Part shown: positions 1 to 64,000 of the stretch, piece after piece
How the letters are laid out: every line of letters begins with the position of its first letter
How positions within the stretch are numbered: position 1 is the first letter of the stretch
From: Desulfobaccales bacterium
GTDB taxonomy: Bacteria; Desulfobacterota; Desulfobaccia; Desulfobaccales; 0-14-0-80-60-11
DNA length: 64,000 nucleotides
Direction of reading: 5' to 3'
NCBI GenBank assembly: GCA_052147455.1
Contig: JBKQKO010000124.1
Location: forward strand, 4,618 to 68,617
Program-made: the position numbers and the translations under genes
Notes under the pieces: generated by a model
What the model was told of the DNA's origin: nothing
The model's database searches: none
Seen by the model: the letters and a program-made list of their open reading frames with translations, nothing else

Positions 1-41
1 GCCCCCACGGAAAAAATCTTTTTTTTGGGGATTTAATATCG

Positions 42-1268
42 TTATCTAACCGGGCTGTCCGGGGAAGGGGTGGCGGCTGTCTGGGGTCTCGCTCCGGCCC
101 TGGCGAACTTGCCGAATTTTTCGGCCAGATAGGGGCTCAGGCGCCGGGCCGCGATATCGGCAAACACTTCAGACCCGGCGTTGGAAAAATGCATCAGGTC
201 ATAGTAATCCCGGGAACTCTTGGGCATCTCCCGGGCCTCATCGATCACTAGCAGGTGCTCTTCCGCCCCCACCCGGCGGGTCACGTCGTTGTAAAGCTCC
301 AGGACCTGCCAGCCCACCTCGCCGTTCATGCCGTTGGCCACCGCGATCTTCCCCAGGTCGAGGCCGGTCAGGTCGTCGGTGACCTTGCCATAGACCACCG
401 GCTGGGTGAGGAGCACCGGGACTATGTGGTTATCCTGGGTGACCTTCAGGAGCCGCCGCAGCCGCGCCTCATAGGCCGGCACGTACTTTTCCGCATGGGT
501 CTTAAGAAGCGCCGCCCTTTCCGCCTCCGACAACTTAAGTTGCGGCAGGGTCGTCAGGTCCAGTTCTCCCATGTCTCGCTCCCCGATGGCCTGCACCGAT
601 TTGGGGAAGGCATAGCGACACAGGTTCAAGGCCGCCGAGGCCACTTCGCTGCGGTAAGCCAGGGCCGCGAGAAACTTGTCCAGGGAGCGGAAACTGATCT
701 TGGTGCCCATACGGGTGTCGAATTCCCGGGGACCGCTGACGCCCACTTCGTTGATGCCGATCAGAAAAACCGCCACCTTCGGCTGCAATTGGGCGATAAA
801 GTTGTGCATCAAAATGTAATGGCCGTAGGTAGATTGGCCGCAAAATCCGGCATTGTCGAGCCACAACTTGTTAAAGTCTTGCTGCAACTTGACCCCCAGC
901 ACGTGCGGCCAGGTCTTGTCTGCGGCGATTTCCAGACATTCGGTGGTGCTGCCGCCCACCGTGACCACGGTCAGCCAGTCGGCGAAATCCTTGGGAGGCT
1001 CCGGACCTTTGAAACCCAAGGAATTATTATGATGCACTACCAGGGCGTCGATTTTGGTGCAGTTATAGTGATGTAGTATCTCGGTTTTATTAACCGGCAA
1101 TATTATATTGTCGCCTTTAATTCTAAATCCCAAGGGATTGTAGAACCGCAAGGAAACTTCACAGATACTCAGCGCCAAGATTAAACTGATAAATATCAGG
1201 GTGAGATTTTTACCAAGATTCTTTAATCTTGTCGACCTGGTTACTTGGGGCGCATGGCCTTGAGACAT
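42..1268 (-). CDS. membrane-anchored SGNH/GDSL-like hydrolase
   Basis: 408-aa ORF. N-terminal hydrophobic anchor (LTLIFISLILALSICEV). VGGSTTE resembles the SGNH nucleophile block and YDLMHF the DxxH block. ORFs 255..1076(+) and 535..864(-) are shadow frames. Confidence 0.5.
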   Translation of the reverse strand: MSQGHAPQVTRSTRLKNLGKNLTLIFISLILALSICEVSLRFYNPLGFRIKGDNIILPVNKTEILHHYNCTKIDALVVHHNNSLGFKGPEPPKDFADWLTVVTVGGSTTECLEIAADKTWPHVLGVKLQQDFNKLWLDNAGFCGQSTYGHYILMHNFIAQLQPKVAVFLIGINEVGVSGPREFDTRMGTKISFRSLDKFLAALAYRSEVASAALNLCRYAFPKSVQAIGERDMGELDLTTLPQLKLSEAERAALLKTHAEKYVPAYEARLRRLLKVTQDNHIVPVLLTQPVVYGKVTDDLTGLDLGKIAVANGMNGEVGWQVLELYNDVTRRVGAEEHLLVIDEAREMPKSSRDYYDLMHFSNAGSEVFADIAARRLSPYLAEKFGKFARAGARPQTAATPSPDSPVR

Positions 1269-1365
1269 ATTTATCCGGTTCCTCTTACCCTAAATTTTCG
1301 CCAAATCAGCGGCGGATTGTCAATGAAAAACTTCCTTGCCAAACAAAAGCCAAAACCCATAAGCG

Positions 1366-1411
1366 TAGGGGCGACAGTGGCACCGGCTTCCAGCCGGTGA
1401 TAGGGTCGCCC
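1366..1411. repeat. REP-like nested palindromic unit (family A)
   Basis: TAGGGGCGACAGTGGCACCGGCTTCCAGCCGGTGATAGGGTCGCCC. Outer arms GGGCGAC/GTCGCCC enclose inner arms CACCGGC/GCCGGTG. Related copies at 2714, 3798 and 18568. Confidence 0.7.
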
Positions 1412-1739
1412 GGGAGTGTACCTCTGCCAGGCATAGCAGAGATAATCGGCGGCCATAGGCCGCCCTATAAATTTCCCTCTCTTTACCCGCTTCTATGGCG
1501 GGCTGGGCCCGCCGTTTTAGCAGCCATTAATGCGAGCCAGCGAATCTCCATGAGCGCTCGGGCTGAGGCGTTTTTGTAGGATCGGACACCTGGGCCCGCG
1601 CCTGCAAAAAACGTCTGACTCTCACTCCTTGCCAGCCGGGGCTGAATCGACTATAGTGCCTAAGGGGAGAAAGGAGCTTGCCAGGAACGGGCGAGACGCC
1701 CGTGCCACCAGCCCCTCAGGCTTCTCCAGGCGCTCACCC

Positions 1740-2651
1740 ATGATGTCCTTAACCAGGCGAAAAATCTCGCGCGTGGTCATCTCCACCGCCTTGGGCCAGG
1801 CGGGGCGGGGCATCTTTCCCTATACCCTGCTGCCGGGCTACCGCCGCCTCCTCCGGGTGGTAAAGGAAACCGGCGCCACGGTCTTCACCAAGTCGGCCAC
1901 CCGTTTCCCCAGGCGGGGCAATTTCATCCCCGGCAATCCCCTCACCTGGAAATACCTCCGGCGGCTGCCGGAGATGGGCATGCTCAACGCCTACGGCCTC
2001 ACCAACCGGGGGATGGCGGCCTGCTCCCAGGATATCCGGCGCTCCTGCCAGGCCGGAATCAACGTCGTCCCCAACCTTTACCCCGAATTCATCAAAGGGA
2101 CGGAGACCGCCATCCGGGAGACCCTGGAGGCCCTGGAGATTTATCGGGAGAGCCTGGGTCCGCACTTTGGGGCGCTGGAACTCAACTTCTCCTGCCCCAA
2201 CTCCCAGGAGGAGATCGCCCAAAACCTCCAGCAGGGCTTAATCTGCTGTCAGCAGGTGCGGCTGCGATACCCCGAACTTTTTTTGATCGCCAAGATCAGC
2301 ATCTGCCACCCCTACGAGTTTTCCCAGGAGCTGGAGAAAATCGGGGTTAACGCCATCCACGCCATCAACACCATCCCCTATGAGGTCATTTTTCCCCCGG
2401 ATCGCTATCCCCCCTCGCCGCTCCTGGCCGCGGGCGGCGGCGGGGTCTCCGGCGGCCCGGCCTGGGCCGCGGCCTATGAATACAACCGGGGGCTGCGCCC
2501 CAAGGTGGGCGGTTTTTTGATCATGGGCTGCGGGGTGCGCCGCGGCCAGGACGTGCAACGCTACTTCGAGATCGGCGCCGACGCCGTCAGCCTTTGCACC
2601 CTGGCCCTGCGGGATTGGCGGGAGGCGGCCGACATTATCCGGTCTTATTAA
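1740..2651 (+). CDS. dihydroorotate dehydrogenase-family (class 1 DHOD/DPD-like) TIM-barrel flavoprotein
   Basis: Motifs NAYGLTNRG, LELNFSCPN and GGGGVSGGP are typical of the DHOD/DPD family. Start moved to the ATGATG at 1740 (M38 of the 340-aa track ORF). Confidence 0.6.
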   Translation: MMSLTRRKISRVVISTALGQAGRGIFPYTLLPGYRRLLRVVKETGATVFTKSATRFPRRGNFIPGNPLTWKYLRRLPEMGMLNAYGLTNRGMAACSQDIRRSCQAGINVVPNLYPEFIKGTETAIRETLEALEIYRESLGPHFGALELNFSCPNSQEEIAQNLQQGLICCQQVRLRYPELFLIAKISICHPYEFSQELEKIGVNAIHAINTIPYEVIFPPDRYPPSPLLAAGGGGVSGGPAWAAAYEYNRGLRPKVGGFLIMGCGVRRGQDVQRYFEIGADAVSLCTLALRDWREAADIIRSY

Positions 2652-2713
2652 CGGGCTGTTGAAAAACTCCTTAAAAAGAGGAGTTCTTCTAGGGGCGGCT
2701 CGCTGAGTCGCCC

Positions 2714-2801
2714 GGGCGACCTAATCACAGGCTGGAAGCCTGTGCCACTAAAGGAAATGGTGGGCAGTGCCACCCTACAAATCTGGGCCACTGTCGCCCC
2801 T
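2714..2801. repeat. composite REP unit: family A interrupted by family B
   Basis: GGGCGACCTAATCACAGGCTGGAAGCCTGTGCCAC | TAAAGGAAATGGTGGGCAGTGCCACCCTACAAATCTGG | GCCACTGTCGCCCCT. GCCAC is duplicated on both sides of the inserted block. Confidence 0.7.
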
Positions 2802-2866
2802 GCGTCTGGAACACCCGCTAGTTTTTAACAGTCTGTTAACGAAGAATTCGCAGGCTGGCGTCAATA

Positions 2867-3724
2867 ATGGCAAGGTTCTCACAGGGTCAGGGAGCGATGT
2901 CCCTTCAGGCGATAGCCGAGCGGAGAGAGCGAGGCGGCCGGGAATTCCTGCTGGCGCCGATGGCGAGCCTGCGGGCCTGGGCGGCGGCACGGAGTCTCAG
3001 CCTGGGCCGGGCCCAGGAACTGGCCCTGGAGGCGGGCATCTTCCCCGAAGCCCTGGAGCGCAATTTCCCCAGCCTGACCCCGGCGGAACAGCTCACCTTA
3101 TGGCGGGGCAGCGCCCTGGTGGCGGGGATGGGGGGCCTGGGGGGCTGCCAGGCGATGCTGCTGGCCAGGGCCGGGGTGGGCCGCCTCTACCTGGCGGATG
3201 GCGACGTCTTCACTCCCTCCAACCTCAACCGCCAGTTGCTGGCCACCGCCCTCACCCTGGGGCAGAACAAGGCCGTGGTCACCGCCCGCCATCTCCGGGA
3301 GGTCAACGAGGGCCTCCTCATTGAGGCCATCCCGGAATTTCTGGATCAGGAGCGCCTGCGGGAGGTCCTCCCCGCGGTGCGGGTGCTGCTGGACGCCCTG
3401 GATACCCTTGGGGCCCGGCGGGACCTGATGGCCGCGGCCAAACAGGCCGGGGTGCCGGTGGTGCACGGCGCGGTAAGCGGCGTCTTTGGCCAGGTGACCA
3501 CCCTCATGCCCCAGGACCGCGGGGAGTTTAACCTTGATCCGCTCGTGGAAGCCCCGGAGCCTTCGACCGCCCCCGGGGTGCTGGCCCCCACTGTCACCCT
3601 GATCGCCAGCCTCCAGGCCATGGAGGCCATCCGCCTGCTGCTGGGAAAAGAGCCCAATTACCGGGGCCGCCTGGCCCACTTCGACGGCGACACCGGCCGC
3701 CTGGAGATCTTGCCGCTGGGCTGA
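2867..3724 (+). CDS. ThiF/MoeB/HesA-family E1-like adenylyltransferase
   Basis: Nucleotide-binding loop GMGGLGGCQAMLLARAGVG followed by DGDVFTPSNLNRQ, a ThiF-family hallmark. 285 aa. Confidence 0.8.
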   Translation: MARFSQGQGAMSLQAIAERRERGGREFLLAPMASLRAWAAARSLSLGRAQELALEAGIFPEALERNFPSLTPAEQLTLWRGSALVAGMGGLGGCQAMLLARAGVGRLYLADGDVFTPSNLNRQLLATALTLGQNKAVVTARHLREVNEGLLIEAIPEFLDQERLREVLPAVRVLLDALDTLGARRDLMAAAKQAGVPVVHGAVSGVFGQVTTLMPQDRGEFNLDPLVEAPEPSTAPGVLAPTVTLIASLQAMEAIRLLLGKEPNYRGRLAHFDGDTGRLEILPLG

Positions 3725-3750
3725 TGGGCTTGGGAAGGGAGCCAGGGCTG

Positions 3751-3781
3751 CCACAGGCGAGACGCCTGTGCCACTGCCCCT
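3751..3781. repeat. partial family-A palindrome
   Basis: CCACAGGCGAGACGCCTGTGCCACTGCCCCT, with arms CACAGGC/GCCTGTG. Confidence 0.5.
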
Positions 3782-3797
3782 GCCAACCCGCAGAAGA

Positions 3798-3887
3798 AGG
3801 GGTGACAGTGGCACAGATTGGTAGGGTGGGCACTGCCCACCATTTCCTTTAGTGGCAGAGGCTGCCAGCCGGTGATGGGGCCGCCCC
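3798..3887. repeat. composite REP unit (A interrupted by B), inverted relative to 2714..2801
   Basis: Its reverse complement aligns by eye at roughly 85% with 2714..2801. It includes GGTGGGCACTGCCCACC and the same GTGGC duplication. Confidence 0.7.
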
Positions 3888-3917
3888 TGGCCTGGACAAT
3901 TTTTTTTGGCGATATTC

Positions 3918-4157
3918 TCAGCCGCCGCCGATGGGCGGAAACAGACCCAGTCGTTCATTCCCCTGCAAGACAAAATTCGCCTCCTGCCGGCGGCCGTCCA
4001 CCATGATCAGGGTGACTTCCGGGCCGGGCAGGCCCAGGCGGGCGATCACCTGGGCCACCGTGGCGCCCGCAGGGACTTCCAATGAAAATCCGTTATACGG
4101 GTCGTAGCCGGAAACATATGGTCGCAGGGTGGCGTTGAGGAAGATTTGCAGGGGCAT
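3918..4157 (-). CDS. MoaD/ThiS-family ubiquitin-like sulfur carrier
   Basis: C-terminus ...LFPPIGGG (terminal Gly-Gly). About 79 aa from the ATG at 4157; the track ORF starts at a GTG at 4220 with no RBS. Sits immediately downstream of the AOR gene. Confidence 0.7.
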   Translation of the reverse strand: MPLQIFLNATLRPYVSGYDPYNGFSLEVPAGATVAQVIARLGLPGPEVTLIMVDGRRQEANFVLQGNERLGLFPPIGGG

Positions 4158-4316
4158 GCTTATCTGAACGTTTGCCTTGGAAGCCGGGGCCTTAGCCCAG
4201 GTTTCCAAGGCTCTTTCCACGGGTTGGGGGGATTGGGGGGAGGGCAGGGATTTTTTGTATTTTTTGGATTTTTTGTATTTCTTGTAAGGGTCCCTGGCCC
4301 TCCCTCAACTGTCTTT

Positions 4317-6053
4317 CTACAAATCTGCCAGCACCTGGTCGATTTCCTCGTCGGTGAAGTCCCAGGTGACGTTGTGTGGTTTCAGATTCTCTTTAAAAAA
4401 GCCCGGCAGGCGGTCCTGGGCCCGGGTGAAGCCCGCCTCCCGGTTGAAGCTGCGCTCGTCGTGGAGGATCTGCCGGCCCAGGGCCGTCACGTCGGCGGTG
4501 GTGAGGCTCAGGCCATAGCGGGCATTGATCAGGTCCACGATGCACTGCAGGGCCTCGGGGTTGTCCAGCACCGGGAAGGCCACGAACAGGCAGAGGCCGG
4601 TGGCGTCGATGGCCGCGGTGGCGATCTGCAGGTTCCGGGAGAGTTCGATGTTGCCCTCCTTTTTTAAGGGGTCACCGCCGCCGCCGCACTTCAGGATATT
4701 GGCGGCCACCCCGTAGCCTGCGGTGTGGTCGCCCCCCATGGGGCTGGTGGCGTAGGTGAGGCCCACGCCTTTTTCGGCCCGGGGGTCATAGGCGGGCAGG
4801 GCCTGGCCCTTCACCGCCGGAACCCGGTCCAGCCCCAGGGCCCGGCCGGTAAAGACCGCGCCGTTGCCGATGATTAAACCCCAGGGGTCGTTTTTGCCCA
4901 CCTTTTTCAGCATCTTGATGGCCGCGGGGCCATTGCCCCAGGGGATGACCCCCCCTTCCATCAGCACTCCGACGGTAACCCCCATTTCGATGGTGTCCAG
5001 GCCAAGGTCATCGCAGAGGCGGTCCATTTGGGCGATTTCATCCAGGTTGTGGATCAGGGTATTGGCCCCCAGGGCCCAAATGGTCTCGTATTCGAAGCCG
5101 GAGGTGAGATATTTGCCCTTGGCGTCGTAGTAGGACTGGGAGCACTGGATGAGGCAGCCGGGATGGCAGCCTTCCTTGGTCTTGCCGCCCCGCTGCTTGA
5201 TGAGTTCGGCCATGCGCTCGCCGCTGATGTCTTCGGCGTATTGGAAGCGGCCGCCCCGGAAGTTCTTGGTGGGCAGGGCCCCGGCCTCGTTGATGATGTT
5301 GATCAGGACTGCGGTGCCGTACGCGGGCAAGGCCTGGCCGGTCACCGGATGGCAGGACAGGTGGTGGGCCCAGGCGCGGGCGGCGGCCTTGAATCCCTCC
5401 GGATCGGCCAGGGGGATGCTGGCCGGGGCGCCCTTATCGTCCACCATCAGGGCCTTGAGCTTCTTGGAGCCCATCAAGGCCCCCAGGCCGCCCCGGCCTG
5501 CCGCCCGGGCGGGACGGCCGGCGGGATCGCTGACCTGGATGCTGGCCGCGGTCAGGCATTTCTCCCCGGCCGGGCCGATGCTCATCACCCCCATGCCCCG
5601 GCCAAAACGCTTCCACAGCAGGGCCATGGTCCGGTAGTTTCCCAGACCCTCATACTCGGAAGCAGGGAAGAATTCCACGCCCTCCTGGGAAATCTTCACC
5701 AGGGAGCAGCCGTCACCCTCCCGGGGTTTGCCCTCCAGCACTACCGCCTTGATGTCCAGGCGGGCCAGCTTTTGGGAAACGATCCCCCCGACGTTGCTCT
5801 CCTTGATGGTGCCGGTGAGGGGAGATTTACCGCCCACCGAGAGGCGCCCGGAGTTGGCCGCAAAGGTGCCGGTGAGCAGCCCCGGGGCCAGCACCAGCTT
5901 GTTGGCGGCGCTCAGGGGGTGGCAGGTGGGGTCCACTTCCTCCCGGATGAGGCGGGAAGTGAGGGCCCGCCCCCCCAAACCGGCGTAGGCCGGGGGAACT
6001 TCTTGCCAGCGGTAACTCTGCCGGGCCATATTGAGGCGCAAAATCCTGGACAT
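4317..6053 (-). CDS. aor: aldehyde:ferredoxin oxidoreductase (tungstopterin AOR family)
   Basis: 578 aa with full-length AOR-family similarity (N-terminal MSRILRLNM..YAGLGGRALTSRL; GGDHTAGY block; CHPGC cluster region). Confidence 0.9.
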   Translation of the reverse strand: MSRILRLNMARQSYRWQEVPPAYAGLGGRALTSRLIREEVDPTCHPLSAANKLVLAPGLLTGTFAANSGRLSVGGKSPLTGTIKESNVGGIVSQKLARLDIKAVVLEGKPREGDGCSLVKISQEGVEFFPASEYEGLGNYRTMALLWKRFGRGMGVMSIGPAGEKCLTAASIQVSDPAGRPARAAGRGGLGALMGSKKLKALMVDDKGAPASIPLADPEGFKAAARAWAHHLSCHPVTGQALPAYGTAVLINIINEAGALPTKNFRGGRFQYAEDISGERMAELIKQRGGKTKEGCHPGCLIQCSQSYYDAKGKYLTSGFEYETIWALGANTLIHNLDEIAQMDRLCDDLGLDTIEMGVTVGVLMEGGVIPWGNGPAAIKMLKKVGKNDPWGLIIGNGAVFTGRALGLDRVPAVKGQALPAYDPRAEKGVGLTYATSPMGGDHTAGYGVAANILKCGGGGDPLKKEGNIELSRNLQIATAAIDATGLCLFVAFPVLDNPEALQCIVDLINARYGLSLTTADVTALGRQILHDERSFNREAGFTRAQDRLPGFFKENLKPHNVTWDFTDEEIDQVLADL

Positions 6054-6569
6054 GGGCGATCTCCTTTACAATAAATACCAAAAATGCAAAAAATTCCGCT
6101 AAGGGCCGATGCGCCCGGGGATTTGGTTTAAGGTTCAAGGTCCAAAGTTAAGGCTCAATGGCGGCCAGGGTAATATACAAAATATTAAGACCTCATCGAT
6201 CAGAAGGCAAGGCCCGACCGGCAGGAATGTCCCTTGACGGAGGGTAAGCTGGCCGGGCTCCGCCGCCGGAGAGGCCGGGGTTGGGCAAACCGGGCGGGAA
6301 TGGTTTCCGCAAGTTCCACGGATAGGGCGCCATTCCTCTACTGGTATTCCCGGGCCCTGGCGTTGGTAGCTATCTCCCTGCCGGGGTTTTTTCGCGAATA
6401 GCCTCGGGTCCGAAAGGCACCTAGCAATTTACGCCAAAATCTATCTAATGGATAAAAAGAGGATGGTGTGCCTGGTTTTGACCAGGTCGGTTATGATAGC
6501 CGGCGAAGGAAACCGGCCGAAAATTTGCAGGTCACGCCAGACTGACCCCAAAAACCAAAGGAGCTGTTT

Positions 6570-7028
6570 ATGAAAAAGTTAATTATCCTGTTAATCCTGG
6601 CAATTACCCTGGGTGCCGGCATGATGGGAGCGATGCCTGGACTTTCCCAGGCGCAGGTCTATGCGCCTCCGCCCGTGCATGCCGTAGCGGCGCCTTGGAT
6701 TGGCGCCAATACCCCGTGGGTCTATTACCACGGTGATTGGTTCTTGAACGGCATCCTGCATTACTTTTTTGGCCCCCAATATGGATGGGCCCCGTATTAC
6801 GCCTATCCCGAAACCTGTATCGTCAGACCCGGCCACTGGTATGGTCCGCACTGGGAAGGATGGTATCACTCCCATCCGGTTTACTGGGAAAATTTCCAGC
6901 ACCGCTACCCGCATTGGAGCGAACACCAGGTAGGCCGTCATTATGGCGAGGAGTTCTATAACAAGTATCATCATGGCCAGGGCGGCGGTTGGCATCACTG
7001 GAACACTCATGGACCTGGTATGCCATAA
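6570..7028 (+). CDS. secreted His/Trp/Tyr-rich small protein (unknown function)
   Basis: RBS AAAGGAG lies 7 nt upstream of the ATG. Signal peptide MKKLIILLILAITLGAGMMGAMPGLSQA. The mature part is rich in H, W and Y (HWYGPHWEGWYHSHPVYW...HHGQGGGWHHWNTHG). Confidence 0.6.
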   Translation: MKKLIILLILAITLGAGMMGAMPGLSQAQVYAPPPVHAVAAPWIGANTPWVYYHGDWFLNGILHYFFGPQYGWAPYYAYPETCIVRPGHWYGPHWEGWYHSHPVYWENFQHRYPHWSEHQVGRHYGEEFYNKYHHGQGGGWHHWNTHGPGMP

Positions 7029-7147
7029 GCAAGCCCCACCGGGTGACTGAAAGGGAAGATGAGAGGGGCAGGGCAGGCAAAGGGTGCGGGTTGAGGCGCC
7101 GCCCCCTGAACCTGCCCTCTGCCCCGAGGTTAACTGAGGTTATAAGG

Positions 7148-7747
7148 GTGCGAAAATCATTATCAGCGGTCATGCTGGCCATGGCCTGGGCCGCCTGGCT
7201 CACCGCCCTGATGGCGCCCCTGGGCTGTGAGCCATATCCGCCGCTGCCATACCAGGGTCAACCTTATCCCCAACAGCAGTATCCGCCGCCGTCATCCTGG
7301 GGTCCCCGGGCCCCGGCGCCGGCGCACCTGCAAGACGTGGAAGAATGGATCTTTTACTTCACCAATGAAATCCGCCGGAGATCCGGCCTCCGCCCCCTGG
7401 CCCAAGAAGGGACGCTCTCGGCCATTGCCCAAGCTTATAGCAATGACATGCTGCGGCGCGGCTTCTTCAGCCATACCAATCCCGAAGGCCTGACTGTCAA
7501 GGAAAGGCTCAGCCCTTATTTCTCCGGCTCCATCCGCAGCTGGGGAGAAAACATCTGGGAAGGCTCCAACCTGTCTGTGGCCAACCGCGAGGCCCTGGCC
7601 CGGTACATTATGAATTCCTGGATGTCCAGCTCCGGCCACCGGGAAAACATCCTGGACGCCGACTACACCCACCTGGGCGTGGGGGTTACTGCCGTGGGTC
7701 GGGAGATCCGGGCCACCCAAGATTTTGCCAATCTTCAAGGCAGGTAG
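7148..7747 (+). CDS. CAP/SCP/PR1-like (YkwD-type) secreted protein
   Basis: CAP-domain blocks FFSHTNPEG, WGENIW, SSGHRENILD and YTHLGVGV. Start placed at GTG 7148 (alternative ATG 7172), giving signal/lipobox-like VRKSLSAVMLAMAWAAWLTALMAPLGC. Confidence 0.75.
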   Translation: MRKSLSAVMLAMAWAAWLTALMAPLGCEPYPPLPYQGQPYPQQQYPPPSSWGPRAPAPAHLQDVEEWIFYFTNEIRRRSGLRPLAQEGTLSAIAQAYSNDMLRRGFFSHTNPEGLTVKERLSPYFSGSIRSWGENIWEGSNLSVANREALARYIMNSWMSSSGHRENILDADYTHLGVGVTAVGREIRATQDFANLQGR

Positions 7748-7786
7748 CCCGTCCCACGGTTGCAAGCTGAGAGCTATATTATATAA

Positions 7787-7809
7787 GTGGCACAGGCCTC
7801 CGGCCTGTG
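7787..7809. repeat. family-A-type palindrome
   Basis: GTGGCACAGGCCTCCGGCCTGTG. Confidence 0.5.
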
Positions 7810-7840
7810 TTTCAGCGGCTGGAAACCGGCGCGACTTACA

Positions 7841-7864
7841 GCGCAGGCTAAAGCCTGCGGCTAC
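7841..7864. repeat. 24-nt palindromic repeat (family C)
   Basis: GCGCAGGCTAAAGCCTGCGGCTAC. Its exact reverse complement occurs at 32898..32921. Confidence 0.75.
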
Positions 7865-7982
7865 CAAGGCAAAAGCTGACCGCGGCAAATTTGCAGAGCC
7901 CATTTAGCCGCGGCATGGCAGGCAGGATGGTCCCCGGCAGTGGGCGGCCCGGGAGGCTTTAACCGAAATGGTGGCTGGGGAG

Positions 7983-8318
7983 TTAATCCGAGTAGACGAA
8001 AACCGGCCCCGAAAGGAATTCCAGCGCTACCTCAAAATTGGGGGATTCTTTAGTCGGCTGGTCGATGCGCTTAACCTTCCCTTTGGCCTTGATTTTGTGG
8101 GGAATGAGGGGATTTGCCTGGTCAGGCTGGAATTTGAAAATGAAGTCGGCAATATCGTCTGGTTGCAGTTTGGGTGCGGTTTCGGACATATGCAGGCCGC
8201 CCAAGCTGATGTCTCTCATAACGGCCCGGCTGGAAAATGAATCTTTCGACCCCTGCAATTGTGCCTGATATTCAAATTGCACGGATTGATAGACCCGGGG
8301 GAATAGTCGCCGCTCCAT
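7983..8318 (-). CDS. PilZ-domain (c-di-GMP-binding) protein
   Basis: N-terminal RRLFPR (RxxxR) and DISLGG (DxSxxG) motifs. 111 aa. Confidence 0.75.
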   Translation of the reverse strand: MERRLFPRVYQSVQFEYQAQLQGSKDSFSSRAVMRDISLGGLHMSETAPKLQPDDIADFIFKFQPDQANPLIPHKIKAKGKVKRIDQPTKESPNFEVALEFLSGPVFVYSD

Positions 8319-8493
8319 GAAACACCCTGCCCAGGGTTAACTGAAATTTAAATGGGCAACCTTGGCTGCCTCTGTCCAAAAGAAGCTTTAGGGAATACCC
8401 CCAAGTTTCCCTGATCCCAGACAATTAATGGGTATAGTTAGCATAAATCTAAAAAATTGAAAAGGTAATTTTTTGATAAACAGGCATGAGGCT

Positions 8494-9762
8494 CTAGCCG
8501 CAGCCTTCGCCCTGGCCCTTGCTGCAGCAAGCCCGGCTCAGTCCGCCGCGGCGCCCTTTCAGGGAAGCCAGTGACTCACCGGCGTAGATGCGGCTCAGCC
8601 CCACTTCGATGAAACCGGACATCTCCACCGGGATCACCCCGGCTTCCCGCAGGATGGCCCCGGGGGTATCGCCCAGGGCGCTGACCAGCACCGCCCGGCA
8701 GTCCTTGAGGATCTCCGCCAGGGCCCACCAGCGGTTGGAGCCGTTCCCCGGCGCCGGGGCCGCCCGTTCTTCCAGCAGCCTGAAACCCCGGTCTGCCGGC
8801 CCCCAAATCTGAAAGTAATCCGCTTCCCCCAGATGCAGATTGACCAGGGCTCCCTCCCGGCTGGCTACAGCCACATAAGGCCGGCTCTCGTCCGGGGAAG
8901 ACGGCGATGTCTGGGCACAGGCGCTTAAGCAGCCGCGCCACTCCGGGGAGCGGTCATCCCCCAGCAAACCCACGGCATCGGCCCGGCAGCGGGTGCAGTG
9001 GCGCATCTGCGGCAAAAATTCTTCGGCCGCCGCCTGGATGGCCGCCATGGCGGCGGGCTCCGGCTCGGGGAGCTCCCCGAAGGGGGTATCGGCATTGGGA
9101 TAGACGGGCATGCAATTGAGGAGGTCCACACCCAATTCCACCATCTTGCGGGCCACCGCCGGCACATGGTGGTCATTGACCCCGGGGATAACGATGGTAT
9201 TGACTTTGACCACCAGCCCCCGGGCCTTGAGTCCGGCAATGGCTGCCAACTGGCGGCTGAGCAACAGGTCGGCGGCCGCCATTCCGCGGTAAACCCGTTT
9301 TTGATCCCGCACCCAGCCATAGATGCGGCTGCCGATCTCCGGGTCCACCGCGTTCACGGTGATGGTCACATGGGAGACCTTAAGTTCGGCCAGTTCGTCA
9401 AGATAAGGAAGCAACCCCAGGCCGTTGCTGGCCAGGCAGAGGAGGAGATCTGGAAACTGCCGGCGAATCAAGCGCAGGGTCTCCATGGTCTCCAGGGGGT
9501 TGGCGAAGGGATCTCCCGGGCCGGCGATGCCGGCCACCGTGATGCGGGGCTCGGCCTCAAGCACCTGCTCCAGGTAGGCAATGGCCTGGGTGGGAGAGAG
9601 CACCGCACTGCTCACCCCGGGCCGGGACTCGTTGACGCAGTCGAACTTCCGATTGCAATAGTTGCAGAGGATATTACACTTGGGAGCCACCGGCAGATGC
9701 ACCCGGCCATAATGGCCTTTGACCTCGGCATTGAAACATGGGTGGTGATCGAGATTCAGCAT
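8494..9762 (-). CDS. nifB: nitrogenase FeMo-cofactor biosynthesis radical-SAM protein NifB (with C-terminal NifX-like domain)
   Basis: CNILCNYCNRKFDCVNESRPGV radical-SAM/NifB signature. 422 aa. Last gene of the nif cluster. Confidence 0.95.
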   Translation of the reverse strand: MLNLDHHPCFNAEVKGHYGRVHLPVAPKCNILCNYCNRKFDCVNESRPGVSSAVLSPTQAIAYLEQVLEAEPRITVAGIAGPGDPFANPLETMETLRLIRRQFPDLLLCLASNGLGLLPYLDELAELKVSHVTITVNAVDPEIGSRIYGWVRDQKRVYRGMAAADLLLSRQLAAIAGLKARGLVVKVNTIVIPGVNDHHVPAVARKMVELGVDLLNCMPVYPNADTPFGELPEPEPAAMAAIQAAAEEFLPQMRHCTRCRADAVGLLGDDRSPEWRGCLSACAQTSPSSPDESRPYVAVASREGALVNLHLGEADYFQIWGPADRGFRLLEERAAPAPGNGSNRWWALAEILKDCRAVLVSALGDTPGAILREAGVIPVEMSGFIEVGLSRIYAGESLASLKGRRGGLSRACCSKGQGEGCG

Positions 9763-9859
9763 GGCCTTAATTCCTGGGTTTTAATCATCTCCGGTCTTCA
9801 GCTTTGGCCTTCGGGGTCCTGTCCCCGACTGGCGAGGCCGGGAGCCCTTCCCTCCGGAA

Positions 9860-9876
9860 ACTCGAAATTCGAAACT
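9860..9876. repeat. 17-nt motif ACTCGAAATTCGAAACT (family D)
   Basis: An identical 17-mer occurs at 18513..18529. It contains the palindrome TCGAA-A-TTCGA. Confidence 0.6.
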
Positions 9877-9881
9877 TGAAA

Positions 9882-11273
9882 CTATAAATAGGCATAGCCC
9901 ACTTTGGAAGCCCCCTGTTTCCGCGCCAGGACGGCGTTGACCAGGCGGTCCAGGAGGCTCTGCGCGCCCCGATAACCAAGATGGAGGATCCTTTGGCCGC
10001 CGAAGCGGTCATGGATGGGAAAGCCCAGCCGCACCAGGGGCAGTTGCCAGCGCCGGGCCAGGTGATAACCTTTGCTGTGTCCGAGGAGCAGGTCCGGGGG
10101 GCTGGCCAGACCTTCGACGGCCGCGGCGATCTGGGAAAAATCCGCCCCTTCCAAGACCAGCGGCGGCTCCGGCAGCAGGTCGGCGATGACCTCGGCCAGG
10201 GCGGCCTTGAGGTGGCCGCTCTTGCCCCCGGAGGCGCAGAGCACCGGGCGCACCCCGATCTCCGCCAGGAAGGAGGTAAGCCCCACCACCAGATCTTCTT
10301 CGCCATAGACCACCGCCCGCTGGTTAAACAGATATTTATGCCCGTCCACCATGGCGTCGATGAGGCGGCCCCGCTCCAGGGCATGCCGCCGGGGGGCGGC
10401 GCGGCCGGCCAGTTCCTCCAAGACTCCAAAAAACCGGTCGGTCTCCCGGAGGCCGATGGGCGTCCCCAGGGGATGCCAGGGCACCCCAAAGTGATTTTCC
10501 AGGAAGCGCCCGGCGGTTTCCTGGGGGGCGGAGAGGCAGCGGCCGAACTCCAGGGTGGCCCGGGAGCGGCCCGTGGCCTTGATCTCCACCAAAGGGGTGC
10601 CGCCGGCCGGGATCTTCTCGTAGTCCAACTGCGCCGGGCCGTCCAGGGTCTCGGAGAAGTCCGGCAGGATGATGCCGGTGAGGCCAAAATCCTCCAGAAT
10701 TTCCCGCAGGTAGCGGAGATCCGCCGGCGATACCAGGCCCGCCAGCAGGTTGACGGCTGCCGAGGCTTCACCCCCCTGGGCCAACTGCTCCACCAGGGCC
10801 CGGACCGCGGCGTGGAAGCCTTCCATGTGGGTGCCGGAATAGCTGGGGGTGGAGACGGTGACGATCTCCGGCAACTTAACCTCCTCCCCGGGGCCGGCGG
10901 CTTCCTGGCAAAACTCCCGTACCATCCGGGGCACGTCATCGCCAATGGTTTCGGTCAAGCAGGTGGTGGCCACCCCGATGAGCCGAGCCCCGTATTGGTT
11001 CATGACGTTGCCCAGGCCCTGCTTGAGGTTGGCGCCACCGCCGTAGACCGCCTGCTTCTCCCCCAGGGAGGAGGAGGCGATGTCCATGGGCTCCCGGAAA
11101 TGGCTGATGATGTAGCGGCGCATGTAAGTGGCGCAGCCCTGAGAACCGTGAAGAAAAGGCACCGCCCCCTCCACTCCCCGAAAGGCCAGACAAGCCCCCA
11201 AGGGTTTGCAGAGCTTGCAGGCGTTGGTGGTGGAAACGTAGGCCTCCTCCGGATTTTTATCGCGATTCATCAT
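9882..11273 (-). CDS. nifN: nitrogenase cofactor scaffold NifN
   Basis: 463 aa. N-terminus NACKLCKPLGACLAFRGVEGAVPFLHGSQGCATY is typical of NifN/NifK-family proteins. Overlaps nifE by 17 nt. Confidence 0.9.
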   Translation of the reverse strand: MMNRDKNPEEAYVSTTNACKLCKPLGACLAFRGVEGAVPFLHGSQGCATYMRRYIISHFREPMDIASSSLGEKQAVYGGGANLKQGLGNVMNQYGARLIGVATTCLTETIGDDVPRMVREFCQEAAGPGEEVKLPEIVTVSTPSYSGTHMEGFHAAVRALVEQLAQGGEASAAVNLLAGLVSPADLRYLREILEDFGLTGIILPDFSETLDGPAQLDYEKIPAGGTPLVEIKATGRSRATLEFGRCLSAPQETAGRFLENHFGVPWHPLGTPIGLRETDRFFGVLEELAGRAAPRRHALERGRLIDAMVDGHKYLFNQRAVVYGEEDLVVGLTSFLAEIGVRPVLCASGGKSGHLKAALAEVIADLLPEPPLVLEGADFSQIAAAVEGLASPPDLLLGHSKGYHLARRWQLPLVRLGFPIHDRFGGQRILHLGYRGAQSLLDRLVNAVLARKQGASKVGYAYL

Positions 11274-12636
11274 GCGCCTCTTGTACCTTCAGTCCCTGGA
11301 CCCGGCGAGGGACAAACCGCCACACCGGGCTCATCACGCTGTTATGGACCTCCCGGGCGAAGTTGAGCATCCCTGCGAACCCTTCCAGGGCCTCTTTACG
11401 TTCATGGTTATGGTCGCAAAAGCCCACCCCCAGCTTGTAGGCGATGGGGCGTTCCTTGACCCCGCCCACGAAGAGGTCCACCTCCGCTTCCTTCAGGAAG
11501 CTAGACAGTTCCAGGGGATTGGAATCGTCCACGATGATGGTCCCGGGGTCAGTGATCTCGTGCAGTTCCTGATAATCTTCCTTAGTGCCGGTCTGGGAGC
11601 CCACCAGGACCACTTGCATCCCCAGCAGACGAAAGGCCTTCACCAGGGAGAAGGCCTTGAAGGCGCCCCCCACATAGATGGCGGCCTTTTTTCCAGCAAG
11701 GGCCTGTTGGAACTCCCGCAGCTGGGGATAGAGAATGGCCAGTTCTTCCTGGACCAGTTCCCGGGTGCGCTCCATCATTTCCGGGTCTTTGAAGAAGCGG
11801 GCCACCGCGTAGAGGGATTCAGCCATATCCTCCACCCCGAAATAGGAGACCCGGATATGGGGGATGCCGTAGGTTTCCTGCATCATGACGGCCAGGTCCA
11901 TGGTGGAGCCGGAGCATTGCACCAGGTTCAGGGCCGCCCCGTGGGCCCGGCGGATATCATCCACCCGGCCGTCCCCGGTGATATTGGCCACCACCTGGAC
12001 CCCCATGCGGGCCAGATAGTCACGGATGATCCAGATCTCCCCGGCAAGGTTGAAATCGCCCAGGATATTGACGCTGGCGGGGCCGATGCCGGCGAGGTCG
12101 CCGGTGCCCACCAGACGGAACATGGCCTGGCAGGCGGCCTGGTAACCGGTCCTCTTGTTGCCTTTGAAACCCTCGGATTGCACCGGCAACACCGGGATGC
12201 CCTTCTCCTGGGCCACCTTTTTGCAGACCCCTTCCAAATCGTCGCCGATGAGGCCCACGATGCAGGTGGAGTAGACGAAGGCGGCCTTGGGTTGGTGCCG
12301 CTCAATGAGTTCCACCAGGGCCCGGTAAAGCTTGTGCTCGGCGCCGAAGATGACGTCCATTTCCTGGAGGTCGGTGCAAAAGCTCAGGCGGTGCAACTCC
12401 GGGCCCGAGGACAGGGCGCCCCGGATATCCCAGGTGTAGGCGGCGCAGCCGATGGGGCCGTGCACCAGATGCAGGGCGTCGGCAATGGGATAGAGGACTA
12501 CCCGGGAGCCGCAGAAGACGCAGCCCCGCTGGCTCACCGCCCCGGCCAGGGACTCCCGGTCGCAGTCCATCCGGAAAGGCGCCTCGCCCTTGCGGTGGAT
12601 CTGGTCTTTTCTTTCTGTAAAGATCGCCGACTTCAT
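11257..12636 (-). CDS. nifE: nitrogenase cofactor scaffold NifE
   Basis: 459 aa. CVFCGSRVVLYPIADALHLVHGPIGCAAYTWDIRG is NifE/NifD-like. Confidence 0.93.
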   Translation of the reverse strand: MKSAIFTERKDQIHRKGEAPFRMDCDRESLAGAVSQRGCVFCGSRVVLYPIADALHLVHGPIGCAAYTWDIRGALSSGPELHRLSFCTDLQEMDVIFGAEHKLYRALVELIERHQPKAAFVYSTCIVGLIGDDLEGVCKKVAQEKGIPVLPVQSEGFKGNKRTGYQAACQAMFRLVGTGDLAGIGPASVNILGDFNLAGEIWIIRDYLARMGVQVVANITGDGRVDDIRRAHGAALNLVQCSGSTMDLAVMMQETYGIPHIRVSYFGVEDMAESLYAVARFFKDPEMMERTRELVQEELAILYPQLREFQQALAGKKAAIYVGGAFKAFSLVKAFRLLGMQVVLVGSQTGTKEDYQELHEITDPGTIIVDDSNPLELSSFLKEAEVDLFVGGVKERPIAYKLGVGFCDHNHERKEALEGFAGMLNFAREVHNSVMSPVWRFVPRRVQGLKVQEAHDESR

Positions 12637-12727
12637 GGCCTTCCCTCAGGTCCTTTGCTGTTTTAATTCGCCCACCCCGGGGCGCGGCCGAGGGGCCGCC
12701 TGGTTATGGGGCTTAGAGTTGCCCACC

Positions 12728-13033
12728 TCAGCTCACCAAATAGTCCTTGGCCGGGCCGCCGTCTTCCAGGGCGTCCAGGATGGCGTCGATGGCCTCTTCG
12801 CCGTCCACCCCGGCGTACCAATGGCCTTCGGGATAGACCAGCAGCACCGGTCCGCTATCGCAGAGTTTCAGGCAGCCGGTAGTGGACACCATCACGTTGG
12901 TGAGACCCCGATCGGTCAGCTCGCTTTCCAGGTACCCCAACAGGTCCGGGGCATTTTTCTTGATGCACTTGCCTTTGGGCTCCAGGCCCCGGAAGCTCAT
13001 GCACACAAAGATATGATGATCCGGTTTTTCCAT
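12728..13033 (-). CDS. thioredoxin-like [2Fe-2S] ferredoxin
   Basis: HHIFVCMSF...GCLKLCDSGPVLLVYPEGHWY pattern. Start at ATG 13033 with AAGGAG 7 nt upstream; the track ORF is N-extended to 13129. Confidence 0.75.
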   Translation of the reverse strand: MEKPDHHIFVCMSFRGLEPKGKCIKKNAPDLLGYLESELTDRGLTNVMVSTTGCLKLCDSGPVLLVYPEGHWYAGVDGEEAIDAILDALEDGGPAKDYLVS

Positions 13034-13139
13034 GAGAATGCTCCTTATTTTCATTTTCCAGCCCCAGCCTGGGCCCGGGATCGTTTTGCCGGGGACCCGC
13101 CCTCTTGCTTTCCGGGTCTTGGCCCCCAATCCCTGGCCC

Positions 13140-14516
13140 TTACATCACCAGTTCAAAGCTTTCTTCCGGGGCGTCCCGGTCCTGGCGGTCCAGCAGGGCG
13201 TCCAGGATCTTTTCCAGGAGGCGCAACCCGCCCCGGTAACCCACGGTGGGGAAGTAGCTGTGGCCGACACGATCCATGATGGGGAAGCCGAAGCGCACCA
13301 GGGGGAGGTCTTCATCACGGGCGATGTACTTGAGGTAGGTGTTGCCCATGAGCAGATCCACCGGGGCGTTCCGCAGCCACTGGTGCAGCAGGAACAGGTC
13401 ACCGCCACTCTTGACGTTCACCGGATGGGGCACATCCCTGGTAATCTCCTTGATCTTGGCTTCAAACTTCTTGCCCGGCGTGCCGCTGACGATGTGGATG
13501 GGCCACATGTCCAGGGACACCAGGAACTCGGTGAGGGAAATGAGCTGATCCGGGTCCCCCGCCAGGGCCACCTTGCGGCCGAAGAAATATTGGTGCATAT
13601 CGGTGATCACGTCCACCAGCCGGCCCCGCTCGATGTTGATGGAGTCGGGCACGGTCACCCCGGCGATGCGCCGCAAGGTGTCGATGAAGACGTCGGTGGC
13701 CATGAGCCCGATGGGCAGGTTGAGGATTTCGCAAGGCACCTTCCACTTGGTGTCCAGGGCCCGGGCCGCCGGCCCGGAGGCCAGGGGCCCCAGGGCCACC
13801 GTGCCCATGCTGCTGCCGGTGGCGACCAATTCCGCGACCGTGACCCCGCCGGCGGGGAAGGGGGAATAGTGGCCGGTTTGGGGGCCGTTGAGCACGTTGG
13901 AGGTATCGGGGAACATGATAACCGGGACCTGCAGTTCTCCAGCCAGCCGCTTGATTTCCTCCATATCGCTCGGCTCCACGTATCCGGGAATCAGGTTAAT
14001 CCGGTTTTCCTTGTGGGCGTTGCCTTGGGCCAGATAATCCACCATACCCCGGACCATGTTGGCGAAACCGGTGACATGGGAACCCACGTAGCTGGGGGTG
14101 TTGGCGTGGATCACATGGCGGCCCGGGGGGATCTTGCCCTCGTCCCTGGCCTTGGCGATGATCTGGGGGATGTCGTCCCCGATGGTCTCCGACAGACAGG
14201 TGGTATGCACCGCAATGACTTCGGGCTCGTAAACCGAGAAGATGTTGTTGATGGCCTGGAGCAGGTTGGCCTGCCCACCGAAGACCGAGGCGCCTTCGGT
14301 AAAGGCGCTGGTCGCCGCCAGCACCGGCTCCTTGAAATGCCGGGTCAGGGCGCTGCGATGGTAGGCATAGCACCCTTGCGAGCCGTGGCTGTGGGGCAGG
14401 CAACGGTGAATCCCCAGGGCCGCGTACATGGCCCCGATGGGCTGGCAGGTCTTGGCCGGGTTGATGGTCAAGGCGGTGCGTTCTTGGATTTCTTTGGGCG
14501 TATGTCTAAGCAGCAT
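13140..14516 (-). CDS. nifK: nitrogenase MoFe protein beta chain
   Basis: 458 aa. CQPIGAMYAALGIHRCLPHSHGSQGCYAYHR is a NifK signature region. Confidence 0.95.
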   Translation of the reverse strand: MLLRHTPKEIQERTALTINPAKTCQPIGAMYAALGIHRCLPHSHGSQGCYAYHRSALTRHFKEPVLAATSAFTEGASVFGGQANLLQAINNIFSVYEPEVIAVHTTCLSETIGDDIPQIIAKARDEGKIPPGRHVIHANTPSYVGSHVTGFANMVRGMVDYLAQGNAHKENRINLIPGYVEPSDMEEIKRLAGELQVPVIMFPDTSNVLNGPQTGHYSPFPAGGVTVAELVATGSSMGTVALGPLASGPAARALDTKWKVPCEILNLPIGLMATDVFIDTLRRIAGVTVPDSINIERGRLVDVITDMHQYFFGRKVALAGDPDQLISLTEFLVSLDMWPIHIVSGTPGKKFEAKIKEITRDVPHPVNVKSGGDLFLLHQWLRNAPVDLLMGNTYLKYIARDEDLPLVRFGFPIMDRVGHSYFPTVGYRGGLRLLEKILDALLDRQDRDAPEESFELVM

Positions 14517-14565
14517 GACGTTATCCTCGATTCCTTTACCAAAAAATCCGGGGCGGCCCGGCGGT

Positions 14566-16221
14566 TCATTCCCAGGCGTATTTGCCGGCCAGTTCGGGAT
14601 TCTCCTGCCAGGGGGCCTTCAGATACTTCCAGACCTTGCTATTGACCATGCGGTCGATCTCCCGGTAGAAGTTGACGGCGCCGATAAAGCCGGCATAGGG
14701 GCCGCCGGAGTCATAGCTGTGCAGTTGCTTCATGGGCACGCCGCTCTTCTGAATGATGTATTTCTCTTTGATGCCGGCGCAAACGATGTCCGGCCGGTAA
14801 ACCTCGATGAGCCGCTCCGTTTCGAACTGACTGATGTCGTCGATCACCAGGGCGCCGCTCTCCATCTCCGCCATCATGCCCTGGTATTCACCGAACTTGA
14901 CGCCGTCCTGCTCCAGGTGGGCCATCTGCTCGGTAGTCAACCTGGGGCGGTAGCGGCTGGGGTCCGGTTCCACCTGGAGTTCTTCGATAGTGCGGCTGTC
15001 CGCATCCACCTTGAGGCCGGGCAAAACCCGCCGGCCTTCGTAGTCGTCCCGATGGGCGAACTCGTAGCCCGCGGCGATGGTTTCCATGCCGATCTCCCGG
15101 AAGAGCTCCTGGTAATGGTGGGCCCGGGAGCCGCCCACGAAGAGCATGGCGCGTTTCCCCTGGCAGCGGCTCTTCACTTCTGCCCGCACCGCCTCCACCC
15201 GGGGCATCTCCCGGGCGATGACCTCTTCCACCTGCTGGCTCAGCTTGGGGTCCTCGAAATAACCGGCGATCTTCCGCAGGGCCTTGGCGGTGGCCTCGGC
15301 CCCGGTGAAGTTGACCTTGAGCCAGGGGATGCCGAATTTCTTTTCCATCATCTCCGCCACGTAATTGATGGAGCGGTGGCACACGATGAGGTTGAGGTCC
15401 GCGGTGTGGGAGTTGGCGAAATATTCGTAACTGGAGTTGCCGCTGAAGGTGCAAATCAGGGTGATGCCGCAGTCCTCGAAGAGGCGCTCGATCTCGAAGG
15501 CATCGCCGCCGATATTATATTCCCCCAGCAGGTTGATCTTGAAATCGCCTTCCCGCACCGTGTCATCCAGGCCCACCACATGGGTAAAGATGCCGTTGTT
15601 GGCGATGTGGTGGCCCGCGGATTGGCTCACTCCTTTGTAGCCCTCGCAACTGAAGGCAAAGACGTTGATCCCCAGCTTTTCCTTCATCTCCCGGGCCACT
15701 GCGTGGACGTCATCCCCGATGAGGCCCACCGGGCAGGTGGCGAAGATGCTGATGGCCTTGGGCTTAAAGAGGTCGTAGGCCTCTTGCACCGCCTGGCGCA
15801 GCTTCTTCTCGCCACCGAAAATGATCTGCTCATCCTGCATGTCGGTGGAAAAGCAGTAGGGCATGAAGTTATGGTCTTCCGGACTCTTGGGCCGGGTCTG
15901 GTTGCGGCGGGTCAGCCAGCTATAGAAGCCGCAGCCGATGGGGCCGTGGGTGATATTGACGATATCCCGGGTGGGACCCAAGACCACTCCCTTGCAGCCC
16001 GCATAGGTGCAGCCCCGCTGGGAGATGAGGCCGGGGACGGTCCTGATGTTGGACTGAATCTCCGGCACGGTCAGATCCGGGGCCACTTGGTTGACCACGA
16101 TCTGTTTGGCGCGCTTGCGGGCGACCTTGGTGGGATATTTGCTGAGCAGCTCCTTTTTCACTTCTTCCGCATCGATCTCCAGAATCTTGGCGCTCAAGTC
16201 TTCTTGGGTCAGGGTGGCCAT
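14566..16221 (-). CDS. nifD: nitrogenase MoFe protein alpha chain
   Basis: GCTYAGCKGVVLGPTRDIVNITHGPIGCGFYSW region. Start at ATG 16221 (MATLTQ...) with GGAGAGAGG upstream. The ~551-aa length is consistent with the long anaerobe-type NifD. Confidence 0.95.
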   Translation of the reverse strand: MATLTQEDLSAKILEIDAEEVKKELLSKYPTKVARKRAKQIVVNQVAPDLTVPEIQSNIRTVPGLISQRGCTYAGCKGVVLGPTRDIVNITHGPIGCGFYSWLTRRNQTRPKSPEDHNFMPYCFSTDMQDEQIIFGGEKKLRQAVQEAYDLFKPKAISIFATCPVGLIGDDVHAVAREMKEKLGINVFAFSCEGYKGVSQSAGHHIANNGIFTHVVGLDDTVREGDFKINLLGEYNIGGDAFEIERLFEDCGITLICTFSGNSSYEYFANSHTADLNLIVCHRSINYVAEMMEKKFGIPWLKVNFTGAEATAKALRKIAGYFEDPKLSQQVEEVIAREMPRVEAVRAEVKSRCQGKRAMLFVGGSRAHHYQELFREIGMETIAAGYEFAHRDDYEGRRVLPGLKVDADSRTIEELQVEPDPSRYRPRLTTEQMAHLEQDGVKFGEYQGMMAEMESGALVIDDISQFETERLIEVYRPDIVCAGIKEKYIIQKSGVPMKQLHSYDSGGPYAGFIGAVNFYREIDRMVNSKVWKYLKAPWQENPELAGKYAWE

Positions 16222-16317
16222 GTTCCTCTCTCCATCTAAAGAAATCTGTGGTAAAAGGTCTTTCATTATTGAGGGCCCGGGCTTTCCAGGCGCAGCTTTG
16301 ATTAACTGGGCTTACCC

Positions 16318-16698
16318 TCAGGATTCGTCCAGGACCTGGTCGCCGCTCTCGCCGGTGCGCACCCGGACGGCATCCCCCAGGGGCATGACGAAGATCTTGC
16401 CGTCCCCGGATTTGCCGGTGCGATTCACCTCGATGATGGTCTGCACCGTCTTGGGCACCAGCCGATCCGGGACCACGGTGAAGAAGATCCTCTTGGGGAT
16501 CAGGCGCTGGCTCTGGCCCAACTGGGCGACTGCCTCCTCGTAGCCCTTTTCCGCCCCTTCCAGCAGGGTGAGATCCACCAGGCCCTTGCCCCGCCCCAGG
16601 GCGTCCCGGGCGGTGACCGAAGAGATACCCGCCTCCGCCAGGGCCTTCTTGGTCTGGTTCATCATATTGATGCGGACGATGGCCATGACCTCTTTCAT
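16318..16698 (-). CDS. nifI2: P-II family nitrogenase regulator NifI2
   Basis: P-II fold sequence (MKEVMAIVR...GRGKG...GDGKIFV). Lies between nifI1 and nifD. Confidence 0.85.
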   Translation of the reverse strand: MKEVMAIVRINMMNQTKKALAEAGISSVTARDALGRGKGLVDLTLLEGAEKGYEEAVAQLGQSQRLIPKRIFFTVVPDRLVPKTVQTIIEVNRTGKSGDGKIFVMPLGDAVRVRTGESGDQVLDES

Positions 16699-17051
16699 GG
16701 CTTCACCTCTTCCAGGGCGCCGGGCCCGGTCTCCTTGATGCCGGAGCTGATGGTGTAGAGTTCCTCCACCGGAGAGACAAAGATCTTGCCGTCTCCGTAG
16801 GCGCCCTTGTCGCCGCTGCGGGCCGCCTTGAGCACCGTCTTGATCACAAAATCCTTGTCCTGGTCCTGTACCACCATGAGCAGCAGTTCCTTGGGGATTT
16901 CGTCGTAGGTGATCTCGCCGATCTTGATGCCCCGTTGCTTGCCCCGGCCCACCACGCTCATTTTGGTGACCGCGGGGAAGCCCGCTTCCATTAAGGCGGC
17001 CAGGACGGCGTCCACTTTTTCCGGCCGCACCACCGATCTGATCATGATCAT
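16695..17051 (-). CDS. nifI1: P-II family nitrogenase regulator NifI1
   Basis: MIMIRSVVRPEKVDAVLAALMEAGFPAVTKMSVVGRGKQRG...GDGKIFVSPV. Start at ATG 17051 with GGAGG 8 nt upstream; the track ORF is N-extended. Overlaps nifI2 by 4 nt. Confidence 0.85.
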   Translation of the reverse strand: MIMIRSVVRPEKVDAVLAALMEAGFPAVTKMSVVGRGKQRGIKIGEITYDEIPKELLLMVVQDQDKDFVIKTVLKAARSGDKGAYGDGKIFVSPVEELYTISSGIKETGPGALEEVKP

Positions 17052-17190
17052 TCTTTGGTCCTCCAGGGTAGTTCTTCCAGGAATAATTCCATCTGTTCCG
17101 ACATCTCCGCCTGTTGCCGCAAAAACGCCGTTAGCCATCGCCTGGCCGCGGCCAGGATGCAAGTTAGCTCCATGTCTCCCTCCTGCTCCC

Positions 17191-18068
<878 letters not shown>

Positions 18069-18287
18069 GCTTTTGGCTAAGTTTAATATCTATTGGAATT
18101 ATCTATTAAAATAATATATTGCCGGGATAGCTGTCCTTCTTCAGAACGGCTTATTTGTACGATTATGTATATCAGTGCCTTAATAATTATACATTAGCGT
18201 ATAGTTGATGTAATGCTATTATACGTTTATGTATGATATGCTTGTCCTGGAAGCACCCGGGGGGAACGCCCCTGAGAGAAGGAAAAC

Positions 18288-18305
18288 GGTGGGCAGTCCC
18301 ACCCT
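18288..18305. repeat. stand-alone family-B palindrome
   Basis: GGTGGGCAGTCCCACCCT with flanks GGAAAAC / AGATG, resembling the block inserted at 2749..2786. Confidence 0.55.
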
Positions 18306-18474
18306 AGATGAACCTGCGCAGGCGGAAGGGGTTAGGGGGAGGAGGGCGTCAGTCGTGGGTAACTATCGGATAATGCGTAACTTCTTTCAGCTCCCCCTCC
18401 CGGTGTCGCCCCCGCAAGGGGGAGGGAACCAGTCAAGAACGCCACATCCCTCTCGGGGCCTGGCGTTTAGTGAC

Positions 18475-18502
18475 AAAAAAAAGGGCGGTTCACGAACCGC
18501 CC
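18475..18502 (-). terminator. rho-independent terminator of the HAAT-1 ABC operon
   Basis: The minus strand reads GGGCGGTT-CGTG-AACCGCCC (8-bp GC-rich stem, tetraloop) followed by TTTTTTTT. Confidence 0.8.
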
Positions 18503-18512
18503 TGCTGAAAAG

Positions 18513-18529
18513 ACTCGAAATTCGAAACT
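18513..18529. repeat. 17-nt motif ACTCGAAATTCGAAACT (family D)
   Basis: Identical to 9860..9876. Confidence 0.6.
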
Positions 18530-18536
18530 AAAAACT

Positions 18537-18618
18537 GGGCGACCCAGCGGGTCGCCCCTACAACTCTGGGCGACCCAATCACAGGCTGGAAGCGAAGCCT
18601 GTGCCACTGTCGCCCCTA
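18537..18618. repeat. two REP units: GGGCGAC-N5-GTCGCCC hairpin plus a complete family-A unit
   Basis: GGGCGACCCAGCGGGTCGCCCCTAC followed by GGGCGACCCAATCACAGGCTGGAAGCGAAGCCTGTGCCACTGTCGCCCCTAT. Confidence 0.7.
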
Positions 18619-18621
18619 TAA

Positions 18622-19332
18622 CTAAATCCCCAGGTAGACGCGCCTGATCTCATCGTTCTTCATGAGGGCCCGGGCCTCCCCTTCCAGGTGCACCCGGCCC
18701 TCCGCCAGGACATAGGCGAAGTCGCTCACCGCCAGGGCCATGGTGACGTTTTGTTCCACCAGGAGCATGGTGAGCCCGGTCTTCTTCAAGCGGGTGAGGG
18801 ATTCGAACAGGGTGAGGGCCAGCAAGGGGGAAAGGCCCAAAGAGAGTTCATCCAGCATCAGGACTTCCGGCTCGGCCATCAGACCCCGGGCCACTGCTAC
18901 CATCTGCTGCTCGCCGCCGCTCAGGGTGCCGGCCTTCTGCCGGGCCCGCTCTTTGAGGCGGGGGAAAAGCTCGAAGACCTTCTCCAGATTTTGCTGAAAG
19001 GACGGCCGGGCCCGCCGGGAAAAAGCGCCCATCTCCAGGTTTTCCATAATCGTCATTTCCGTGAAGAGCTGGCGCCCTTCCGGGACCAGGACCATGCCGG
19101 CCTTAGCCCGGGCGTGGGCCGACCACTGGCTGACATCCCGGCCGCCAAAGGTGACGGTGCCCTGCCAGGGGCGCAGGAGCCCCATCATGGTTTTCAACAG
19201 GGTAGTTTTGCCCACCCCGTTGGAACCCACCAGGGTGGTGAGCTTCCCCTGCTCCAGACGCAGGTTCACCCCCCAGAGGATCTGGACCCCTTCGTAGCCC
19301 GAAGTGATATCCTTGACTTCTAAGAGATTCAT
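18622..19332 (-). CDS. HAAT-family (branched-chain amino acid type) ABC transporter ATP-binding protein, LivF-like
   Basis: Walker A GSNGVGKTT, signature LSGGEQQ and Walker B LMLDE. 236 aa. Confidence 0.9.
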   Translation of the reverse strand: MNLLEVKDITSGYEGVQILWGVNLRLEQGKLTTLVGSNGVGKTTLLKTMMGLLRPWQGTVTFGGRDVSQWSAHARAKAGMVLVPEGRQLFTEMTIMENLEMGAFSRRARPSFQQNLEKVFELFPRLKERARQKAGTLSGGEQQMVAVARGLMAEPEVLMLDELSLGLSPLLALTLFESLTRLKKTGLTMLLVEQNVTMALAVSDFAYVLAEGRVHLEGEARALMKNDEIRRVYLGI

Positions 19333-19390
19333 GTAGTTGGTTTAGCCTTTGCCTTTAACTGAAAAACGCCCACTGCAACTGAAAACCGCC

Positions 19391-20143
19391 TCATTCGGCC
19401 AGAAGCCGCGCCGTCATTTCCGGATCCCCCAGGTAAGCCTCGATGACCTGGGGGTTGCCGGCCACCTCCTGGGGGCTGCCCGCGGCGATGAGCTGCCCAT
19501 AGTCCAGGACGATGATCTGGTCCGAAATACTCATCACCGCCTGCATGACGTGCTCGATCATCAGGATGGAGTAGCCCTGGCCCCGGATCTCCCGGATGGT
19601 CTGCATCATGTGGGCGATCTCCGAGGGGTTGAGGCCGGCCAGGACCTCGTCCAGCAGCAGCAGGTAAGGCCGGGCCGCCAGGGCCCGGGCCAGTTCCAGG
19701 CGTTTCTTTTGCGCCACGTTGAGGCCTCCCGCCAACCGTTGGGCCCGGTCCGCCAAGCCCACCTGGGCCAGAGCCTGTTCCGCCAGGGAGGCGGCCCGGC
19801 CCAGGGAGTGGCGTTCCCGGCCGAAGCAGGCCCCCACCATGACATTTTCCAGGACGGTGAGATCGTTCAGGGGGCGGACCACCTGGTGGGCCCGGGCCAG
19901 GCCCCGCCGGGCCACCTCGTAGGAGGGCAGGCCGGTAATCTTTTCCCCCCGGAAGATCACCTGGCCGCTGCTGGGGGGAAAGACCCCGTTGATCACGTTG
20001 AACAGGGTGGTCTTGCCCGCGCCGTTGGGGCCGATGAGCCCCAGGATCTGCCCCTCGGACAGCTCAAAGCTCACGTCCAGCAGGGCCTGCAGGCCGCCAA
20101 ATTTCATGGAGACTTCCTGAACCTGGAGGATCATTCCAGCCAT
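19391..20143 (-). CDS. HAAT-family ABC transporter ATP-binding protein, LivG-like
   Basis: GPNGAGKTT Walker A, LLLDE Walker B and C-terminal ...VIEAYLG. 250 aa. Confidence 0.9.
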   Translation of the reverse strand: MAGMILQVQEVSMKFGGLQALLDVSFELSEGQILGLIGPNGAGKTTLFNVINGVFPPSSGQVIFRGEKITGLPSYEVARRGLARAHQVVRPLNDLTVLENVMVGACFGRERHSLGRAASLAEQALAQVGLADRAQRLAGGLNVAQKKRLELARALAARPYLLLLDEVLAGLNPSEIAHMMQTIREIRGQGYSILMIEHVMQAVMSISDQIIVLDYGQLIAAGSPQEVAGNPQVIEAYLGDPEMTARLLAE

Positions 20144-21099
20144 CTCCGCAACTCCGGAAAGCGCTTCCTAAGCCAGCCCACCCCGCCCCCGGGGACAAAG
20201 AGGACGATGAGCAGGAGAATCAGGCCCGTGGTGGCCAGCTGCAGGTTCTTAAAGATAACGCTGGTGAGGAGGTAATCCCGCAGTTGCTCATAGGCGAAGG
20301 CCCCCAGCACCGGCCCCAGCAGTGTGCCATTGCCTCCCAGCATCACCATCACCAGGACCTCCAGGGACATTTGAAAACTGAAGGCGTCATCGGGCTGCAC
20401 ATTGCCATTCTTAAAGAAATAGAGGGTACCGATGAGGCCGGGGAAAAAGGCGGAGAGCAAAAAGGCCTTGGTCTTGTCCCGGGGAGCCTTGACTCCCATG
20501 ACCATGGCGGTGTCCTCATCTTCCCGGATGGCGATCAGGCCCAGGCCGAAGCGGGAACGTTTCACCAGGTAACTCACCACCAGCGCCGCCAGGGTGACCA
20601 GCCACAAGAGGATGAAGGTGAGCCACAGGGCTTGGGCGGCGCCACCGTAGCGGTCGTAGGCCGAGAAGTTGATGGACAGGCCGATGGAGCCGCCGAAGGG
20701 CTCAAAATTGCTGACAAAGGCCCCGGCCGCTTGATTTACCCCGATGGTGGCCAGGGCAAAGTAGGCCCCCCGCAGTCGCAGGACCGCGGCGCCGATGATG
20801 AAGGCGATGGCCATGGCCATGACCCCGCCGGCCAAGGCGGCCAGGTAAAGGGGCCACCCGAATTCGCTCAACAGATAGAAGCCGAAATAGCCGCCCATGC
20901 CGAAAAAGACGATATGGCCGAAATTGACGTAGCCGGTGTAGCCCATGATGATATTCAGGCTGGTGGCCAGGCCGATGAACATCAGGCCCGTGAAGGCCGT
21001 TTCCCGCAAGGTGTCCTGGCGCAAGGCCAGGACCGCCAGGCCGCCCAGGAATACCAGGAGGAAACTGGGCCATAACCCGGAGTGCCGGAAAGGGTTCAT
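20131..21099 (-). CDS. HAAT-family ABC transporter permease, LivM-like
   Basis: 322-aa polytopic membrane protein. GYTGYVNFGHIVFFGMGGY is typical of LivM. Confidence 0.85.
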   Translation of the reverse strand: MNPFRHSGLWPSFLLVFLGGLAVLALRQDTLRETAFTGLMFIGLATSLNIIMGYTGYVNFGHIVFFGMGGYFGFYLLSEFGWPLYLAALAGGVMAMAIAFIIGAAVLRLRGAYFALATIGVNQAAGAFVSNFEPFGGSIGLSINFSAYDRYGGAAQALWLTFILLWLVTLAALVVSYLVKRSRFGLGLIAIREDEDTAMVMGVKAPRDKTKAFLLSAFFPGLIGTLYFFKNGNVQPDDAFSFQMSLEVLVMVMLGGNGTLLGPVLGAFAYEQLRDYLLTSVIFKNLQLATTGLILLLIVLFVPGGGVGWLRKRFPELRRWLE

Positions 21100-21954
21100 T
21101 TATTTGGACCCCAGCAGCCCGGTGGGGCGGACCACCAGGACCAGGACAAACAGAACAAACTCCACCACCGTTACCCAGCTCACCGGCATAAAGATGGGGA
21201 CCACCCCTTCCAGACCTCCCAGGAACAGCCCCCCCAGTAGAGCCCCCAGGGGGTTGCCCAGCCCCCCCAGGACGCAAATGACGAAGGCCTTCAGTTGATA
21301 GCTGGCGCCGCTCAAAATGGTGAAGGGGAAGAAGGTGGAGGTAAGCCCCCCGGCCACCGCGGCCAGCATGGTGCCCAGGCCGAAGCTCAGGGCCAGGATC
21401 TGGGACGAAGGGATCCCCATCAGCTCCGCCGCCGCCTGGTTTCCGGACACGGCCCGGATGGCCTTCCCCGGCCGGGTAAAATAGAGAAACAGATAGAGGG
21501 CGCCGGTGATCACCACTGCGGCCAGGGCCGCCAGCAGCCGGGTGCCGGTAAAAATAACCCCGCCCCAGTTGAAGGAGCCCGCGGAAAAATTGATATTTCG
21601 GGGCGAGGTGGTGAAGACCGCGGTGCCCACCCCGATGATAATCATATTTACTGCGAAGGTGGATAGCAGGGTGGACAAATAACCCGCCTGGATCACCCGC
21701 TGCAGGGCCACCCCGTAGATCAAAAAGCCGAAGAGCAGGGCCAGGACCGCCACCGCCACCAGGGCCAGGTAGGGATTCATCGCCAGATCGGAGAACAACA
21801 GGTAGGTGGTGAACATCCCCAGGGCCATGGTAGCCCCGTGGCTCAGGTTGATGACCCGCATTACCCCCCAAATCAGGGTCAGGCCCATGGCAGCCACGCC
21901 GTACACGAAGCCGATGAGCAGGCCGTCGATTATCGAAGACAGAATTTGGGCCAC
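21100..21954 (-). CDS. HAAT-family ABC transporter permease, LivH-like
   Basis: GLLIGFVYGVAAMGLTLIWGVMRVINLSHG is typical of LivH. Start at GTG 21954 with GGAG upstream; the track ORF is N-extended. Confidence 0.85.
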   Translation of the reverse strand: MAQILSSIIDGLLIGFVYGVAAMGLTLIWGVMRVINLSHGATMALGMFTTYLLFSDLAMNPYLALVAVAVLALLFGFLIYGVALQRVIQAGYLSTLLSTFAVNMIIIGVGTAVFTTSPRNINFSAGSFNWGGVIFTGTRLLAALAAVVITGALYLFLYFTRPGKAIRAVSGNQAAAELMGIPSSQILALSFGLGTMLAAVAGGLTSTFFPFTILSGASYQLKAFVICVLGGLGNPLGALLGGLFLGGLEGVVPIFMPVSWVTVVEFVLFVLVLVVRPTGLLGSK

Positions 21955-22101
21955 TTTGAGGCTCCTGAAGCTACAAAATCTTAACCCCGGGAAGGGGCAG
22001 GCCGGTTCCAGGTCAGGGGCTGCTCGCCTTGGCGCCCTTCCCCAAGAGCTGGAGGACACGGCCTACCGTGCCCTCCTCTCAGCAGACCAACAAGCCCCGG
22101 C

Positions 22102-23355
22102 TTAATGCGCCGGACAGAGGATGGCTTGCCCATTGGCGGCGGCCGGCGGAGACACTGCCACTTTCTCCGGTTTGCCCTGGGCATCCTTCTGCCACTGGAT
22201 GACGATCATCTGGTGGCCGACCTGCAGGCCGTGGGCCTGGGGGGTGGTGTCAAACTTGGTGAGGCCAAAAAAGGTGTACATGTTTTCCCCATCGAGGGCC
22301 GCCTTGACTTTGTCCGTGTCTATGGAGCCGGCCTTTAATATGGCCTCTTGCAAGATCAGCCCGGCGGCGTAGCCCCCAGCGCTGTGATAGGAGGGATCTT
22401 CATGGTACTTGGCCTTATACGCCTCGATAAATTCGGGCACCGTGGGCCCGAACCACTCCACACCTTCCTTCTTAGCCGCCTCCGGGCTGTATTTGGCCAG
22501 CGGTTCCCACTGGGATGATCCCGTCACACCGATGCAGGCCTCGCCCAATTCGGCAAATTTGGGCTCCGGCGGAGCCACCAGCAGGCCGACCAACTTGGGA
22601 TTGACCTTCTTTTCATAGATCAGCTTGGCGAGGGTGGTGGTATCGGCGAAGTGGCCGCCGCCCATCACTGCGTCCGTCCCGGGCGGGATCTTGTCGATGA
22701 AGGGGGAGAAATCGGTGGTGGCGGGGTCATAGCCTTCGTCCATCACTATTTTAAAGCCTTTGCCTTCGGCGTATTTCTTCAGACCATTCACACAGGCGGT
22801 GGAAAAATTGTCCTTTGAATAAATGACGGCGATGTTCTTGGCCTGGGGGGCCAGCTTGGCCAACACGTCGACGGGGCCCGCCAGGTAGAAGCCGGCAGGG
22901 GTGTAAGCCTGGTAGACCAGGGTGTAGCCTTTGTTATGGGTGGCTTCCGCAGCCGCCCCCGCGGTGATCATGATCCGTTTATACTGTTGGGCGATGATCG
23001 CGGCGGCATCCGCCAGGGGGCTGCTGTAGGGACTGATGAGGAAGTCGACCTTATCGGTGCTGATGAGGCGGGTATAAAGCTCTTGCACCCGATCCTTTTT
23101 GCTCTCGTCGTCATAGAATTTGGCAGCCACTTTGACTGCGGTGCCGTCAGCCAGCTTGATGCCACCCGCTTTGTTCACCGTGTCGATCCAGAGGTTCAAG
23201 CCGTTGATCTGGCGGATGGCCTCCACGTTGAACGCTCCGGTCTGAGAGGCGGTGAAGCCCAAGGTTATGGTCTTTTCCGCGGCCATCCCGGGAGCGCCAA
23301 CCACTAAGAACACCACAAGCATGGCCAGACAGCTAACTAATCCAAAACGCCTCAT
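22102..23355 (-). CDS. HAAT-family ABC transporter periplasmic substrate-binding protein
   Basis: Type-1 periplasmic binding fold. Start at ATG 23355 with GAGGAGG upstream. Signal peptide MRRFGLVSCLAMLVVFLVVGAPGMAA. Confidence 0.85.
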   Translation of the reverse strand: MRRFGLVSCLAMLVVFLVVGAPGMAAEKTITLGFTASQTGAFNVEAIRQINGLNLWIDTVNKAGGIKLADGTAVKVAAKFYDDESKKDRVQELYTRLISTDKVDFLISPYSSPLADAAAIIAQQYKRIMITAGAAAEATHNKGYTLVYQAYTPAGFYLAGPVDVLAKLAPQAKNIAVIYSKDNFSTACVNGLKKYAEGKGFKIVMDEGYDPATTDFSPFIDKIPPGTDAVMGGGHFADTTTLAKLIYEKKVNPKLVGLLVAPPEPKFAELGEACIGVTGSSQWEPLAKYSPEAAKKEGVEWFGPTVPEFIEAYKAKYHEDPSYHSAGGYAAGLILQEAILKAGSIDTDKVKAALDGENMYTFFGLTKFDTTPQAHGLQVGHQMIVIQWQKDAQGKPEKVAVSPPAAANGQAILCPAH

Positions 23356-23541
23356 AGCTCCTCCTCGGTCCGGCGTTTGCCGGACCTCAACAAACAAGTT
23401 AAAGACTCCCCGAATATTGGGGCATGATTCCCACAAATTGTTTATACCGCAAGGAAAAGGGTGCTTTCAAGGGATATCTTGATCAGCCCAGGCGGAAAAT
23501 TTCCGATTCTGTTGCAGGAAATGTTCCTGCCGGCTGAAGAT

Positions 23542-24078
23542 CTAATGCAAGTAGGGCCGGAGAAATTCCATGCCTTCTTTGGGCGCCGCCTCTCCTTGGA
23601 ACCGGAAAGGTACGGGGATTATGCCTCCCATAACGGAGGCCAGGCGAAAACTGCCGGAGATTTGGTAGCGCACTTTCTGCTGTGGATTTTGCAGAAACAT
23701 GGGCAAAAAGCCCAGCAAGGCGTCTAGCTTCACCAGGATGGGGAAATGGGCCACCGTCTGCCCCCCGGCAGGGAGGTTCACTGCCTCCTGGGAAGACCCC
23801 GTGGCTACGCGGCGGCCTTCGATCCATAACTGATAATCATAGCCCAACAGGTTCAGGGGCTGGGGGTTGGGATTTTCCAGGAGCAGGTTGGCCGCCAGGG
23901 GCCAGCCGTCCGAGGTGGGTTGATAGACAGCGAGGCCCTGGAAGGAGACCTTGGGGGCCTGAATCTCTCCCCGGGCCAGTTCCCGGACGCCACAGCCGGA
24001 CGCCGCCAAGACTGCCAACCCCAGCAGCCAGATGCAGGCTCTCTCCAGGAGCGTCCATAACCGGGGTTTATCCCTCAT
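23542..24078 (-). CDS. LEA_2 (LEA14/NDR1-HIN1-like) domain lipoprotein
   Basis: Lipobox LAASGC, then a beta-rich pattern PKVSFQGLAVY...ANLLLENPNPQPLNLLGYDYQLWIEGRRVATG typical of LEA type-2 domains. Confidence 0.6.
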   Translation of the reverse strand: MRDKPRLWTLLERACIWLLGLAVLAASGCGVRELARGEIQAPKVSFQGLAVYQPTSDGWPLAANLLLENPNPQPLNLLGYDYQLWIEGRRVATGSSQEAVNLPAGGQTVAHFPILVKLDALLGFLPMFLQNPQQKVRYQISGSFRLASVMGGIIPVPFRFQGEAAPKEGMEFLRPYLH

Positions 24079-24228
24079 AAGTTGTCCACAAACTTGATAA
24101 CGGTGGAGTCTATAGTCAACCGCGCTTCTGTTAAATTGGCAGGCGCAGGGGGCCCCGGTGGTGTCGGCGGGCTCACCTCTCTGAACCGGAATCTGGGGTG
24201 GGGGGATATTCGGGATGGCGGACTGGCC

Positions 24229-25185
24229 TCAACTGTTGCCCTGCCGGAGTTGCTGCAGCTTTTCCAAGGCCCGCTGCAAGTTGGCCTTAGCTTCCTCGTA
24301 AAAAGAGGGCCGTAGCTCAATGGCCCGTTGGAAGCATTTGGCCGCTTCTTCATATTGACCGGCCACGAAATAGTGGACCCCGATGTTGTTGTAGGCCTGG
24401 GCCTCATCCCCGGCCTTCATGAAGGCATCCATGGCCTCATTATAGCGCTTATCCGCGGCCAGAGCCATCCCCATTTGATAATTGAGCTTTTCGTTTTTCG
24501 GATCCAGGGCCAGCCCTTGTTGCAGGCAGGCGATGGCCTGCCGATAATCCTTCAAATCGATGTAGGCCTGCCCCAGGGCCGGGATGCTGGAAACGTGGCG
24601 GGGGTCTATCGCCAGGACCCGCTTTAGTTGGACCACCGCCTTGCCTGGCTGACCACTCTCCAGGTAGGCCACCCCCAGGAGGTGCAGGGAATTGACCCGC
24701 TGGGGCTCCTGGCCCAGGACCGTCTGGAATTCATCGATGGCCTGGGAGTAATTCTTTTCCTGCAGGTGCACCAGCCCCATGGCTTCGTGGGCCTGGAGCA
24801 TCTCCGGCCGGTGCACCAGAACCAGGGCCAGTTCCTGCTTGGCTGCCGGCCACTGGCCATTGAGGAGGAAAAGGACCGCGACCTTGTAGTGCAGGTCATA
24901 GCGTTCGGGGTTTTTCCTGAGAATTGACAGAAAGTCGAGGAGGGAGGATTCGTAATCCCCGGTCTGTACGGCGGCGTCCCCCAAGGCCTCTATGCGGTCC
25001 TGCGGCAGGGATTGCCTATCGTGCGCCTTCATTTTATTCCAGATGGTGTCGTTGGAAGAGGTGCCCGCGACAAGGCTATCCAGAGTAGATGGACCTGTCG
25101 CCTGGTCTTGCTGGGTACAACCGGTTAGAAGCATCAGCATGGCCAGAAGCCCGGCGATGCCTGCCAGGGGCTTAATGGTCTTCAT
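24229..25185 (-). CDS. TPR-repeat lipoprotein (PilF/TadD-like)
   Basis: Lipobox MLLTGC. Multiple TPR units are visible (AxxxLGxAYxxxGxxxxAxxxxxxAL). Confidence 0.7.
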   Translation of the reverse strand: MKTIKPLAGIAGLLAMLMLLTGCTQQDQATGPSTLDSLVAGTSSNDTIWNKMKAHDRQSLPQDRIEALGDAAVQTGDYESSLLDFLSILRKNPERYDLHYKVAVLFLLNGQWPAAKQELALVLVHRPEMLQAHEAMGLVHLQEKNYSQAIDEFQTVLGQEPQRVNSLHLLGVAYLESGQPGKAVVQLKRVLAIDPRHVSSIPALGQAYIDLKDYRQAIACLQQGLALDPKNEKLNYQMGMALAADKRYNEAMDAFMKAGDEAQAYNNIGVHYFVAGQYEEAAKCFQRAIELRPSFYEEAKANLQRALEKLQQLRQGNS

Positions 25186-27349
25186 TCCCTTGCTCGATTA
25201 AGCGCGCCATGGTTTGGGGCTGGGCCAGGAGATCGCTGCCTAGCAAGACCTTAATGGCCACTCCTTTTCTGAGCCTGGGGGACTCCACCAATTGGGCCCC
25301 GGGGAAGATCTGGGATTTGAGGGCCTGGGCCACCCGCTCCGTCCCGGGGCAGAAATAGATCACCGTGGTTTCCGCCCCGAAATCGATATGGTTGCCAATC
25401 ATGCCGACATGGAACCCTTCTTGGGACAACCGGTCCCGGGTCTGGTGAGCCAGCATCTGGGCCCGGGTGCCGTTCCGGATCTCAATGACGCTGGTTATCA
25501 GCTCTGCGGCGGTCAGCGGCGCCTGGGGAACCCCGGGGTGGACCAGGGTTTTCGCCGGGGCGGGCGCCGGCCCCTGAAGGGGTGAGCGGGCAGCCCCGGA
25601 GGCGGCCGCGGCCGCCATGATCAGCGAGGTAGCCGGCCTTGGGGAAGCGGTCGGCCGGGGTTGTGGCTTCTGCGGGGAGGCGCCCGCCTCTTCCCCCCTT
25701 AAGCGGGCCATTATCCGGGGCTGCTCCAGGAGATCGCGGCCTAGCAAGATCTTGATGGCCACTCCTTTGCTGAGCTTGGGGGACTCCACCAATTGGGCCT
25801 CGGGGAAAATCTCGGAGTGGAGAACCCGGGCCACCCGCTCCGTCCCGGGGCAGTAATAGATCACCGTGGATTCCGCTCCAAAATCGATGTAGTTGCCGAT
25901 CCGGGCAACGTTGAAGGCTTCCTGGGACAGCACGCTCCGGATTAAGTGGGCCAGGTCTTGGGCGCCGTTGCCGTTCAGGATCTCAATGCCGGTATTCACT
26001 CGCTCTGCGGCGGCCAGGATCGTCCGGGGCGCGGGCGCTTTGGCAGCCTTTTCTACCTTAGCCGGCGCCGCGGCGGCCAACAGCCTGGCCGGGGCCGGCG
26101 CCGTCACCAGGGTTGTTCCCTGGGCCGCCACGGATTTGCCGGAGGAAGCTGCCACTGGCGGGGCAGGCGGGGGCGCCACTTTGGCTGCTTCCGTCAACCC
26201 TGCCGTTGGCCGGGTGGCCGCAGGCGTCGCTGGGGCGGCCGCCTCAGCAGTAATGGGCGGTTCCGCCGCCAGGGATCCGGCTTGGGCAACAACTATCACC
26301 GGAGCCGCCGGTTTCTGCGGGGCCGGAGCCTTGGCTGATTCCGCCAACCCTGCCGCGGGCGTAGCCTTGACGCTGGTCTGCCCTTCCGCCACCAATAAAG
26401 ATCCATCTTGGGAAGCAATAATGGCCGGGGCCGCCGCTTGCGGCTGCCGCGAGGCCGCAGGTGGCTGCGGCAGAGCCAGTCCTGGCTCCGTCGCTTTGGC
26501 GGCTCCGTTCACCTCAGTCTTGGGGGCCGCGGCCAAAGGCCGCGCCGCGGGCGCCGCCTCCAAGGTGGGGGGCGCTGCCGCTGCCGGTGATTTGGCTGCA
26601 GAATCAGCCAGCGGCGCGCCTGGCCCTGGCTCCGCTATCCTGGCATAATAGGCAGGGGCGCTCATTCCCAGGAAAGCCAGGGCCTGGTTCATCCGGGTTT
26701 GGGCGAGGGCGGCGCCTTCCGCTTCCTCCCAAAGCCGTTTGGCTTCCGCCAGCTTGCCCTGGCGGCACCATAACAGTCCTAAATTGTTCCGGGCGGCCAG
26801 ATTGCCGGGATCACGGGCCAGGGCCTCCTGGAGGCAGGATTCGGCCCTGCCCAAGTCTCCCTGAAGATAATAGGAGAAGCACCAATTGTTGTGCAAGGCC
26901 CGGTTGTCGCCATAGCGTTTCAGGGTCTCCTGGTACAGCTCTTGAGCCAGTGGGAATTGTCCCTGCTCCTGGTACATCTGGGCCAGGGCATCCACCACCT
27001 TGAGATTAGCGGGATCCACCTCGTGGGCCTGCTGCAATTCCTTTAAGGCGATCTCCGGCCTCCCCATTAACTGGTAATAATGGGCATTATACAACAGCCG
27101 GGCGGAGTCCATCGCGGCTGACAAGGCTACTCCCCGGGCCGTCCCATTATTGGCCAACCATGAGGCGTTGCAGCCCACCCCCAACAACGCCCCCGTCAGC
27201 GCCGCCATGGCCAGCGACCATGCCAGCCAGCGCTGCCGGCCAGAGGCGGATCCACTGGCGGCTGCCCTGAAAGGACCCTGGGGCGGCCGCGGCCGCCGCC
27301 GGGGCCCCCTGTCCCCTGGCCATAATTGGCCGAGCCCTGCTGCCCACAT
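25172..27349 (-). CDS. TPR protein with Ala/Pro-rich linker and two tandem LytR_C-type domains
   Basis: N-terminal lipobox-like LLGVGC and TPR repeats, then about 200 aa of A/P-rich low complexity. Two ~90-aa units follow (ILNGNGAQDLAHLIRSVLSQEAFNV...GVAIKILLGRDL and IRNGTRAQMLAHQTRDRLSQEGFHV...GVAIKVLLGSDL). Confidence 0.7.
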   Translation of the reverse strand: MWAAGLGQLWPGDRGPRRRPRPPQGPFRAAASGSASGRQRWLAWSLAMAALTGALLGVGCNASWLANNGTARGVALSAAMDSARLLYNAHYYQLMGRPEIALKELQQAHEVDPANLKVVDALAQMYQEQGQFPLAQELYQETLKRYGDNRALHNNWCFSYYLQGDLGRAESCLQEALARDPGNLAARNNLGLLWCRQGKLAEAKRLWEEAEGAALAQTRMNQALAFLGMSAPAYYARIAEPGPGAPLADSAAKSPAAAAPPTLEAAPAARPLAAAPKTEVNGAAKATEPGLALPQPPAASRQPQAAAPAIIASQDGSLLVAEGQTSVKATPAAGLAESAKAPAPQKPAAPVIVVAQAGSLAAEPPITAEAAAPATPAATRPTAGLTEAAKVAPPPAPPVAASSGKSVAAQGTTLVTAPAPARLLAAAAPAKVEKAAKAPAPRTILAAAERVNTGIEILNGNGAQDLAHLIRSVLSQEAFNVARIGNYIDFGAESTVIYYCPGTERVARVLHSEIFPEAQLVESPKLSKGVAIKILLGRDLLEQPRIMARLRGEEAGASPQKPQPRPTASPRPATSLIMAAAAASGAARSPLQGPAPAPAKTLVHPGVPQAPLTAAELITSVIEIRNGTRAQMLAHQTRDRLSQEGFHVGMIGNHIDFGAETTVIYFCPGTERVAQALKSQIFPGAQLVESPRLRKGVAIKVLLGSDLLAQPQTMARLIEQGNEDH

Positions 27350-27388
27350 GATGGCTATCCCCTTGTTACCGCCTGCGGCGGCGGCGCG

Positions 27389-27682
27389 CTAATAGGTAGA
27401 GACTATCCCCGGAGGTGGCGCAGCCTTCTTCTCCTCGCCCGAAAAGCTCTTGATATATTCAACCGTTTCAACAACTCCGGCCTTGGGGTATAGCCCCGTC
27501 GCCGGGGTGTCCATCAGGCCGGCCTGGGGATTGAGCACCGACTGGGCCACATTGTTTTGCACCGCATTGCCGTAATCTTTTGCGAGGAAGTCGGGGCTGG
27601 TACAACCCGCCAGCCACACCAGCGCCAGGGCCAGCCCGATGAAGGCGGTTCCGGCTTTCAATCTTCGCCTCTCGTTTTTCAT
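27389..27682 (-). CDS. small lipoprotein (unknown function)
   Basis: Start at ATG 27682: MKMKNERRRLKAGTAFIGLALALVWLAGC (lipobox). 97 aa. The track ORF is N-extended into the secretin gene. Confidence 0.55.
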   Translation of the reverse strand: MKNERRRLKAGTAFIGLALALVWLAGCTSPDFLAKDYGNAVQNNVAQSVLNPQAGLMDTPATGLYPKAGVVETVEYIKSFSGEEKKAAPPPGIVSTY

Positions 27683-27729
27683 TTTCAGCCTCTGCCTGAG
27701 ATGTGATGGGGGGAAAAGTGCTCCCGCGA

Positions 27730-29220
27730 TTACGGTTTTTGAACCCCAAAGCCCGCCGGCATCGGTGGGGCCGGCTGCTGGACCTGGACCGGCGGTGACT
27801 TCGGCTGCCCCTGAGTCCACCCCAGGAGATATTTCTCATAGTCGCTGGGGTCTATCCACTTGTCATCGGCCAGCCGGGCGGTACCCGGGGTCACGGGCTT
27901 CACCAGGTGCGGGGTCACCAGCACCACCAGTTCGGTCTCCTGCTTCTGCCAACTGCTGGAACGGAACAGGTTCCCTAAAACGGGGATGTCCCCCATATAG
28001 GGAAACTTGTTGACGATGTTACGGTCCTCATTTTTGAGCAGCCCGGCCATGGCAATGGTCTGACCGTCATAGACCTCCAGATGGGTTGACATGCGCCGCA
28101 CCAACAACCCCTCAATGGTGAAGCCGCTGATGGTCACCGTCGTGCTGGGATCCAGCTCCGAAACCTCAGGTTCCAATCTCATGGCGATTTTGTCGCCGTC
28201 CAGCACCGTGGGAGTGAAGTTCAAGCCCACCCCGTACTTCTTGTAATCAATGGTGATGGTGGTGCCGCCCACCCCGCTCTGGGGCACCGGCACGGGATAC
28301 TCGCCGCCGGCCAGGAAGGAGGCCTGCTGGCCGCTGGTGGTCACCAGGTTGGGCTCCGCCAGCACCCGCCCCAGGTTATTCTGCTTGAGAATGTCAAAAA
28401 ACATGGTCCAAATGAGCCCGCCGGCCTTAAAACCCGCAATGCCTTCGATATTGGTACTGAGGGCTTGTGTAAAGCTAGTGTTCACACCGCCGGTTTTTGG
28501 CACTCCAGTGCCATTGAGGAAAACCCGGGTCAAAGACTGGAGGGCCGCCAGGGCGTTAACCTGTTGCGCATAAATATTGCCCTGGGGAGCGAGGGCGGTC
28601 CAGTTGATCCCCATGCGATCCAGAACGGTCCGATCGATCTCCGCCAGGCGCACCTCCACCATCACCTGCTGCACCCCCCCGACGTGGAGCAGGTTCACCA
28701 CATTCTCCCTTCTGGGGCCCCCGCTGGTGCCCCCGCCCCCGCTATAGGCGCCCGCCAGAGCGAGAGCGGTGTCCTGGACCAGCGGCCCGCTCACCTCCCC
28801 GGAGAGCACCACGTTGGCACCCGCGGCCTGCACCGAGATTTTCTGGCCGGGCAGAATCTGGTGCAGCTTCTCTTTTAAGAGGGTGAGGTCCGCCTCCACC
28901 GTCACGGTGGCCGAAGTGAAACGGTTTTTGCCCCAGATGCTCAGATTGGTGACCCCCGGGGCCAGGCCGTTGACGTAAACTTCCTTCTCGGAGATCAGGA
29001 TGATGTCGGCGATCTCCGGGTCGGCCACGGAGATGCGGGTAATGGGGTAGGCAGAACGCAGCACCTTGGATTGCCCCACCTGCAGGTGCAACACCTGGGT
29101 GATCTCCTGATTCTTCATCCTTTCGGTTAGGTCCGCCCCGGCGGCGCTGCTCACCCCTAATCCCCACAGCAGCACCCACAAGGACAGCAACCACCCCCAC
29201 CTGGCTGCCATTTTCTTCAC
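27730..29220 (-). CDS. secretin, CpaC/RcpA-like (type II/III secretion system family)
   Basis: GTG start with AAGGAGGGGGG upstream. Signal peptide present. N-terminal ITRISVADPEIADIILISEKEVYVNGLAPGVTNLSIWG (pilus-formation N-domain type). C-terminal secretin core ...IPVLGNLFRSSSWQKQETELVVLVTPHLV. Confidence 0.8.
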   Translation of the reverse strand: MKKMAARWGWLLSLWVLLWGLGVSSAAGADLTERMKNQEITQVLHLQVGQSKVLRSAYPITRISVADPEIADIILISEKEVYVNGLAPGVTNLSIWGKNRFTSATVTVEADLTLLKEKLHQILPGQKISVQAAGANVVLSGEVSGPLVQDTALALAGAYSGGGGTSGGPRRENVVNLLHVGGVQQVMVEVRLAEIDRTVLDRMGINWTALAPQGNIYAQQVNALAALQSLTRVFLNGTGVPKTGGVNTSFTQALSTNIEGIAGFKAGGLIWTMFFDILKQNNLGRVLAEPNLVTTSGQQASFLAGGEYPVPVPQSGVGGTTITIDYKKYGVGLNFTPTVLDGDKIAMRLEPEVSELDPSTTVTISGFTIEGLLVRRMSTHLEVYDGQTIAMAGLLKNEDRNIVNKFPYMGDIPVLGNLFRSSSWQKQETELVVLVTPHLVKPVTPGTARLADDKWIDPSDYEKYLLGWTQGQPKSPPVQVQQPAPPMPAGFGVQKP

Positions 29221-30086
29221 CCCCCCTCCTTAATCTTACTCAAATATTTTGCTTAAGATTTGCAGAAAGTTAACCACCTTTTGCAACTCTATGAGAGTAT
29301 ATGAGAGTATTTGCATCATTATAATGTCAAATATTTTTTGTCAAGTAATTTGTCCAGATGCAACCGGAAAAATTGAAGAGGTATTTAAAGCTACAATATT
29401 TCAATCTGAATTTTGGCTGCGGACCCAATGGCCAGGCCAGGATTTTTATTGCCCCTATTGTTGTAACCGCGATCAGGGACAATGGTTGGTTTCCTTATTT
29501 ATTTCAAAAGGTTGGGTCCAGGGGAACCAGATCCGCTTGCAACCGGCCCCCGGGACCACCACCATCCTGTGTTTACTGAGCCGGTCTTCTTACCCGTTAT
29601 TTCCAAACCAATTTATCCCGCCGCCAGCAATGCCGCGTCGGTTCAAGATCACCTGACCTTGGCAGTTGGGTGTTGCTCGTAGTTTGCAGTGCTGTTAATC
29701 TTCCGATTAAGGGTCGTTACGCTGGTCCCCCAATAGCTTCCCTCCTGTGAAAAATATCCTTTTAACATAGCAGTTCAAAACGGCTAATCTATTATTTGCT
29801 GAAGCCAATATATTAAGCTTTTTTAGTAGGATATACCTATGACCGGCTGGCGCCGGCAATTTGCCCTCCCGGTTTTGGAGCAGCCCGGGTGGGAAGGCAA
29901 CCGCATGGTGTCAGTCTCCGACGCGGGCTAACGCGGTAAGGGGGAGGCAATCTGCTCCAGATTGTCGTCCCTGTCGCTGATGATCAGTCTGCCCGAAGGC
30001 AGCCGCCAGACCAAGGCCGGGAGCCGCCGGGAAAAAATCATTGCCCGGGCTGTTTTTTTCGGCTATATTTTTCAGAAAATAGCGCC

Positions 30087-30470
30087 ATGGGAAACAAGCG
30101 AAGCCATCACGGCCGGGGCACGGCCCTGGCAGAAAGTCCCGGAGCCGACGGCTTCCAGATCAAAGGCCGCCTCTGGCTGGAAAAGGGGGGAGAGACCTAC
30201 CTGAGCTGGGGCCGGATAGTTCTCCTGGAGCGGATCCGGGAACACCACTCCATCGCCGCGGCGGCCCGTTCTCTGGACATGGCCTACAGCCACGCCTGGT
30301 CCCTGGTGGCCGCCTTGAACCGCTTGGCCGGACAGGACCTGGTGGGCCGCAGCTTCGGCGGTCGCCGGGGCGGCCGGGCCTGGCTCACTGCCGCCGGGGA
30401 GGAGGCCATCACCCGATTTTGGCTCCTGGTGGCAGACTTCCGGGATTGGCTGGCCAGCCGCCAATTTTGA
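30087..30470 (+). CDS. ModE N-terminal-type winged-helix regulator (no Mop/TOBE domain)
   Basis: GRIVLLERIREHHSIAAAARSLDMAYSHAWSLVAALN...GGRRGGRAWLTAAG matches the ModE N-domain pattern. Only 127 aa. Confidence 0.75.
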   Translation: MGNKRSHHGRGTALAESPGADGFQIKGRLWLEKGGETYLSWGRIVLLERIREHHSIAAAARSLDMAYSHAWSLVAALNRLAGQDLVGRSFGGRRGGRAWLTAAGEEAITRFWLLVADFRDWLASRQF

Positions 30471-30561
30471 GTCGCCCCGCCCTGTGCCTGACAAAAATAT
30501 CCGCAGTTAGAGGTTCGCAAAAGACCCAAGTGAAAATTTTCGGGAAAAGGAGGACCGGCGA

Positions 30562-31395
30562 ATGGGATACCATTTCTGGTTAAAGACGTGGATGGCTGGA
30601 TTGCTGCTGACCCTGCCGCTGGCGGGGGTTAAGGCCGCGGCGGAGACTATTCACCTCCGCTGTGCCTCCACCACCTCCACCGAGAACTCCGGGTTGTTCC
30701 AATACCTCCTGCCGATCTTTGAGAAAAAGACCGGCATCCACGTGGATGTGGTGGCGGTGGGGACCGGCGCCGCCATCGAGATCGGCAAGCGAGGCGACGC
30801 CGACATGCTCCTGGTACACGCCAAAGCCTCGGAATTGACCGCGGTCCAGGAAGGCTATTTCGTCAATCGGCACGATTTGATGTATAACGATTTTGTCATC
30901 ATCGGCCCCGCGGGCGATCCTTTGCAGATCAAAGGTCTGACCTCGGCGGCGGAGGCCTTCAAGAAGATCTACGCCGCCGGCGGCCCCTTCGTCTCCCGGG
31001 GAGATAAGTCGGGAACCAATGTGAAGGAACTGGCCTTGTGGAAGGCCGCCGGCCTGGACCCCAAGGGGAAGCCGTGGTACCTGGAGGTGGGCCAGGGCAT
31101 GGAAAAGACCCAGCGGGTGGCCAATGAAAAACGGGCCTACACCCTTACCGACCGGGGCACCTGGCTGGCCACCAAGGATAAGGACAGGATGGAGATGCAG
31201 ATAGTGTTAGAGGGGGATCCGTCCCTGTTCAACCAATACGGGGTGATGGTGGTGAATCCCGAAAAACATCCTCAGGTCAAATATAAAGAAGCCATGACCT
31301 TCATCAACTGGCTGATATCCCCGGAAGGCCAGCAAACCATTGCCGCTTACCGGGATGCCCATGGCAACCAGCTTTTCATCCCCAATGCCAGGTGA
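30562..31395 (+). CDS. tupA: tungstate ABC transporter substrate-binding protein
   Basis: Signal peptide, then ASTTSTENSGLFQYLLPIFEKKTGI..VGTGAAIEIGKRGDADMLLVHA, the TupA-type anion-binding pattern. Confidence 0.8.
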   Translation: MGYHFWLKTWMAGLLLTLPLAGVKAAAETIHLRCASTTSTENSGLFQYLLPIFEKKTGIHVDVVAVGTGAAIEIGKRGDADMLLVHAKASELTAVQEGYFVNRHDLMYNDFVIIGPAGDPLQIKGLTSAAEAFKKIYAAGGPFVSRGDKSGTNVKELALWKAAGLDPKGKPWYLEVGQGMEKTQRVANEKRAYTLTDRGTWLATKDKDRMEMQIVLEGDPSLFNQYGVMVVNPEKHPQVKYKEAMTFINWLISPEGQQTIAAYRDAHGNQLFIPNAR

Positions 31396-31476
31396 GTTTT
31401 GCCGGAGGAGTGGCGCCGGCGCACCTGGTCGGCCGCGGCCAGGATATCCGCAAGGTCCAGGTAGATCCGAGAGACC

Positions 31477-32181
31477 ATGAGTGACCTTCTGCCTTTCCTG
31501 GGCAGCCTCGACTTGCGGGAACTGTGGGGCATCGTCTGGCTGTCCCTCTGGGTCTCCGGCGCCGCCCTCCTGCTGGCGACGGTCATCGCCTTGCCCCTGG
31601 CCGCCCTCCTGGCCTTGCAGCGGTTTCCGGGGCGGGACGCGGTGATCAACACCCTGCAAACCTGCATGGGGCTGCCGCCGGTGGTGGTGGGGCTGTTTCT
31701 CTATCTACTCCTGTCCCGCCAGGGGCTGCTGGGTTTCCTGAGCCTGCTCTATACCCCGGCGGCCATGGTCCTGGCCCAGACCATCCTGGCCTGGCCCATC
31801 GTCGCCTCCCTGGCCCACGCCGCCATCGTCAACGTCGACCCGGTGATTCGTCAGGCGGCCGTGACCCTGGGGGCCACCCCGCGGCAGCAGGCGGTCACCA
31901 TCATCAAAGAAGCCCGCTATGGGATTATCTCCGCGATCATGGCCGGGTTCGGGCGGGCCAATGCCGAAGTGGGCGCGGTGCTCATCGTGGGCGGCAACAT
32001 CGCCGGCTACACCCGAGTCATGACCACCACCATCGCCCTGGAGACCGACAAGGGTAACTTCGAGCTGGGCATTGTCCTGGGGATCATCCTGCTGGCCCTG
32101 GCCCTGCTGGCGAACCTGGCCCTGCGCCGCCTGCAACGGCGGGGGCGGGGCGCCGGGCTGGAGATGAGTTCATGGGCCTGA
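31477..32181 (+). CDS. tupB: tungstate ABC transporter permease
   Basis: 234-aa membrane protein of the CysTW/ModB type, lying between tupA and tupC. Confidence 0.8.
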   Translation: MSDLLPFLGSLDLRELWGIVWLSLWVSGAALLLATVIALPLAALLALQRFPGRDAVINTLQTCMGLPPVVVGLFLYLLLSRQGLLGFLSLLYTPAAMVLAQTILAWPIVASLAHAAIVNVDPVIRQAAVTLGATPRQQAVTIIKEARYGIISAIMAGFGRANAEVGAVLIVGGNIAGYTRVMTTTIALETDKGNFELGIVLGIILLALALLANLALRRLQRRGRGAGLEMSSWA

Positions 32182-32825
32182 GACTGGAAGCGGTCAACCT
32201 CCGGAAAACTTACCCGGGCAACCCGGTGTTGCGGGACTGCTCCTACGCCTTTGCCGCCGGCCGCACTTACGCCTTCCTGGGTCCCAACGGCAGCGGCAAA
32301 TCCACCCTGTTCCGCATCCTGGCCCTCCTGGAGAAAGTCGACGCCGGCCAGGTAAATTATCTGGAAAATGGCGCAGCCCTTGGCCAAAACCTGGAATTAC
32401 GGCGCCGCTTCACCCTGGTGCTGCCTCGCCCCGGCATCTTTAATACCACGGTGTTCCACAACGTCGCCTATGGCCTGAAGATCAGGGGGGTTAAATCCGG
32501 GGAGCTGGAGAACCGGGTGAGGGAGGTCCTGGCCAGCGTGGACCTGGCCCACAAGGGCGGGCAGCGGGCCCTGGACCTCTCCAGCGGCGAAACCAAGCGC
32601 CTGGGACTGGCCCGGGCCATGGTCCTGGCCCCCGAGATCCTCTTCCTGGACGAGCCCACCGCCAACATCGATCCGCACAACGCGGAAATCATCGAGGACA
32701 TCATCCTGCGGATGAAGGCCGGCGGAGGGGCCACCATCCTGATGATCACCCACGACCCGGCCCAGGCGGACCGGCTGGGGGATGAACTCCTCTATCTGAA
32801 GGACGGCCGGCTGCTGGCCGGGTGA
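32172..32825 (+). CDS. tupC: tungstate ABC transporter ATP-binding protein
   Basis: GPNGSGKST Walker A, LSSGETKR signature and LFLDEPT Walker B. Overlaps tupB by 10 nt. Confidence 0.8.
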   Translation: MGLRLEAVNLRKTYPGNPVLRDCSYAFAAGRTYAFLGPNGSGKSTLFRILALLEKVDAGQVNYLENGAALGQNLELRRRFTLVLPRPGIFNTTVFHNVAYGLKIRGVKSGELENRVREVLASVDLAHKGGQRALDLSSGETKRLGLARAMVLAPEILFLDEPTANIDPHNAEIIEDIILRMKAGGGATILMITHDPAQADRLGDELLYLKDGRLLAG

Positions 32826-32897
32826 GGCCGCGGCCCGGGGAATGTTTCAGAAATACCTTTAAAAATATCTATAAGTAAGTTATTGTAGCCGCTTCTG

Positions 32898-32921
32898 GTA
32901 GCCGCAGGCTTTAGCCTGCGC
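32898..32921. repeat. 24-nt palindromic repeat (family C)
   Basis: GTAGCCGCAGGCTTTAGCCTGCGC, the exact reverse complement of 7841..7864. Confidence 0.75.
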
Positions 32922-33051
32922 TCTTTTGATTAAGGATTTTCGCAAACTAAACGTCCAGCGCCTCAGGCGCCAGGAGATCTGCTGCGGCGGAAATCTGCCA
33001 GGCGCAGGGCCCGGCAGGATAGTTACGCCTGCCTGGGCCGGCCTCTTTTCC

Positions 33052-33059
33052 CGGCACCG
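33052..33059. repeat. target-site duplication, left copy (CGGCACCG)
   Basis: An identical 8-mer at 38042..38049 abuts the other TIR. Confidence 0.8.
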
Positions 33060-33076
33060 GGTAGTGTCCTAATTTG
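33060..33076. repeat. left terminal inverted repeat GGTAGTGTCCTAATTTG
   Basis: Exact reverse complement of 38025..38041. Confidence 0.9.
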
Positions 33077-33085
33077 AATTGATTG

Positions 33086-33496
33086 CTATGATTCGAGGAA
33101 AGATTTTAAGAGATTCTTCAAGGCCGTTTCATCCTTGGTTTGACATTCCCATATCACCAGTACGCGCCACCCTTGAACTTGTAAAGCTGCTTTTTGTTCT
33201 GCATCCCGAGCCGCGTTGCGATCCAGCTTCGTCCGCCAAAAGTCAATGTTCGATTTAGGTGCGTTGGCCCTCGGGCATCCTTTATGCTGGTGCCAGAAAC
33301 AGCCGTGTACAAAAATGGCTTTCCGTCGTGAGCGGAAAACAAGATCAGGACTTCCGGGCAAATCGCGGCCGTGCAGCCTATAGCGATAGCCCATACCGTG
33401 AACCATTCTCCGCACAAACATCTCAGGCGCGGTATTCTTTCCCTGGACAGCCCGCATATTGGCGCTTCGGCGCTCGCGGGAAAGTTTGTCAGGCAT
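33086..33496 (-). CDS. vsr: very-short-patch repair endonuclease
   Basis: MPDKLSRERRSANMRAVQGKNTAPE..VRR.LH..GYRYRLH..LPG.PDLVF...AIFVHGCFWH.H is a Vsr signature. Start at ATG 33496 overlaps the HNH gene stop (ATGCCTGA). The track ORF is N-extended. Confidence 0.9.
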   Translation of the reverse strand: MPDKLSRERRSANMRAVQGKNTAPEMFVRRMVHGMGYRYRLHGRDLPGSPDLVFRSRRKAIFVHGCFWHQHKGCPRANAPKSNIDFWRTKLDRNAARDAEQKAALQVQGWRVLVIWECQTKDETALKNLLKSFLES

Positions 33497-34064
33497 CGTC
33501 ACCGAACTTCTTACTGAGCCACGCAAAGACCGCCCGCTGTTCATCCTGTCCGGCACGCCTAACCTGGGAAAGGAGCCAAATGCCGGTCGGTTTTTCAGTA
33601 GTGATGTTCTTCGCTCCCTGATTACACGTCGAACACAAAGCCCGAAGGTTGGAGAGTTCGTCCAAACCCCCGAGGCTTTTGTCCTTGATGTGGCCGATAT
33701 GGAGCCTAACCTTGCGTCCGGTTTCCGGGTCAATCTCGCCAGGGGTGAGGCCGCACATCTGGCAGGTGAAGCCGTTGCGGTCCAGAACCTCGGCGCGAAG
33801 TTTTATTGAAATGCTCCGCGTGAATACCGTGGATGATTTTTCGGGCGGCTTCTGCTGTAGGAGGTATTGGCCGGGCTTCAAAGAGGATGAATCATTGTGC
33901 GTAAGGATCGGCCACCCTTCATCCTCGCGAAGCTCTCTCACGCGTCGCGCCCATTCGCTTACGCCGGTACCGGCGGCATCGCGAATCTCAATGGAGGTAA
34001 CGATCCTCCCGATGTTGGCAAGGAGAAACTGCCGGATTTTCTCTTTGGACCCGACCTTAGTCAT
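33489..34064 (-). CDS. HNH endonuclease with N-terminal winged-helix-like domain (putative restriction enzyme)
   Basis: CQMCG...HIGHIKDKSLGG...NLRALCSTCN HNH/zinc motif. Overlaps the methyltransferase gene by 8 nt. Confidence 0.8.
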   Translation of the reverse strand: MTKVGSKEKIRQFLLANIGRIVTSIEIRDAAGTGVSEWARRVRELREDEGWPILTHNDSSSLKPGQYLLQQKPPEKSSTVFTRSISIKLRAEVLDRNGFTCQMCGLTPGEIDPETGRKVRLHIGHIKDKSLGGLDELSNLRALCSTCNQGAKNITTEKPTGIWLLSQVRRAGQDEQRAVFAWLSKKFGDDA

Positions 34065-34779
34065 TTCCGGTTCGCCTCAACGGTTCCTGCTCCATGGTCA
34101 ATAAGTGCCGGATCAACTGTTCGCCGATATAGCAGGTATAGGCGGGCGGGATGGCCTCATTGATTTCGTTCTTCGTCATCCAGTCAATGTCCATCGCCTC
34201 GCGGGCGGCAGCAATCGTACAATTACCGCCTCCGGTGACTTGAACAAAATCCGTCCATTCATTCGTCTTCCCGAAGTGAGACTTTCTCTTGTCGAAGGTA
34301 TGGACCTTGGGATGCTTTTTATGCTCAGGCCGCGTAATCGGAAAGTTTACCTCAAACAGCCGGTGCCGTAATACCCGGAGGCCGGGGAACATCGTTCCGC
34401 ACAGAACCACGGGGTTGAGCAGCGGAGCGCCCTCGACATTCTCGATAATATAAGGGAGCCCCGTTCGGACAAACATTTCGCGAACAGGCTCAATCAGGCG
34501 CGGCCAATCATCTGCGTTGCGGTTACGCTTGGCGAGGTCCGAATATGACTGACAGGGCGGCGATGCGTGAATGGCATCAAACAATGCGATGAACTTCGGA
34601 TCGAGCGTAAGAGCGTCTGCCAGAATGAACTGAAACGGATAGTTCGGCTGTGGCTTAATATCAACGCCGACAACCTCGAATCCTGCTCTGTTGTAACCGA
34701 CGCCAGCACCGCCAGCACAACAGAAAAGATCGAGTAGCCGGGGCTTCCCTGGTGCCGCTTTAATGCAATCTTTCATCAT
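34057..34779 (-). CDS. compact DNA (cytosine-5) methyltransferase
   Basis: Motif I DLFCCAGGAGVG, motif IV ASPPCQSYS, motif VI YIIENV, and C-terminal EAIPPAY (motif X-like). 240 aa. Confidence 0.9.
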   Translation of the reverse strand: MMKDCIKAAPGKPRLLDLFCCAGGAGVGYNRAGFEVVGVDIKPQPNYPFQFILADALTLDPKFIALFDAIHASPPCQSYSDLAKRNRNADDWPRLIEPVREMFVRTGLPYIIENVEGAPLLNPVVLCGTMFPGLRVLRHRLFEVNFPITRPEHKKHPKVHTFDKRKSHFGKTNEWTDFVQVTGGGNCTIAAAREAMDIDWMTKNEINEAIPPAYTCYIGEQLIRHLLTMEQEPLRRTGND

Positions 34780-34836
34780 ACGCCTCTTTTAATATTGGAT
34801 GTGGCATTTTCGGCCTGATTTAAGTAAGGGAAAACT

Positions 34837-35493
34837 TCATTTGAAAAGTAGGGATATTATAATCCCTGCGAATATTGCAAGCAATCCTGGAAGAATCAGT
34901 TTATAAGTTATGGTAGTTAGTGTGTTCACGCTTTGTGCCAGAGATCGTAAATCTTTGCCAAGGTCCGATAAACTTGTAGTCTCAAGTTCTCTTAAATAAG
35001 CTTTATCTACTTCCGGAATACGTCCTTCTTTATGATCGGGAAAGGGTCCTATCACCTTCTCAACAGCTTTCTCAAGACGATGAAATTCAATGGTGCAAAT
35101 AGGGTCTAAATAATCTACTGTAACAGCTCTGCCGCCACAATTATAAAGCCCAAGTCTTAGATGTCCCTCAAAACCAGGATCAATTTGCATACCAGCAAGA
35201 AGAATTAATCCACGCCTTGCCCAAGAACTTTTCATTCCGATATGTGCAGCTATATTGAGAGGTAATCGAAATGATTCATAAGTCATTATCAATGCGAAAT
35301 CGCCAGCGTGCAATGTTACACTATTCGCCGTGGAGAGATTAATAAGAACATAATCGCGACTGACCAAAGCTTGGCCGCCTGCTCTTGCATCATAAGAACA
35401 AGGTTGCTGTCGATTTGCGTCGTATGGTTCAATGCCAAACTCATGAGATTTAAGGGCTTCTATTATTTCCCCATCTGTAATTAACATGGCCAA
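34837..35493 (-). CDS. dCTP deaminase/dUTPase-fold protein with C-terminal transmembrane anchor
   Basis: Dcd-like blocks SYDARAG, MKSSWARRG and IDPGFEGHLRLGLYN. The C-terminal extension ends in LILPGLLAIFAGIIISLLFK. Confidence 0.8.
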   Translation of the reverse strand: MAMLITDGEIIEALKSHEFGIEPYDANRQQPCSYDARAGGQALVSRDYVLINLSTANSVTLHAGDFALIMTYESFRLPLNIAAHIGMKSSWARRGLILLAGMQIDPGFEGHLRLGLYNCGGRAVTVDYLDPICTIEFHRLEKAVEKVIGPFPDHKEGRIPEVDKAYLRELETTSLSDLGKDLRSLAQSVNTLTTITYKLILPGLLAIFAGIIISLLFK

Positions 35494-35792
35494 TTCTCCT
35501 TTTTTGAGATACCCTTATAGTCATGAACAATGGAAGCCCTGACAGCCTTCTCAGGGGAACCTACGGGAGGAATGTGCAGCACGGCATAATACCGTCTTTT
35601 GGTGCTTCCCTCTATCGGGGAGGACCAGGCATAGCATTTATCGGTCTGAGGATTCCCCTTGATGAGAAAAACAGATACCACTCCGCCCCAGACAGTTTCC
35701 TCCCCAAACATCTCCACCACGGCCACATCTTCCAGGAAGGACGCCTGGCAATGGTGCAGCCGCTCCACGGCCCGTTTCAAATCTTCTTCCAT
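35481..35792 (-). CDS. hypothetical protein (103 aa)
   Basis: Start at ATG 35792 (MEEDLKRAVERLHH...). Its 3' end overlaps the Dcd-like gene by 13 nt. No recognisable motif. Confidence 0.45.
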   Translation of the reverse strand: MEEDLKRAVERLHHCQASFLEDVAVVEMFGEETVWGGVVSVFLIKGNPQTDKCYAWSSPIEGSTKRRYYAVLHIPPVGSPEKAVRASIVHDYKGISKKENWPC

Positions 35793-35827
35793 TGGTAAAC
35801 CTACCTGCGGCGATTTTATCGGAAAGG

Positions 35828-36091
35828 TTAAACGGGAACCAGTTTCGTCCAATCCCATTTTCCTATCTGAATCAAGGTATCCATTGCCGCCGCTATCTCG
35901 GGGTCAAACTTGAAAACATCTTCCCGCGGAAATCCAACAGGTTGAATTTTAGTGTCCCCGGCCAATAAATTCTCAAAGATGGTATCGGTGGTAATATAGA
36001 CCCCCCGCCCAGCCTCTTCCCATATACGGCGAACCAGAGGCTCACCCCCAAAGGCCCTGACAATCACCATATCGCCCTGCATTTCTGCCAC
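35828..36091 (-). CDS. hypothetical protein (87 aa)
   Basis: ORF in the same orientation, 35 nt upstream of the 103-aa ORF. No recognisable motif. Confidence 0.4.
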   Translation of the reverse strand: MAEMQGDMVIVRAFGGEPLVRRIWEEAGRGVYITTDTIFENLLAGDTKIQPVGFPREDVFKFDPEIAAAMDTLIQIGKWDWTKLVPV

Positions 36092-36230
36092 CTCCGTTAT
36101 GAAGATGGTTCCATCTTAAACGGACTTTTATGCAGTTTCAGAAAAAATCGAATATTTTAGATTCCGGTATTGATTTTTATTGACAAGGTATTGGATTAGG
36201 TATAAGGTATTGTCAAATGGAGGGTATGGC

Positions 36231-36944
36231 ATGAACGAAAAAGAGTCCGCCAAGAAAATTATCCCGCCCTATGTGCCTTATAAGACGTTCATTAACTTCC
36301 TGGATAACCTGAGGCAGCAGGGGGTGCCCCAAAAGATTGACCGGAGCATATCGCCTTTTAAGTCAATGTCCGGTGCCCTTCAAGGCCAGGTGCGGTTGGC
36401 CCTGGAATACCTAAATTTGATAACCGATAGCGGAGAAACAACGGAAGGGCTAAAAAAATTGGCCAAAGCTGAGGACGGGATAGAAAGGGAACAAGCTCTA
36501 AAAGATGTCCTTCTGCCTGCTTACTCCTTCATATTCGAAAACGGGATAGACATCGAGAGTGCAACCCATCGCCAATTGGAAGAACTTTTTACTCAAGAAG
36601 GAGCGACAGGAGACACGCTGCGTAAATGCACCGCTTTTTTCCTGTCCGCGGCCAGGGGCGCCGGAATAAAACTGTCTCCCCATTTCAAAAAGGTTCGTAG
36701 CCGGCGTGCGGGTTCAGCAAAGCCAAAACGCCAATCGCAGGCCAAAGCTCCAACCGATAAACAGCCAGCGAAAGAACCGGCGTCTCCCCCAAAAGCCGCA
36801 GAGCCGACAGATGATTCCTCGATGAAGTTCATAATTGATCTAATGGGCAAATTCAATCCAGAGTGGTCCAAAGATGCTCAACAAAACTGGCTTGAAGCAA
36901 TCAATAAGCTACTGGATCGTTTTCAAAAGAAGTCGGGGGATTAA
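36231..36944 (+). CDS. hypothetical protein with globular N-domain and Lys/Pro/Ala-rich basic linker
   Basis: ATG 36231 preceded by GGAGGG. Residues 1-150 look helical/globular, followed by KKVRSRRAGSAKPKRQSQAKAPTDKQPAKEPASPPKAAEP and a short C-terminal helix. Confidence 0.55.
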   Translation: MNEKESAKKIIPPYVPYKTFINFLDNLRQQGVPQKIDRSISPFKSMSGALQGQVRLALEYLNLITDSGETTEGLKKLAKAEDGIEREQALKDVLLPAYSFIFENGIDIESATHRQLEELFTQEGATGDTLRKCTAFFLSAARGAGIKLSPHFKKVRSRRAGSAKPKRQSQAKAPTDKQPAKEPASPPKAAEPTDDSSMKFIIDLMGKFNPEWSKDAQQNWLEAINKLLDRFQKKSGD

Positions 36945-37026
36945 TCCAATGCAGGGGGTGATGAACATGAGAAGAGGCTTGGTTCCTGTCAGCGGTGAAT
37001 CGCCCTGGCAGGGACCGCAAAAGGAA

Positions 37027-37073
37027 GGCTCCATAGCCTCTGAGTCGTTGGCGCGATGCAAGGCTATGGAGCC
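37027..37073 (+). other. perfect 12-bp stem hairpin
   Basis: GGCTCCATAGCC, 23 nt of loop, then GGCTATGGAGCC. Lies in a non-coding-looking region. Confidence 0.6.
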
Positions 37074-37089
37074 GTGGCGATTCTTCTGT

Positions 37090-37157
37090 GGGGCGCGATT
37101 GGTTCCCTGGAGGTCCCTACAGCCCACCTGGGCGGGGTTCGATTCCCCGGCGCTCCA
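37090..37157 (+). ncRNA. tRNA-like / tmRNA-3'-end-like element (68 nt, no normal cloverleaf)
   Basis: 5' GGGGCGC pairs with 3' GCGCTCC, including a G3:U70 wobble, followed by A73. A canonical T-arm CGGGG-TTCGATT-CCCCG is present. Only 36 nt lie between acceptor and T-arm, with no D or anticodon arm that I could fold. Confidence 0.35.
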
Positions 37158-37210
37158 CTTTCATTCAAGATAGCAAGTATTTACCCGGTAGTCAATAAGG
37201 AATCTGCAAG

Positions 37211-38032
37211 ATGAACATTCTGCGGCGGGAAAAGCAGGAAGCGGCGATAGCGGCCCTGGTGGAAGGTGCTTCAATCCGGTCAGTTGAACGCATGACCGGG
37301 ATTCACCGCGATACCATCATGCGCCTCGGCTACCGAGTAGGGCAAGGCTGCGAAAACCTTATGGATTCTTATATGCACCACTTGAAATGCCAGACTGTCC
37401 AGGTTGACGAAATATGGTGTTTTGTGGGTAAAAAGGAGCGCCACCTTAAAGACACCGATAACCTTGAAGAACTTGGCGATCAATGGGTATTTGTGGCCCT
37501 GGACTCCGACAGCAAATTGATACCATCTTATTTGGTGGGGAAACGCTCTACCGCTAATGCCTATGCCTTTATGGAGGACTTATCTGAGCGGCTGGATAAC
37601 AGGGTGCAGTTAAGCAGCGATTCTATGAGGGCTTATATAGGAGCCGTGGATTCGGCATTTGGGGCTATCGTGGATTACGGCCAGGTGGTAAAAGCGTATG
37701 AAACGGAGCCGATTGGCGCAGGCAGGTATTCTCCGCCCAAAGTGATCAGGGCTGACCGGATCATTATTTCCGGCAGCCCTAACCAATCCAAGATATCAAC
37801 CTCACATATCGAGCGGCAAAACTTGACCATGCGGATGCAGATGCGGCGCTTCACCCGGCTGACCAATGCCTTTAGCAAGAAGCTGGATAATCTCAAGGCA
37901 GCCGTGGCCTTGCATTTTGCTCATTATAATTTCGTGCGGATTCATAGCTCACTTCGGGTTACTCCGGCAATGGCCGCGGGTGTCACCGATCACCTTTGGT
38001 CAATTTCTGAACTTATGCGAGAGGCAAATTAG
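37211..38032 (+). CDS. IS1-family transposase (single ORF)
   Basis: N-terminal HTH (SIRSVERMTGIHRDTIMRL), VDEIWCFVGKK, and TSHIERQNLTMRMQMRRFTRLTNAFSKK..NFVRIH..L..TPAMAAG, like the IS1 InsB C-region. The stop codon lies inside the right TIR. Confidence 0.9.
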   Translation: MNILRREKQEAAIAALVEGASIRSVERMTGIHRDTIMRLGYRVGQGCENLMDSYMHHLKCQTVQVDEIWCFVGKKERHLKDTDNLEELGDQWVFVALDSDSKLIPSYLVGKRSTANAYAFMEDLSERLDNRVQLSSDSMRAYIGAVDSAFGAIVDYGQVVKAYETEPIGAGRYSPPKVIRADRIIISGSPNQSKISTSHIERQNLTMRMQMRRFTRLTNAFSKKLDNLKAAVALHFAHYNFVRIHSSLRVTPAMAAGVTDHLWSISELMREAN

Positions 38033-38041
38033 GACACTACC
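38025..38041. repeat. right terminal inverted repeat CAAATTAGGACACTACC
   Basis: Exact reverse complement of 33060..33076. Confidence 0.9.
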
Positions 38042-38049
38042 CGGCACCG
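38042..38049. repeat. target-site duplication, right copy (CGGCACCG)
   Basis: Identical to 33052..33059. Confidence 0.8.
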
Positions 38050-38056
38050 GGATGCC

Positions 38057-38084
38057 TTGACAAGGGGAGTGCATTTGATAAAAT
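38057..38084 (+). promoter_or_regulatory. sigma70-type promoter of tRNA-Arg
   Basis: TTGACA (38057..38062), a 16-nt spacer, then TAAAAT (38079..38084). The tRNA starts about 10 nt downstream. Confidence 0.6.
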
Positions 38085-38093
38085 TTTTGGCGC

Positions 38094-38170
38094 GGGCGAT
38101 TAGCTCAGGTGGATAGAGCGTTGGTCTCCGGAACCAAAGGCCGGGCGTTCGAGTCGCCCATCGCCCGCCA
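38094..38170 (+). tRNA. tRNA-Arg (anticodon CCG)
   Basis: Hand-folded cloverleaf: GGGCGAT/ATCGCCC acceptor, GCTC-AGGTGGATA-GAGC D-arm, TTGGT-CTCCGGA-ACCAA anticodon arm (CCG), GGGCG-TTCGAGT-CGCCC T-arm, encoded CCA. Confidence 0.93.
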
Positions 38171-38194
38171 GTTTCCAAACTTTCCTCAGGCTTT

Positions 38195-38228
38195 GGTGAA
38201 TATCTAGATGAATATCTTCACCAGTTTT
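38195..38228 (+). terminator. possible tRNA terminator hairpin
   Basis: GGTGAATAT...ATCTTCACC imperfect stem followed by AGTTTT. Confidence 0.35.
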
Positions 38229-38576
38229 CCCTCCACAAATCAACTATTCTATAATCGAAGTAATCAGGTGATCTGTGGTTCACCGCATTGCTCCAAGTCT
38301 ACGATGAATTTTTCGTTAGGAGCCACGGCGATCAACGAGGATTAAGAGGATGAGAATTGTGACCCTGCTACAGAATGGCCATTAAGAGTGCAAGGCGAAA
38401 TTATTGGGGCGGCGGCGGGCTTGAGAGGTGGGGGAAAATTAAAGATATATTCCGGATATATGGAGCTTTTTGGCTCAGTGATAAGTCTCGGATCATGGCA
38501 GTACTTGACACTTTTGCCCAATTGCATCCTAGGGCAAATCTCTTCTCAAGTTAATGCCTCTTGGGCGTTTAAGGGA

Positions 38577-39284
38577 TCAAGATATGCCAAGGTATGCTTG
38601 GCGAACCCCGTCATGGGACAGCAGCTCGTCACCTGTCCCTTCAAGAACAATTCGACCCGTCTGGAGCACGTAGGCGCGATCCGCGACTTGCAATGCTTCG
38701 TAGACATTCTGTTCAATGAGTAGCACCGTTAGACCTTCTGACTGCAAGCGCACAATCACCTCAAAAACCTCGTCAACCAACTTCGGCATTAGGCCAAGTG
38801 AGGGCTCGTCGAGTATAAGCAGTTTGGGCCGGGACATCAATCCTCTGGCTATGGCAAGCATCTGCTGCTCTCCGCCCGAGAGGGTCTCTGACTTCTGAAA
38901 TTGACGCTCCTGCAAGCGGGGAAACATTGTGAACACCTGATCAAGCGTAGCTTCTATTTCTCCCTGTTCGTGGCGCGTGTAGGCTCCCAGCAACAGATTG
39001 TCCAGAACGTTCATTTTGCCGAAAATCAGGCGTCCCTCTGGCACATGCGACATACCCCTGGCAACAATTTCATACGGATGTAGGGCGGTGATATCCTCTC
39101 CAAGAAATTCTATGGTCCCCTCAATTGGGTGCAGCAGACCAGAGATTGCCTTGAGCAAGGTCGATTTCCCAGCTCCATTCGAACCGATTACAGAGGTGAT
39201 CTCCCCCTCATTCACCTTGATGGTGATCCCCCGCAGTGCTGGGATTTCATCATACGTCACTTCAATGTCAGCGACCCTTAGCAT
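38577..39284 (-). CDS. HAAT-family ABC transporter ATP-binding protein, LivF-like (set 2)
   Basis: GSNGAGKST, LSGGEQQ and LILDEPS motifs. 235 aa. Confidence 0.9.
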   Translation of the reverse strand: MLRVADIEVTYDEIPALRGITIKVNEGEITSVIGSNGAGKSTLLKAISGLLHPIEGTIEFLGEDITALHPYEIVARGMSHVPEGRLIFGKMNVLDNLLLGAYTRHEQGEIEATLDQVFTMFPRLQERQFQKSETLSGGEQQMLAIARGLMSRPKLLILDEPSLGLMPKLVDEVFEVIVRLQSEGLTVLLIEQNVYEALQVADRAYVLQTGRIVLEGTGDELLSHDGVRQAYLGIS

Positions 39285-40005
39285 GATACTTCACCCCCAG
39301 ATAGGCCTCAATGACCGCTGGATCGTTAAGAACCGTTTCTGGCACGCCTTGGGCGATGAGCCGGCCTCCGTCAAGCACATAGATCCATTCTGCAATGGGA
39401 ATAAGCGCCTCCAATACATGTTCCACCATAAATAGAGTGATCCTCTGTTCTTTTTGCAAATTGCGCAGCAAATCAAGTGCCTCGTGAATCTCCGAGGAAT
39501 TCAGACCAGCCATAGTTTCATCCAGCATCAGCAGCTTTGGTTGCAACCCCAGCGTCATAGCCACCTCAAGACGTTTCTTATCTGCTATCGTCAGGCTCCT
39601 GGCAGGTAGGAGTGCCTTCGATTCCAAGCGGGTCAAGCTAAGGATTTCCTCCGCCCGCCGGCGGGCTTCGTTTACCCTGGATGTCTTGCCAAAGACCCCC
39701 ACCATCACGTTTTCCACCACACTCATATCCATCAGCACCTTGACCACCTGAAAGGTTCTGACGAGTCCGGTATGAGGTACCCGGTATGAAGGAAGTTTGG
39801 TGATTTCCTGCCCTGCAAACTTTATCGTTCCGGCAGTAGGTTTGTAGAAACCGCTGATACAGTTAAAGATGGTAGTCTTGCCGGCTCCGTTCGGGCCGAT
39901 AAGACCAACCACCTGTCCCTCGCCGATTTCCAAGTTAACATCCTGGCAAGCGATCAGGCCTCCGAAACGCTTGGTTAATCCCTTCACTTCGAGTAAGCTG
40001 GTCAC
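39268..40005 (-). CDS. HAAT-family ABC transporter ATP-binding protein, LivG-like (set 2)
   Basis: GPNGAGKTT and LMLDE motifs. GTG start at 40005 overlaps the upstream stop (GTGA). The track ORF is N-extended. Confidence 0.85.
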   Translation of the reverse strand: MTSLLEVKGLTKRFGGLIACQDVNLEIGEGQVVGLIGPNGAGKTTIFNCISGFYKPTAGTIKFAGQEITKLPSYRVPHTGLVRTFQVVKVLMDMSVVENVMVGVFGKTSRVNEARRRAEEILSLTRLESKALLPARSLTIADKKRLEVAMTLGLQPKLLMLDETMAGLNSSEIHEALDLLRNLQKEQRITLFMVEHVLEALIPIAEWIYVLDGGRLIAQGVPETVLNDPAVIEAYLGVKYHAKGR

Positions 40006-41063
40006 GGTTTTCCCTGCTGGGCCTTGATCGACAGACCTGTGGGCCCGGGGCGGCGCCGAAAGTTCCGCAGCCTCTGCAACCATCCCATAACGCCGTTAGG
40101 TTGATAGATAACTATAATGATAATCAATAAACCGTAAATCATCAGGTCCACGCCTCGTCCTGTACCTCCCAGCCAGGCCCGGGCATACTCTGAAATGGGG
40201 ATGAGGATTAAAGCGCCAACCAGAGGTCCAAATAAATAAACGGCTCCTCCCAGGGTAGCTACTAGCACGATAATGGTGGACATGTTGATATTCAGAATGC
40301 TGGCTGGATCAATATAAAGAACATATTGCGCGTAAAAAGTGCCCGCCAAAGCTGTAAAGAAAGCACTGACACCTAATGCCAAGGATTTGTAATGGGCTAG
40401 GTTAACACCTAGTCGTTTCGCTGAATCCTCGTCGTTGGCGATGGCACGAAAATAGAAACCAGGCTTCGTTTGAATCATCCAGTAGGTGACCAGTACGCTC
40501 AAGGCATACAGGCCCAGGACGATGTAGTAATATGGCAGCTTGCTGGAGAATTGGAAATAGCCCCATCCTGACTTGAGTGGCAAACTCAACCCATCTGCGC
40601 CGCCTACTAATCTCCAATTGGAAAAGAGGATTTGCACAACCTGCTGAAGCGCAATGGTCGCAATGGCAAAGTAATGACCCCTCAATTTTGAGAATGGATA
40701 ACCGATCAAAACGGCAAACACGGCGCTGATGAGTCCACCCGCGACCAGCCCGAGCCACGGTGATAGTCCGGTATCAAGAAAAAGTAAAGTCGACGTATAT
40801 GCTCCAAAGCCGAAGAAAACGATATGCCCGAACGAGATCATGCCGGCATATCCCCCTGCCAGGCTCCAAGCTTGCCCGAGAAGGGCGTACATGAAAATTA
40901 GAATTAATACGTGCTGGAAATGGTGATTGTCATACAGCAAAGGCAGGATGCAGAAGAGGAGGGCCGCCGCCGGCAACCAAAGGTTGTCAATCTTAAATTT
41001 TGCTTTATTCCGCCCGTGTCCGCCGGGTGTCGGCTGCCGTTGATTCACTATCTTGGTCACCAT
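40002..41063 (-). CDS. HAAT-family ABC transporter permease, LivM-like (set 2)
   Basis: 353-aa polytopic protein with GYAGMISFGHIVFFGFGAY. Confidence 0.85.
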   Translation of the reverse strand: MVTKIVNQRQPTPGGHGRNKAKFKIDNLWLPAAALLFCILPLLYDNHHFQHVLILIFMYALLGQAWSLAGGYAGMISFGHIVFFGFGAYTSTLLFLDTGLSPWLGLVAGGLISAVFAVLIGYPFSKLRGHYFAIATIALQQVVQILFSNWRLVGGADGLSLPLKSGWGYFQFSSKLPYYYIVLGLYALSVLVTYWMIQTKPGFYFRAIANDEDSAKRLGVNLAHYKSLALGVSAFFTALAGTFYAQYVLYIDPASILNINMSTIIVLVATLGGAVYLFGPLVGALILIPISEYARAWLGGTGRGVDLMIYGLLIIIIVIYQPNGVMGWLQRLRNFRRRPGPTGLSIKAQQGKP

Positions 41064-41917
41064 CCAAACAGACCTTTCGGCCGAATAGAAACCACACCCA
41101 GGTAGATTAGGAAGATGACGGCATCCTTGTATTGAGGTCCCAGATACAGGCCTCCAAGATGCTCTGCCAGGCCGATCATGAGACCTCCTAAGAACGAACC
41201 CGGAACACTGCCAAATCCCCCCAGGGCAACGATGGCGAAGGCCAGCAGGCCAAACTTGTCACCCACACTCGGAAAAACGTAGTAGAAATTACACAACAGA
41301 GATCCAGCCACGCCCAAGAGAGCCAGGGCCACACCGAAGGTAATGCCAAACACCCGCTCCGTATTGATCCCCATCAGCGCGGCCGCTTCCTTACTAATTG
41401 AGGTTGCCTGCACGGCGCGGCCCAGACGGGTTTTTTTTAACCACCAGTAAGTCCCCCCGAAAACGGCAACGCTGGTTAGAGCGGCAATGACTTTTGCCTC
41501 GCTGACCACAAATAATGGAAAACGCCAGGTACCTGAAATCAGGGTACCGCGCAGTTGCTGATAGTCGGGACTCCAAACAAAGACCGCCAAATTAACCAGG
41601 AAGATAGCGATTCCGAACGTTAGGAGCAGTTGTGCCAATATAGGCCCCGTCAGGACCTTCCTTACCATAGTGCCATACGTGCCCCAGCCAACGAAAAACA
41701 TAATCAGTGCGACCAAGGGCAACGATATGAGGGGGTCAATTCCCCAGAGTTTGTCCGCCCAAAAGGTAAGGAACATAGCCAGCATTAAAAAGGCCCCGTG
41801 CGCGAAGTTGATGATGTTCATTACCCCCCAAATCAATGTCATGCCCACGGCGATCAAAGCGTATATTGATCCCATCAGCAATCCGTCGATCACCATTTGC
41901 AGAAGCTGGTTTTCCAT
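41057..41917 (-). CDS. HAAT-family ABC transporter permease, LivH-like (set 2)
   Basis: MENQLLQMVIDGLLMGSIYALIAVGMTLIWGVMNIINFAHG. Confidence 0.88.
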   Translation of the reverse strand: MENQLLQMVIDGLLMGSIYALIAVGMTLIWGVMNIINFAHGAFLMLAMFLTFWADKLWGIDPLISLPLVALIMFFVGWGTYGTMVRKVLTGPILAQLLLTFGIAIFLVNLAVFVWSPDYQQLRGTLISGTWRFPLFVVSEAKVIAALTSVAVFGGTYWWLKKTRLGRAVQATSISKEAAALMGINTERVFGITFGVALALLGVAGSLLCNFYYVFPSVGDKFGLLAFAIVALGGFGSVPGSFLGGLMIGLAEHLGGLYLGPQYKDAVIFLIYLGVVSIRPKGLFGW

Positions 41918-41984
41918 GCTTCTACTCCGCGCACCCGCTCAGAGTCGAAAGAGGGCCTGCTGGTGGCAGGCCCCTCGACCTCTG

Positions 41985-43229
41985 CTACTTGCTCCAGCCG
42001 GGAAACGGCCAGACAATCTTCATCGTGGCAACGTTTGGAGGCCAGACCGTTTGGAATTCCCCATTGACCCTCTGTTGCAAAACTAAAGAGGCGTATTTAT
42101 TCTGTTGGTTCTGGTCAAATTGAATTCCTTTCCATGGCATAATGCCTGCACTCATGTTGGTCGTCACCAGCGCCTTTTGAATGGCATCCGGGTTCGTGGA
42201 ACCGGCACGGTTGATCGCATCCGCCAAAACAAACGGCGCGTTGAAACTCCGTACGGCATTTTCGGTTATATCGTGACCGAACTTCTTGCGGTAAAGATCG
42301 TTGACCTGTTGAATCGCCGGAATGGTTTTTGCCATAGCAAGATTGAACTCAGACAGCACCACGAAATAATCTGCATCGGGGCCTACCGTTTTCAAATACG
42401 ACCTATCCGTATGCCCCGTCCATGACATAAGGGCCTGTGGAGTGAAGTTATGGAGTTTGAAAGCTTCCGTGTAAAGTATTTCATCCGAAACATAGGAATT
42501 TTCCATCACGACGTCCGGGTGTGCATCCATGATGCGGGCCACTTCGCTGGAGACGTCCGTGGTGCTGTGAGAATAGGGCACATCTGCTACAATTTCGTAC
42601 CCGTATTTCTTGGCGCCAATCTTCTCTTGCTCGGCAACGCTGGAGCCCCACTCTGAGTTCTCATATACCAGGGCGATCCGATTGATGGAATGTCCCTGCT
42701 TTCTCATGCCCTCCAAGAATTCGAATTGGTCCTGGGCACCTATCGAGACGTTGGGGTTAGCGCGGAAAAAATAATGAAAGCCCCGTTCGGTCAACGCGGT
42801 AGAAGTCGAGTCCGAACACACCATGGGTATATGCATGCGCTCGGTTACCTGGCTCACCGTTTTGGTTACGGAACTTTGATAAGCCCCGACCATGGCCACA
42901 ACTCCATTGTTGGAGATAAGGTACTCTGCTGCGCTAATCCCGGTTTGGGGAGACCCCTGGGAGTCTGAAAATACGGCCTCTAACTTTGCCCCACCCAGGG
43001 AAGGAATGCCAGCAGTTTTTGCAAAGGGAATATCTATGTCATACTCATTATTAATGATATCGATTGCCAGTTCCACACCCGATTTACACTCCTGTCCCGT
43101 CGAGGCTACATCCCCGGTCAAGGGGTAAACGGCGCCGATCTTAATGACCCCAGCGGCAAGGCTTATTCCAGGGAGAATAACCACCACGGCAAGAACCAGT
43201 ATCCCTAGGCCTACGTATTTGCGAACCAT
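41985..43229 (-). CDS. HAAT-family substrate-binding protein (set 2)
   Basis: Signal peptide, then IKIGAVYPLTGDVASTGQE, typical of the type-1 PBP (LivK family). Confidence 0.85.
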   Translation of the reverse strand: MVRKYVGLGILVLAVVVILPGISLAAGVIKIGAVYPLTGDVASTGQECKSGVELAIDIINNEYDIDIPFAKTAGIPSLGGAKLEAVFSDSQGSPQTGISAAEYLISNNGVVAMVGAYQSSVTKTVSQVTERMHIPMVCSDSTSTALTERGFHYFFRANPNVSIGAQDQFEFLEGMRKQGHSINRIALVYENSEWGSSVAEQEKIGAKKYGYEIVADVPYSHSTTDVSSEVARIMDAHPDVVMENSYVSDEILYTEAFKLHNFTPQALMSWTGHTDRSYLKTVGPDADYFVVLSEFNLAMAKTIPAIQQVNDLYRKKFGHDITENAVRSFNAPFVLADAINRAGSTNPDAIQKALVTTNMSAGIMPWKGIQFDQNQQNKYASLVLQQRVNGEFQTVWPPNVATMKIVWPFPGWSK

Positions 43230-43869
43230 TTTTCGTCCCTCCCTTCATTCTCATCCAAACGAATTAATTTGTTTGGAAACCCCTCTCCGCCAAAACATCA
43301 CTCCCTTGCAGAATACCACGGGAGGTAGATAGTTAGAGGGGGGCATTAAGCATCCCCGGCGAAAATGTACTTTTTTGCCTGCTCCGCCGCACTGCGGGTA
43401 TTTAACGTTTACCTTACCCAGACAAGTTTCACATGTAGCTATCTCCTTTATCTGTAAATTTTATAGTTGCTATCAACCGATCTCATGCCGCAAAGAGGTA
43501 ATGCGTCTTATAGCCAAATTATCTCGTAGGAGGCATGATAGCACAAATTTCCCTGAAAGATTAATTTTTCCAAAAATCTGAGCATACCCAACCCTCAGAA
43601 TCCAAATACTTCCCAGTTGTGGAGCTTAAGGAGCCCAACCCAGCACCGCCCGGTAATGGTGCGCTAGAGGAAGGGCGAAGGCGCGGTCTCCTTTGCTCAT
43701 GGGACTGAATATAGCTTGCCAGGATTAGCAGTTATCCCTTTGGAGGGCGAAATTCCGGATATGATTTGGATATGGGAAGTTTCATCTTCGAAATGATTAC
43801 TAGGCATAGAGGTAATTTCCAACCTAACCCGGATCAAGAGGCCCCCCATCAGCTCATCGGCAACCACCA

Positions 43870-44283
43870 TTAACTTTCAGCCGGTATAATTTCTTCTTTG
43901 AGACGCACGGCATGAACACATCCAATAAACTGCCCATCTTTTCTCATAGGTGTAAGTGTTACGAGAATGACCTTTCCATAAGGCTTGGCCTCATAATGGA
44001 ATGGCTCAGTCCTTCCCCCGGAGAACTCCAGGAGCATCGAATCAAATTTTTGGTTAGTAATTGCTTTCTTATGATGTAGATGGATATCCGAGCCGATATA
44101 TTCAGGTTTGCGGTCCAATATCTCGGCCGAATGACGATTATAATAGAGGAGAGTTCCTTTCGGGTTGAAAATTGTCACACCCACCTCTAAGCAATCCATT
44201 GCAAGAGAGACCAGTTCCCTCAATTGTGTTATACTTTCAGGTTCTCCCAGATGATTGCTCCCATTATTTTTTTCCTCGTTCAT
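43870..44283 (-). CDS. stand-alone PAS-domain protein
   Basis: 137 aa with a PAS-like core (GVTIFNPKGTLLYYNRHSAEILDRKPEYIG...DGQFIGCVHAV). Confidence 0.6.
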   Translation of the reverse strand: MNEEKNNGSNHLGEPESITQLRELVSLAMDCLEVGVTIFNPKGTLLYYNRHSAEILDRKPEYIGSDIHLHHKKAITNQKFDSMLLEFSGGRTEPFHYEAKPYGKVILVTLTPMRKDGQFIGCVHAVRLKEEIIPAES

Positions 44284-44428
44284 AGCTCCTGCCTGGGAAA
44301 GACATCCTATCTCAAGGCATGTTTTGTAGTTGCCTTCTCTTTTAATCCGATTATTTCATCAAGGGTGTATCTCCCGCTTTTCCCAGGAAGATTAAGGCGA
44401 GTGCTTTGACCCAGCCGCACGTGTTCTT

Positions 44429-44701
44429 TCACCAACGCCTAGGCATCTGCCGAGATGAGAAACGTGTACCTACTCGCTTATTGGCTGCCTCGATACGGCT
44501 GGCAAGGTTTACTGCAGCGCCGATGACCGTCATCTTCTTGTTCCCTGGAGCGCCCAAGGTCCCAGCCACTACTTGTCCGTAGTGCAAGCCTAAACGTATC
44601 TCAAAGCTCTCTTGGTATAGCTCCTTCAAATAAGGACCAAGTTTCTGGACAGCATCGATCATCTCAAGTCCTGTCTGGATGGCCCGTGCGGCAGCCTTGG
44701 C
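44429..44701 (-). pseudogene. 5'-truncated, 3'-frameshifted class III adenylate/guanylate cyclase fragment
   Basis: Only the C-terminal half of the catalytic domain is present (RLGLHYGQVVAGTLGAPGNKKMTVIGAAVNLASRIEAANK). Homology continues 13 codons upstream of the M and then hits a stop. The metal-binding N-half is absent and the C-terminus reads out of frame. Confidence 0.7.
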
Positions 44702-44774
44702 CTAACGTAGTCAAAAAGCGGTTTTTGGGATCCCTTTGCCAGGGGCAAACCCCACAAAGCTTCTCTCGCTGCAA

Positions 44775-45227
44775 CTATTGCCGCCGGACCTTTTCCATCG
44801 CCGCGGTAATGGCCTCCTTGTTGAGGACAAACTCCATCATCCCTACCTGTTGCTCGTAGGTTTTCGAATCCACCAACTCCTTGATGCGGTCTTCCAGGAT
44901 GTGATATACAGGGAGTCCCAACGGGACTCCGGCCAAAGGACCTGCGAAGGTGGGGTCGCCTTTGGTGACGGTTTCAGCATAGATTTCAGCGCTTTCCGCA
45001 TCGGGAGAGCCCAAAACCACCACCAGGTTTTCCGTGCCGTTGTCTTCAACGGCTTTCTTGATCGTCCCCTGATCTTCCAGATCCATGGCCCCCGCCGCAG
45101 TTCAGACAAAGCACTGGGTCAACGCCAGGACCGGTTGAGCTCCTGCGGTCCGGATGCACTCGGCAATGGCCGGGGCTGGCACCCCATCCCGTTCCCCGAT
45201 GCAAATGACTTTCTTTCCTTGTAACAT
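44775..45227 (-). CDS. grdA: glycine/sarcosine/betaine reductase complex selenoprotein A
   Basis: Translating through the TGA at 45102..45104 gives [53 protein letters not shown]...GDPTFAGPLAGVPLGLPVYH, including the canonical CxxU motif. GAGGAGG RBS before ATG 45227. The track shows only the part 3' of the UGA. Confidence 0.93.
45102..45104 (-). other. in-frame UGA (selenocysteine) codon of grdA
   Basis: Codon 42, within CFV-U-TAAG. Confidence 0.9.
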
Positions 45228-45251
45228 GTGACAAAACCTCCTCGGTTATAC

Positions 45252-45599
45252 TTAGGTAGATGACAATTCCAGGGCCGCTTCCAGATAGCCCGCCACAAAT
45301 TTGTCCAACTCTTCCTGATTGACTTCTTTTCCCGACAGCCGGCCTACTTCCTGGCCGTCCCGATACAGCAGGAAGGTGGGCAAGCCCATCACCTTAAGAT
45401 CGATACACAGCCGCCGGTTTTTGCTGGCGTCCACCTTGGCCACCTTCAGCCGTGTCCCATATTTACCCGCCAGTTCCTCTACATATGGCATCAGGGCTAG
45501 GCAGGGGGCGCAGGCCGGTCCCCAAAAATCTACCAGCACCATTCCCGGCGAGGATTCGATTTCCGCAACGAAGGTCTCTTTGGTGACCTCCAGAGCCAT
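45252..45599 (-). CDS. thioredoxin
   Basis: 115 aa. Thioredoxin fold with active-site region DFWGPACAPC and ...GLPTFLLY. Confidence 0.85.
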   Translation of the reverse strand: MALEVTKETFVAEIESSPGMVLVDFWGPACAPCLALMPYVEELAGKYGTRLKVAKVDASKNRRLCIDLKVMGLPTFLLYRDGQEVGRLSGKEVNQEELDKFVAGYLEAALELSST

Positions 45600-45604
45600 A
45601 CCTT

Positions 45605-47038
45605 TTATCCTCCATTTCTTTCTAATAAGAATGACATCCCGTCGGACAGTTTGGTCATCATGGCCAAAAAGAGGCTGCCCTTGCCCAGAAACATGGCGTG
45701 GCGCAAATCTCCCCGGAGCATCCGGTTTCGGGCGTGACCCAGGAACGGCAGGGCCGAGGGGATATGCCCCTGGGTGGGGGCAAAGCCCGGCATGCCGTGG
45801 GTGTGCACGAACTGATCCAAGTCGGCGGGAGTCAGCAACTTATGCATGACGGCCAGTCCGCCAATCATGCGGTAGTTCCCCCGGGGGGTGTTGCCGCTGC
45901 CGGCCGGTTCGGTGATTTCCGGGTTATGCAACTCCGTGGCGTACTTTTCAATATCCGTAATCTTCAGGCCCACCCGAGCCAACGGCTTAAAAACCAAGGA
46001 TTCCATGATGGCCTGCTGCGAGGAAGACGCCGCCACTTCATGCTTGCCCACCACATCCAGCCTGATCCTGGGATTGACCCCGTCATCCTGGCCCACCACC
46101 ACGGCAAAGGCCCCCAGAATGTCCTCCAGGATGGGGATGGATTTGGCCAGGTGACCTCGCATCTTCATACCGAGCTTGGCCAGAGAACCGCCGCCCACCA
46201 CTACCACTTCTTTGAATACCCCGGCCTGAACCAAGCTGGCCGCCAATACCATGGTATGCACCGGGGCGCAGCAAAAGGCTTTGATATCAGCGCCGCTGCT
46301 GTTAACGCATCCGGCTTTTTCCGCCATAGCCTTGGCCAGGTTGCCGGCGCCCCGTTGGTAGCGGTCGCCCACGGCCTCTTCCCCGCAATTCATGACGAAA
46401 TCAATGGCCGCGGCGCCGGGCCCAAAAGAACTGAGCAGGTGGCGCAGGGCCAGGACTCCCGAGGCCTTGCAGGCCAGGTTTTCCAGGAGGATGGCGGCGC
46501 TCAGGTTTTCATCCTCATCGTGGCCGTTACGCAGGCAGCCCACCAGTTCGTTTTGCTCAAAAATGGGGAGAGCGCCGCCGGCAATTTCCTGTCGGAGTTG
46601 CTCCCAAGCGACTCCCGTACCCAAGCGCTCCCGGTCCTCATCCTTGAACAAGGGGTGATTCGAAAGGGCCTGCTTGACCTTGGCGGTAAAATTTTCCTCC
46701 AACCGGACCAGGTCGAACTCATCCACCACTTTCAGCAGGCCGTAGAACTCAGATTGAGGCATGATTTCGCCAAAAGGGCCGAACCGCTGCGCCCCTTCTA
46801 AAGGATGTTGAAACCAGGGCCGTTCAATTCCCCATAGATTTTCCGGGTGCAGGGCGCCGATGAAAACCTGGTGCGCCGGGTACGCCACGGCTTCCTCATA
46901 GCTCCGCAAGTGTGATTTAATGTTCTCCAGTAAACCTGGTTCCTTGGGAATTTCCCGCACCGGTTTCGATCCGTAGCGGACCAGGTCCGGAGTATGTGCC
47001 AGCACATAGGAGACTCCCTTGACTACCGGATACCCCAT
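45605..47038 (-). CDS. grdC: glycine reductase complex component C beta subunit-like
   Basis: MGYPVVKGVSYVLAHTPDLV...ERPWF...FGEIMPQSEFYGLLKVVDEFDLVRL closely resembles the clostridial GrdC N-terminus. Start at ATG 47038 with AGGAGG. The track's 571-aa ORF is an N-extension overlapping grdB. Confidence 0.85.
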   Translation of the reverse strand: MGYPVVKGVSYVLAHTPDLVRYGSKPVREIPKEPGLLENIKSHLRSYEEAVAYPAHQVFIGALHPENLWGIERPWFQHPLEGAQRFGPFGEIMPQSEFYGLLKVVDEFDLVRLEENFTAKVKQALSNHPLFKDEDRERLGTGVAWEQLRQEIAGGALPIFEQNELVGCLRNGHDEDENLSAAILLENLACKASGVLALRHLLSSFGPGAAAIDFVMNCGEEAVGDRYQRGAGNLAKAMAEKAGCVNSSGADIKAFCCAPVHTMVLAASLVQAGVFKEVVVVGGGSLAKLGMKMRGHLAKSIPILEDILGAFAVVVGQDDGVNPRIRLDVVGKHEVAASSSQQAIMESLVFKPLARVGLKITDIEKYATELHNPEITEPAGSGNTPRGNYRMIGGLAVMHKLLTPADLDQFVHTHGMPGFAPTQGHIPSALPFLGHARNRMLRGDLRHAMFLGKGSLFLAMMTKLSDGMSFLLERNGG

Positions 47039-47073
47039 TTCACCTACCTCCTGGTAACGCCGGACCGCTCCCG

Positions 47074-48378
47074 TCAGGCGTTGAAAATCGTTGGCTGGCC
47101 AACCTGCGATTGCAGAGCGGCCAGAGATTGATCCACTAGTTTTCGCCGCACGGCTTTTTCCTGGTTGGGGCTCAGGTCGGGACTGCCCAAGGGGTAGGGT
47201 ATGGCAGCAGCCGGCAAGATCCGGTTGGCGCCCACTGCTAAGGCAATAGACGTGATGGCACAGATTTGCACCGTGGGGATTCCGGCCCGTTCCAGTTCTT
47301 TGGCGATCGTTGCCCCGCAACGAGTGCCAGTCCCTCAGGTGGAGGTCAGGATAACCGCCTGCACCCCGTCTGCAATCAAACCCCGGGCAATCTCCTGGCC
47401 AAATTTGCGGGCGTTTTCCAGGCTGGTGCCGTTGCCGGTGGTGGTGAAAAAGTACGGGTATAACCTGCCGATCTTGCCTTCGCGCTCGCAGTCCCGGAGC
47501 GCGTCCACCGGCAATACCCGATCGGGGTCTTCGTTGGCAAAGACATTGCTGTAGCCACCGTCGACGGACTGGAATTCCACTCCCGACAGGTCTTCGATGC
47601 CCTCCAGGCTGTACTTGAGAAACTTGCTGGCCCGGGCGGACTCCAGCCGGTCCGGGTTGCCCTTGGGGACGATACCGCCTTCGGTTACCAGGGCCACGGT
47701 GGCGGTACTGAGGTCGCTCACCGGGGGAGCCGGGGAGACCCTCTCAAAGGAAGGCATGGGGAGCTCCGTGCGGTAAGGCAGCCCCTGCAATTTGGCCAGG
47801 AGCAGGTCCACCGCCCGCGCCGCGCCGGTTTTCTCGGCCCAGGTGTTCTTGCGGATCCCCCGGGGCAGATAACCTTCGGCCTCGGGTATGCCTAAGGCCT
47901 CGCCCCCAGCCAATTTTAGACCCAGGACGGCCATGGCCGCAACGGCCTGGCGCATGCCGGCCGCAGAGGGACCGGTTGCCACGCAGAAGATGTCCTTCCG
48001 GTAGAGTTCTACGCCAGGGTTTTCCGGGTACATGCCGGTCACCGCGGGAACTCCCAGCCGGGTCTGCACGGCCTGGCATACGGCCCCACAGGCCGGGCCA
48101 TACCTCCCGGCATTGAAGGCCGGGCCGGCCACGACTAACTGAGGCTCAAAGGACCTGATGAGTTGCAGCACTTCTTCAGTGGCCTCCAAGATATGTTCGG
48201 CAAAGAAATTATCCCCACAGATCACCGTGGCCACCACCTGGGCTTTCTCGCCCAGGGCGGCTTGCAGGGCTATCCCCGGTCCCACCGGGTGGGCCACTGC
48301 CCGGGGAGCCACCCCGGCCTGGTCTTCTCCGCCGATCTGACCGAAAAACTGATTAAGATAATGGACTACTCTGATCAT
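47074..48378 (-). CDS. grdB: GrdB-family selenoprotein B-like (set 1)
   Basis: MIRVVHYLNQFFGQIGGEDQAG is a GrdB N-terminus. ...AVILTST-U-GTGTRCGATIAKELERAGIPTVQICAIT... reads through the TGA at 47335..47337 into track ORF 47074..47271 in the same frame. Confidence 0.9.
47308..47322 (-). promoter_or_regulatory. SECIS-like hairpin of grdB-like 1
   Basis: The minus strand reads CGTTGC-GGG-GCAACG, starting 13 nt after the UGA. Confidence 0.5.
47335..47337 (-). other. in-frame UGA (selenocysteine) codon
   Basis: Joins ORFs 47335..48378 and 47074..47271. Confidence 0.88.
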
Positions 48379-48390
48379 CCGGGCACCTCC

Positions 48391-49647
48391 TCAATACTCC
48401 CTGATGGACAGATGGGTGGCCCCCAACTGGTTGGTGGCCGTATAGATGCGTCCCAGGGCGATGGTCAGCCCGGAGTCAGGCGGCCCTGCGACCCCGGCGA
48501 TCTCCTCGCCTCCTATAACCTGCCCCACGGGAGCCAGCGTCACCAACTCGTCGTTGTTGCCGGTGGTGACCACGGCGTCGGCTTCGGGGACGCTATCCAC
48601 CAGCGACGGCTGGTCCCCGGCGGCTCCGGCAATCTCGTTGGCCAGGATGACGGTTTTAATGCCAAGTTTTTCACTTTCCCGGCAGCTAAGCATCAGGTCG
48701 GTATCCGCGTGACCACCGCCCTCTTGGGTGATGACGGCTCCCTGGGCGCCCAGTTGCCAGGCCAGCTTGGCGGCAAATTTCGCCGAGCGTTCCTTTTCCC
48801 GCAGGGTGCTATGTTCATTGGCTAGCACCACTCCCGCAAAGATCAGGTCCCGGCCATGCCGTCGAGCCAAATCCAGGACCACCGGGTTGTGCAGATGGAG
48901 ATAAGTGGGATTCTTCTGGCAGGCGATGATGTAGTTGCTGCTGACTAGGGCCCCATCCAGCACCTCATTGGGGTGGAGAAGGGTGGGCAGCAGTTCCCGG
49001 GCGTTTTCGCCATACACCAAGGTATCCCGCAACAACCCCTGGGATTGCAGGTGATAGATATATACGACCCGGGGCAGATCCTGAGCTTGGTTTTCCAGCA
49101 CGCCCAGGTCAAACACCTCAACCTGGTCAGGAACCAGGTGGCGGGTGGGTCCGGCCAGGTATACCGCGGCCTCCAGCGCCGCCTTCCGGGTGGTCCGGTC
49201 AAACTCCGCGTCCGTGGTGGCGGGATGGGGAGTGCAGAGTAGCACCACGTTGATGGTTTTAGAGAAGATGCTGTAGTCCGCTCCCGGCCCTGCCATGTCC
49301 ACTATCCCTTCCTGAATACCCTGCCTTTTGCCGGTTTGAAGCACGGCTACCCCACCCAGCACGTTGGTCTGCCCCCGGCCGGCAATCTCCATGGGGCCCA
49401 GGGCTCCGGGAAAGGGCGTAGCACCACCGGAGAGCTTAAGGCGCGGCTGCACGGCGTCCATGATATGCACAATCCTGACCGCTTCCCCAGGCCGGGCCAG
49501 CTTCACCTCCACCTCCGCAAACGAGTGGTCCCGGTTCAGGAATCCTACCAATTCCGATTGGTTGATAACCAGGGTACCCTGTTCAATTCCGGTGCCCTCT
49601 CCGAACCGGGCATCCTTGATCGTGAATTTGCGTAACTCCAGCCTCAT
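48391..49647 (-). CDS. grdE: GrdE-family (component B alpha/beta proprotein-like), set 1
   Basis: MRLELRKFTIKDARFGEGTGIEQGTLVINQSEL is a GrdE-type N-terminus. Start at ATG 49647 with GGAGAGGAG upstream. Confidence 0.85.
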   Translation of the reverse strand: MRLELRKFTIKDARFGEGTGIEQGTLVINQSELVGFLNRDHSFAEVEVKLARPGEAVRIVHIMDAVQPRLKLSGGATPFPGALGPMEIAGRGQTNVLGGVAVLQTGKRQGIQEGIVDMAGPGADYSIFSKTINVVLLCTPHPATTDAEFDRTTRKAALEAAVYLAGPTRHLVPDQVEVFDLGVLENQAQDLPRVVYIYHLQSQGLLRDTLVYGENARELLPTLLHPNEVLDGALVSSNYIIACQKNPTYLHLHNPVVLDLARRHGRDLIFAGVVLANEHSTLREKERSAKFAAKLAWQLGAQGAVITQEGGGHADTDLMLSCRESEKLGIKTVILANEIAGAAGDQPSLVDSVPEADAVVTTGNNDELVTLAPVGQVIGGEEIAGVAGPPDSGLTIALGRIYTATNQLGATHLSIREY

Positions 49648-49699
49648 AAAAGGAAACTCCTCTCCAGGCCTGGCCATCTTCCCATACTTAATGACCCGC

Positions 49700-51202
49700 T
49701 TACACCATTCCCAGCCAATGCCAATAGGTGGCGCTGAAGATTACCATAAAAATAATGGCGATAATCACCAAAGGAATACCCACCTTCATCATGTCATCAG
49801 AACTAAAGGTGTCGGTGGAGTAAGCCACCATGGCCATGGGGGTGTTCACCGGAATGATTACGGAAAACTGAATGGTGTAGTAGAAGATGAGAGTCAGGCC
49901 CCAGACGCTGAGGCCGGGAATGTTGAGGCCCTGGGCAAAACCAATAGCCGTGGGCACCAGGGCGGCAACCGCCGCGGACCGGGCGGAAAAAGCCAGGGAA
50001 AAGATGGAGAAGAACAAGCCGCCGGCTGCGATCATCAGCAGCAAGGGCCATTGGTCCACTCCCAGAGCGATGATGGTGTTCTTGGCGACCCAGGCCGCCG
50101 CCCCGCTCTTCAAAAGCCAGATTCCCAGGGAAATGGCAGCGCCGAATAGCATCAGCGTTCCCCAATTCACTTTACCCACCAACTGTTTCCAATTGGCCAC
50201 CCTGAGACCCGGGAAAAATATCGCCGCTACTGCCAGAAGCGCTACAGTGCTGGGGTCTAGCCGGTGCAAGACATTTCCGGTGCCCCACATGAAGATGGTA
50301 GCCAGCATGATGATCAATAGCTTAACTTCTCCGCTAGTAATAGGCCCCAATTTGGCGCTATGCTCCTGAACGACGGACACCCCGCCAGCCAATTCATCCT
50401 TGCCCACCGGGAACAAATAGATAACCAGCAAATAGAGGACCACCCCCATCGTCAGGGCAAAGGGCATGCCATAGATGGCCCATTGGAGCCAGGTGATCTG
50501 GTGTTGGGTAGCCTGGGAAATGTACATGGCGGTTTGAATGGGTGGGGCGCCTGAGGTCAGAATGCCCATCCCGGCTATCCCGGTGCCAAAGGCGACCAGC
50601 AGTAACATCCCTTTGCTCAGGTTGCTTTTTAAGTCCAACCCGAAGGCTTTAATAATCCCTACAGATATCGCAGTCATCAAGGCGGCGTTGGCTGCCTGGG
50701 CCGGAATAAAGACCGTCAAGATAAAGGCCATCAACAGGACTCCCAAGAGCACCCGTTTCGGCTTGGCCCCCATGCGGCTCAAGATGAACAGGCCGATTCT
50801 CTGTCCCAACCCGGTTATCTCGATGGCGGCTGCCAGAAACAGGGCGCAAACCACGAGCACCCAGGCCGGCGAACTGAAACCGGAGAGGGCCATGCCCAGG
50901 GCTGCCTCGGTTCCCACCAGTTTACCGGGATTGGCGGCTTCCGGGGAGAGGGCCACCAAGAGCGTAAAGGAGGCGATCAGAAAAAACGAACTGGCCGCAT
51001 AGCCCACTGCTTCCGAGACCCAGATGACCAGCATGAACAGCATCACGCAGAGCAGGGCATGTCCCACCGGCGTCAAGGAGGACGGAAAAGGGATGAAGTA
51101 AAGGGCTATCAGGACGAGGAAGGCAAGGATGATCCCCACCGCACGCCGCATCTTCCCAACCGCGGTTGTAGCGCCGGAGATCTTGGCATCAGACTTTCCC
51201 AC
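49700..51202 (-). CDS. DASS/SLC13-type (ArsB/NhaD-superfamily) anion permease
   Basis: 500-aa polytopic membrane protein. Family assignment is from overall pattern only. Confidence 0.6.
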   Translation of the reverse strand: MGKSDAKISGATTAVGKMRRAVGIILAFLVLIALYFIPFPSSLTPVGHALLCVMLFMLVIWVSEAVGYAASSFFLIASFTLLVALSPEAANPGKLVGTEAALGMALSGFSSPAWVLVVCALFLAAAIEITGLGQRIGLFILSRMGAKPKRVLLGVLLMAFILTVFIPAQAANAALMTAISVGIIKAFGLDLKSNLSKGMLLLVAFGTGIAGMGILTSGAPPIQTAMYISQATQHQITWLQWAIYGMPFALTMGVVLYLLVIYLFPVGKDELAGGVSVVQEHSAKLGPITSGEVKLLIIMLATIFMWGTGNVLHRLDPSTVALLAVAAIFFPGLRVANWKQLVGKVNWGTLMLFGAAISLGIWLLKSGAAAWVAKNTIIALGVDQWPLLLMIAAGGLFFSIFSLAFSARSAAVAALVPTAIGFAQGLNIPGLSVWGLTLIFYYTIQFSVIIPVNTPMAMVAYSTDTFSSDDMMKVGIPLVIIAIIFMVIFSATYWHWLGMV

Positions 51203-51239
51203 TGCTCAGCCCTCCTTCTTTAGAAATACCAGGTTTTAC

Positions 51240-52682
51240 TCATCGGACTGTCCGAATAGTATTAGACTGCCCCACACTATCTTCTTTCTTGCGGGTGATT
51301 AAACTGACAACAATTAAAACGATCGCACTGACCATAAGTCCCGGATACAGCGAAGAGATGCCCTTCGGATAAAGGGAGTGCCAGATGAAGTCAGTTAACG
51401 GCCCCAGTATTGCCGCCGCAATGCCACCTGCCGGGGTAACCAGGCGTTTACAGAACATGGCGCCCAGAAACGGGAAGAGGGCAGTGCAACCCCGCAATCC
51501 CATGGATAGGAAGGCGAAGCCCAGGAGCAGCTTGCCAAAACTGCCCCTGACGCAGACTACGGCGAGAACACAAAGACAGAGTATCAATGTCCGCTGCACC
51601 CACAGAGCCCTTTTGTCATTGGTTTCCTTGGCAATATACGGTTTGTAGATATCACGGGTAAGCATAGTCGAAATGCCGAGGTTTAAACCGGCTATGGTTC
51701 CGATCACCGAAATAAACAGGGTGGCTAAAATTACCCCTGCGAGCAAGGGTGGCAGGTAATGCAGAATGAAAACCGGTAAAACCTGGGCAGATGCAGTTGT
51801 CAACCCGGGGAAGCCAGCAAGATGAGCCCTCATATACAATCCGACCAGAACGCCACAGGCGCCAAACGGGGGGATAAGAAATGCTGAGAGCAAGGCGCCC
51901 AGGCGAGCCTTGCCGAAACTCCTGGTTGCTGCAACCGCTTGAATGTAGGTCTGGGTGCAGATAACTCCCACCACCAGCGAGAATCCATCTGCTAAGTCCC
52001 GTGAAACTCCACGGCCAAACAGGGAAAACCAGGGGAAAGGGTTTGGAAAAGCGTGATACATCGCCCTGATGCCGCCGAATTGGTAAAGAGACTCGCCAGC
52101 GGCGGCTATCATTGCTGCATATAACAGGAGTATTTTGACTGTGCCGACCATACCGGTGCCTTGAATCCCGCCAGCCATAACATATGCAAGAGTTATCAAT
52201 ATAGTGATAATCACCGCAACCGTAGGATTGAGATTAACTACTGAAGTTAGCAGCGCCACCGCTGCCAGACCATTGGCGATGACATTAAAAAATATGCCAA
52301 AGCTCGTGAAGATACTGGAAATGGGTCCTATTGCCGAACCGTAAGTCCCGACCAGATACTCGGGGATGGTGATTATCTTGCTTGAATAAATGGGCTTGAG
52401 CATAAAAGTCCCCAAAGCCAGGAAACCGATCCCTGCTCCGATACAGAACCACCAGGCGTCCAGGCCGTAAAGAAACGCCAATTGGGCGGTACCGATAGTA
52501 GCGTTACCACCCACCATGGTTCCCATTATAGTCCCTGCAACAACTGCCGCCCCCCCTTTACGCGAGCTGCCCGCAAAATCTCTTTCGTCTTTAACCCGGG
52601 TCCCGGCATAGAGGCCAAAACCAACAATTACCAATAACGTGATTATCATGCCAATAATATGAGCTGGGGTAATTAATATCAA
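51240..52682 (-). CDS. sodium:solute symporter (SSS) family transporter
   Basis: 480 aa. N-terminal pattern ...GLYAGTRVKDERDFAGSSRKGGAAVVAGTIMGTMVGGNATIG is typical of the SSF. Confidence 0.75.
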   Translation of the reverse strand: MILITPAHIIGMIITLLVIVGFGLYAGTRVKDERDFAGSSRKGGAAVVAGTIMGTMVGGNATIGTAQLAFLYGLDAWWFCIGAGIGFLALGTFMLKPIYSSKIITIPEYLVGTYGSAIGPISSIFTSFGIFFNVIANGLAAVALLTSVVNLNPTVAVIITILITLAYVMAGGIQGTGMVGTVKILLLYAAMIAAAGESLYQFGGIRAMYHAFPNPFPWFSLFGRGVSRDLADGFSLVVGVICTQTYIQAVAATRSFGKARLGALLSAFLIPPFGACGVLVGLYMRAHLAGFPGLTTASAQVLPVFILHYLPPLLAGVILATLFISVIGTIAGLNLGISTMLTRDIYKPYIAKETNDKRALWVQRTLILCLCVLAVVCVRGSFGKLLLGFAFLSMGLRGCTALFPFLGAMFCKRLVTPAGGIAAAILGPLTDFIWHSLYPKGISSLYPGLMVSAIVLIVVSLITRKKEDSVGQSNTIRTVR

Positions 52683-52768
52683 AACAGTCGCCTCTCAAAA
52701 TTCTGATTAAGATTGACTCTTCTTATGTTCCTTCCAGTATCAAGCAATACTTACCACTCGCTAACGCA

Positions 52769-54082
52769 TCACATTGCCTCCGGTTCGAACAGGGTGGGCC
52801 CGTCGACCTTGGTCTGCAGGGCTTTGACGATGGCCCTGGCGAATTTGATTCTCCAGGCCCTCTCGTCTTTGGCAGAGAGGGCCGGGGTGCCGCAGGGACA
52901 GCTGAAACGATTTCCCCGGAGGACGCGGTTGGCGCCGACCTTGAGCGCCACCGCGGTCAAGCTAGTGACAGTCACTGTGGGCAGGCCCGCTCTTTCCAAC
53001 TCTTTTCCCATCGTAGCGCCGCTACGAGTTCCCGAACCTCAGGTGGCAACCAGCAAAGCCGCACCCACCTTCTGAGCCAGCAGGTCCGCGGCGATCTCCC
53101 TGGCGTGCTGGGCCATCTGGCTTAATATGCCATGATTCCCGCAGGTCACGTAATATGATTCCAAAAGCTCCCCGATCTCGCCGCGCCGGACGAGTTCCCG
53201 CAGAACGTCCACTGGGACCATCCGGTTGGGATTGGCGAGAGCGTGCGCAGCATCGTAGCCGCCGTGGATCACCTCGTATTCACCGGACTTCAGTGAATCT
53301 ATCCCTGCGATGCTATACTTGAACCACTTTGAGGCGCGCACCCATTCCAGCTTGTCAGGGTTGCCGCTGGGGACCAGTCCGGACTCGGTCACCACGGCCA
53401 GGCGCATCCGCGATGGATCGGGCACGGGAGGGGGCGGGGTAACTTTGTCATAATTTGGCAGGGGGACCTCTGTGGTGAAAGGACGCCCATTTATCCGGGC
53501 CAAGAGGAGATCGAGAGCCCTTGAAGAGGCAGATCCTTCCACTAACGCATTGATCCGCTGGCCGCGAGGAAGATATCCCTCGGCAGCAGCCGGCCCCAGG
53601 GGTTCTCCATGCCCAAGCTTCAAGGCCAGACGAGCCATGGTGGCAAGAGCTTCTTTCATGCCGACGGCCGAGGCGCTTGTCGGCACGATTAGTAAATTCC
53701 GGTAGAGCTCAACAGCGGCATTTTCCTTGAACATCCCGGTGACCGTGGGCTTGCCGAGATAATTTACCACGTCGGCACAAACCCGGCCGCACGCCAGGCC
53801 GTACCGCCCGGCATTGAAGGCAGGCCCTGCAATAACCACGTCGGGGGCAAATCCTGCGATCAGCTTGAGCACGGCGGCAGCAGTCTGCTCCATGTGGTCA
53901 GCAAAAAGGCCGTCTCCGCAGATCACCGTACCCACGACCTCGGCTTCCTTGCCCAGGGCCTGCTGGAGGGCACGGCCAGGACCGGTTACTCCGGGCATTG
54001 CCTGGGGAGGAAAGTCCGCTTTGTCTTCGCCGCCAATCCCGCCAAAAAACTGATTCAGATAATGAACAATGCGCATGGTCAA
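52769..54082 (-). CDS. GrdB-family selenoprotein B-like (set 2, divergent Sec motif)
   Basis: MTMRIVHYLNQFFGGIGGEDKAD...ALLVAT-U-GSGTRSGATMGKELERAGLPTV... reads through the TGA at 53039..53041 into track ORF 52769..53011 in frame. Start overlaps the grdE-like 2 stop (ATGA). Confidence 0.82.
53012..53026 (-). promoter_or_regulatory. SECIS-like hairpin of grdB-like 2
   Basis: The minus strand reads CGTAGC-GGC-GCTACG, starting 13 nt after the UGA. Same geometry as set 1. Confidence 0.5.
53039..53041 (-). other. in-frame UGA (selenocysteine) codon
   Basis: Joins ORFs 53039..54082 and 52769..53011. Confidence 0.8.
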
Positions 54083-55350
54083 TACTCCTGTGCCGTAACG
54101 CCGCGCTGGTTGGTCTCGATGGTCGCGGCATAGAGTTCCTGAAGCGGCAGATCGAGTTCCCCCTGGGCTGGCTCGCCCCGGTGAGCCAGGTGGGTTCCCC
54201 CAATCACCAGTGCGACGGGCGGGAGTTGCAGCCGCCTATCGATCCCCCCGCTGCTGGCAATGGCCACAGCTTCGGGCACGAAGTCGACTAAGGGAATGTC
54301 CTTGCCTTCGGGCCCTCCGTACTCGTGGACGACAATCCCGGTGGGAATCCCCGCTTCTTCGAGGGCCTGGACGGTCAGCATGAAATCTATATGGGTATTA
54401 CCGGTCGCTTCGTAGGTGCACAGCGCCCCGTTCGCCCCGAGCATGTTCGCCAACTTTGCCACAAACTGGGCCGAACGTTCCTTCAGAAATTCGGTCTCAT
54501 GGTGGCCCCGGGAAATGATAACCCCCCCGAAGTTGAGCTCCTTGCCATGCTTCTGATATAGGGCGACGAGGGAGGGGTGCCAGGTGTGCCTAAAAGTAGG
54601 CGTCCGGGTGCCGATCTTGTAATTTGAGCCAACGACGGCTCCGTCCAGCATTTCGTTAGGATGCAGGATGGTGGGCAGGCAGCCGCTGAACTCGTGGCCA
54701 TAAACATGGGTCTGGAGCATTGGTCCCTGAGCGCGAACCTGATGAACCCAGACAATCCGCGGCAGGCCCACAGTCTCTTCGCCGAGTCCGAAAACTTCCA
54801 TTTTGGGGGGAGTGAGTTCCCGAGTCACCCCTGCCAAATAGGCGGCCACGCGAAGCGATGCCCGTCGCAGGGCATCATCGTACTCCACATTCGAGGAGGC
54901 CTCTCCCGGTACAAATTCAAGCAACAGGTTGACCCGATCGGAGCAACCACTATAAACCGCGCCAGGTCCGGACATCTCGATGATGCCTTCTTCAAAGGCA
55001 TGGACTCCGCTTGCCGGGAAAGGGAAGTCCCCCACCTCTACTACCGTGAAACCTTCGAGGCGGTGAGTACGGCCGGAACCGCAGGTGCGCGGCGGACCAT
55101 TGAATCCCGGAAACGCGCCGGACGGACCACTCACTTTAAATAGCGGCTCGATTGCGTCCAGTACTCGGACCACCCGGACAGAATCCCCCGGGAATACCAG
55201 ATGGAGCCGAACATCTTGGATTCGCCCGTCCTGGAGGATCAGGTTTCGTATCGCCTTCGGCTCGATGGTAAGAACGCCATCCCGATATTCTGTCCGGTCT
55301 CCGAATCGGGCGGACCGGACCAGGAAAGAACCTAATTCCAAGTGTGCCAT
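54079..55350 (-). CDS. GrdE-family protein, set 2
   Basis: MAHLELGSFLVRSARFGDRTEYRDGVLTIEPKAI plus shared blocks with set 1 (HPNEMLDGAVVGSNY, ERSAQFVAKLA). Its ATG overlaps the stop of the upstream Mo enzyme (TAATG). Confidence 0.78.
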   Translation of the reverse strand: MAHLELGSFLVRSARFGDRTEYRDGVLTIEPKAIRNLILQDGRIQDVRLHLVFPGDSVRVVRVLDAIEPLFKVSGPSGAFPGFNGPPRTCGSGRTHRLEGFTVVEVGDFPFPASGVHAFEEGIIEMSGPGAVYSGCSDRVNLLLEFVPGEASSNVEYDDALRRASLRVAAYLAGVTRELTPPKMEVFGLGEETVGLPRIVWVHQVRAQGPMLQTHVYGHEFSGCLPTILHPNEMLDGAVVGSNYKIGTRTPTFRHTWHPSLVALYQKHGKELNFGGVIISRGHHETEFLKERSAQFVAKLANMLGANGALCTYEATGNTHIDFMLTVQALEEAGIPTGIVVHEYGGPEGKDIPLVDFVPEAVAIASSGGIDRRLQLPPVALVIGGTHLAHRGEPAQGELDLPLQELYAATIETNQRGVTAQEY

Positions 55351-57641
55351 TATTGTGCACCTCCGTGTTGCGAGACTTCACCGCATAGGTCTTTTGGGAT
55401 TTCCTCTGGCTTGACGAGATAGATGCGACACAAATTAAAACGAAGAGACCAGGTGCCCATTTCTGCTCCGCAAACATCATCTTCATCTTCGGTCAATACA
55501 TTTATATTGGATAACCAGACCCCAAAAAGGGAAGGTTCAGATTCCGGCATCTCCGGATACCACCAGTCAAAGTCGGCGTGGACCACGCGGGGATCTATGC
55601 CTGCAAAAATCTTACATTTCTGCATTACCCGGCCACGCCGTGTCTCAATCCAAACCCACTGGCCGTCAGAGATCCCAAGTCTCCGGCAGGTTTCCGGATG
55701 CACTTCTACTACTGGGAAAGGATACTGTTTCCGGATGACGGATACCTGGCGCCAGTCGGTATGCATATACTCTATCCGGCGAGCTCCGTTGATCATTATC
55801 AGGGGGAACTCTTTGGACAACTCCGGCTGACTAATAGGCGTGATGGGTTCTTCCTGATATTGCGGTAACGGATCGTAACCGAGCTTTTTGAGCAAGGTAG
55901 AATATAATTCTACTTTCTTGGTCGGGGTGGCGAATCCGATCTTCTCGTATTGTTGGTACTGAGGTGGATTAAGGATCTGCTTAACCCTGTCCCGGGCAAA
56001 TTTTTCAAACTTGAGACCAAGAGCCTGAAAACGGTAATTCAGCATCTCTTCCGAGCTCTCCCAGGTCCAGTGTTCGCCCTGTCCCAATCGAATTCCCAGA
56101 CCTCGCCAAAACCCATACTCGTCACGGCGGTCGTATTCTCCGGGTAAGACAGCAGGCATAACCGCCGGGCTAGCCGTCAAGGTTCGGGCCAGGCCCAAGT
56201 AGGAATAGGCCTGTGGCTTTTCCAACCAGCTGGCAGCCGGCAAAACATAGTCAGCGAGAGCCCCGCTAGGCGTTTTAAAAGTGTCCATTACCACAAATAA
56301 ATCAAGTTCCTTCAAGGCATCATAGACCCTACGCGTATTAGCATGGGATACCATGGGATTGGAGCCCACACTGAACAGCGCCCTGATCGGATAAGGTTGG
56401 CTGGTCAAGATGGCCCGATAGAGGCTGGGGGCGTGCCCCTGGCCTAAATACCAAACCGGCGGTTCGGCCCGGCTTCCCCAGGTACGATAGGTCAGCTCTT
56501 CCAGTTCAGTCTGCAAGGGCCAGCCATGAAACTTGTACCGCTCCGTTCCGATCTGTTTTGCTTTTTGGGTGGCAGGGAGCAGGTCTGTCAGCTCCATCTC
56601 GCGGTCGGATAGGTAAAACGGATGGGGCCCTGGGAGCTCCTCTCCACCCTGCACATCAATATTGCCAGTCAAGGCCGCCAAGATCCATCTGGCATGAATT
56701 GCCGAAACAGCATTGGCCTGCTGTTCTACACCCATGCCTTCCACAAAAGCCGCCGGCTTCGTCATGGCATACAGACGTGCTGCATCCCGAATGAGCTGAG
56801 CCGGGACCCAGGTGACCTTTTCAGCTTCTTCCAGGTTGAATTGTTCAACTCTTGCCTTGAGTTCGTCAAAACCGTGGCACCACCGCGTAACAAAGTCATG
56901 GTCATAAAGATTCTCCTTAATGATGACGCGAATCATGGCCATCAGGAGAAAGGCATCGGTCCCGGGACGCAACTGCAGCCATAAGTCGGCTTCGGCTGAG
57001 GTCTCGGTTCTCCGGGGGTCAATCGCTATGAGCTTGGCACCTTGTTGGATTGCCGTCTTGCTGATCTCATATACGATTGGGCGGCTCACAAATGAGTTGC
57101 ATCCCAGCAGAACAATGCAACGGGTAGATGGCGTGATACTGAACGCCGGGTACCAACCTATGATCGCCCGGGCTACATTGACCCGGGGCCCCATACAAAT
57201 CGGCGATGGCCCGACGTAGTTGGGGCTGCCCCACAAGTTCATGAACCGGGTACCATACTCAAACTGGGCCCAGTTGTCTCCGCTAAGCAAGCCGACGGCC
57301 TCGGGCTGGTATTGCTTCCCAATTACCGACAAGCGCTCGGCAATCTCATCTAAAGCCTGCTCCCAAGAAACGGTCTCCCAACGTCCCGCACCTCTTGGTC
57401 CAGACCTTTTTAGGGGAAACTTGAGACGGTCTGGGTGATAAAGCCATTCCACCGCCGCAGCCCGGCGATAACACTTGACCCTTTGAGCCCCGGAGCACCT
57501 TTCCCCTAAAGAGTGATCCAAAGTTAAACGCAACAGACGCCGGTCCTTGACATGAGCCAGAATATGACAACGCCCTTTGCACCACTGGCAGATCGCGGGT
57601 CGTTTCTCTTCCATGGGTCCTATTGCTAATGGCCTTGCCAA
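55350..57641 (-). CDS. cytoplasmic molybdopterin (Mo/W-bisPGD, MopB-superfamily) oxidoreductase
   Basis: 763 aa. N-terminal CQWCKGRCH...C [4Fe-4S] motif, no twin-arginine signal. MopB blocks present (LIAIDPRRTETS, GSNPMVSH; C-terminal barrel VEVHPETCRRLGISDGQWVWIETRRG). Confidence 0.85.
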   Translation of the reverse strand: MARPLAIGPMEEKRPAICQWCKGRCHILAHVKDRRLLRLTLDHSLGERCSGAQRVKCYRRAAAVEWLYHPDRLKFPLKRSGPRGAGRWETVSWEQALDEIAERLSVIGKQYQPEAVGLLSGDNWAQFEYGTRFMNLWGSPNYVGPSPICMGPRVNVARAIIGWYPAFSITPSTRCIVLLGCNSFVSRPIVYEISKTAIQQGAKLIAIDPRRTETSAEADLWLQLRPGTDAFLLMAMIRVIIKENLYDHDFVTRWCHGFDELKARVEQFNLEEAEKVTWVPAQLIRDAARLYAMTKPAAFVEGMGVEQQANAVSAIHARWILAALTGNIDVQGGEELPGPHPFYLSDREMELTDLLPATQKAKQIGTERYKFHGWPLQTELEELTYRTWGSRAEPPVWYLGQGHAPSLYRAILTSQPYPIRALFSVGSNPMVSHANTRRVYDALKELDLFVVMDTFKTPSGALADYVLPAASWLEKPQAYSYLGLARTLTASPAVMPAVLPGEYDRRDEYGFWRGLGIRLGQGEHWTWESSEEMLNYRFQALGLKFEKFARDRVKQILNPPQYQQYEKIGFATPTKKVELYSTLLKKLGYDPLPQYQEEPITPISQPELSKEFPLIMINGARRIEYMHTDWRQVSVIRKQYPFPVVEVHPETCRRLGISDGQWVWIETRRGRVMQKCKIFAGIDPRVVHADFDWWYPEMPESEPSLFGVWLSNINVLTEDEDDVCGAEMGTWSLRFNLCRIYLVKPEEIPKDLCGEVSQHGGAQ

Positions 57642-57721
57642 TGGCCCGTAAGAAGATGAATCAAATGGTAAGGCCGTATGAGCTCGAAAAGTTAGGATGC
57701 TCCTTCACTTCCCAATTTATT

Positions 57722-59332
57722 TTAGTGAGCGGGAAAGGTCCGGAATTTGGCGGTACCATCACGTTCAACCTGTGCCACCAGCCCAAGCTCCCATTCTATG
57801 TACTCTCGTTTTGCCTGTTCTGGAGCATCCGGGTGCATATAAGGCATATACCACGTGTCATCCGGCTCGCTTAGCGCGTGCTCCATACCCTTCGTCGTCG
57901 GAAGCCCAGCGTTAATCCAAGCCGTAGTACCGCCATCTAAGACCAGGACATCGGGCGCAAATTTTATATCCTTTAAATCTCTGGCGGCGAGGTGAGCTAA
58001 AATGCCATCTTCAGATGTTAGTATAAGTGTTTTAAGGTGCTGGACTTTTGACAAGTCTATTCCCAATCGGGAACGTATTCCCCACCAGCCCCCTGGAATA
58101 TGTTTTTCTTTATAATATCCACTGGAAGCTACGTCGATTATCACTGTTTCTTTATCAGAGTTCTTCAGCAGCTTCGCAAGCTCCTCGGCTGTTAGAGTAT
58201 TGGCCTTCTCCAAGCCAGGTACGCGGGATCTATAAGGACCCTGAATCAAAGGCAAGCCGGTGATCCCATTTTCCAGCACTGAACAATCTGTCCAGCCCAT
58301 CTGAATTAACCAGGAGGCAGTCATGGTGGCACGGACCTCGGTATCGTCCAGTAATACCAGGCGAGCGTTGAAAACGCTGATATATTCATCAGTTGCCTGA
58401 ATAAGCTGCCCGCCCTGAACATTACGGGAACCTTTCAGATGCCCGGCTGCGAATTCATCCGGAAGCCGCACATCGATTACATACAGAGTCTTGTCGCTGC
58501 TCTCCCTCATCCACTTTTTCAAAGTGTCGTAAGCTATCTTTCTGACGCCGAACCGTTCGGCTACCCTGGCGGCGCCTTCCTTGGCTTTGGCAAGTCCTGC
58601 GAGTGACGGCGCCGGAGCTATTCGGGTTTGCCCGTAATCGAGTTCGAACCCGCTTAGCTGCCAGCCCATGGTACCATTTTCTAACGCGGCCACTGGATTC
58701 GGGATACCTGCGTTGACCAGCGATTGTGCCCCGATGATGCTCCGCGTGCGTCCGGCGCAATGGACTACGATCAGGGTGGCTGGATCGGTCACGGCGTCGT
58801 GTACCCGATAAACCAGATCGGCGCCCGGGGCGTTGGTACTTCCCGGGATGGTCATAAGGTGATATTCACTCGTTGGCCGGCAATCTAGAATGAATTGTTT
58901 TTCATGGTTAGCAACCTTCTGGTGCTCTTCTTGAGGAGTTATGAAAGGGGTATGGTATTTTTCGGCAATCCACTCGCCAAAGGCCTTGCTATAAGCACCA
59001 ACGCCGGAGAAAAGCTCAAATCCGGCATCACGCCAGCCCGAAATTCCTCCTTGGAGGATCGATACATTGATGTAACCCAGTTCGTGAAGACGCATGGCCG
59101 CTCTTTCATCCAGGCGCCATACATCCGGCGGACCCTCACTGATGAGCACGATTGGGGTCGCCAGTCGCGGCACCAGGTCGCTGATCATGATTTCGAGCTG
59201 ACTCAACGGAACACAGGAGGAAAGCAGAAGATGTTCCCTTGAAAAAGGGTTGCGTTCCCTCATGTCCAACAGGGTGATCTCCATATCGCTCTTGAGAAGG
59301 TCCTTAAGCTGGTGTGCTGTAATGTATTTCAT
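57722..59332 (-). CDS. multi-domain rhodanese-like sulfurtransferase
   Basis: About 536 aa from ATG 59332. Repeated rhodanese-type units. One active-site loop VHCAGRTRS (CRxGxR-type). Confidence 0.75.
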   Translation of the reverse strand: MKYITAHQLKDLLKSDMEITLLDMRERNPFSREHLLLSSCVPLSQLEIMISDLVPRLATPIVLISEGPPDVWRLDERAAMRLHELGYINVSILQGGISGWRDAGFELFSGVGAYSKAFGEWIAEKYHTPFITPQEEHQKVANHEKQFILDCRPTSEYHLMTIPGSTNAPGADLVYRVHDAVTDPATLIVVHCAGRTRSIIGAQSLVNAGIPNPVAALENGTMGWQLSGFELDYGQTRIAPAPSLAGLAKAKEGAARVAERFGVRKIAYDTLKKWMRESSDKTLYVIDVRLPDEFAAGHLKGSRNVQGGQLIQATDEYISVFNARLVLLDDTEVRATMTASWLIQMGWTDCSVLENGITGLPLIQGPYRSRVPGLEKANTLTAEELAKLLKNSDKETVIIDVASSGYYKEKHIPGGWWGIRSRLGIDLSKVQHLKTLILTSEDGILAHLAARDLKDIKFAPDVLVLDGGTTAWINAGLPTTKGMEHALSEPDDTWYMPYMHPDAPEQAKREYIEWELGLVAQVERDGTAKFRTFPAH

Positions 59333-59572
59333 CTCTAAAATCCTTTCATACCATTCGAAGTGGGGAAGTCCGGGTGAGCCAAAGCGTGATTGAGAGACCC
59401 TGCTTGTGAGTGGGAGAGCCAAACCAGGAGCGGGTCGGCTCCAAGGCACCACAACACTCCACGGCGGTGTGACCTCCAGGTCTCATGGATACGCACACTC
59501 GCCGAGAGGAGTATCGGCGCATCCTGAACCACCATAAATCATGATCGCAGATTTCAAGTAACAGGCCTATGC

Positions 59573-60622
59573 TTAGTGAGGATATCTACCTTTGCTAAGT
59601 CCAACGTTTACCAGTGCCCTTAGATTGTCAGGGGACACCCCTGGGGGAACGGTGCAATCCGCAGAGAGGAAATAGCCCCCTCCCTTCGCAGCCTTGGCAA
59701 TGCACGAAGCTGCTTCGGCTTCGACCTGTTCAGGCGTGCCCTGGAGAAGCGTATCTACAGCCTTGACATTGCCCATGAGGGTGATTTTGGATCCAAAGTT
59801 CTTCTTAAGATCTGCCAAATCCACCTTGTCCACATGCAGGATATCGACGTTTTCGTCTGTGACCAGATCGAAACGGTCATTCCAGTTGCCACAGGTATGG
59901 AACATGATCTTGACATCCTTATGGCCTTTGATATCCGAGAACATGCGCTTGGTATAGGGATGTGAGAATTCCTTATAGTGGTCGTACCTGATGCAATCTT
60001 TATTAGCTACGGGATTCGACAAACAAATGATGTCGGCTCCGGCATCCGTAAGGGCTTTGCTATAGGCTGTACAGGGACCGATCACGGTCTCCAGCAACTC
60101 TTTGACAAAACCAGGATCCAGCATGATGTCGAGGTATAGCTGGCTGGAACCCCTTAACATACACGCCGTTCTGAAAGGGGGGGAAACCCATGCACATATC
60201 GGTATGTCCTCCCCGAGTTTTGCTTTGAGCCCGCGGACGACATTGAGAAGGAAAGGCATCCTGCCATCTTTTTGCGGATCGATTTTGGTTTTGAGCTTCT
60301 TAATGTCGCCCTTGTCCTTCAGCAGGGGCTGAGAGATCCATGGAGCATCGTCTTCGGGCAATTCCACGTGGGCTCCCAAGGCCTCATCCACCGCGGGAGT
60401 ACACCAGATATCGAAAGCGGCATCGATATGAAAATCTTTGATAAGTCTGGCCTGGGCATCGACGTATTTATTTCCATCGGCCCAAATGTCGGCAAAGGTA
60501 TACCCTGAATAACGGATGGAGATTTCCCTGGAAGCAATTACAATGGGCACCCGGTCAGCTTCACGGTGAGCCATGGCCTCAAACACCCGTTCCCGAGAGC
60601 TCATCTGCGGTGTCTTACTCAT
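59573..60622 (-). CDS. uroporphyrinogen-decarboxylase-family (MtaA/MtbA-like) corrinoid methyltransferase
   Basis: 349 aa with a URO-D-family pattern (ERVFEAMAHREADRVP...FHTCGN...). Adjacent to a corrinoid protein gene. Confidence 0.75.
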   Translation of the reverse strand: MSKTPQMSSRERVFEAMAHREADRVPIVIASREISIRYSGYTFADIWADGNKYVDAQARLIKDFHIDAAFDIWCTPAVDEALGAHVELPEDDAPWISQPLLKDKGDIKKLKTKIDPQKDGRMPFLLNVVRGLKAKLGEDIPICAWVSPPFRTACMLRGSSQLYLDIMLDPGFVKELLETVIGPCTAYSKALTDAGADIICLSNPVANKDCIRYDHYKEFSHPYTKRMFSDIKGHKDVKIMFHTCGNWNDRFDLVTDENVDILHVDKVDLADLKKNFGSKITLMGNVKAVDTLLQGTPEQVEAEAASCIAKAAKGGGYFLSADCTVPPGVSPDNLRALVNVGLSKGRYPH

Positions 60623-60653
60623 CAGCTTTCTCCTTGATCGCGAGGACCACGAA

Positions 60654-61289
60654 CTAGTTTTTTCCGAATTCTTTCAGAAGATCGACCGCGGCGACGGCAT
60701 CTTCGGCATAAGCGTCAGCGCCGATCCGATCGGCGAATGCTTTATTCAAAGGCGCCCCCCCGATGATCACTTTGACCTGGTCTCGGAGATTTTGCTCTTG
60801 CAGCAGGTCAATCACATTTTTCATTTCCATCATAGTGGTGGTGAGCATGGCGCTCATCCCCAGTATCTGGGGCTTTTTCTCTATCACTGTTTCGGCGAAC
60901 ACCTTTCCTGAGACATCAATGCCCAGGTCGACAACTTCGAAGCCAGCGGCTTCAATGAGCATAATGACGATATTTTTTCCAACATCGTGAAGATCGCCTT
61001 TCACAGTTCCAATCACAATTCTACCCGCCTTGCCGAAAGTTCCACTCACCAACAGCGGCTTAAGTAGATTAACAGCTTGTTTCATAGTCTCTGCACTGAG
61101 GAGAACCTCAGGAATATACATTTCCTCTGCTTTAAAGCGTTGACCGACAATTTCCATGCCAGAGAGTAACCCCTGGTTTATGATTTGCAGCGGCTCATAG
61201 TTATTATCGATTGCCTCGCGAGTAAGACGTTCAATTTCGCCTATTTTACCTTCGATCACCGCCTCACCAAGACGCTTAAGGATATCCAT
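60654..61289 (-). CDS. corrinoid (B12-binding) protein
   Basis: B12-binding DxHxxG motif (GDLHDVGKNIV) and SAMLTTTM block, with an N-terminal helical cap. Start taken at ATG 61289. Confidence 0.85.
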   Translation of the reverse strand: MDILKRLGEAVIEGKIGEIERLTREAIDNNYEPLQIINQGLLSGMEIVGQRFKAEEMYIPEVLLSAETMKQAVNLLKPLLVSGTFGKAGRIVIGTVKGDLHDVGKNIVIMLIEAAGFEVVDLGIDVSGKVFAETVIEKKPQILGMSAMLTTTMMEMKNVIDLLQEQNLRDQVKVIIGGAPLNKAFADRIGADAYAEDAVAAVDLLKEFGKN

Positions 61290-61463
61290 ATTGATGCCCC
61301 CCACTTATCTTAATCTTAACGATGTCAATCAATACCAGCCAAGTAAACCTGGGTCTTATTATTCAATATTTAATAGCACCTTTAGGTATTACCCGAACCA
61401 GATGATTAGATGCTTTCAATCATGGTTAGGTGCTGTCATCATATTCAACATTTATTATCATAG

Positions 61464-62192
61464 TTAAGCTTCCGCCAATGATCTGAAGATTTTCGTGGTC
61501 CCACCCTCCGGAGGGGAATCGGCATGCAATTGCTCCCATTTATCCAGGTATTGCGCAGATTCTTCAATGTGGGCCCGCATAAGCCTTTCAGCCTTATCAG
61601 CCTCACGTTTTTCAAACAAATCTATAAGTTCAAGATGTTGGGCCAAGGCACTCTTCAATCGGGGCAGGAAACCAGATGTACGGAAGCGGATAAGCCGCAT
61701 ATGGTCATAGAGGGTTTTGGCAATATCAATCAATATACCGCAGTCACTGCGCTTTAATATAAATTCATGAAATTTGATGTTCGCCTGAGAGAATTCATAG
61801 CGTTGTTTTTCGAGAACTGAATTGAGAAACGGAGTAAACATTGCTCTCATTCTGGCAAAGTCTTCGCGGCTGAAATTATGGGTGGCCAAACGCGCCGACA
61901 TGCCTTCCAAGGTTGCACGTACCATAAGAATCGAAATAATTTCTTTCTTGCTTTTCCTGACAATAAATACTCCCCTGTAGGGCACCACTTCCAGAAAACC
62001 TTCTGCTGCCAGCCGATTAAAGGCTTCTCGCACCGGCGTTCGGCTCACTTTTAGCTGGGCAACCAGTTCCTTTTCATCTAATTTGCTGCTTTGGGGTTGG
62101 TCCCTGAGATCCGTTGTCAGTATGTACTCTTTGATGGCGTCGTAGGCCTTTTCACTGAGCCGTAAATGGCCGCTAAGAGCTATGGGCTTCAT
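61464..62192 (-). CDS. GntR-family (FadR/FCD-type) transcriptional regulator
   Basis: N-terminal wHTH (LVAQLKVSRTPVREAFNRLAAEGFLEVVPYRGVFI) plus a helical FCD-like C-domain. Confidence 0.85.
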   Translation of the reverse strand: MKPIALSGHLRLSEKAYDAIKEYILTTDLRDQPQSSKLDEKELVAQLKVSRTPVREAFNRLAAEGFLEVVPYRGVFIVRKSKKEIISILMVRATLEGMSARLATHNFSREDFARMRAMFTPFLNSVLEKQRYEFSQANIKFHEFILKRSDCGILIDIAKTLYDHMRLIRFRTSGFLPRLKSALAQHLELIDLFEKREADKAERLMRAHIEESAQYLDKWEQLHADSPPEGGTTKIFRSLAEA

Positions 62193-62253
62193 ATTTTATG
62201 CCTCTTGGGTGATTAGGTGTTATTTCCTTTGCCCAATCGTTCTAAAGTATTTC

Positions 62254-62961
62254 TCACATACCGAGGTAGGCCTTGGTCAGGCGGTCGTCTTGCAACAATC
62301 GCTTTCCAGTGTCCTCCAGGACGATGATGCCATTTTCTATGACATAGCCAAAATCTGCGATAGAGAGAGAGTGGTGGACATTCTGTTCTACGAGCAGCAC
62401 CGTGGTACCCTGAGAACGAATGCTCCGGATCAGTTCGAAGATCTTTTCGACAAAGAGAGGCGCCAGCCCCATAGTGGGCTCGTCCAGCATCAGCAGTTTA
62501 GGCTCAGCCATGAGGCCGCGCCCGACAGCCAGCATTTGCTGTTCGCCGCCAGACAGGGATCCGGCAAGTTGCTGTCGCCGTTCCTTTAACACTGGGAGCA
62601 AGTCAAGGACACGGGCAAGGTTTTCCTTTTTCTGGGCTCTAGCCCTGGGACAATAGCACCCCATATCCAAATTCTCCATGACGCTCATGAAAGGGAAAAC
62701 TCGACGGCCCTCCGGAACTTGCACAAGCCCAAGATCAACAATCCGGTGGGGAGGAAGCTGGTCGATCCGCTTCCCGAGGAACTCAATCTGCCCACTCTTC
62801 TGGTCAATAATGCCGGAGATGCAGTTAATGGTGGTACTTTTGCCAGCCGCATTGGGACCGACTAGAGTCACAATTTGTCCAGCATCAATTTCAAGGGAGA
62901 CCCCACGTAGCGCCTGAATATCACCATAGTAGGAATAAAGATTTTTGATGCTTAGTAACAT
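62254..62961 (-). CDS. HAAT-family ABC transporter ATP-binding protein, LivF-like (set 3)
   Basis: GPNAAGKST, LSGGEQQ and LMLDEPT motifs. Confidence 0.9.
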   Translation of the reverse strand: MLLSIKNLYSYYGDIQALRGVSLEIDAGQIVTLVGPNAAGKSTTINCISGIIDQKSGQIEFLGKRIDQLPPHRIVDLGLVQVPEGRRVFPFMSVMENLDMGCYCPRARAQKKENLARVLDLLPVLKERRQQLAGSLSGGEQQMLAVGRGLMAEPKLLMLDEPTMGLAPLFVEKIFELIRSIRSQGTTVLLVEQNVHHSLSIADFGYVIENGIIVLEDTGKRLLQDDRLTKAYLGM

Positions 62962-62996
62962 GGGACCTACCTAAATATCCTTTAATGAACCGATCC

Positions 62997-63752
62997 TTAG
63001 TTATCCCCCAGCTCTGGTTCTCGGCATTCCGCTGGATGCGCGTAGGATTCACCCAGGTAGGCTTCAATCACCCGCCTGTCCTTGCAGATCTCAACCGGCG
63101 TTCCCATGGCGACCAGTTCTCCATGATGGAGAACAAAGATCCGCTGGCAGAGGCACATAACGGCAGCCATGACATGTTCGATCAGCACCACGCCGATGCC
63201 CGAGGCGTGGAGGCGCGCAATGGTAGCCGACATCTCCTGAACCTCTGGCAGGCTCAGCCCCCCCATAACTTCGTCCAGGAGCAAGAGCCTGGGCTTGGTC
63301 GCCAGAGCACGTGCCAGCTCCAGCTTCTTCCGAAGTCCGATGGGCAGACCCTGAGCGAGATCGGCAGCTCGATGGGAAAGTCCTACTTGTTCCAGCGCCC
63401 ATTCAGCCACTTCCCGGGCCTTTTTTGGGTGTCGTTCGTGGCAGAGCGCCCCAACCAGGGCGTTGTCAAGCAGACTCAGGTGACTGAAAGGTCGCGTCAA
63501 CTGAAAGGTGCGGCAAAGACCCAGGCGGGTGATTCGATGAGGTTTCCACCCTTTCAAGTCATAGCCGGCAAAGACCACCCGCCCCTCTGAAGGAGCGTAA
63601 TAGCCGCTGATCACGTTAAATAATGTGGTCTTTCCCGCTCCATTAGGACCGATCAGTCCCACCAACTCATGCCCACCTATCTGGAGGTCAACGTTCTTCA
63701 CGGCGACCAGGCCTCCAAATCGCATGGTAAGCGCGGATGTTTCCAACAGCAT
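62997..63752 (-). CDS. HAAT-family ABC transporter ATP-binding protein, LivG-like (set 3)
   Basis: GPNGAGKTT, LLLDE and VIEAYLG motifs. Confidence 0.9.
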   Translation of the reverse strand: MLLETSALTMRFGGLVAVKNVDLQIGGHELVGLIGPNGAGKTTLFNVISGYYAPSEGRVVFAGYDLKGWKPHRITRLGLCRTFQLTRPFSHLSLLDNALVGALCHERHPKKAREVAEWALEQVGLSHRAADLAQGLPIGLRKKLELARALATKPRLLLLDEVMGGLSLPEVQEMSATIARLHASGIGVVLIEHVMAAVMCLCQRIFVLHHGELVAMGTPVEICKDRRVIEAYLGESYAHPAECREPELGDN

Positions 63753-63767
63753 TAGCCCAACCTCGGG

Positions 63768-64000
63768 TTATGAGGGTAGAGAACGGAGTTGATCAGACCT
63801 CCGGCGCAAACGATCGCCTACCTCCACCACAATGCCCTTAGGCATGAATAACACGACCAGAACCAACAGCAGGCCATAGATTGCCATGCTGACCCCGCTG
63901 GCCGCGGTGCCGCTGAAAGCTGCCCGCAGGAAAATCTGCAGGGGGGTAATGAGCGCTGCGCCCAGTATGGGTCCGATGGCAGTGCCCATTCCCCCGATAA
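63768..64000 (-). CDS. HAAT-family permease, LivM-like (set 3), partial: runs off the window
   Basis: C-terminal TM segments ...GPILGAALITPLQIFL...YGLLLVLVVLFMPKGIV. The reading frame is open to the window edge. Confidence 0.7.
   Translation of the reverse strand, partial: IGGMGTAIGPILGAALITPLQIFLRAAFSGTAASGVSMAIYGLLLVLVVLFMPKGIVVEVGDRLRRRSDQLRSLPS

Follow-up and report, generated by a model that had tools for sequence, protein, structure and literature searches.

Three minus-strand ORFs at 34837-36091 of a 64,000-nucleotide stretch of Desulfobaccales DNA (here called the window) raise the question of whether a Dcd-like gene and two small ORFs beside it form one system, or whether the Dcd-like gene travels and acts by itself. 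A preliminary description of this DNA, whose three ORFs we confirmed, had read them as an operon within transposon cargo, encoding a membrane-tethered protein of the dCTP deaminase fold together with two small partners.

The transposon and its cargo slot

The placement within a transposon held: inverted repeats (IRs) and a target duplication enclose 33060-38041, a complete 4982-bp IS1-family transporter IS (tIS) that contains all genes of the finding, with seven non-transposase genes between its IRs (Table 1). The 17-nt terminal IRs (GGTAGTGTCCTAATTTG) are present at these two sites only within the window (0.06 matches expected there by chance), and the tIS is flanked by an 8-bp direct repeat (CGGCACCG), its target-site duplication. 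GC content is 49.9% in the tIS vs. 62.8% in the left host flank. Three other complete elements carry 8-bp duplications (CAAATTCT, GCGTTTCG and CAAAAGTC), and four independent elements (the window's, L001, L004 and L009) combine 17-nt IRs beginning GGTAGTG with duplications of this length. Within the IS1 family, IR ends of the form GGnnnTG and target duplications of 8-9 bp are the norm. The transposase scored 34.5 bits against Pfam DDE_Tnp_IS1 (PF03400; cut-off 24.1), as an IS1-type DDE enzyme does, and 70.7 bits against NCBIfam transpos_IS1, below the equivalog cut-off of 100, and is therefore not an equivalog; it has at least 8000 homologues, many of which carry the source name 'IS1 family transposase'.

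Table 1. Features of the transposon and its cargo, in window coordinates.
Feature	Coordinates	Strand	Evidence or remark
Target-site duplication CGGCACCG, left copy	33052..33059	.	right copy 38042-38049
Left inverted repeat (IRL)	33060..33076	+	inverted-repeat match
Vsr very-short-patch repair endonuclease	33086..33496	-	probable start Met80 of 215-aa ORF
HNH restriction endonuclease	33489..34064	-	Pfam HNH 3e-8; PADLOC REase_II 1.1e-12
Short C5 cytosine DNA methyltransferase, 240 aa	34057..34779	-	Pfam DNA_methylase 3.5e-8; PADLOC MTase_II 1.5e-11
DCD-TM, 216-aa tail-anchored Dcd/dUTPase-fold protein	34837..35487	-	Pfam, NCBIfam, AF2, Foldseek
ORF2, 103 aa, conserved leader gene of cargo operon in IS lineage	35481..35792	-	584 homologues
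ORF1, 87 aa	35828..36091	-	seen in two close relatives only (L019, L021)
p254, divergently transcribed	36180..36944	+	weak DUF5343 match
tRNA-like element, conserved leader upstream of transposase gene	37088..37158	+	Rfam mascRNA-menRNA
IS1-family DDE transposase, 273 aa	37211..38032	+	Pfam DDE_Tnp_IS1, NCBIfam transpos_IS1
Right inverted repeat (IRR)	38025..38041	-	overlaps transposase stop codon

The concept of a tIS is that of an IS carrying passenger genes inside its IRs (PMC9330008). The window element resembles IS1-family tIS in its IS1-type DDE transposase, its short IRs starting GGnnnTG, its 8-bp target duplication and its passenger genes inside the IRs, whereas its single-ORF transposase of 273 aa, scoring below the NCBIfam IS1 equivalog cut-off, sets it apart. 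Its lineage differs further in that ORF2 heads a conserved cargo slot, whose conflict genes are swappable, and in that a tRNA-like leader precedes the transposase gene; for neither of these did we find a description in the literature. The tRNA-like element scored 30.9 bits against Rfam mascRNA-menRNA (E=0.0023), under the gathering score; a cloverleaf-like consensus is retained in five elements, with three compensated pairs, while ARAGORN made no call at this site and the single-sequence fold was no better than that of shuffles (z = -1.3).

The restriction-modification module that the Dcd-like gene had been said to adjoin is indeed there, with the C5-methylase, HNH and Vsr genes directly downstream (Vsr: Pfam Vsr 4.3e-27; TIGR00632 148.7 bits, cut-off 97.85). 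On the other side of the cargo, p254 has a homologue in L021 only, and searches of PADLOC, PHROGs, NCBIfam and Pfam returned nothing informative for it beyond the weak DUF5343 match. Its position is held in other elements by an unrelated conserved protein of 251-267 aa; we considered p254 a possible homologue of that protein and rejected this, as the two have no similarity.

The slot itself holds different genes in different elements: an N6 methylase with an S domain (L071), a 74-aa protein with an N6_N4 methylase (L069), a BstA-like KilA-N/BstA_C protein (L075), SocA_Panacea with a 124-aa protein, a Panacea toxin-antitoxin pair (L083), and type I M and S genes (L088). Since L069 is the orthologous host site, occupied by the same IS with other cargo, cargo swapping is documented.

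A Dcd-like head on a predicted membrane tail

The Dcd-like protein, which we call DCD-TM, had been described as a 218-aa ORF overlapping its 103-aa neighbor, ORF2, by 13 nt. Its actual length is 216 aa, with the start at ATG 35487 rather than TTG 35493, because AAGGAG lies 8 nt upstream, all homologues start with MLMTD, and an NCBI member of the same 90% cluster, MGO9622445.1, is likewise 216 aa long; the overlap, with the ORF2 stop, is corrected to 7 nt. The 218-aa numbering counts from the TTG ORF, and subtracting 2 converts it to the 216-aa numbering.

Assignment to the Dcd fold, made by eye in the preliminary description, proved sound: Pfam PF22769 DCD matched at 3.6e-18 (66.5 bits vs. a cut-off of 27) over profile positions 2-152 of 153, and the AlphaFold2 (AF2) model (pLDDT 89.7) gave Foldseek E values of 1e-14 to 1e-10 against 8y1w, 9ln0, 2qlp, 1xs1 and 1ogh, headed by 8y1w ('T. 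pacificus dUTPase with dUMP', 1.4e-14) and 9ln0 ('dUTPase P45'). Against TIGR02274 the protein scored 82.8 bits, less than the 92.8 required of a dCTP deaminase equivalog. The replacement of the catalytic Glu was likewise borne out, a Gly (G115 in the 218-aa, G113 in the 216-aa numbering) aligning with Glu138 of Escherichia coli Dcd and with the 'ITLELSN' of Mycobacterium tuberculosis Dcd:dut. Among the 150 best family representatives, drawn from a search of 1.84 billion representatives, this column reads G78, S21, T16, A12, P7, R4 and N4, with Glu not among the residues listed; in the same 150, position 105 is Asp in 143, position 118 Asn in 148 and position 95 Gly in 145, Ser or Thr stands at position 89 (S89) in 123, and Arg or Lys at position 93 (R93) in 121. 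The motif II Ser/Arg, the motif III Asp and the pocket (S89, R93, D105, Q103, N118) are thus conserved across the family.

The loss of this Glu had been taken as a loss of catalysis, and here the comparison with solved structures speaks otherwise, as the closest relatives of known structure are genuine dUTPases that also lack it. These archaeal Dcd-like dUTPases, Pyrococcus furiosus dUTPase 'P45' (PDB 9ln0/9ln3) and Thermococcus pacificus dUTPase (PDB 8y1w), rank best by HMMER against PDB (61.8 and 60.0 bits) and by structure (TM 0.87-0.91 on target); they are 30-32% identical to the DCD-TM head, have SxxAR and (I/V)DPG(F/W)xG in common with it, and carry Met where DCD-TM carries Gly, a residue other than Glu in both. 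The canonical enzymes Dcd and Dcd:dut (E. coli 1xs1, M. tuberculosis 2qlp and Methanocaldococcus jannaschii 1ogh) share the fold and PF22769 with DCD-TM, and their Ser/Arg and Asp motifs align with its own, whereas the Glu that is catalytic in all three (E138 in E. coli) is replaced by Gly in DCD-TM. As judged from these alignments, the head falls in the dUTPase-like part of the Dcd family that lacks the Glu, and hence is not a dCTP deaminase.

The archaeal dUTPases are soluble, about 155 aa long and equipped with the usual lid; in the window's protein a linker that is conserved, a stalk of heptads and a transmembrane (TM) tail take its place, and this protein, unlike them, is transposon-borne in bacteria. 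The C-terminal lid of dUTPases and Dcd closes on the triphosphate. Alignments of DCD-TM to 9ln0 and 8y1w stop at query residue ~144, after which linker, stalk and TM segment follow, so the protein lacks the canonical C-terminal lid, and catalysis may as a result be weak or gone, leaving binding only. In the 218-aa numbering the head spans 1-~150, the linker 157-176, the stalk 175-198 and the TM segment 199-217. The linker (GRIPxxDKxYLRxLETTSLS) is conserved and family-specific, the stalk consists of three heptads, and the single C-terminal TM helix bears the conserved motif P...AIFxG. The reported C-terminal extension of ~65 aa with a hydrophobic end is real, the end being the 19-mer at residues 199-217 (Kyte-Doolittle mean 2.7); the extension forms one long helix in the AF2 model, and a C-terminal hydrophobic segment is present in 97 of the 126 family representatives that reach the linker. 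DCD-TM is therefore predicted to be a tail-anchored protein with a jelly-roll head, a conserved linker, a stalk and one C-terminal TM helix; we infer its membrane insertion from hydropathy, and its trimeric state from the fold family.

Among proteins with which DCD-TM might be grouped, the known defensive dCTP deaminases, with which it had earlier been compared, turn out to be kinase and zinc-dependent cytosine deaminase fusions of an unrelated fold. The enzyme of Tal et al. (bioRxiv 10.1101/2021.04.26.441389) is 576 aa long and joins a kinase, at its N terminus, to a zinc-dependent cytosine deaminase domain; Pfam and PADLOC detected neither domain in DCD-TM, and all that the two have in common is the broad notion of defense through the dCTP/dNTP pool. 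A dUTPase domain does appear in DefensePredictor's list, though as part of another system, MazG-C / aGPT-Pplase. No PADLOC model matched the Dcd-like protein. In the literature searched we found no description of a membrane-anchored dUTPase or Dcd, nor of an IS carrying a dCTP deaminase as passenger, which agrees with the earlier view that such a protein had not been described; the three-gene system itself is not supported (see below).

Spread and possible roles of DCD-TM

The DCD-TM family comprises about 140 clusters at 50% identity, mostly from uncultured Planctomycetota, Verrucomicrobiota and Desulfobaccales, with some from archaea; databases label its members 'dCTP deaminase'. Beside the window's element, complete IS elements with DCD-TM are found at L001, L004 and L009, with divergent transposases, and IR or transposase remnants adjoin the gene at L013, L014, L017, L018, L027, L039, L049 and L065. 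The adjoining transposases are 37-51% identical to the window's, though the DCD-TM of L014 is 81% identical. Tight packing beside the transposase gene was seen in five lineages, and an IS link at about 13 of ~56 distinct loci, many contigs being too short to judge. DCD-TM is a minority cargo, with about 180 proteins set against the at least 8000 transposase homologues. Taken as a whole, DCD-TM is a cargo gene of IS1-family tIS that is complete in itself and moves horizontally, and it does not belong to a three-gene operon system. We also considered it as a mobile cassette bounded by two IRs (MIC), which was rejected, there being no second IR at loci that keep one.

Copies outside IS lie mostly in housekeeping surroundings: the 145 ORFs proximal to them were mostly housekeeping, with few PADLOC or defense-model matches, a raw count that gives no apparent defense-island signal. 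One locus (L079) adjoins AIPR. Plasmid and phage collections held no close family members, and otherwise canonical Dcd/Dut only, apart from two distant TM-tailed relatives, both on plasmids (of Acuticoccus and Rhizobium), with uracil-DNA glycosylase (UDG) genes within about 0.6-3 kb; the Acuticoccus plasmid has MazG as well. A general link of DCD-TM to UDG or MazG was rejected, as it is confined to these two alphaproteobacterial plasmids and seen at none of the other loci.

We favor, with moderate confidence, a joint reading in which DCD-TM is mobile tIS cargo encoding a tail-anchored, trimeric protein that binds or hydrolyses pyrimidine dNTPs and serves in genetic conflict. The head would form the obligate homotrimer of its fold, in which the active sites lie at subunit interfaces, and bind a pyrimidine dNTP such as dUTP or dCTP; by analogy with the archaeal dUTPases it probably cleaves the dNTP to dNMP and PPi. 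Three stalks and TM helices would keep it on the membrane's inner face and may link nucleotide binding in the pockets to the TM bundle. Because the slot otherwise holds restriction-modification, toxin-antitoxin and BstA-like genes, a conflict function would be its most likely role, whether anti-phage, anti-MGE or exclusion.

A bolder and rather unlikely proposal is that DCD-TM is by itself a ligand-gated abortive-infection or exclusion effector, spread by IS1-family transposons as swappable immune cargo: the trimer would read a pyrimidine dNTP, and the ETTSLS hinge and the stalk would rearrange the three-helix TM bundle (P...AIFxG), breaching or gating the membrane. The signal in the three pockets could be, for example, dUTP or a phage-modified dNTP.

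Alternatively, DCD-TM might be a dUTPase that the element keeps to sanitise the nucleotide pool, its membrane tail serving merely for localisation; lowered dUTP would mean less uracil incorporation and less UDG attack on new element DNA. Retroviruses, some retrotransposons and many phages encode pool-sanitising dUTPases, soluble proteins that keep motif V; these resemble DCD-TM in being dUTPase-fold genes on mobile elements, whereas DCD-TM is tail-anchored, lid-less and borne by a DNA transposon. The activity of the nearest solved dUTPases, the conserved pocket residues, the tight packing beside the transposase gene in five lineages, and the UDG genes near the TM-tailed plasmid relatives, one of whose plasmids also has MazG, are all consistent with such a role. 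We nevertheless consider it improbable, as the lid needed for efficient dUTPase catalysis is absent, the conserved TM motif and stalk are hard to square with a pool enzyme, most transposase relatives lack such a gene, and no family member was found among the 2.9 million viral contigs of IMG/VR.

Less probable still is that DCD-TM is a pseudo-enzyme, its fold retained as a scaffold for trimerisation or for binding a ligand or protein, in a membrane function (exclusion, addiction) unrelated to nucleotide turnover. Phage Dut proteins can act as signalling proteins, and the loss of the C-terminal lid as well as of the deaminase Glu, together with the highly conserved, family-specific linker and TM motifs, would fit such a scaffold. 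However, D105, N118, S89, R93, Q103 and Y34-D35 are near-invariant across about 140 clusters at 50% identity, which argues that a nucleotide is still bound.

The small ORFs and the wider meaning of the cargo slot

There remains the reading from which the preliminary description set out, in which ORF1, ORF2 and the Dcd-like gene form a dedicated defense system, a catalytically dead, dNTP-sensing membrane effector with small partners. All three ORFs run in one direction, DCD-TM overlaps ORF2, and L019 and L021 contain the same block at ~73% nucleotide identity. The trio is, however, confined to this one narrow lineage: among the 68 DCD-TM loci fetched, ORF2 is present in 3-4 and ORF1 in 2, all of one close lineage, and both are absent from L014 and from all more distant DCD-TM loci fetched. 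Nor does ORF2 behave as a partner of DCD-TM, for it is far commoner, occurs commonly without it and heads unrelated cargo; its homologues (69-83% identity) stand in same-lineage elements that have no Dcd-like gene, upstream of other cargo (L069, L071-74, L075/76, L083-87, L088-91). The AT-richness ascribed to the trio belongs to the Dcd-like gene (40.1% GC), ORF2 (51.6%) and ORF1 (50.0%) being close to the element mean of 49.9%, a difference that points to separate origins. Co-occurrence, a test that the preliminary description itself had proposed, thus largely refutes the three-gene reading, which we regard as very improbable.

ORF2 is instead a backbone gene of one IS1-family lineage, heading whatever cargo comes next. 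Its length of 103 aa, as originally given, is backed by 41 aligned homologues, and the mean column identity of the family (alignment A3) is 67%. Pfam, NCBIfam, PADLOC and PHROGs gave no informative match to it, and its AF2 model (pLDDT 87.7) no significant match among PDB folds; ORF1 had no match in the same four collections. ORF1 and p254 are lineage-specific fillers.

That DCD-TM is just a housekeeping enzyme, a dCTP deaminase or dUTPase that is mis-annotated or hitch-hiking, can be virtually discounted: the name 'dCTP deaminase' in databases speaks for it, and against it stand the sub-equivalog TIGR02274 score, the missing Glu, the TM tail, the position inside an IS with a target duplication, a mere nine matches to a pattern scan of 185,579 species genomes, and a GC content below that of the distal host flanks in 32 of 33 loci.

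These results define an uncharacterised protein architecture, in which a dUTPase/Dcd head is joined to a coiled-coil stalk and a tail anchor. IS1-family elements are usually regarded as minimal insertion sequences; in these lineages they form tIS of 3-5 kb, with a conserved leader gene and a slot whose cargo is swapped among restriction-modification, toxin-antitoxin, BstA-like and DCD-TM genes. If DCD-TM is an immune effector, a new enzyme fold would join nucleotide-based defense, and the cargo slots of IS elements would be a place to seek defense genes outside defense islands.

A transporter IS whose cargo is exchanged

Two inverted copies of the 17-nt sequence GGTAGTGTCCTAATTTG, the only ones in the window, at 33060 and 38041 and both flanked by the direct repeat CGGCACCG, enclose the genes considered here, and the right inverted repeat (IR) overlaps the stop codon of an IS1-family transposase (273 aa). 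This region is a 4982-bp transporter IS (tIS; for the concept see PMC9330008), and its insertion point lies some 45 nt upstream of tRNA-Arg(CCG). We compared window positions 30670-38216 with the orthologous host locus of a related Desulfobaccales assembly (L069; GCA_052916145.1, JBLFKS010062687.1), in which the host ABC transporter genes are 83% identical to those of the window and the IS ends match at a common site (91-92% identity). The cargo is different; the membrane-tailed Dcd/dUTPase-like protein of the window (DCD-TM), the small upstream ORF1 and the window protein p254 are all absent from the L069 element. This comparison gives direct evidence that a resident IS has had its cargo swapped.

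Several features of the element and its surroundings were also recorded (see table). On the right of tRNA-Arg(CCG), GC content is near 50% for some 7 kb, vs. about 60% on either side, and therefore a second foreign segment may begin at this tRNA. Just upstream of the transposase gene lies a tRNA-like cloverleaf (Rfam mascRNA-menRNA, 30.9 bits, E = 0.0023, under the gathering score), over which gene callers place a 76-aa ORF; five elements keep it, with compensation at 3 pairs, and folded as a single sequence it does not reach significance (z = -1.3). As a putative RNase P site, it might insulate transposase expression. Loci L071/L072 have another IS1-family transposase (48% identical) close by, and the left IR of the window-type element there directly adjoins an L001-type IR (GGTAGTGTATCAGTTTG); the arrangement resembles two adjacent tIS insertions.

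Coordinates, sizes and cargo of the features discussed
Feature	Coordinates	Strand	Length	Remarks
ORF1	36091-35828	minus	87 aa	
ORF2	35858/35792-35481	minus	125/103 aa	
Dcd-like ORF	35493-34837	minus	218 aa	
C5 methylase	34057-34779	minus	240 aa	
p254	36180-36944	plus		
tRNA-like cloverleaf	37088-37158	plus		inside conserved leader 36954-37210
GC drop	38050-45000			
L001 complete element			3830 bp	target duplication CAAATTCT; about 80-aa protein at 9380-9622
L004 complete element			3073 bp	target duplication GCGTTTCG; about 80-aa protein at 3704-3940
L009 complete element			3743 bp	target duplication CAAAAGTC; about 80-aa protein at 5034-5282
L003, transposase then DCD-TM	4729-5898			archaeal-like locus
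L071/L072, second transposase	501-1307			
L071/L072, L001-type IR region	2078-2118			
L077, distant Dcd-like protein	4953-5648			Acuticoccus plasmid NZ_CP133481.1
L078, distant Dcd-like protein	5079-5723			Rhizobium plasmid NZ_CP121643.1
L069				cargo after ORF2: 74-aa protein + N6_N4 methylase
L071-74				cargo after ORF2: 765-aa N6 methylase with specificity domain
L075/76				cargo after ORF2: KilA-N/BstA_C protein
L083-87				cargo after ORF2: SocA_Panacea + 124-aa protein
L088-91				cargo after ORF2: Type I M + S subunits

ORF2 and the proposed three-gene system

The preliminary description, largely right in what it observed, had joined ORF1, ORF2 and the Dcd-like gene into one system, and this part found no support. 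When 68 loci encoding DCD-TM family members were fetched and searched by tblastn, ORF1 was present in only L019 and L021, and ORF2 in only these two and, as a fragment, L020, three close relatives whose DCD-TM is 69-71% identical to that of the window; tblastn found neither in L014, where DCD-TM is 81% identical. ORF2 does occur in elements that lack DCD-TM and have a closely related transposase, where it always heads other cargo (see table); it is thus part of the backbone of this transposon lineage. The ORF2 family comprises >580 homologues of about 100 aa (67% mean column identity; no Pfam domain), 41 of which, when aligned, back the length of 103 aa; the structure model is confident and matched no solved fold in the PDB. 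In the cargo operon ORF2 invariably comes first, often overlapping the start of the next gene (window, L069, L071-76, L083-91), and it could serve the cargo slot as a regulator or leader.

DCD-TM almost certainly starts at ATG 35487, judging from an AAGGAG 8 nt upstream, the MLMTD N-terminus of all homologues, and the 216-aa length of both a 100%-identical database representative and MGO9622445.1 (the NCBI sequence in that cluster, from a Desulfobaccales MAG). The overlap with the ORF2 stop noted earlier therefore exists but spans 7 nt, not 13; residue numbers here follow the 218-aa ORF. Similarly, the supposed AT-richness of all three genes holds for the Dcd-like gene (40.1% GC) but not for ORF2 (51.6%) or ORF1 (50.0%; element 49.9%, host flank 62.8%). 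The restriction-modification module was correctly placed: a C5 methylase, an HNH endonuclease (191 aa) and Vsr follow downstream on the same strand. For the methylase, the Pfam match is confined to the N-terminal catalytic third of the model, and the enzyme may therefore be an unusually compact or truncated partner of the HNH nuclease and Vsr.

A tail-anchored, dUTPase-like family carried by IS elements

The Dcd fold seen by eye was borne out: Pfam assigns the 218-aa ORF to PF22769 'dCTP deaminase-like' (3.6e-18), and the TIGR02274 dCTP deaminase model matches it below the cut-off. Its top PDB matches (HMMER, about 60 bits) are both archaeal, 'dUTPase P45' (9ln0) and 'Thermococcus pacificus dUTPase complexed with dUMP' (8y1w), and Foldseek ranks the same two above Dcd and Dcd:dut enzymes. 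As had been proposed, Gly replaces the catalytic Glu, both in alignment with M. tuberculosis Dcd:dut and opposite the Glu of E. coli Dcd; 9ln0 and 8y1w have Met there. Searching 1.84 billion representatives with a profile returned 139 at E <= 1e-30. Among the best 150 representatives, the Glu column holds G/S/T/A/P/R/N in 142, Glu not being among the listed residues, while D105 (143), N118 (148), G95 (145), S89, R93 and Q103 are kept, and the alignments indicate that the nucleotide pocket of this dUTPase-like branch is under selection. The absence of Glu is therefore a clade character, and we reject a dead deaminase, since Glu is not listed at this column among the best 150 and the pocket residues are kept. 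The usual C-terminal lid is missing.

The hydrophobic C-terminal helix was likewise upheld. The AlphaFold2 model (96 input sequences, pLDDT 89.7) places a jelly-roll head in roughly the first 140 residues, then short helices and a single helix from 175 to 217, with lower confidence at 170-180. Conserved in the family are GRIPxxDKxYLRxLETTSLS (157-176), a stalk that, read by eye, forms clean a/d heptads (L175, L178, L182, L185, V189, L192, I196), and a TM helix with Pro and AIFxG, after which the protein ends within one to a few residues. The hydrophobic segment occurs in 97 of the 126 linker-reaching representatives among the best 150, and because DCD-TM has no N-terminal signal sequence, it is tail-anchored.

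DCD-TM also recurs as IS cargo. Three more complete elements carry it (L001, L004, L009), with transposases only 48-51% identical to that of the window; there it lies in either orientation, with the 3′ end of the transposase gene on one side and the nearest IR on the other, and in the window it occupies the ORF2-headed slot. Partial evidence comes from further loci: a single IR adjoins the gene in L014, L017, L018, L027 and L065, transposase remnants persist in L039 and L049, and L013 has a 37%-identical, 342-aa transposase with N-terminal paired Cys motifs (CxxC). In L003 a different transposase (SWIM + DDE_Tnp_IS240) precedes DCD-TM, and therefore more than one IS family may carry it. In 32/33 loci the GC content of DCD-TM is below that of the distal flanks. 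Remaining copies stand alone, surrounded by housekeeping genes and with few defence matches nearby; a pattern scan of 185,579 species genomes found DCD-TM in only 9, and it was not found in 2.9 million viral contigs. The far end of the three complete elements encodes a conserved protein of about 80 aa (motif NPAAVALGRLGG(L/K)KGGKARA; no family match).

Possible function

We infer that DCD-TM would form a trimer and bind or hydrolyse a pyrimidine dNTP. Its company in the cargo slot, a distant member adjoining an AIPR abortive-infection gene, and distant TM-tailed relatives near uracil-DNA glycosylase (UDG) on two plasmids, one with MazG, together suggest a role in conflict. These plasmid relatives (L077, L078) are about 27% identical, with Ser at the Glu position and UDG genes about 0.6-3 kb away; an HTH/ImmA pair accompanies MazG on the Acuticoccus plasmid. 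The known defensive dCTP deaminase, a kinase + zinc-deaminase fusion, is unrelated. The DCD-TM family is real, and we found no description of it in the literature; the transposon context is the more solid discovery.

What the first reader, a model, noticed from the sequence alone, without database searches (positions are those of the whole stretch)
36945..37186. tRNA-like minihelix with alanine identity elements, plus a 12-bp perfect hairpin, between the cargo and the IS core
- The ~240-bp gap between the basic-linker protein gene and the transposase has no credible ORF but contains strong RNA-like structure.
- One element is GGCTCCATAGCC-N23-GGCTATGGAGCC (37027-37073).
- The other is a 68-nt element (37090-37157). 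Its 5' GGGGCGC pairs with 3' GCGCUCC, including a G3:U70 wobble and A73, which is the tRNA-Ala/tmRNA identity set.
- That element also has a canonical T-arm, CGGGG-UUCGAUU-CCCCG.
- Only 36 nt replace the D-arm, anticodon arm and variable region.
- It ends about 30 nt before the degenerate inner IS end.
- Three possibilities: a relic of the tRNA or tmRNA attachment site of an island the IS captured; a decayed tRNA-Ala; or a functional tRNA-like RNA (aminoacylatable minihelix or processing signal).
- I cannot tell which from the sequence alone.
Basis: partly seen in the sequence, partly recalled or inferred. Interest (0 to 1): 0.6.

Follow-up and report, generated by a model that had tools for sequence, protein, structure and literature searches.

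The report
Conserved tRNA-like RNA inside IS1 transposons
The hairpin and the tRNA-like piece are real and are two parts of a conserved, roughly 190-base structured RNA that a family of IS1-type transposons carries just upstream of its transposase gene; it matches no described RNA family and its job is not yet known.

Summary
Window 33060-38041 is a 4,982-bp IS1-family transposon with 17-bp inverted repeats and an 8-bp target duplication (CGGCACCG).

The 266-bp gap before its transposase gene holds one structured RNA, made of:
- a Shine-Dalgarno site and AUG followed by AGA AGA
- hairpin 1
- a pseudoknot joining the hairpin-1 loop to the linker
- a 68-nt tRNA-Ala-like domain

About 45 non-redundant homologous loci keep this layout. 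Both hairpins and the pseudoknot show compensatory changes. The tRNA-like domain is 81-99% identical where four-fold sites of the adjacent transposase gene are only 25-68% identical. It is therefore a functional RNA, not an attachment-site relic or a decayed tRNA.

ARAGORN and Rfam do not recognise it as tRNA or tmRNA. The only resemblance is a sub-threshold match to mascRNA.

A degenerate pattern scan found 73 further loci in many phyla with short tRNA-Ala-like elements, some next to IS1595-like transposases or DUF5343 genes.

The mechanism is inferred. Most likely the domain is a tRNA mimic processed by tRNA-maturation enzymes, which releases and stabilises a leader RNA. The 5' end of that leader copies the design of CreT rare-tRNA-trapping RNA toxins.

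The parts
33052..33059 (.). Left copy of the 8-bp target-site duplication, CGGCACCG
   Evidence: The same 8-mer directly flanks both inverted repeats. Five homologous transposons show 8-bp duplications of other sequences.
33060..33076 (+). Left terminal inverted repeat, GGTAGTGTCCTAATTTG (GGnnnTG type)
   Evidence: (I2). The same 17-bp repeat bounds the elements in L004, L006, L015, L071 and L080.
36231..36944 (+). DUF5343-family gene directly upstream of the RNA (237 aa from the ATG; the ORF opens at TTG 36180)
   Evidence: Relatives pass the Pfam DUF5343 threshold. The AlphaFold model has pLDDT 81 and no significant PDB fold match.
36953..36960 (+). Shine-Dalgarno-like AGGGGGUG, 6 nt before the AUG
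   Evidence: A GGAGG/GGGGG motif lies 6-9 nt upstream of the start codon in the homologues.
36967..36975 (+). AUG followed by two AGA codons (start of the mini-ORF)
   Evidence: AGA AGA is kept in 26 of 27 aligned homologues with no synonymous change. The start codon varies between AUG and GUG. AGA is the rarest Arg codon in the window (5.3%).
36981..37016 (+). Hairpin 1: 12-bp stem (36981-36992 with 37005-37016) and a 12-nt loop
   Evidence: Eleven of 12 pairs show compensatory changes; 91% of cells are paired.
36997..37004 (+). 5' strand of the pseudoknot, GAAUCGCC, in the loop of hairpin 1
   Evidence: helix 2: 96% paired and two pairs changed on both sides. Examples are L051 GGAUUGCC/GGCAAUCC and a U:A pair in L026.
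37027..37073 (+).
   Evidence: z = -6.4; 9 of 12 pairs show compensatory changes.
37076..37083 (+). 3' strand of the pseudoknot, GGCGAUUC, in the linker 6 nt before the tRNA-like domain
   Evidence: helix 2. The linker (C)CGUGGCGAUUC is nearly invariant.
37090..37157 (+). tRNA-Ala-like domain. Acceptor stem 37090-37096 with 37150-37156 (G3:U70), discriminator A 37157. T-arm 37133-37149 with loop UUCGAUU. The 36-nt interior (37097-37132) has a conserved GG and a conserved UACA-containing loop.
   Evidence: Acceptor and T stems are invariant in the IS1 group. The T stem covaries in the wider class. The fold of the interior is uncertain.
37158..37162 (+). Conserved 3' trailer CUUUC in place of CCA
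   Evidence: C-U-U-U in 22-26 of 30 IS1-type copies. Some subgroups encode CCA instead (L051, L101, L146).
37211..38032 (+). IS1-family DDE transposase gene (273 aa)
   Evidence: (PF03400, 34.5 bits against a cut-off of 24.1).
38025..38041 (-). Right terminal inverted repeat
38042..38049 (.). Right copy of the target-site duplication, CGGCACCG

Best explanation
**What is shown.** The hairpin and the tRNA-like element are the middle and 3' domains of one conserved RNA of about 190 nt (36953-37157). The RNA is carried inside a family of IS1-type transposons, between a winged-helix-type passenger gene and the transposase gene. The RNA is under purifying selection, and the hairpin and pseudoknot structure is supported by covariation.

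**What is inferred about how it works.**
- The 3' domain is a tRNA-Ala-derived mimic. It keeps the acceptor stem, the T-arm and the elbow GG, but not a decoding-competent anticodon arm.
- The host's tRNA-maturation enzymes probably treat it as a pre-tRNA. RNase P would cut before G37090, and 3' processing would follow A37157.
- These cuts would split the passenger-RNA-transposase co-transcript. They would release a small RNA with protected ends and detach the transposase mRNA from upstream transcription.
- The released 5' part has a strong ribosome-binding site, AUG and two rare AGA codons directly followed by a stable hairpin. This is the design of CreT-type RNAs, which trap rare tRNA-Arg(UCU) on ribosomes.
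- The RNA is therefore proposed to act on translation, as an addiction or regulatory module of the transposon. The neighbouring winged-helix protein is its likely controller.
For: **Architecture and covariation.**
- Alignment A3 (27 loci): 91% of cells are paired against 43-53% in slid controls. 24 pairs changed on both sides. 0 of 500 shuffles reach the observed values.
- The whole RNA folds with z = -3.29.

**Selection.**
- The tRNA-like domain is 81-99% identical where four-fold sites of the transposase gene are 25-68% identical.

**Position.**
- The RNA lies inside transposons that have intact inverted repeats and different 8-bp target duplications.
- The transposase start codon lies 105-135 nt after the first base of the tRNA-like domain. 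This holds even where the transposases are only 45-66% identical.

**tRNA-substrate features.**
- U at position -1 in 26 of 30 IS1-type copies and 66 of 94 copies overall.
- A conserved GG in the D-like segment and a canonical T-loop.
- CCA is encoded in several subgroups.
- Full-length resemblance to mascRNA. That mascRNA is itself made by RNase P and RNase Z rests on my own knowledge of the literature.

**CreT-like features.**
- AGA AGA shows no synonymous substitution in 26 of 27 homologues.
- AGA is the rarest Arg codon here and is absent from the transposase and DUF5343 genes.
- The length and frame of the rest of the ORF are free. This fits tRNA trapping better than classical attenuation.

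**Independence from the transposase.**
- Hairpin plus tRNA-like domain also occur after DUF5343 or related genes with no transposase nearby: L078-type (L078, L090), L073, L079 and L082.
- The RNA also occurs before other genes, in L026 and L011.
Against: - No expression, processing or charging data exist.
- The IS1-type copies encode CUUU rather than CCA, although the host tRNA-Arg next door encodes CCA.
- The pseudoknot holds the 5' leader only 6 nt from the presumed RNase P site, which could hinder cleavage as well as regulate it.
- The interior 36 nt is strongly conserved in sequence but is not convincingly helical: 74.5% paired and no more stable than shuffles. It probably has a specific partner that this model does not name.
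- No CRISPR array is found in the window. cas genes and a creA-like antitoxin were not looked for, and no antitoxin is identified.
- Several subgroups lack the AGA AGA module (L045, L146, L078-type), so it cannot explain the tRNA-like domain by itself.
- Close transposase relatives at 43-63% identity, and relatives on alphaproteobacterial plasmids, lack the RNA. It is therefore not needed for IS1-type transposition.
Confidence: 0.4

Rival explanations
1. Cis-acting leader that tunes transposase expression. Translation of the mini-ORF stalls at the rare AGA codons according to the supply of tRNA-Arg(UCU). The stall decides whether hairpin 1 and the pseudoknot form. That in turn sets the transcription, stability or translation of the transposase mRNA downstream. 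The tRNA-like domain is a structural or processing part of this switch.
For: - The RNA sits at a fixed distance upstream of the transposase gene in about 45 loci.
- In some loci the same leader precedes other genes: L026 before the 'RSPNFP' gene and L011 before a GIY-YIG-like ORF.
- The AUG lies 14 nt before hairpin 1, so an initiating or stalled ribosome would reach the base of the hairpin.
- In L006 the stop codon of the upstream gene overlaps the mini-ORF start (ATGA), which suggests coupled translation.
Against: - The mini-ORF length varies from 10 to 80 codons and its frame varies. Classical attenuators fix where the ribosome stops.
- Hairpin plus tRNA-like domain persist with no downstream gene in L078-type loci, as in L090.
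- They also persist without the AGA module (L045, L146).
Confidence: 0.2
2. An aminoacylated tRNA mimic that acts on the ribosome or on another Ala-tRNA-using enzyme. After processing and CCA addition, AlaRS charges the domain through G3:U70 and A73. The charged RNA then acts like a small tmRNA-type or decoy molecule. Alternatively it donates alanine to some other acceptor.
For: - The full alanine identity set (G1:C72, G2:C71, G3:U70, G4:C69, A73) is invariant. This includes loci retrieved through the protein, not through the DNA pattern: L004, L006, L008, L123, L144 and L146.
- CCA is encoded in 34 of 64 non-IS1-type class members.
- A bona fide phage tRNA-Ala(UGC) has the same acceptor stem and T-arm (L012).
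- Pairing an mRNA-like 5' part with an Ala-tRNA-like 3' part recalls tmRNA.
Against: - There is no tmRNA topology, and neither ARAGORN nor Rfam gives a tmRNA match.
- The IS1-type copies lack encoded CCA.
- The central loop is 10 nt and its arm is irregular, so normal decoding is unlikely.
- No smpB-like or other partner gene is conserved nearby.
Confidence: 0.15
3. A binding site or decoy for a tRNA-recognising protein, used by the mobile element. Candidates are the neighbouring DUF5343, 'RSPNFP' or coiled-coil winged-helix protein, the transposase itself, or a host tRNA-targeting nuclease. The purpose would be regulation or protection.
For: - The most constant neighbours are winged-helix-type proteins of three families, with or without a transposase.
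- The interior 36 nt is conserved in sequence rather than in pairing.
- The cargo is often defence-related: restriction-modification genes and a dCTP-deaminase-like gene.
Against: - The DUF5343 model has no significant structural match to an RNA-binding fold.
- There are no hits to PADLOC defence models.
- There is no direct evidence of binding.
Confidence: 0.15
4. A non-functional relic: a decayed tRNA-Ala, or a remnant of a tRNA or tmRNA attachment site captured by the IS.
For: - The acceptor stem and T-arm are identical to those of a real tRNA-Ala (L012), so descent from a tRNA-Ala gene is plausible.
- ARAGORN and the Rfam tRNA model reject it.
Against: - Strong purifying selection.
- Conserved in about 45 loci with independent insertions.
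- Both acceptor strands are present.
- No integrase-like protein family recurs beside the element across loci.
- No second att copy in the window.
- The flanking hairpins covary.
Confidence: 0.02

Closest known systems
mascRNA / MEN-beta tRNA-like RNAs (Rfam RF01684)
   Same: - Both are small tRNA-like units with a 7-bp acceptor stem, a canonical T-arm, a reduced D region and no decoding anticodon loop, embedded in a longer transcript.
- RF01684 is the only Rfam model that aligns end to end (30.9 bits).
- From my own knowledge: RNase P and RNase Z cut mascRNA out, and the cut creates the 3' end of the upstream RNA.
   Different: - mascRNA is eukaryotic (vertebrate).
- The score is below the gathering threshold of 42.5 bits.
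- The element here carries the alanine identity set, sits in a bacterial DNA transposon, and is preceded by a pseudoknot domain and a mini-ORF start.
- Processing has not been shown here.
CreT RNA toxins of CreTA modules (PMC8501985)
   Same: [quoted passage not shown] These are the four elements reported as critical for CreT.
   Different: - No CRISPR array is found in the window. cas genes and creA were not looked for.
- The ORF continues for 10-80 codons rather than 4-6.
- The RNA is about 190 nt, with a pseudoknot and a tRNA-like 3' domain.
- It is located in an IS1-family transposon.
- Toxicity has not been tested.
tmRNA (SsrA)
   Same: Both combine an alanine-identity tRNA-like part (G3:U70, A73, canonical T-arm, reduced D region) with an mRNA-like part and a pseudoknot in one RNA.
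   Different: - In tmRNA the tRNA-like domain is formed by the 5' and 3' ends, with the ORF and pseudoknots in between. Here the tRNA-like domain is contiguous and lies 3' of the ORF start.
- Here the ORF start has its own Shine-Dalgarno site and AUG.
- ARAGORN gives no call, and Rfam matches only the 17-nt T-arm.
Bacterial tRNA-Ala genes
   Same: - The acceptor stem (GGGGCGC/GCGCUCC-A) and the T-arm are identical to those of a phage tRNA-Ala(UGC) (L012).
- Some members of the wider class keep a UGC loop (L014, L052).
   Different: - The element is 68 nt with no D-arm or variable loop. Its central loop is 10 nt and carries UAC.
- It is rejected by ARAGORN and gets no Rfam tRNA match.
Non-coding RNAs encoded by insertion sequences (IS110/IS1111 bridge or seek RNAs, e.g. 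PMC11187229; TnpB omega RNAs)
   Same: All are conserved structured RNAs encoded next to the transposase or recombinase gene inside the element.
   Different: - Those RNAs guide DEDD or RuvC-type enzymes by base-pairing to the target and the element ends.
- Here the enzyme is a DDE IS1 transposase. The target duplications show no common sequence.
- No complementarity to the ends or the target was found.
- Many related transposases lack the RNA.

Membership tests
tRNA (RF00005 / ARAGORN) | Cloverleaf with D-arm, 5-bp anticodon stem and 7-nt loop; score at or above the Rfam gathering threshold of 29 bits, or an ARAGORN call | tested here: not met
   ARAGORN finds only tRNA-Arg at 38094-38170. 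No RF00005 match on 37090-37157 even at E <= 10. One distant class member, L059, just passes at 29.9 bits.
tRNA-Ala identity set | G3:U70 wobble pair with A73 and G1:C72, G2:C71, G4:C69 in the acceptor stem | tested here: met
   Read directly from the sequence. Invariant in 27 aligned homologues. Also present in loci retrieved through the protein.
tRNA-Ala identity set | Actual aminoacylation by AlaRS | not testable with these tools
   Needs an in vitro charging assay or acid-gel northern.
tmRNA | tRNA-like domain formed by the 5' and 3' ends, enclosing a tag ORF with a resume codon and pseudoknots; detected by ARAGORN or the Rfam tmRNA models | tested here: not met
   No ARAGORN tmRNA call. 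The Rfam tmRNA models match only the 17-nt T-arm at 12-13 bits. The topology differs.
mascRNA-menRNA (RF01684) | Score at or above the gathering threshold of 42.5 bits | tested here: not met
   30.9 bits, full-length alignment.
CreT-type tRNA-sequestering RNA | [quoted passage not shown] | tested here: met
   Window 36953-37016. Conserved in 26 of 27 homologues. AGA is the rarest Arg codon here. Criteria taken from PMC8501985.
CreT-type tRNA-sequestering RNA | Paired with a CRISPR-repeat-like creA gene and repressed by a type I Cascade | tested here: inconclusive
   No CRISPR-like array is found in the window. cas genes and a single ectopic creA-type repeat were not looked for.
CreT-type tRNA-sequestering RNA | Growth arrest that is relieved by overproducing the cognate rare tRNA | not testable with these tools
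   Needs expression experiments.
IS1 family transposon (context) | DDE_Tnp_IS1 transposase, terminal inverted repeats starting GGnnnTG, and a target duplication of 8-9 bp | tested here: met
   PF03400 at 34.5 bits against a cut-off of 24.1. Inverted repeat GGTAGTGTCCTAATTTG and 8-bp duplications in six independent insertions.
tRNA/tmRNA attachment-site relic | A partial (3') gene copy at an island border, a matching direct repeat at the other border, and an integrase nearby | tested here: not met
   Both acceptor strands are present. No second copy in the window. No integrase-like protein family recurs beside the element across loci. The element lies inside a DDE transposon.

The most novel reading that the evidence does not exclude
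The RNA is an independently evolved hybrid of an mRNA and a tRNA, used by a DNA transposon to act on the host ribosome. In this reading a ribosome-loaded mini-ORF with tandem rare AGA codons traps tRNA-Arg(UCU). The attached Ala-type tRNA mimic is matured, and possibly charged, like a tRNA. Together they would couple the host's translation state to maintenance or movement of the transposon. This RNA would also be one branch of a large, undescribed class of 66-68-nt tRNA-Ala-like RNAs found across many phyla. Some members keep a co-evolving copy of their central arm nearby.
Probability: 0.2. Interest if true: 0.9.

Novelty: new variant of a known kind. Interest (0 to 1): 0.72.

Why it matters
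- **A new RNA component for DDE insertion sequences.** IS1-type elements are thought to consist of protein genes and DNA ends. A conserved, covariation-supported RNA next to the transposase gene adds an RNA component to a major IS family. This follows RNA components found in the IS110/IS1111 and IS200/IS605 families, but here there is no sign of a guide function.
- **Gaps in current search tools.** tRNA mimics with the alanine identity set are widespread in uncultured bacteria: 73 loci in species-representative genomes from many phyla. Rfam and tRNA finders miss them.
- **Directly testable questions.** If the CreT-like 5' module is active, rare-tRNA trapping would extend beyond CRISPR-associated modules to transposons. 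The following can all be tested with a 200-nt construct: how passenger-carrying transposons insulate or control transposase expression, what DUF5343 proteins do, and whether bacteria use RNase P-dependent 3'-end formation as MALAT1/mascRNA does.

Tried and rejected
- **tRNA or tmRNA gene.** ARAGORN and Rfam (gathering and permissive thresholds) give no tRNA or tmRNA call.
- **Protein-coding reading of the gap.** The 68-codon ORF from 36967 runs through the tRNA-like domain. In homologues its frame relative to the element is 0, 1 or 2, and its length is 10-80 codons. Rejected as a protein gene.
- **'Inner IS end' near 37186.** The resemblance to the inverted repeat is not conserved and the real ends are elsewhere.
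- **Intrinsic terminator role for hairpin 2.** The simple scan flags only a weak, overlapping terminator-like site (37063-37078). The hairpin has no U tract, and the sequence after it is the pseudoknot strand.
- **Guide-RNA idea.** There is no copy or complement of the central loop elsewhere in the window. The six target duplications share no motif.
- **Pairing of the AUG region with the linker before G1.** Often possible (5-7 nt), but no better than with shuffled partners.
- **Thermodynamic support.** Not significant for the tRNA-like domain alone (z = -0.55) or for its interior (mean z = +0.55 in the IS1 type). The argument rests on conservation.
- **Cultured plasmids and phages.** blastn finds nothing. 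The IS1 relatives on alphaproteobacterial plasmids lack the RNA.
- **Literature.** Searches for tRNA-like elements in IS1 or other transposons, and for ISMhu11, found no prior description.
Full report
**1. What is at the coordinates.**
- 37027-37073 is a perfect 12-bp hairpin: -31.3 kcal/mol, z = -6.4, none of 200 shuffles as stable.
- 37090-37157 has the following parts:
  - a 7-bp acceptor stem, GGGGCGC/GCGCUCC, with G3:U70
  - discriminator A
  - the T-arm CGGGG-UUCGAUU-CCCCG
  - 36 nt in between
- On energy alone the 68-mer is unremarkable (z = -0.55).
- ARAGORN finds only a tRNA-Arg(CCG) at 38094-38170.
- Rfam finds nothing at gathering thresholds.
- A permissive Rfam search gives one full-length but sub-threshold match to the tRNA-like mascRNA-menRNA model (30.9 against 42.5 bits, E = 7e-4). 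The tmRNA models match only the T-arm.

**2. Context: an intact IS1-family transposon.**
- The downstream gene, 37211-38032, is an IS1-family DDE transposase.
- 17-bp inverted repeats lie at 33060-33076 and 38025-38041 (GGTAGTGTCCTAATTTG, the GGnnnTG type). They are flanked by an 8-bp direct repeat, CGGCACCG.
- The 4,982-bp element carries Vsr, HNH, C5-methyltransferase and dCTP-deaminase-like genes, two small genes and a DUF5343-family gene.
- Homologous elements of 3.1-5.2 kb in L004, L006, L015, L071 and L080 have the same inverted repeats. Each has a different 8-bp duplication. The family has therefore transposed repeatedly, and the RNA region lies inside the mobile unit.

**3. The gap is one conserved structured RNA.**
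- Flanks of transposase homologues at 80-85% amino-acid identity align over the whole gap.
- More copies came from three sources:
  - a degenerate DNA-pattern scan of species-representative genomes (73 loci)
  - a narrower scan of metagenomes (35 loci)
  - protein-based retrieval
- An alignment of 27 distinct IS1-type copies (A3) supports this model:

| Part | Window coordinates |
|---|---|
| Shine-Dalgarno site | 36953-36960 |
| AUG AGA AGA | 36967-36975 |
| Hairpin 1 | 36981-36992 with 37005-37016 |
| Pseudoknot | hairpin-1 loop GAAUCGCC (36997-37004) with linker GGCGAUUC (37076-37083) |
| Hairpin 2 | 37027-37073 |
| tRNA-like domain | 37090-37157 |

- Pair counts, whole structure:
  - 91.2% of cells paired, against 43-53% when the partners are slid
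  - 24 pairs changed on both sides
  - 0 of 500 shuffles reach the observed values
- Pair counts, by helix:
  - Hairpin 1: 11 of 12 pairs covary.
  - Hairpin 2: 9 of 12 pairs covary.
  - Pseudoknot: 96% paired, with two compensated pairs (for example GGAUUGCC/GGCAAUCC in L051).
  - The acceptor and T stems never vary within this group.
- RNAalifold independently recovers both hairpins and the tRNA-like stems.
- The whole RNA folds with z = -3.29.

**4. It is under selection and is not a relic.**
- Against the window, the tRNA-like domain of 20 homologues is 81-99% identical. Four-fold degenerate sites of the adjacent transposase gene are 25-68% identical.
- The element has both acceptor strands and no second copy in the window. 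No integrase-like protein family recurs beside it across loci.
- The acceptor stem and T-arm are identical to those of a bona fide phage tRNA-Ala(UGC) (L012). Descent from a tRNA-Ala gene is therefore plausible.

**5. Not a protein gene, but a conserved translation start.**
- The ORF opened by AUG 36967 runs through the tRNA-like domain in the window.
- In homologues it ends after 10-80 codons and meets the tRNA-like domain in any of the three frames.
- Several features of the start itself are conserved:
  - GGAGG or GGGGG lies 6-9 nt upstream.
  - The start codon is AUG, or GUG in two copies.
  - AGA AGA follows in frame in 26 of 27 copies without a single synonymous change. This holds even where an extra codon follows the AUG (L026, L051).
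- AGA is the rarest arginine codon in the window (5.3% of Arg codons). It is absent from the transposase and DUF5343 genes.
[quoted passage not shown] That paper also reports that the CreT stop codon is dispensable (PMC8501985).
- No CRISPR array is found in the window. cas genes were not looked for.

**6. Features of the tRNA-like domain.**
- Position -1 is U in 26 of 30 IS1-type copies and in 66 of 94 copies overall. From my own knowledge, this is the known preference of bacterial RNase P.
- The D-like segment always contains GG, and the T-loop is canonical.
- Across 87 distinct elements, the two inner T-stem positions that the pattern left free are Watson-Crick in 82 of 87, with three or more pair types.
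- IS1-type copies carry A-CUUU at the 3' end. Other subgroups encode CCA (L051, L101, L146 and 34 of 64 non-IS1 members).
- The host tRNA-Arg next door encodes CCA.
- The 36-nt interior is strongly conserved in sequence, including a UACA-containing 10-nt loop. As a helix it is only 74.5% paired and no more stable than shuffles. Its fold is left open.

**7. Distribution and partners.**
- Where the flank is long enough, the transposase start codon lies 105-135 nt after the first base of the tRNA-like domain (G1). This holds in nearly all IS1-type loci, including ones whose transposases are only 45-66% identical (L065, L051, L045, L101, L086).
- The RNA is not universal. Nineteen viral-contig relatives at 43-63% identity lack it, as do two alphaproteobacterial plasmid copies.
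- The upstream neighbour is one of three types:
  - a DUF5343 protein on the same strand
  - a roughly 270-aa 'RSPNFP' protein on the opposite strand
  - a coiled-coil plus winged-helix-like protein
- In L004 the divergent arrangement leaves a near-perfect sigma-70 promoter (TTGACA-17-TAAAAT) about 30 nt before the AUG.
- Hairpin plus tRNA-like-CCA also occur with no transposase: after DUF5343 genes in L078-type loci (L078, L090), and beside 'RSPNFP' genes on the opposite strand in L073, L079 and L082.
- The RNA also occurs before other genes, in L026 and in viral contig L011.
- In Bacteroidota a similar hairpin plus tRNA-like element precedes an IS1595-like transposase (L067).
- The DUF5343 model (pLDDT 81) has no significant solved-structure match.

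**8. Interpretation.**
- Shown:
  - a conserved, selected, structured RNA
  - a tRNA-Ala-like 3' domain
  - location inside active IS1-family transposons
- Inferred:
  - The tRNA-like domain is handled by tRNA-maturation enzymes.
  - These cut the co-transcript, give the leader RNA defined and protected ends, and separate it from the transposase mRNA.
  - The 5' module engages ribosomes in the way CreT does.
- The rival explanations are scored separately in the report: a cis-acting attenuator, a charged tRNA mimic acting on the ribosome, and a protein decoy or binding site.
- Confidence that this is a functional RNA rather than a relic is about 0.9 or higher. Confidence in the specific mechanism is about 0.4.

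**9. Novelty.**
- There is no match at Rfam gathering thresholds in the window. Seventeen of 18 wider-class loci have no match on the element.
- There are no hits in cultured plasmids or phages.
- Literature searches found no description.
- It is a new variant of the known kind 'tRNA-like RNA', in a context (a DDE transposon) where none was known.

Noticed in passing
L019, L023, L027, L031, L036, L043, L053, L066 (Peregrinibacteria/Peribacteria); L046, L055, L061, L081, L092 (Planctomycetota); L016, L044, L064 (Eremiobacterota): - Many non-IS1 members of the short tRNA-Ala-like class have a 14-20-nt exact copy of the 5' strand plus loop of their central arm nearby.
- The copy lies about 85 nt upstream, 30-45 nt downstream, or inverted downstream.
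- It changes together with the arm between species.
- It could be an alternative-pairing switch, a guide/target pair or the product of gene conversion. This is unexplained.
   Followed up: partly
L013-L085 (genome-contig scan): - A degenerate acceptor plus T-arm pattern with a short spacer found 73 loci, where roughly 1-2 were expected by chance.
- They come from many phyla, including Peregrinibacteria, Planctomycetota, Chloroflexota, Eremiobacterota, Bacteroidota, Actinomycetota, Cyanobacteria and Verrucomicrobiota.
- Most elements are 66-68 nt, with a 3-bp mini D stem, a 7-9-bp central stem and no variable loop.
- The central loops carry many different 'anticodons' (UGA, CGA, UGU, UCC, UCU, UUC, UAC, UGC) on an alanine-type acceptor stem.
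   Followed up: partly
L067 2526-2593 (Chitinophagaceae chromosome CP075895.1); also L029, L056, L022, L084: - IS1595-like transposase genes lie next to short tRNA-Ala-like elements.
- In L067 the order is coiled-coil protein, hairpin, tRNA-like element, transposase. This mirrors the IS1 arrangement in another phylum.
   Followed up: partly
window 38057-38170: - The transposon's right end (38041, plus the duplication to 38049) sits 7 nt before the -35 box of a strong promoter-like site (TTGACA-16-TAAAAT, 38057-38084).
- That site precedes tRNA-Arg(CCG) at 38094-38170, which encodes its CCA.
- Other insertions of the family are not next to tRNA genes.
   Followed up: yes
window 37167-37195, minus strand: - A promoter-like site, TTGACT-17-TATCTT with a TG extension, reads antisense into the tRNA-like domain.
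- Its two hexamers fall in the best-conserved blocks between the RNA and the transposase start (AAGATAGCAAG and AGTCAAT).
- This could mean an antisense transcript or be coincidence.
   Followed up: no
window 47297-47334, minus strand: The Rfam SECIS_4 model matches above its gathering threshold (40.8 against 38 bits). This suggests a selenoprotein gene in this genome.
   Followed up: no
window 33086-36091: - The transposon cargo looks like a defence or restriction-modification set: Vsr endonuclease, HNH nuclease, C5 cytosine methyltransferase and a dCTP-deaminase-like protein.
- Two small proteins (about 100 aa and about 85 aa) are conserved with the RNA in 9 and 5 other loci. They match no Pfam or PADLOC family.
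   Followed up: partly
L011 4736-4803 (minus strand; IMG/VR viral contig) and L010 about 4464-4534: - In L011 a related hairpin plus tRNA-like RNA precedes a GIY-YIG-like ORF on a viral contig.
- In L010 another short tRNA-Ala-like element follows an HNH homing-endonuclease-like ORF.
   Followed up: no
L059 5084-5150: This class member just passes the Rfam tRNA threshold (29.9 against 29 bits). It has a UUC (Glu) loop on an alanine-type acceptor stem, and an IS1-like transposase gene converges on it.
   Followed up: no
window 34001-46000: G+C is 0.48-0.53 here against about 0.6 on either side. The transposon may sit in, or next to, a larger region of foreign composition.
   Followed up: no

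Follow-up and report, generated by a model that had tools for sequence, protein, structure and literature searches.

Canonical GrdE is a proprotein, and in the Clostridioides difficile enzyme the pyruvoyl-bearing peptide has been mapped by mass spectrometry to amino acids 242–266 (PMC9908766). Two described relatives depart from this scheme: neither GrdI of betaine reductase nor FarE of fluoroacetate reductase has the processing cysteines or is a proprotein (PMC10838667). In betaine reductase (GrdI/GrdH, Eubacterium/Peptoclostridium acidaminophilum type), the E-type subunit is partnered by a selenoprotein of the GrdB family, feeds GrdA and protein C and requires no Schiff-base chemistry. In the fluoroacetate reductase of Cloacibacillus porcorum MFA1 (FarE/FarB), both processing cysteines of FarE were reported missing, FarB was reported to lack the C-xx-C beside its selenocysteine (Sec), and X leaves directly from a non-amine substrate of the type X-CH2-COO− (PMC10838667). 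D-Proline reductase (PrdA/PrdB) is a more distant homolog that also has a selenoprotein partner, and PrdA (about 590 residues by its HMM) is a pyruvoyl proprotein processed at Cys421.

The window analyzed here, a 64,000-nucleotide stretch of a Desulfobaccales contig, contains two GrdE-like proteins, E1 and E2, each adjoining a GrdB-like selenoprotein, B1 and B2 (sets 1 and 2; Table 1). They share PF09338 and PF07355 with GrdE/GrdB and GrdG/GrdF (about 46–48% identity for E1) and have Sec at the same position, with GrdA, GrdC and TrxA alongside set 1; they differ in a tyrosine for Cys242, an altered U-xx-C-xx-C motif, loss of the GGYD aspartate in B1 and a linked anion transporter. Against the PrdA model the scores are about 40 bits (E about 1e-10) for a cutoff of 700. 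E1 is likely to start at Met11 (ATG 49647–49645), as its homologs begin with MxLEL. B1, B2 and GrdA each have an in-frame TGA with a SECIS-like hairpin (CGUUGC-GGG-GCAACG in B1, starting 15 nt past the UGA; CGUAGC-GGC-GCUACG in B2). No match to GrdD or TrxB was found by tblastn anywhere in the 64 kb, and the acetyl-phosphate step of set 1 is possibly incomplete because of the missing GrdD. The stop codon of the molybdopterin oxidoreductase gene overlaps the E2 start (TAATG); its best NCBIfam matches, Fdh-alpha (293 bits) and PhsA (271 bits), are both far under cutoff, and the gene is also upstream in related MAGs (L011, L012 and L095), one of them without E2-B2. A corrinoid protein is encoded 5–7 kb upstream, as is an MtaA-like methyltransferase.

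Table 1. Features of the two protein-B modules and neighboring genes (window positions).
Feature	Positions	Strand	Evidence and remarks
GrdA, selenoprotein A, CFV-U-TAAG	44775..45227	-	NF040748 139 bits (cutoff 130), C-terminal part; in-frame TGA 45104–45102, read-through translation made
TrxA, thioredoxin, clostridial Grd-type	45252..45599	-	NF047697 117 bits; PF00085
GrdC, component C beta subunit, common to Grd system	45605..47038	-	NF040746 671 bits (cutoff 450)
B1, GrdB-like selenoprotein, set 1, 434 aa	47074..48378	-	In-frame TGA (Sec348) 47337–47335
E1, GrdE-like, set 1, 428 aa as ORF listed	48391..49677	-	PF09338 488 bits
Anion symporter of the DASS family (Na+/sulfate-dicarboxylate type), immediately upstream of E1	49700..51202	-	TIGR00785 210 bits; PF00939 239 bits
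Sodium:solute symporter (SSS family), between B2 and DASS gene	51240..52682	-	TIGR00813; PF00474
B2, GrdB-like selenoprotein, set 2	52769..54082	-	In-frame TGA 53041–53039; likely start ATG 54076
E2, GrdE-like, set 2, 423 aa	54079..55350	-	PF09338 352 bits
Molybdopterin oxidoreductase, no visible Tat signal	55350..57641	-	PF00384; PF01568

The processing region reads HPNEVLDGALVSSN-Y249-IIACQKN in E1 (codon TAC, 48933–48931) and HPNEMLDGAVVGSN-Y244-KIGTRTP in E2 (codon TAC, 54621–54619). Three MAFFT alignments (120, 227 and 99 homologs) placed both tyrosines in the column of the cysteine of SGN-C-VSACDKN proteins, with the HPNE…N block ungapped. This column is the processing site of canonical GrdE (Cys242): the cysteine is residue 242 in the 428-residue GrdE of Tissierella creatinophila, which is encoded in a classical trxB-trxA-grdE-grdA-grdB-grdC-grdD operon with a GrdB that passes TIGR01917 (735.6 bits; cutoff 602.2). 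Tyrosine occupies the column in all 22 aligned proteins of the E1 clade and in 61 of 65 of the E2 clade; over the 227 homologs the residues are Tyr (175), Cys (46), Phe (4) and His (2). In these alignments, neither E1 nor E2 has Cys, Ser or Thr at the site of cleavage, so neither can form a pyruvoyl group by the canonical route. The initial annotation had proposed both the replacement of the processing cysteine and this consequence, and on these two points it is borne out by the multiple alignment.

Since TAC is one base away from the cysteine codon TGC, we considered whether the tyrosines are sequencing or assembly errors or the genes are decaying. The reading frames are full length, however, the tyrosine is invariant across phyla, conservation extends to the Sec codons and SECIS-like hairpins, and orthologs at 87–93% identity in at least four independent MAGs and metagenome contigs have the same residue and synteny. 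This conservation effectively refutes an artifact or decay, which we regard as hardly credible.

Loss of the cysteine is not new in itself, as the known betaine and fluoroacetate reductases share it. Five GrdE-like proteins, identified as GrdI because their GrdB-like neighbors exceed the NCBIfam GrdH cutoff (803–850 bits; cutoff 775), show Phe or Tyr in precisely the Cys242 column. In all sampled PF09338 branches that are not processed, an aromatic residue at this site is the ordinary state and nothing peculiar to this window, and the missing cysteine therefore cannot exclude a betaine-type enzyme. Furthermore, Andreesen's model allows the substrate-binding carbonyl of glycine reductase to be on GrdB and not on GrdE (PMC9908766), so that loss of the GrdE pyruvoyl alone is no proof of a different substrate-binding chemistry; the initial annotation's step from one to the other is weakened accordingly.

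The second conserved cysteine of canonical GrdE has no counterpart in E2 (NY-KIGTRTP) and is kept in E1 as Cys253. E1 might thus still be a proprotein that is cut elsewhere, at Cys253 of IIA-C-QKN or at Ser246/247, with formation of a pyruvoyl or another carbonyl. Cys253 is present in 16 of 17 E1-clade proteins, and an AlphaFold model puts the site in a predicted loop after a β-strand; however, the remaining clade member has serine at 253, and E2 and GrdI have no cysteine there at all. We know of no precedent for such processing and consider it very unlikely. Mapped cleavage is confined to Cys242 (PMC9908766).

The motifs of the selenoprotein partners co-vary with the E type. U-GTC-TRC of canonical GrdB is replaced by U-GTG-TRC in B1 (TST-U-GTGTRCG), with glycine for the first cysteine, and by U-GSG-TRS in B2 (VAT-U-GSGTRSG), in which both cysteines are missing; the pair of deviations reported for FarE and FarB thus recurs here, partial in B1 and complete in B2. 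B1 has VDGGYSN where others have xHGGYD and has thus lost the aspartate, which B2 keeps (IHGGYDA, together with TCGNHG). Partners of Cys-type E subunits keep U-G-[TS]-C-T-R-C without exception and GrdI-clade partners with a single exception; H[GA]G[YF]D is kept throughout both groups. E1-clade partners have U-GTG-TRC and GGY[NS] in 16 of 16 cases, and E2-clade partners have U-GSG-TRS in all five examined.

Both partners pass only the generic TIGR01918 model. B1 and B2 score 566 and 439 with the GrdB model (TIGR01917, cutoff 602), 597 and 463 with the GrdF model (NF040794, cutoff 800) and 497 and 385 with the GrdH model (cutoff 775), and both fail the GrdB and GrdF motifs of Nobu et al. In a neighbor-joining tree (100 bootstraps), E1 and E2 fall into separate clades outside both the GrdI clade (bootstrap 100) and the Cys-type clade (77); support is 100 for the E2 core clade and 82 for the wider E1 clade. 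By the tests available, E1/B1 and E2/B2 are thus not GrdE/B, GrdG/F, GrdI/H or FarE; at the level of sequence they are two separate clades, each distinct from every characterized reductase. The distinction from glycine, sarcosine and betaine reductases drawn in the initial annotation stands on the HMM cutoffs, motifs and tree; its argument from the missing cysteine fails on GrdI and FarE. The known class of GrdI and FarE would gain two separate further clades. FarE itself was ruled out for both proteins by NF053623 (191 bits for E1 and 110 for E2; cutoff 675); the fluoroacetate system, compared here by HMM and description, also differs in host phylum and in its farACEB operon with a radical-SAM protein.

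E1 and/or E2 could instead be divergent betaine-type (GrdI/GrdH) or other reductases of N-methylated glycines, acting on substrates such as betaine or dimethylglycine that cannot form a Schiff base. The aromatic residue of GrdI at the cysteine column, the GGYD aspartate of B2, the SSS symporter gene adjoining B2 and the upstream corrinoid protein and methyltransferase would all fit. Nevertheless, the GrdH scores of B1 and B2 are below those with the GrdB and GrdF models, the signatures U-GTC-TRC and IHAG[FY]DP kept by GrdH are absent from both, and the GrdI clade leaves out E1 and E2. The SSS gene, which adjoins the DASS gene also in L011, L012, L095 and L096, is present in the otherwise syntenic L012 where E2-B2 is missing. 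The E2-B2 clade is widespread, and its pairs are usually encoded on their own, with neither GrdA nor GrdC; for those of Burkholderiales, Rokubacteria and another contig, GrdA, GrdC, GrdD and Trx are all absent from the surrounding 9 kb. We regard a betaine-type assignment as quite unlikely.

Eleven Tyr-type GrdE genes, each of the E1 core clade, have a DASS or CitMHS/MatC_N transporter gene no more than 5 kb away, a count that leaves out further linked loci (L004/5, L017, L090/91, L095 and L097–99); the figures for DASS or CitMHS are 0 of 42 Cys-type and 0 of 15 Phe-type (GrdI) genes, together 0 of 57. DASS-E1 synteny is seen at L001–3, L006, L010–13, L017, L095 and L097–99, and every metagenome DASS homolog with at least 60% identity and a complete flank adjoins a Tyr-type GrdE/B; L014 (Desulfovirgula), also of the clade, has no anion transporter. 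Named hosts of the E1 clade come from two phyla and reduce sulfate or sulfite: Desulfobaccales, Desulfomonile, Desulfovibrio, Desulfotomaculum, Desulfosporosinus and Desulfovirgula. A Desulfovibrionaceae MAG (L040) has a Cys-type GrdE, a motif-positive GrdB and no transporter on a TrxB-GrdC-GrdD-TrxA-GrdA backbone; in D. piger and Desulfovibrio sp. 86 the same backbone carries a Tyr-type pair plus CitMHS, which suggests module swapping. An additional module, sigma54-GrdA-DASS-E(Tyr)-B, is present without GrdCD in Desulfovibrio sp. 6_1_46AFAA.

These hosts bear on whether the E1/B1 clade is a true glycine reductase without a GrdE pyruvoyl, in which glycine is held by a GrdB carbonyl or another group and the adjacent transporter serves acetate or another ion. 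Every source annotates the clade as glycine reductase, and the carbonyl suggested for GrdB in earlier work would suit such an enzyme. Its members DESPIG_02567 (D. piger) and KL86DES1_20987 (Desulfovibrio sp. 86) stand in the ortholog row that Sanchez-Andrea et al. give for DsvG11_1441, the reductive glycine pathway's 'glycine reductase'; the D. desulfuricans G11 cluster is up about eightfold in autotrophy, labeling indicates flux 'via GR', and the E1-clade hosts Desulfomonile and Desulfosporosinus are listed as carrying this route. Against this, B1 falls below the TIGR01917 cutoff, fails the GrdB motif, lacks the first cysteine after Sec and lacks the GGYD aspartate kept by every sampled GrdB, GrdF and GrdH; a substrate that is zwitterionic or made inside the cell leaves the conserved anion transporter unexplained; in Desulfovibrionaceae a Cys-type, motif-positive enzyme occupies the same backbone and has no transporter; and the expanded Tyr-type clusters contain no D. 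desulfuricans or Bilophila name. We consider a glycine reductase unlikely but a real possibility; if D. desulfuricans G11 carries the Tyr type, its labeling data would favor glycine.

With moderate confidence, we prefer to read E1 and E2 as intact, conserved proteins of two pyruvoyl-less, non-self-processing branches of Grd protein B. They would work without a Schiff base, like betaine and fluoroacetate reductases; the partner selenolate (Sec348 of B1 or Sec of B2) would attack the α-carbon of X-CH2-COO− and expel X, chemistry in which they would resemble FarE/FarB. Set 1 would be a self-contained unit (DASS importer, E1, B1, GrdC, TrxA and GrdA) in which the carboxymethyl-selenoether passes to GrdA (Sec42), protein C converts the carboxymethyl-GrdA intermediate to acetyl-phosphate and thioredoxin supplies electrons. 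Judging from gene context, set 1 probably acts on an imported anion of the type X-CH2-COO− and not on glycine, sarcosine or betaine. If one candidate had to be named, sulfoacetate would be the most sensible guess, yielding sulfite and acetyl-phosphate; SauI, of the DASS family, is a proposed sulfoacetate importer in sulfate/sulfite reducers (PMC10413351). In the B subunits of the E1 clade, no Arg or Lys has become newly conserved and a Ser has changed to Glu, contrary to what a simple anion-binding model predicts. For B2, the retained GGYD aspartate, which occurs in all sampled amine-substrate enzymes, hints at a putative substrate with a cationic nitrogen.

E1 and E2, the GrdE-like proteins of sets 1 and 2, carry Tyr249 within HPNEVLDGALVSSN-Y-IIACQKN and Tyr244 within HPNEMLDGAVVGSN-Y-KIGTRTP, respectively, exactly as quoted in the initial annotation, which had proposed that Tyr replaces the pyruvoyl-forming processing cysteine (Cys242) in both proteins. 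In three independent MAFFT alignments the conserved block is free of gaps and both tyrosines fall in the column of the cysteine of SGN-C-VSACDKN proteins. The comparison with a genuine GrdE that had been suggested along with the claim bears it out: in the positive control from Tissierella creatinophila (428 residues) the cysteine is residue 242, and E1 and E2 show Tyr in that column. The control gene is part of a classical trxB-trxA-grdE-grdA-grdB-grdC-grdD operon whose GrdB exceeds the cutoff of TIGR01917 (735.6 against 602.2 bits). The processing cysteine of C. sticklandii is numbered 242 according to papers that cite Bednarski et al. (2001), and mass spectrometry of C. difficile GrdE identified the pyruvoyl-bearing peptide as residues 242–266 (PMC9908766). 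From Cys242 of T. creatinophila, the C. sticklandii numbering and the C. difficile peptide, we conclude that the aligned column is the true processing site. Tyr is found there in 22 of 22 E1-clade and 61 of 65 E2-clade proteins and in 175 of 227 homologs overall, the others having Cys (46), Phe (4) or His (2); it is therefore not noise, and conservation rules out a pseudogene or a sequencing error as its source. The further suggestion that neither protein would form a pyruvoyl group in the canonical way is sound, as the residue that would form it is absent, and such a loss has precedent in GrdI, the E-type subunit of betaine reductase, and in FarE of fluoroacetate reductase.

How widespread the loss is was assessed from a GrdE-family alignment and at least 80 genome loci (labelled within L001–L105). 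Among the 80 loci listed, the members of one clade (∼441 residues) have SGS-F-MPxSSKW or GAS-Y-MCCSSKW at this position, and five of their selenoprotein neighbours exceed the cutoff (775 bits) of the betaine reductase model NF040795 (GrdH) with 803–850 bits: those of Sedimentibacter saalensis (L080, 850 bits), Anaerosalibacter (L081, 847 bits), Clostridium sp. (L088, 830 bits), a Clostridiales MAG (L070, 805 bits) and Thermosyntropha lipolytica (L085, 803 bits). Because these partners pass as GrdH, betaine reductase carries an aromatic residue precisely at the site of the E1 and E2 tyrosines; GrdI has been described as lacking the processing cysteine and as not being a proprotein (PMC10838667). 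A missing cysteine is not unusual in the GrdE family, and the step from its absence to the exclusion of a betaine reductase does not hold, since the five GrdH-partnered GrdI loci have Phe or Tyr. Among the loci listed, Cys is confined to one clade, and the other clades have Tyr, Phe, Ser, His or Val at the site or a deleted loop. As judged from these sequences, the Cys-processed, pyruvoyl-bearing type is a single clade, accompanied by at least five others without Cys at the site, two of which are present in the window. No paper noting a missing cysteine in GrdE of Desulfobacterota was found in the literature searched.

At least three further GrdE-like clades without the processing cysteine, none of them characterized, come from Syntrophobacteraceae, Thermodesulfobacteriota, Binatia, Acidobacteria and Chloroflexi, with GrdB-like partners that have altered selenocysteine contexts (U-GTS-TRC and U-GSS-TRC). 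The site is deleted or Pro in L042, L048 and L075, Ser with a shortened loop in L066, L068, L078, L079 and L082, Ser or Val in L058 and His in L069. L066 seemingly has its E-like and B-like parts fused in one long reading frame.

Both sets belong to a single cluster (see table), and the nearest relatives among the matches listed, Desulfobaccales or 'Deltaproteobacteria' MAGs from groundwater and soil as well as metagenome contigs, show 87–93% identity and identical gene order. The canonical pyruvoyl-forming residue is absent and selenocysteine (Sec) is kept; GrdA, GrdC and TrxA are encoded beside set 1, together with a dedicated anion importer. Neither GrdD nor TrxB was found in the 64 kb window. 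The 10 kb flanks of several related loci likewise lack GrdD (component C alpha, the bearer of the acetyl-thioester cysteine); the loci concerned are L010–L013, L017, L007/8, L027, L042 and L048. In D. tiedjei, D. piger and Desulfovibrio sp. 86, GrdD adjoins GrdC. In the clusters without it, either GrdD is encoded elsewhere or GrdC is used alone.

Features of the two-set cluster, listed from 5' to 3' in window positions
Feature	Position	Strand	Remarks
Whole cluster	59452-44775	-	
Protein with four rhodanese domains, 576 residues	upstream of molybdopterin oxidoreductase; pair within 55350-59452	-	
Molybdopterin oxidoreductase	directly upstream of E2	-	no obvious Tat signal; best matches Fdh-alpha and PhsA, far below cutoff
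E2, GrdE-like	55350-54079	-	
B2, GrdB-like	54082-52769	-	in-frame TGA 53041-53039
SSS (sodium:solute) symporter	between B2 and DASS gene	-	
DASS anion symporter	between SSS gene and E1	-	
E1, GrdE-like	49677-48391	-	
B1, GrdB-like	48378-47074	-	in-frame TGA 47337-47335
GrdC (component C beta)	45605-47038	-	3' of B1
TrxA	between GrdC and GrdA	-	
GrdA	last of cluster (ends 44775)	-	CFV-U-TAAG, in-frame TGA 45104-45102

The type of selenoprotein partner co-varies with the type of E subunit. Partners of Cys-type proteins keep U-G-[TS]-C-T-R-C in 35 of 35 cases and those of the GrdI clade in all but one, and every partner of either kind among the loci listed keeps xH[GA]G[YF]D. Each of the 16 E1-clade partners reads U-G-T-G-T-R-C, with the first Cys changed to Gly, and VHGGY[NS], with the Asp lost (the His is replaced in the window lineage). 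The E2-clade partners (five of five examined) have U-G-S-G-T-R-S, without Cys, and TCGNHG, and retain GGYD-A. B1 (U-GTG-TRC) and B2 (U-GSG-TRS) depart from U-x-x-C-x-x-C; in both, Sec is specified by an in-frame TGA with a hairpin, a SECIS-like element common to the two that starts 15 nt downstream of the UGA, and the in-frame TGA is retained in the compared partners. The C-xx-C motif is likewise reported to be missing from FarB, the partner subunit in fluoroacetate reductase (PMC10838667). The His of xHGGY, which is Asp in B1 (VDGGYSN, ∼47560–47540) and L012 and Asn in L011, is kept in every other GrdB-family protein sampled, including the other E1-clade partners.

B1 and B2 were scored at full length, with Sec read through and U read as C. 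Both fall below the cutoffs of the GrdB model TIGR01917 (565.7 and 438.8 bits, respectively; cutoff 602.2), the sarcosine reductase model NF040794 (GrdF; 597 and 463; cutoff 800) and NF040795 (496.7 and 385.1), and E1 and E2 fall below those of NF040793 (GrdG, also of sarcosine reductase; 365 and 254; cutoff 780) and the FarE equivalog NF053623 (191.1 and 109.9; cutoff 675 bits). The D-proline reductase models for PrdA and PrdB (TIGR04480, cutoff 700; TIGR04483, cutoff 300) give ∼40 bits for E1/E2 and 30.6–84.5 bits for B1/B2, again below cutoff. The general models are passed: PF09338 (Gly_reductase; cutoff 22.2) by E1 and E2 with 488 and 352 bits, PF07355 (GRDB; cutoff 22) by B1 and B2 with 520 and 429 bits, and TIGR01918 (various_sel_PB; cutoff 65), the sole full-length selenoprotein-B TIGR/NF model passed, by B1 and B2 with 589 and 457 bits. 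The NCBIfam models for the E subunit do not discriminate (a GrdI protein scores 361 bits on the GrdG model, on which E1 scores 365), and so the B-subunit models were used instead; no GrdE or GrdI model produced a match. The published GrdB motif ...AHGGxD[QTAP]...RV[IL]PxD...TxGNxTxV (Nobu et al., 2022) is matched by the clostridial control and fails in B1 (VDGGYSN, TTGNGTSL) and B2 (IHGGYDA, TCGNHGIL), and the GrdF motif IHGGYDR...TTGTGT (Nobu et al., 2022) is absent from both.

A betaine reductase has in its favor the Cys-less site that E1 and E2 share with the betaine-type E subunit (Tyr in E1/E2; Phe or Tyr in the sampled GrdI). A neighbour-joining tree (116 family members, 100 bootstraps) has a GrdI clade (100/100) that excludes E1 and E2; these two fall into two separate clades, neither within the GrdI nor within the Cys-type clade (bootstraps of 100 for the E2 core clade and 87 for its wider form, 82 for the wider E1 clade and 77 for the Cys-type clade). 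By every available test, E1/B1 and E2/B2 are predicted not to be any known reductase. The distinct family that the initial annotation had deduced from the missing cysteine is borne out on other grounds: model cutoffs, motifs, phylogeny, partner co-variation and gene context. A PDB sequence search with E1 returned zero matches at E ≤ 0.01, and no solved structure or fold match was found.

Pipelines and papers name the proteins of all these clades, with and without the cysteine, 'glycine reductase'. In a published ortholog table (Sanchez-Andrea et al., 2020; PMC7547702), DESPIG_02567 of D. piger and KL86DES1_20987 of Desulfovibrio sp. 86 stand in the row of DsvG11_1441, which is GrdE in the D. 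desulfuricans G11 cluster invoked for the reductive glycine pathway (PMC7547702). The GrdE proteins of D. piger (L015) and Desulfovibrio sp. 86 (L090) are of the Tyr type, and their clusters read sigma54-GrdA-GrdE-GrdB-CitMHS-TrxB-GrdC-GrdD-TrxA-GrdA. The Desulfovibrionaceae MAG L040 combines a GrdE of the Cys type and a GrdB that matches the motif with the same TrxB-GrdC-GrdD-TrxA-GrdA backbone and has no transporter, and the gene numbering of D. desulfuricans ATCC 27774 (Ddes_0112–0118, from the PMC7547702 table) leaves no space for one. No D. desulfuricans or Bilophila names occur in the expanded Tyr-type clusters; for Desulfovibrio, the cluster look-ups and protein search gave nothing beyond D. 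piger, D. porci, sp. 86 and the second 6_1_46AFAA module. Organisms with functional evidence for glycine use probably have canonical Cys-type proteins; the Tyr-type pair with its transporter would be an alternative substrate module on a shared backbone, and the ortholog table appears to lump the two types. A glycine reductase that needs no pyruvoyl group is a less likely rival reading of the Tyr type. With Tyr-type proteins in the G11 row and a Cys-type protein of L040 on the same backbone, 'glycine reductase' calls in Desulfobacterota may mix two enzyme types; since the ortholog set for the glycine reductase branch includes the Tyr type, the pathway may be over-called in this phylum and caution is due with such annotations.

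An anion transporter of the ion-transporter superfamily lies beside E/B at every inspectable E1-core locus except that of Desulfovirgula (L014). The DASS family is represented in the window, three Desulfobaccales MAGs (L011, L012 and L017), related unclassified MAGs, Desulfomonile tiedjei and the second module of Desulfovibrio sp. 6_1_46AFAA, whereas D. piger ATCC 29098, Desulfovibrio sp. 86 and gut contigs have a member of the CitMHS/MatC_N family. Among the loci listed, tblastn placed a DASS or CitMHS/MatC_N gene within 5 kb of 11 Tyr-type genes, all of the E1 core clade, and of none of 42 Cys-type and none of 15 Phe-type (GrdI) genes. Metagenome DASS homologs of at least 60% identity with a visible flank all adjoin Tyr-type GrdE/B. 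The E1-clade hosts named among the matches listed reduce sulfate or sulfite and span two phyla (Desulfobaccales, Desulfomonile, Desulfovibrio, Desulfotomaculum, Desulfosporosinus and Desulfovirgula).

The extra module of Desulfovibrio sp. 6_1_46AFAA (L003, JH114300.1) is compact, reads sigma54 activator-GrdA-DASS-GrdE(Tyr)-GrdB without GrdC, GrdD or Trx and is separate from the main Grd cluster of the strain (HMPREF1022_01459–01465 in the published table); this is the arrangement to be expected of a second, substrate-specific protein B that shares protein C. DASS homologs of ∼50% identity (metagenome loci L101, L102 and L105) adjoin genes for TRAP transporters, a GD_AH-family dehydratase without the N-terminal domain (SuyB-like) and an Ldh_2-family dehydrogenase (ComC-like), contexts compatible with C3 sulfonate or dicarboxylate metabolism; neither SauCD nor SauS lies beside these homologs on the metagenome contigs.

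Grd-type selenoenzymes conserve energy by converting X-CH2-COOH compounds to acetyl-phosphate and, to our knowledge, have only four known substrates: glycine, sarcosine, betaine and, since 2023, fluoroacetate. As in the betaine and fluoroacetate reductases, the B-subunit selenolate of the window proteins would attack C-alpha of X-CH2-COO− directly and expel X; for set 1, the carboxymethyl group would then pass to GrdA and protein C to give acetyl-phosphate. E1 shows the changes His to Arg217, Asn to His323, Asp to Gln254 and Lys to Met73, which may hint at an anionic substrate. The E1-clade B subunit has no new conserved Arg or Lys, shows a Ser-to-Glu change and gives no clean electrostatic signature. 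A substrate that lacks a cationic nitrogen would agree with the loss of the GGYD Asp in B1, with the changes in E1 (Arg217 and His323 gained, Asp254 lost) and with the dicarboxylate/sulfate type of the importers. For set 1, sulfoacetate is the most sensible single candidate, which is favored because it is isosteric with malonate, because the sulfite that it would release is respirable by all of the hosts and because a DASS-family importer has been proposed for it (SauI, in such bacteria; PMC10413351). No paper linking sulfoacetate to glycine reductase was found in the literature searched. Sulfoacetate would yield sulfite and a carboxymethyl-selenoether, from which GrdA and protein C would produce acetyl-phosphate. 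We give a rather small chance to the full proposal, namely that E1/B1 with the DASS/CitMHS importer would be a Sec-dependent reductase of an anionic, non-amine carboxymethyl compound, with sulfoacetate as the most plausible candidate, and E2/B2 a second new selenoenzyme family independent of GrdA/GrdC. If it were true, one substrate would supply sulfate and sulfite reducers with both ATP and an electron acceptor for respiration, some of the Desulfobacterota 'glycine reductase' on which the reductive glycine pathway has been inferred would be something else, and the E2/B2 family would occur in soil and groundwater bacteria. The link of the E1 clade to anion importers in sulfate/sulfite reducers offers a concrete, testable route to a new substrate, with D. 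piger ATCC 29098, Desulfovibrio sp. 86 and Desulfomonile tiedjei as cultivable hosts.

E2 and B2 are tightly packed behind the molybdopterin oxidoreductase gene (TAATG overlap). The Desulfobaccales MAG L012 (87% identity) reads molybdopterin oxidoreductase-SSS-DASS-E1-B1, with nothing between the first two genes and without E2–B2, so that the pair (52769–55350) is an insertion/deletion polymorphism between L012 and the window. Pairs of the E2–B2 type occur alone in a Burkholderiales MAG, a Rokubacteria MAG and another contig, where the neighbours vary, the Sec codon is kept and no GrdA, GrdC, GrdD or Trx gene lies within 9 kb. E2–B2 is a distinct, widespread and uncharacterized pair of a Sec-containing GrdB-like subunit and a GrdE-like partner.

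The molybdopterin oxidoreductase and rhodanese genes are kept upstream in L011, L012 and L095, and their pairing suggests sulfur chemistry. Just upstream of the rhodanese gene (59573–62192, minus strand), genes for a URO-D/MtaA-like methyltransferase, a B12-binding corrinoid protein and a GntR/FCD regulator together resemble part of a system for corrinoid-dependent demethylation, although the window showed no MttB-type substrate methyltransferase. A nif-like or nitrogenase-like cluster at 8494–16266 (minus strand) consists of four Oxidored_nitro (nitrogenase component 1-type) genes and one gene of the radical-SAM/NifB-like kind. Over ∼34000–46000 the G+C content drops from ∼0.60 to 0.48–0.53; this stretch, which contains fragments of a C-5 DNA methylase and an IS1-like transposase, followed by a Liv-type ABC transporter just downstream of GrdA, may have been acquired horizontally.
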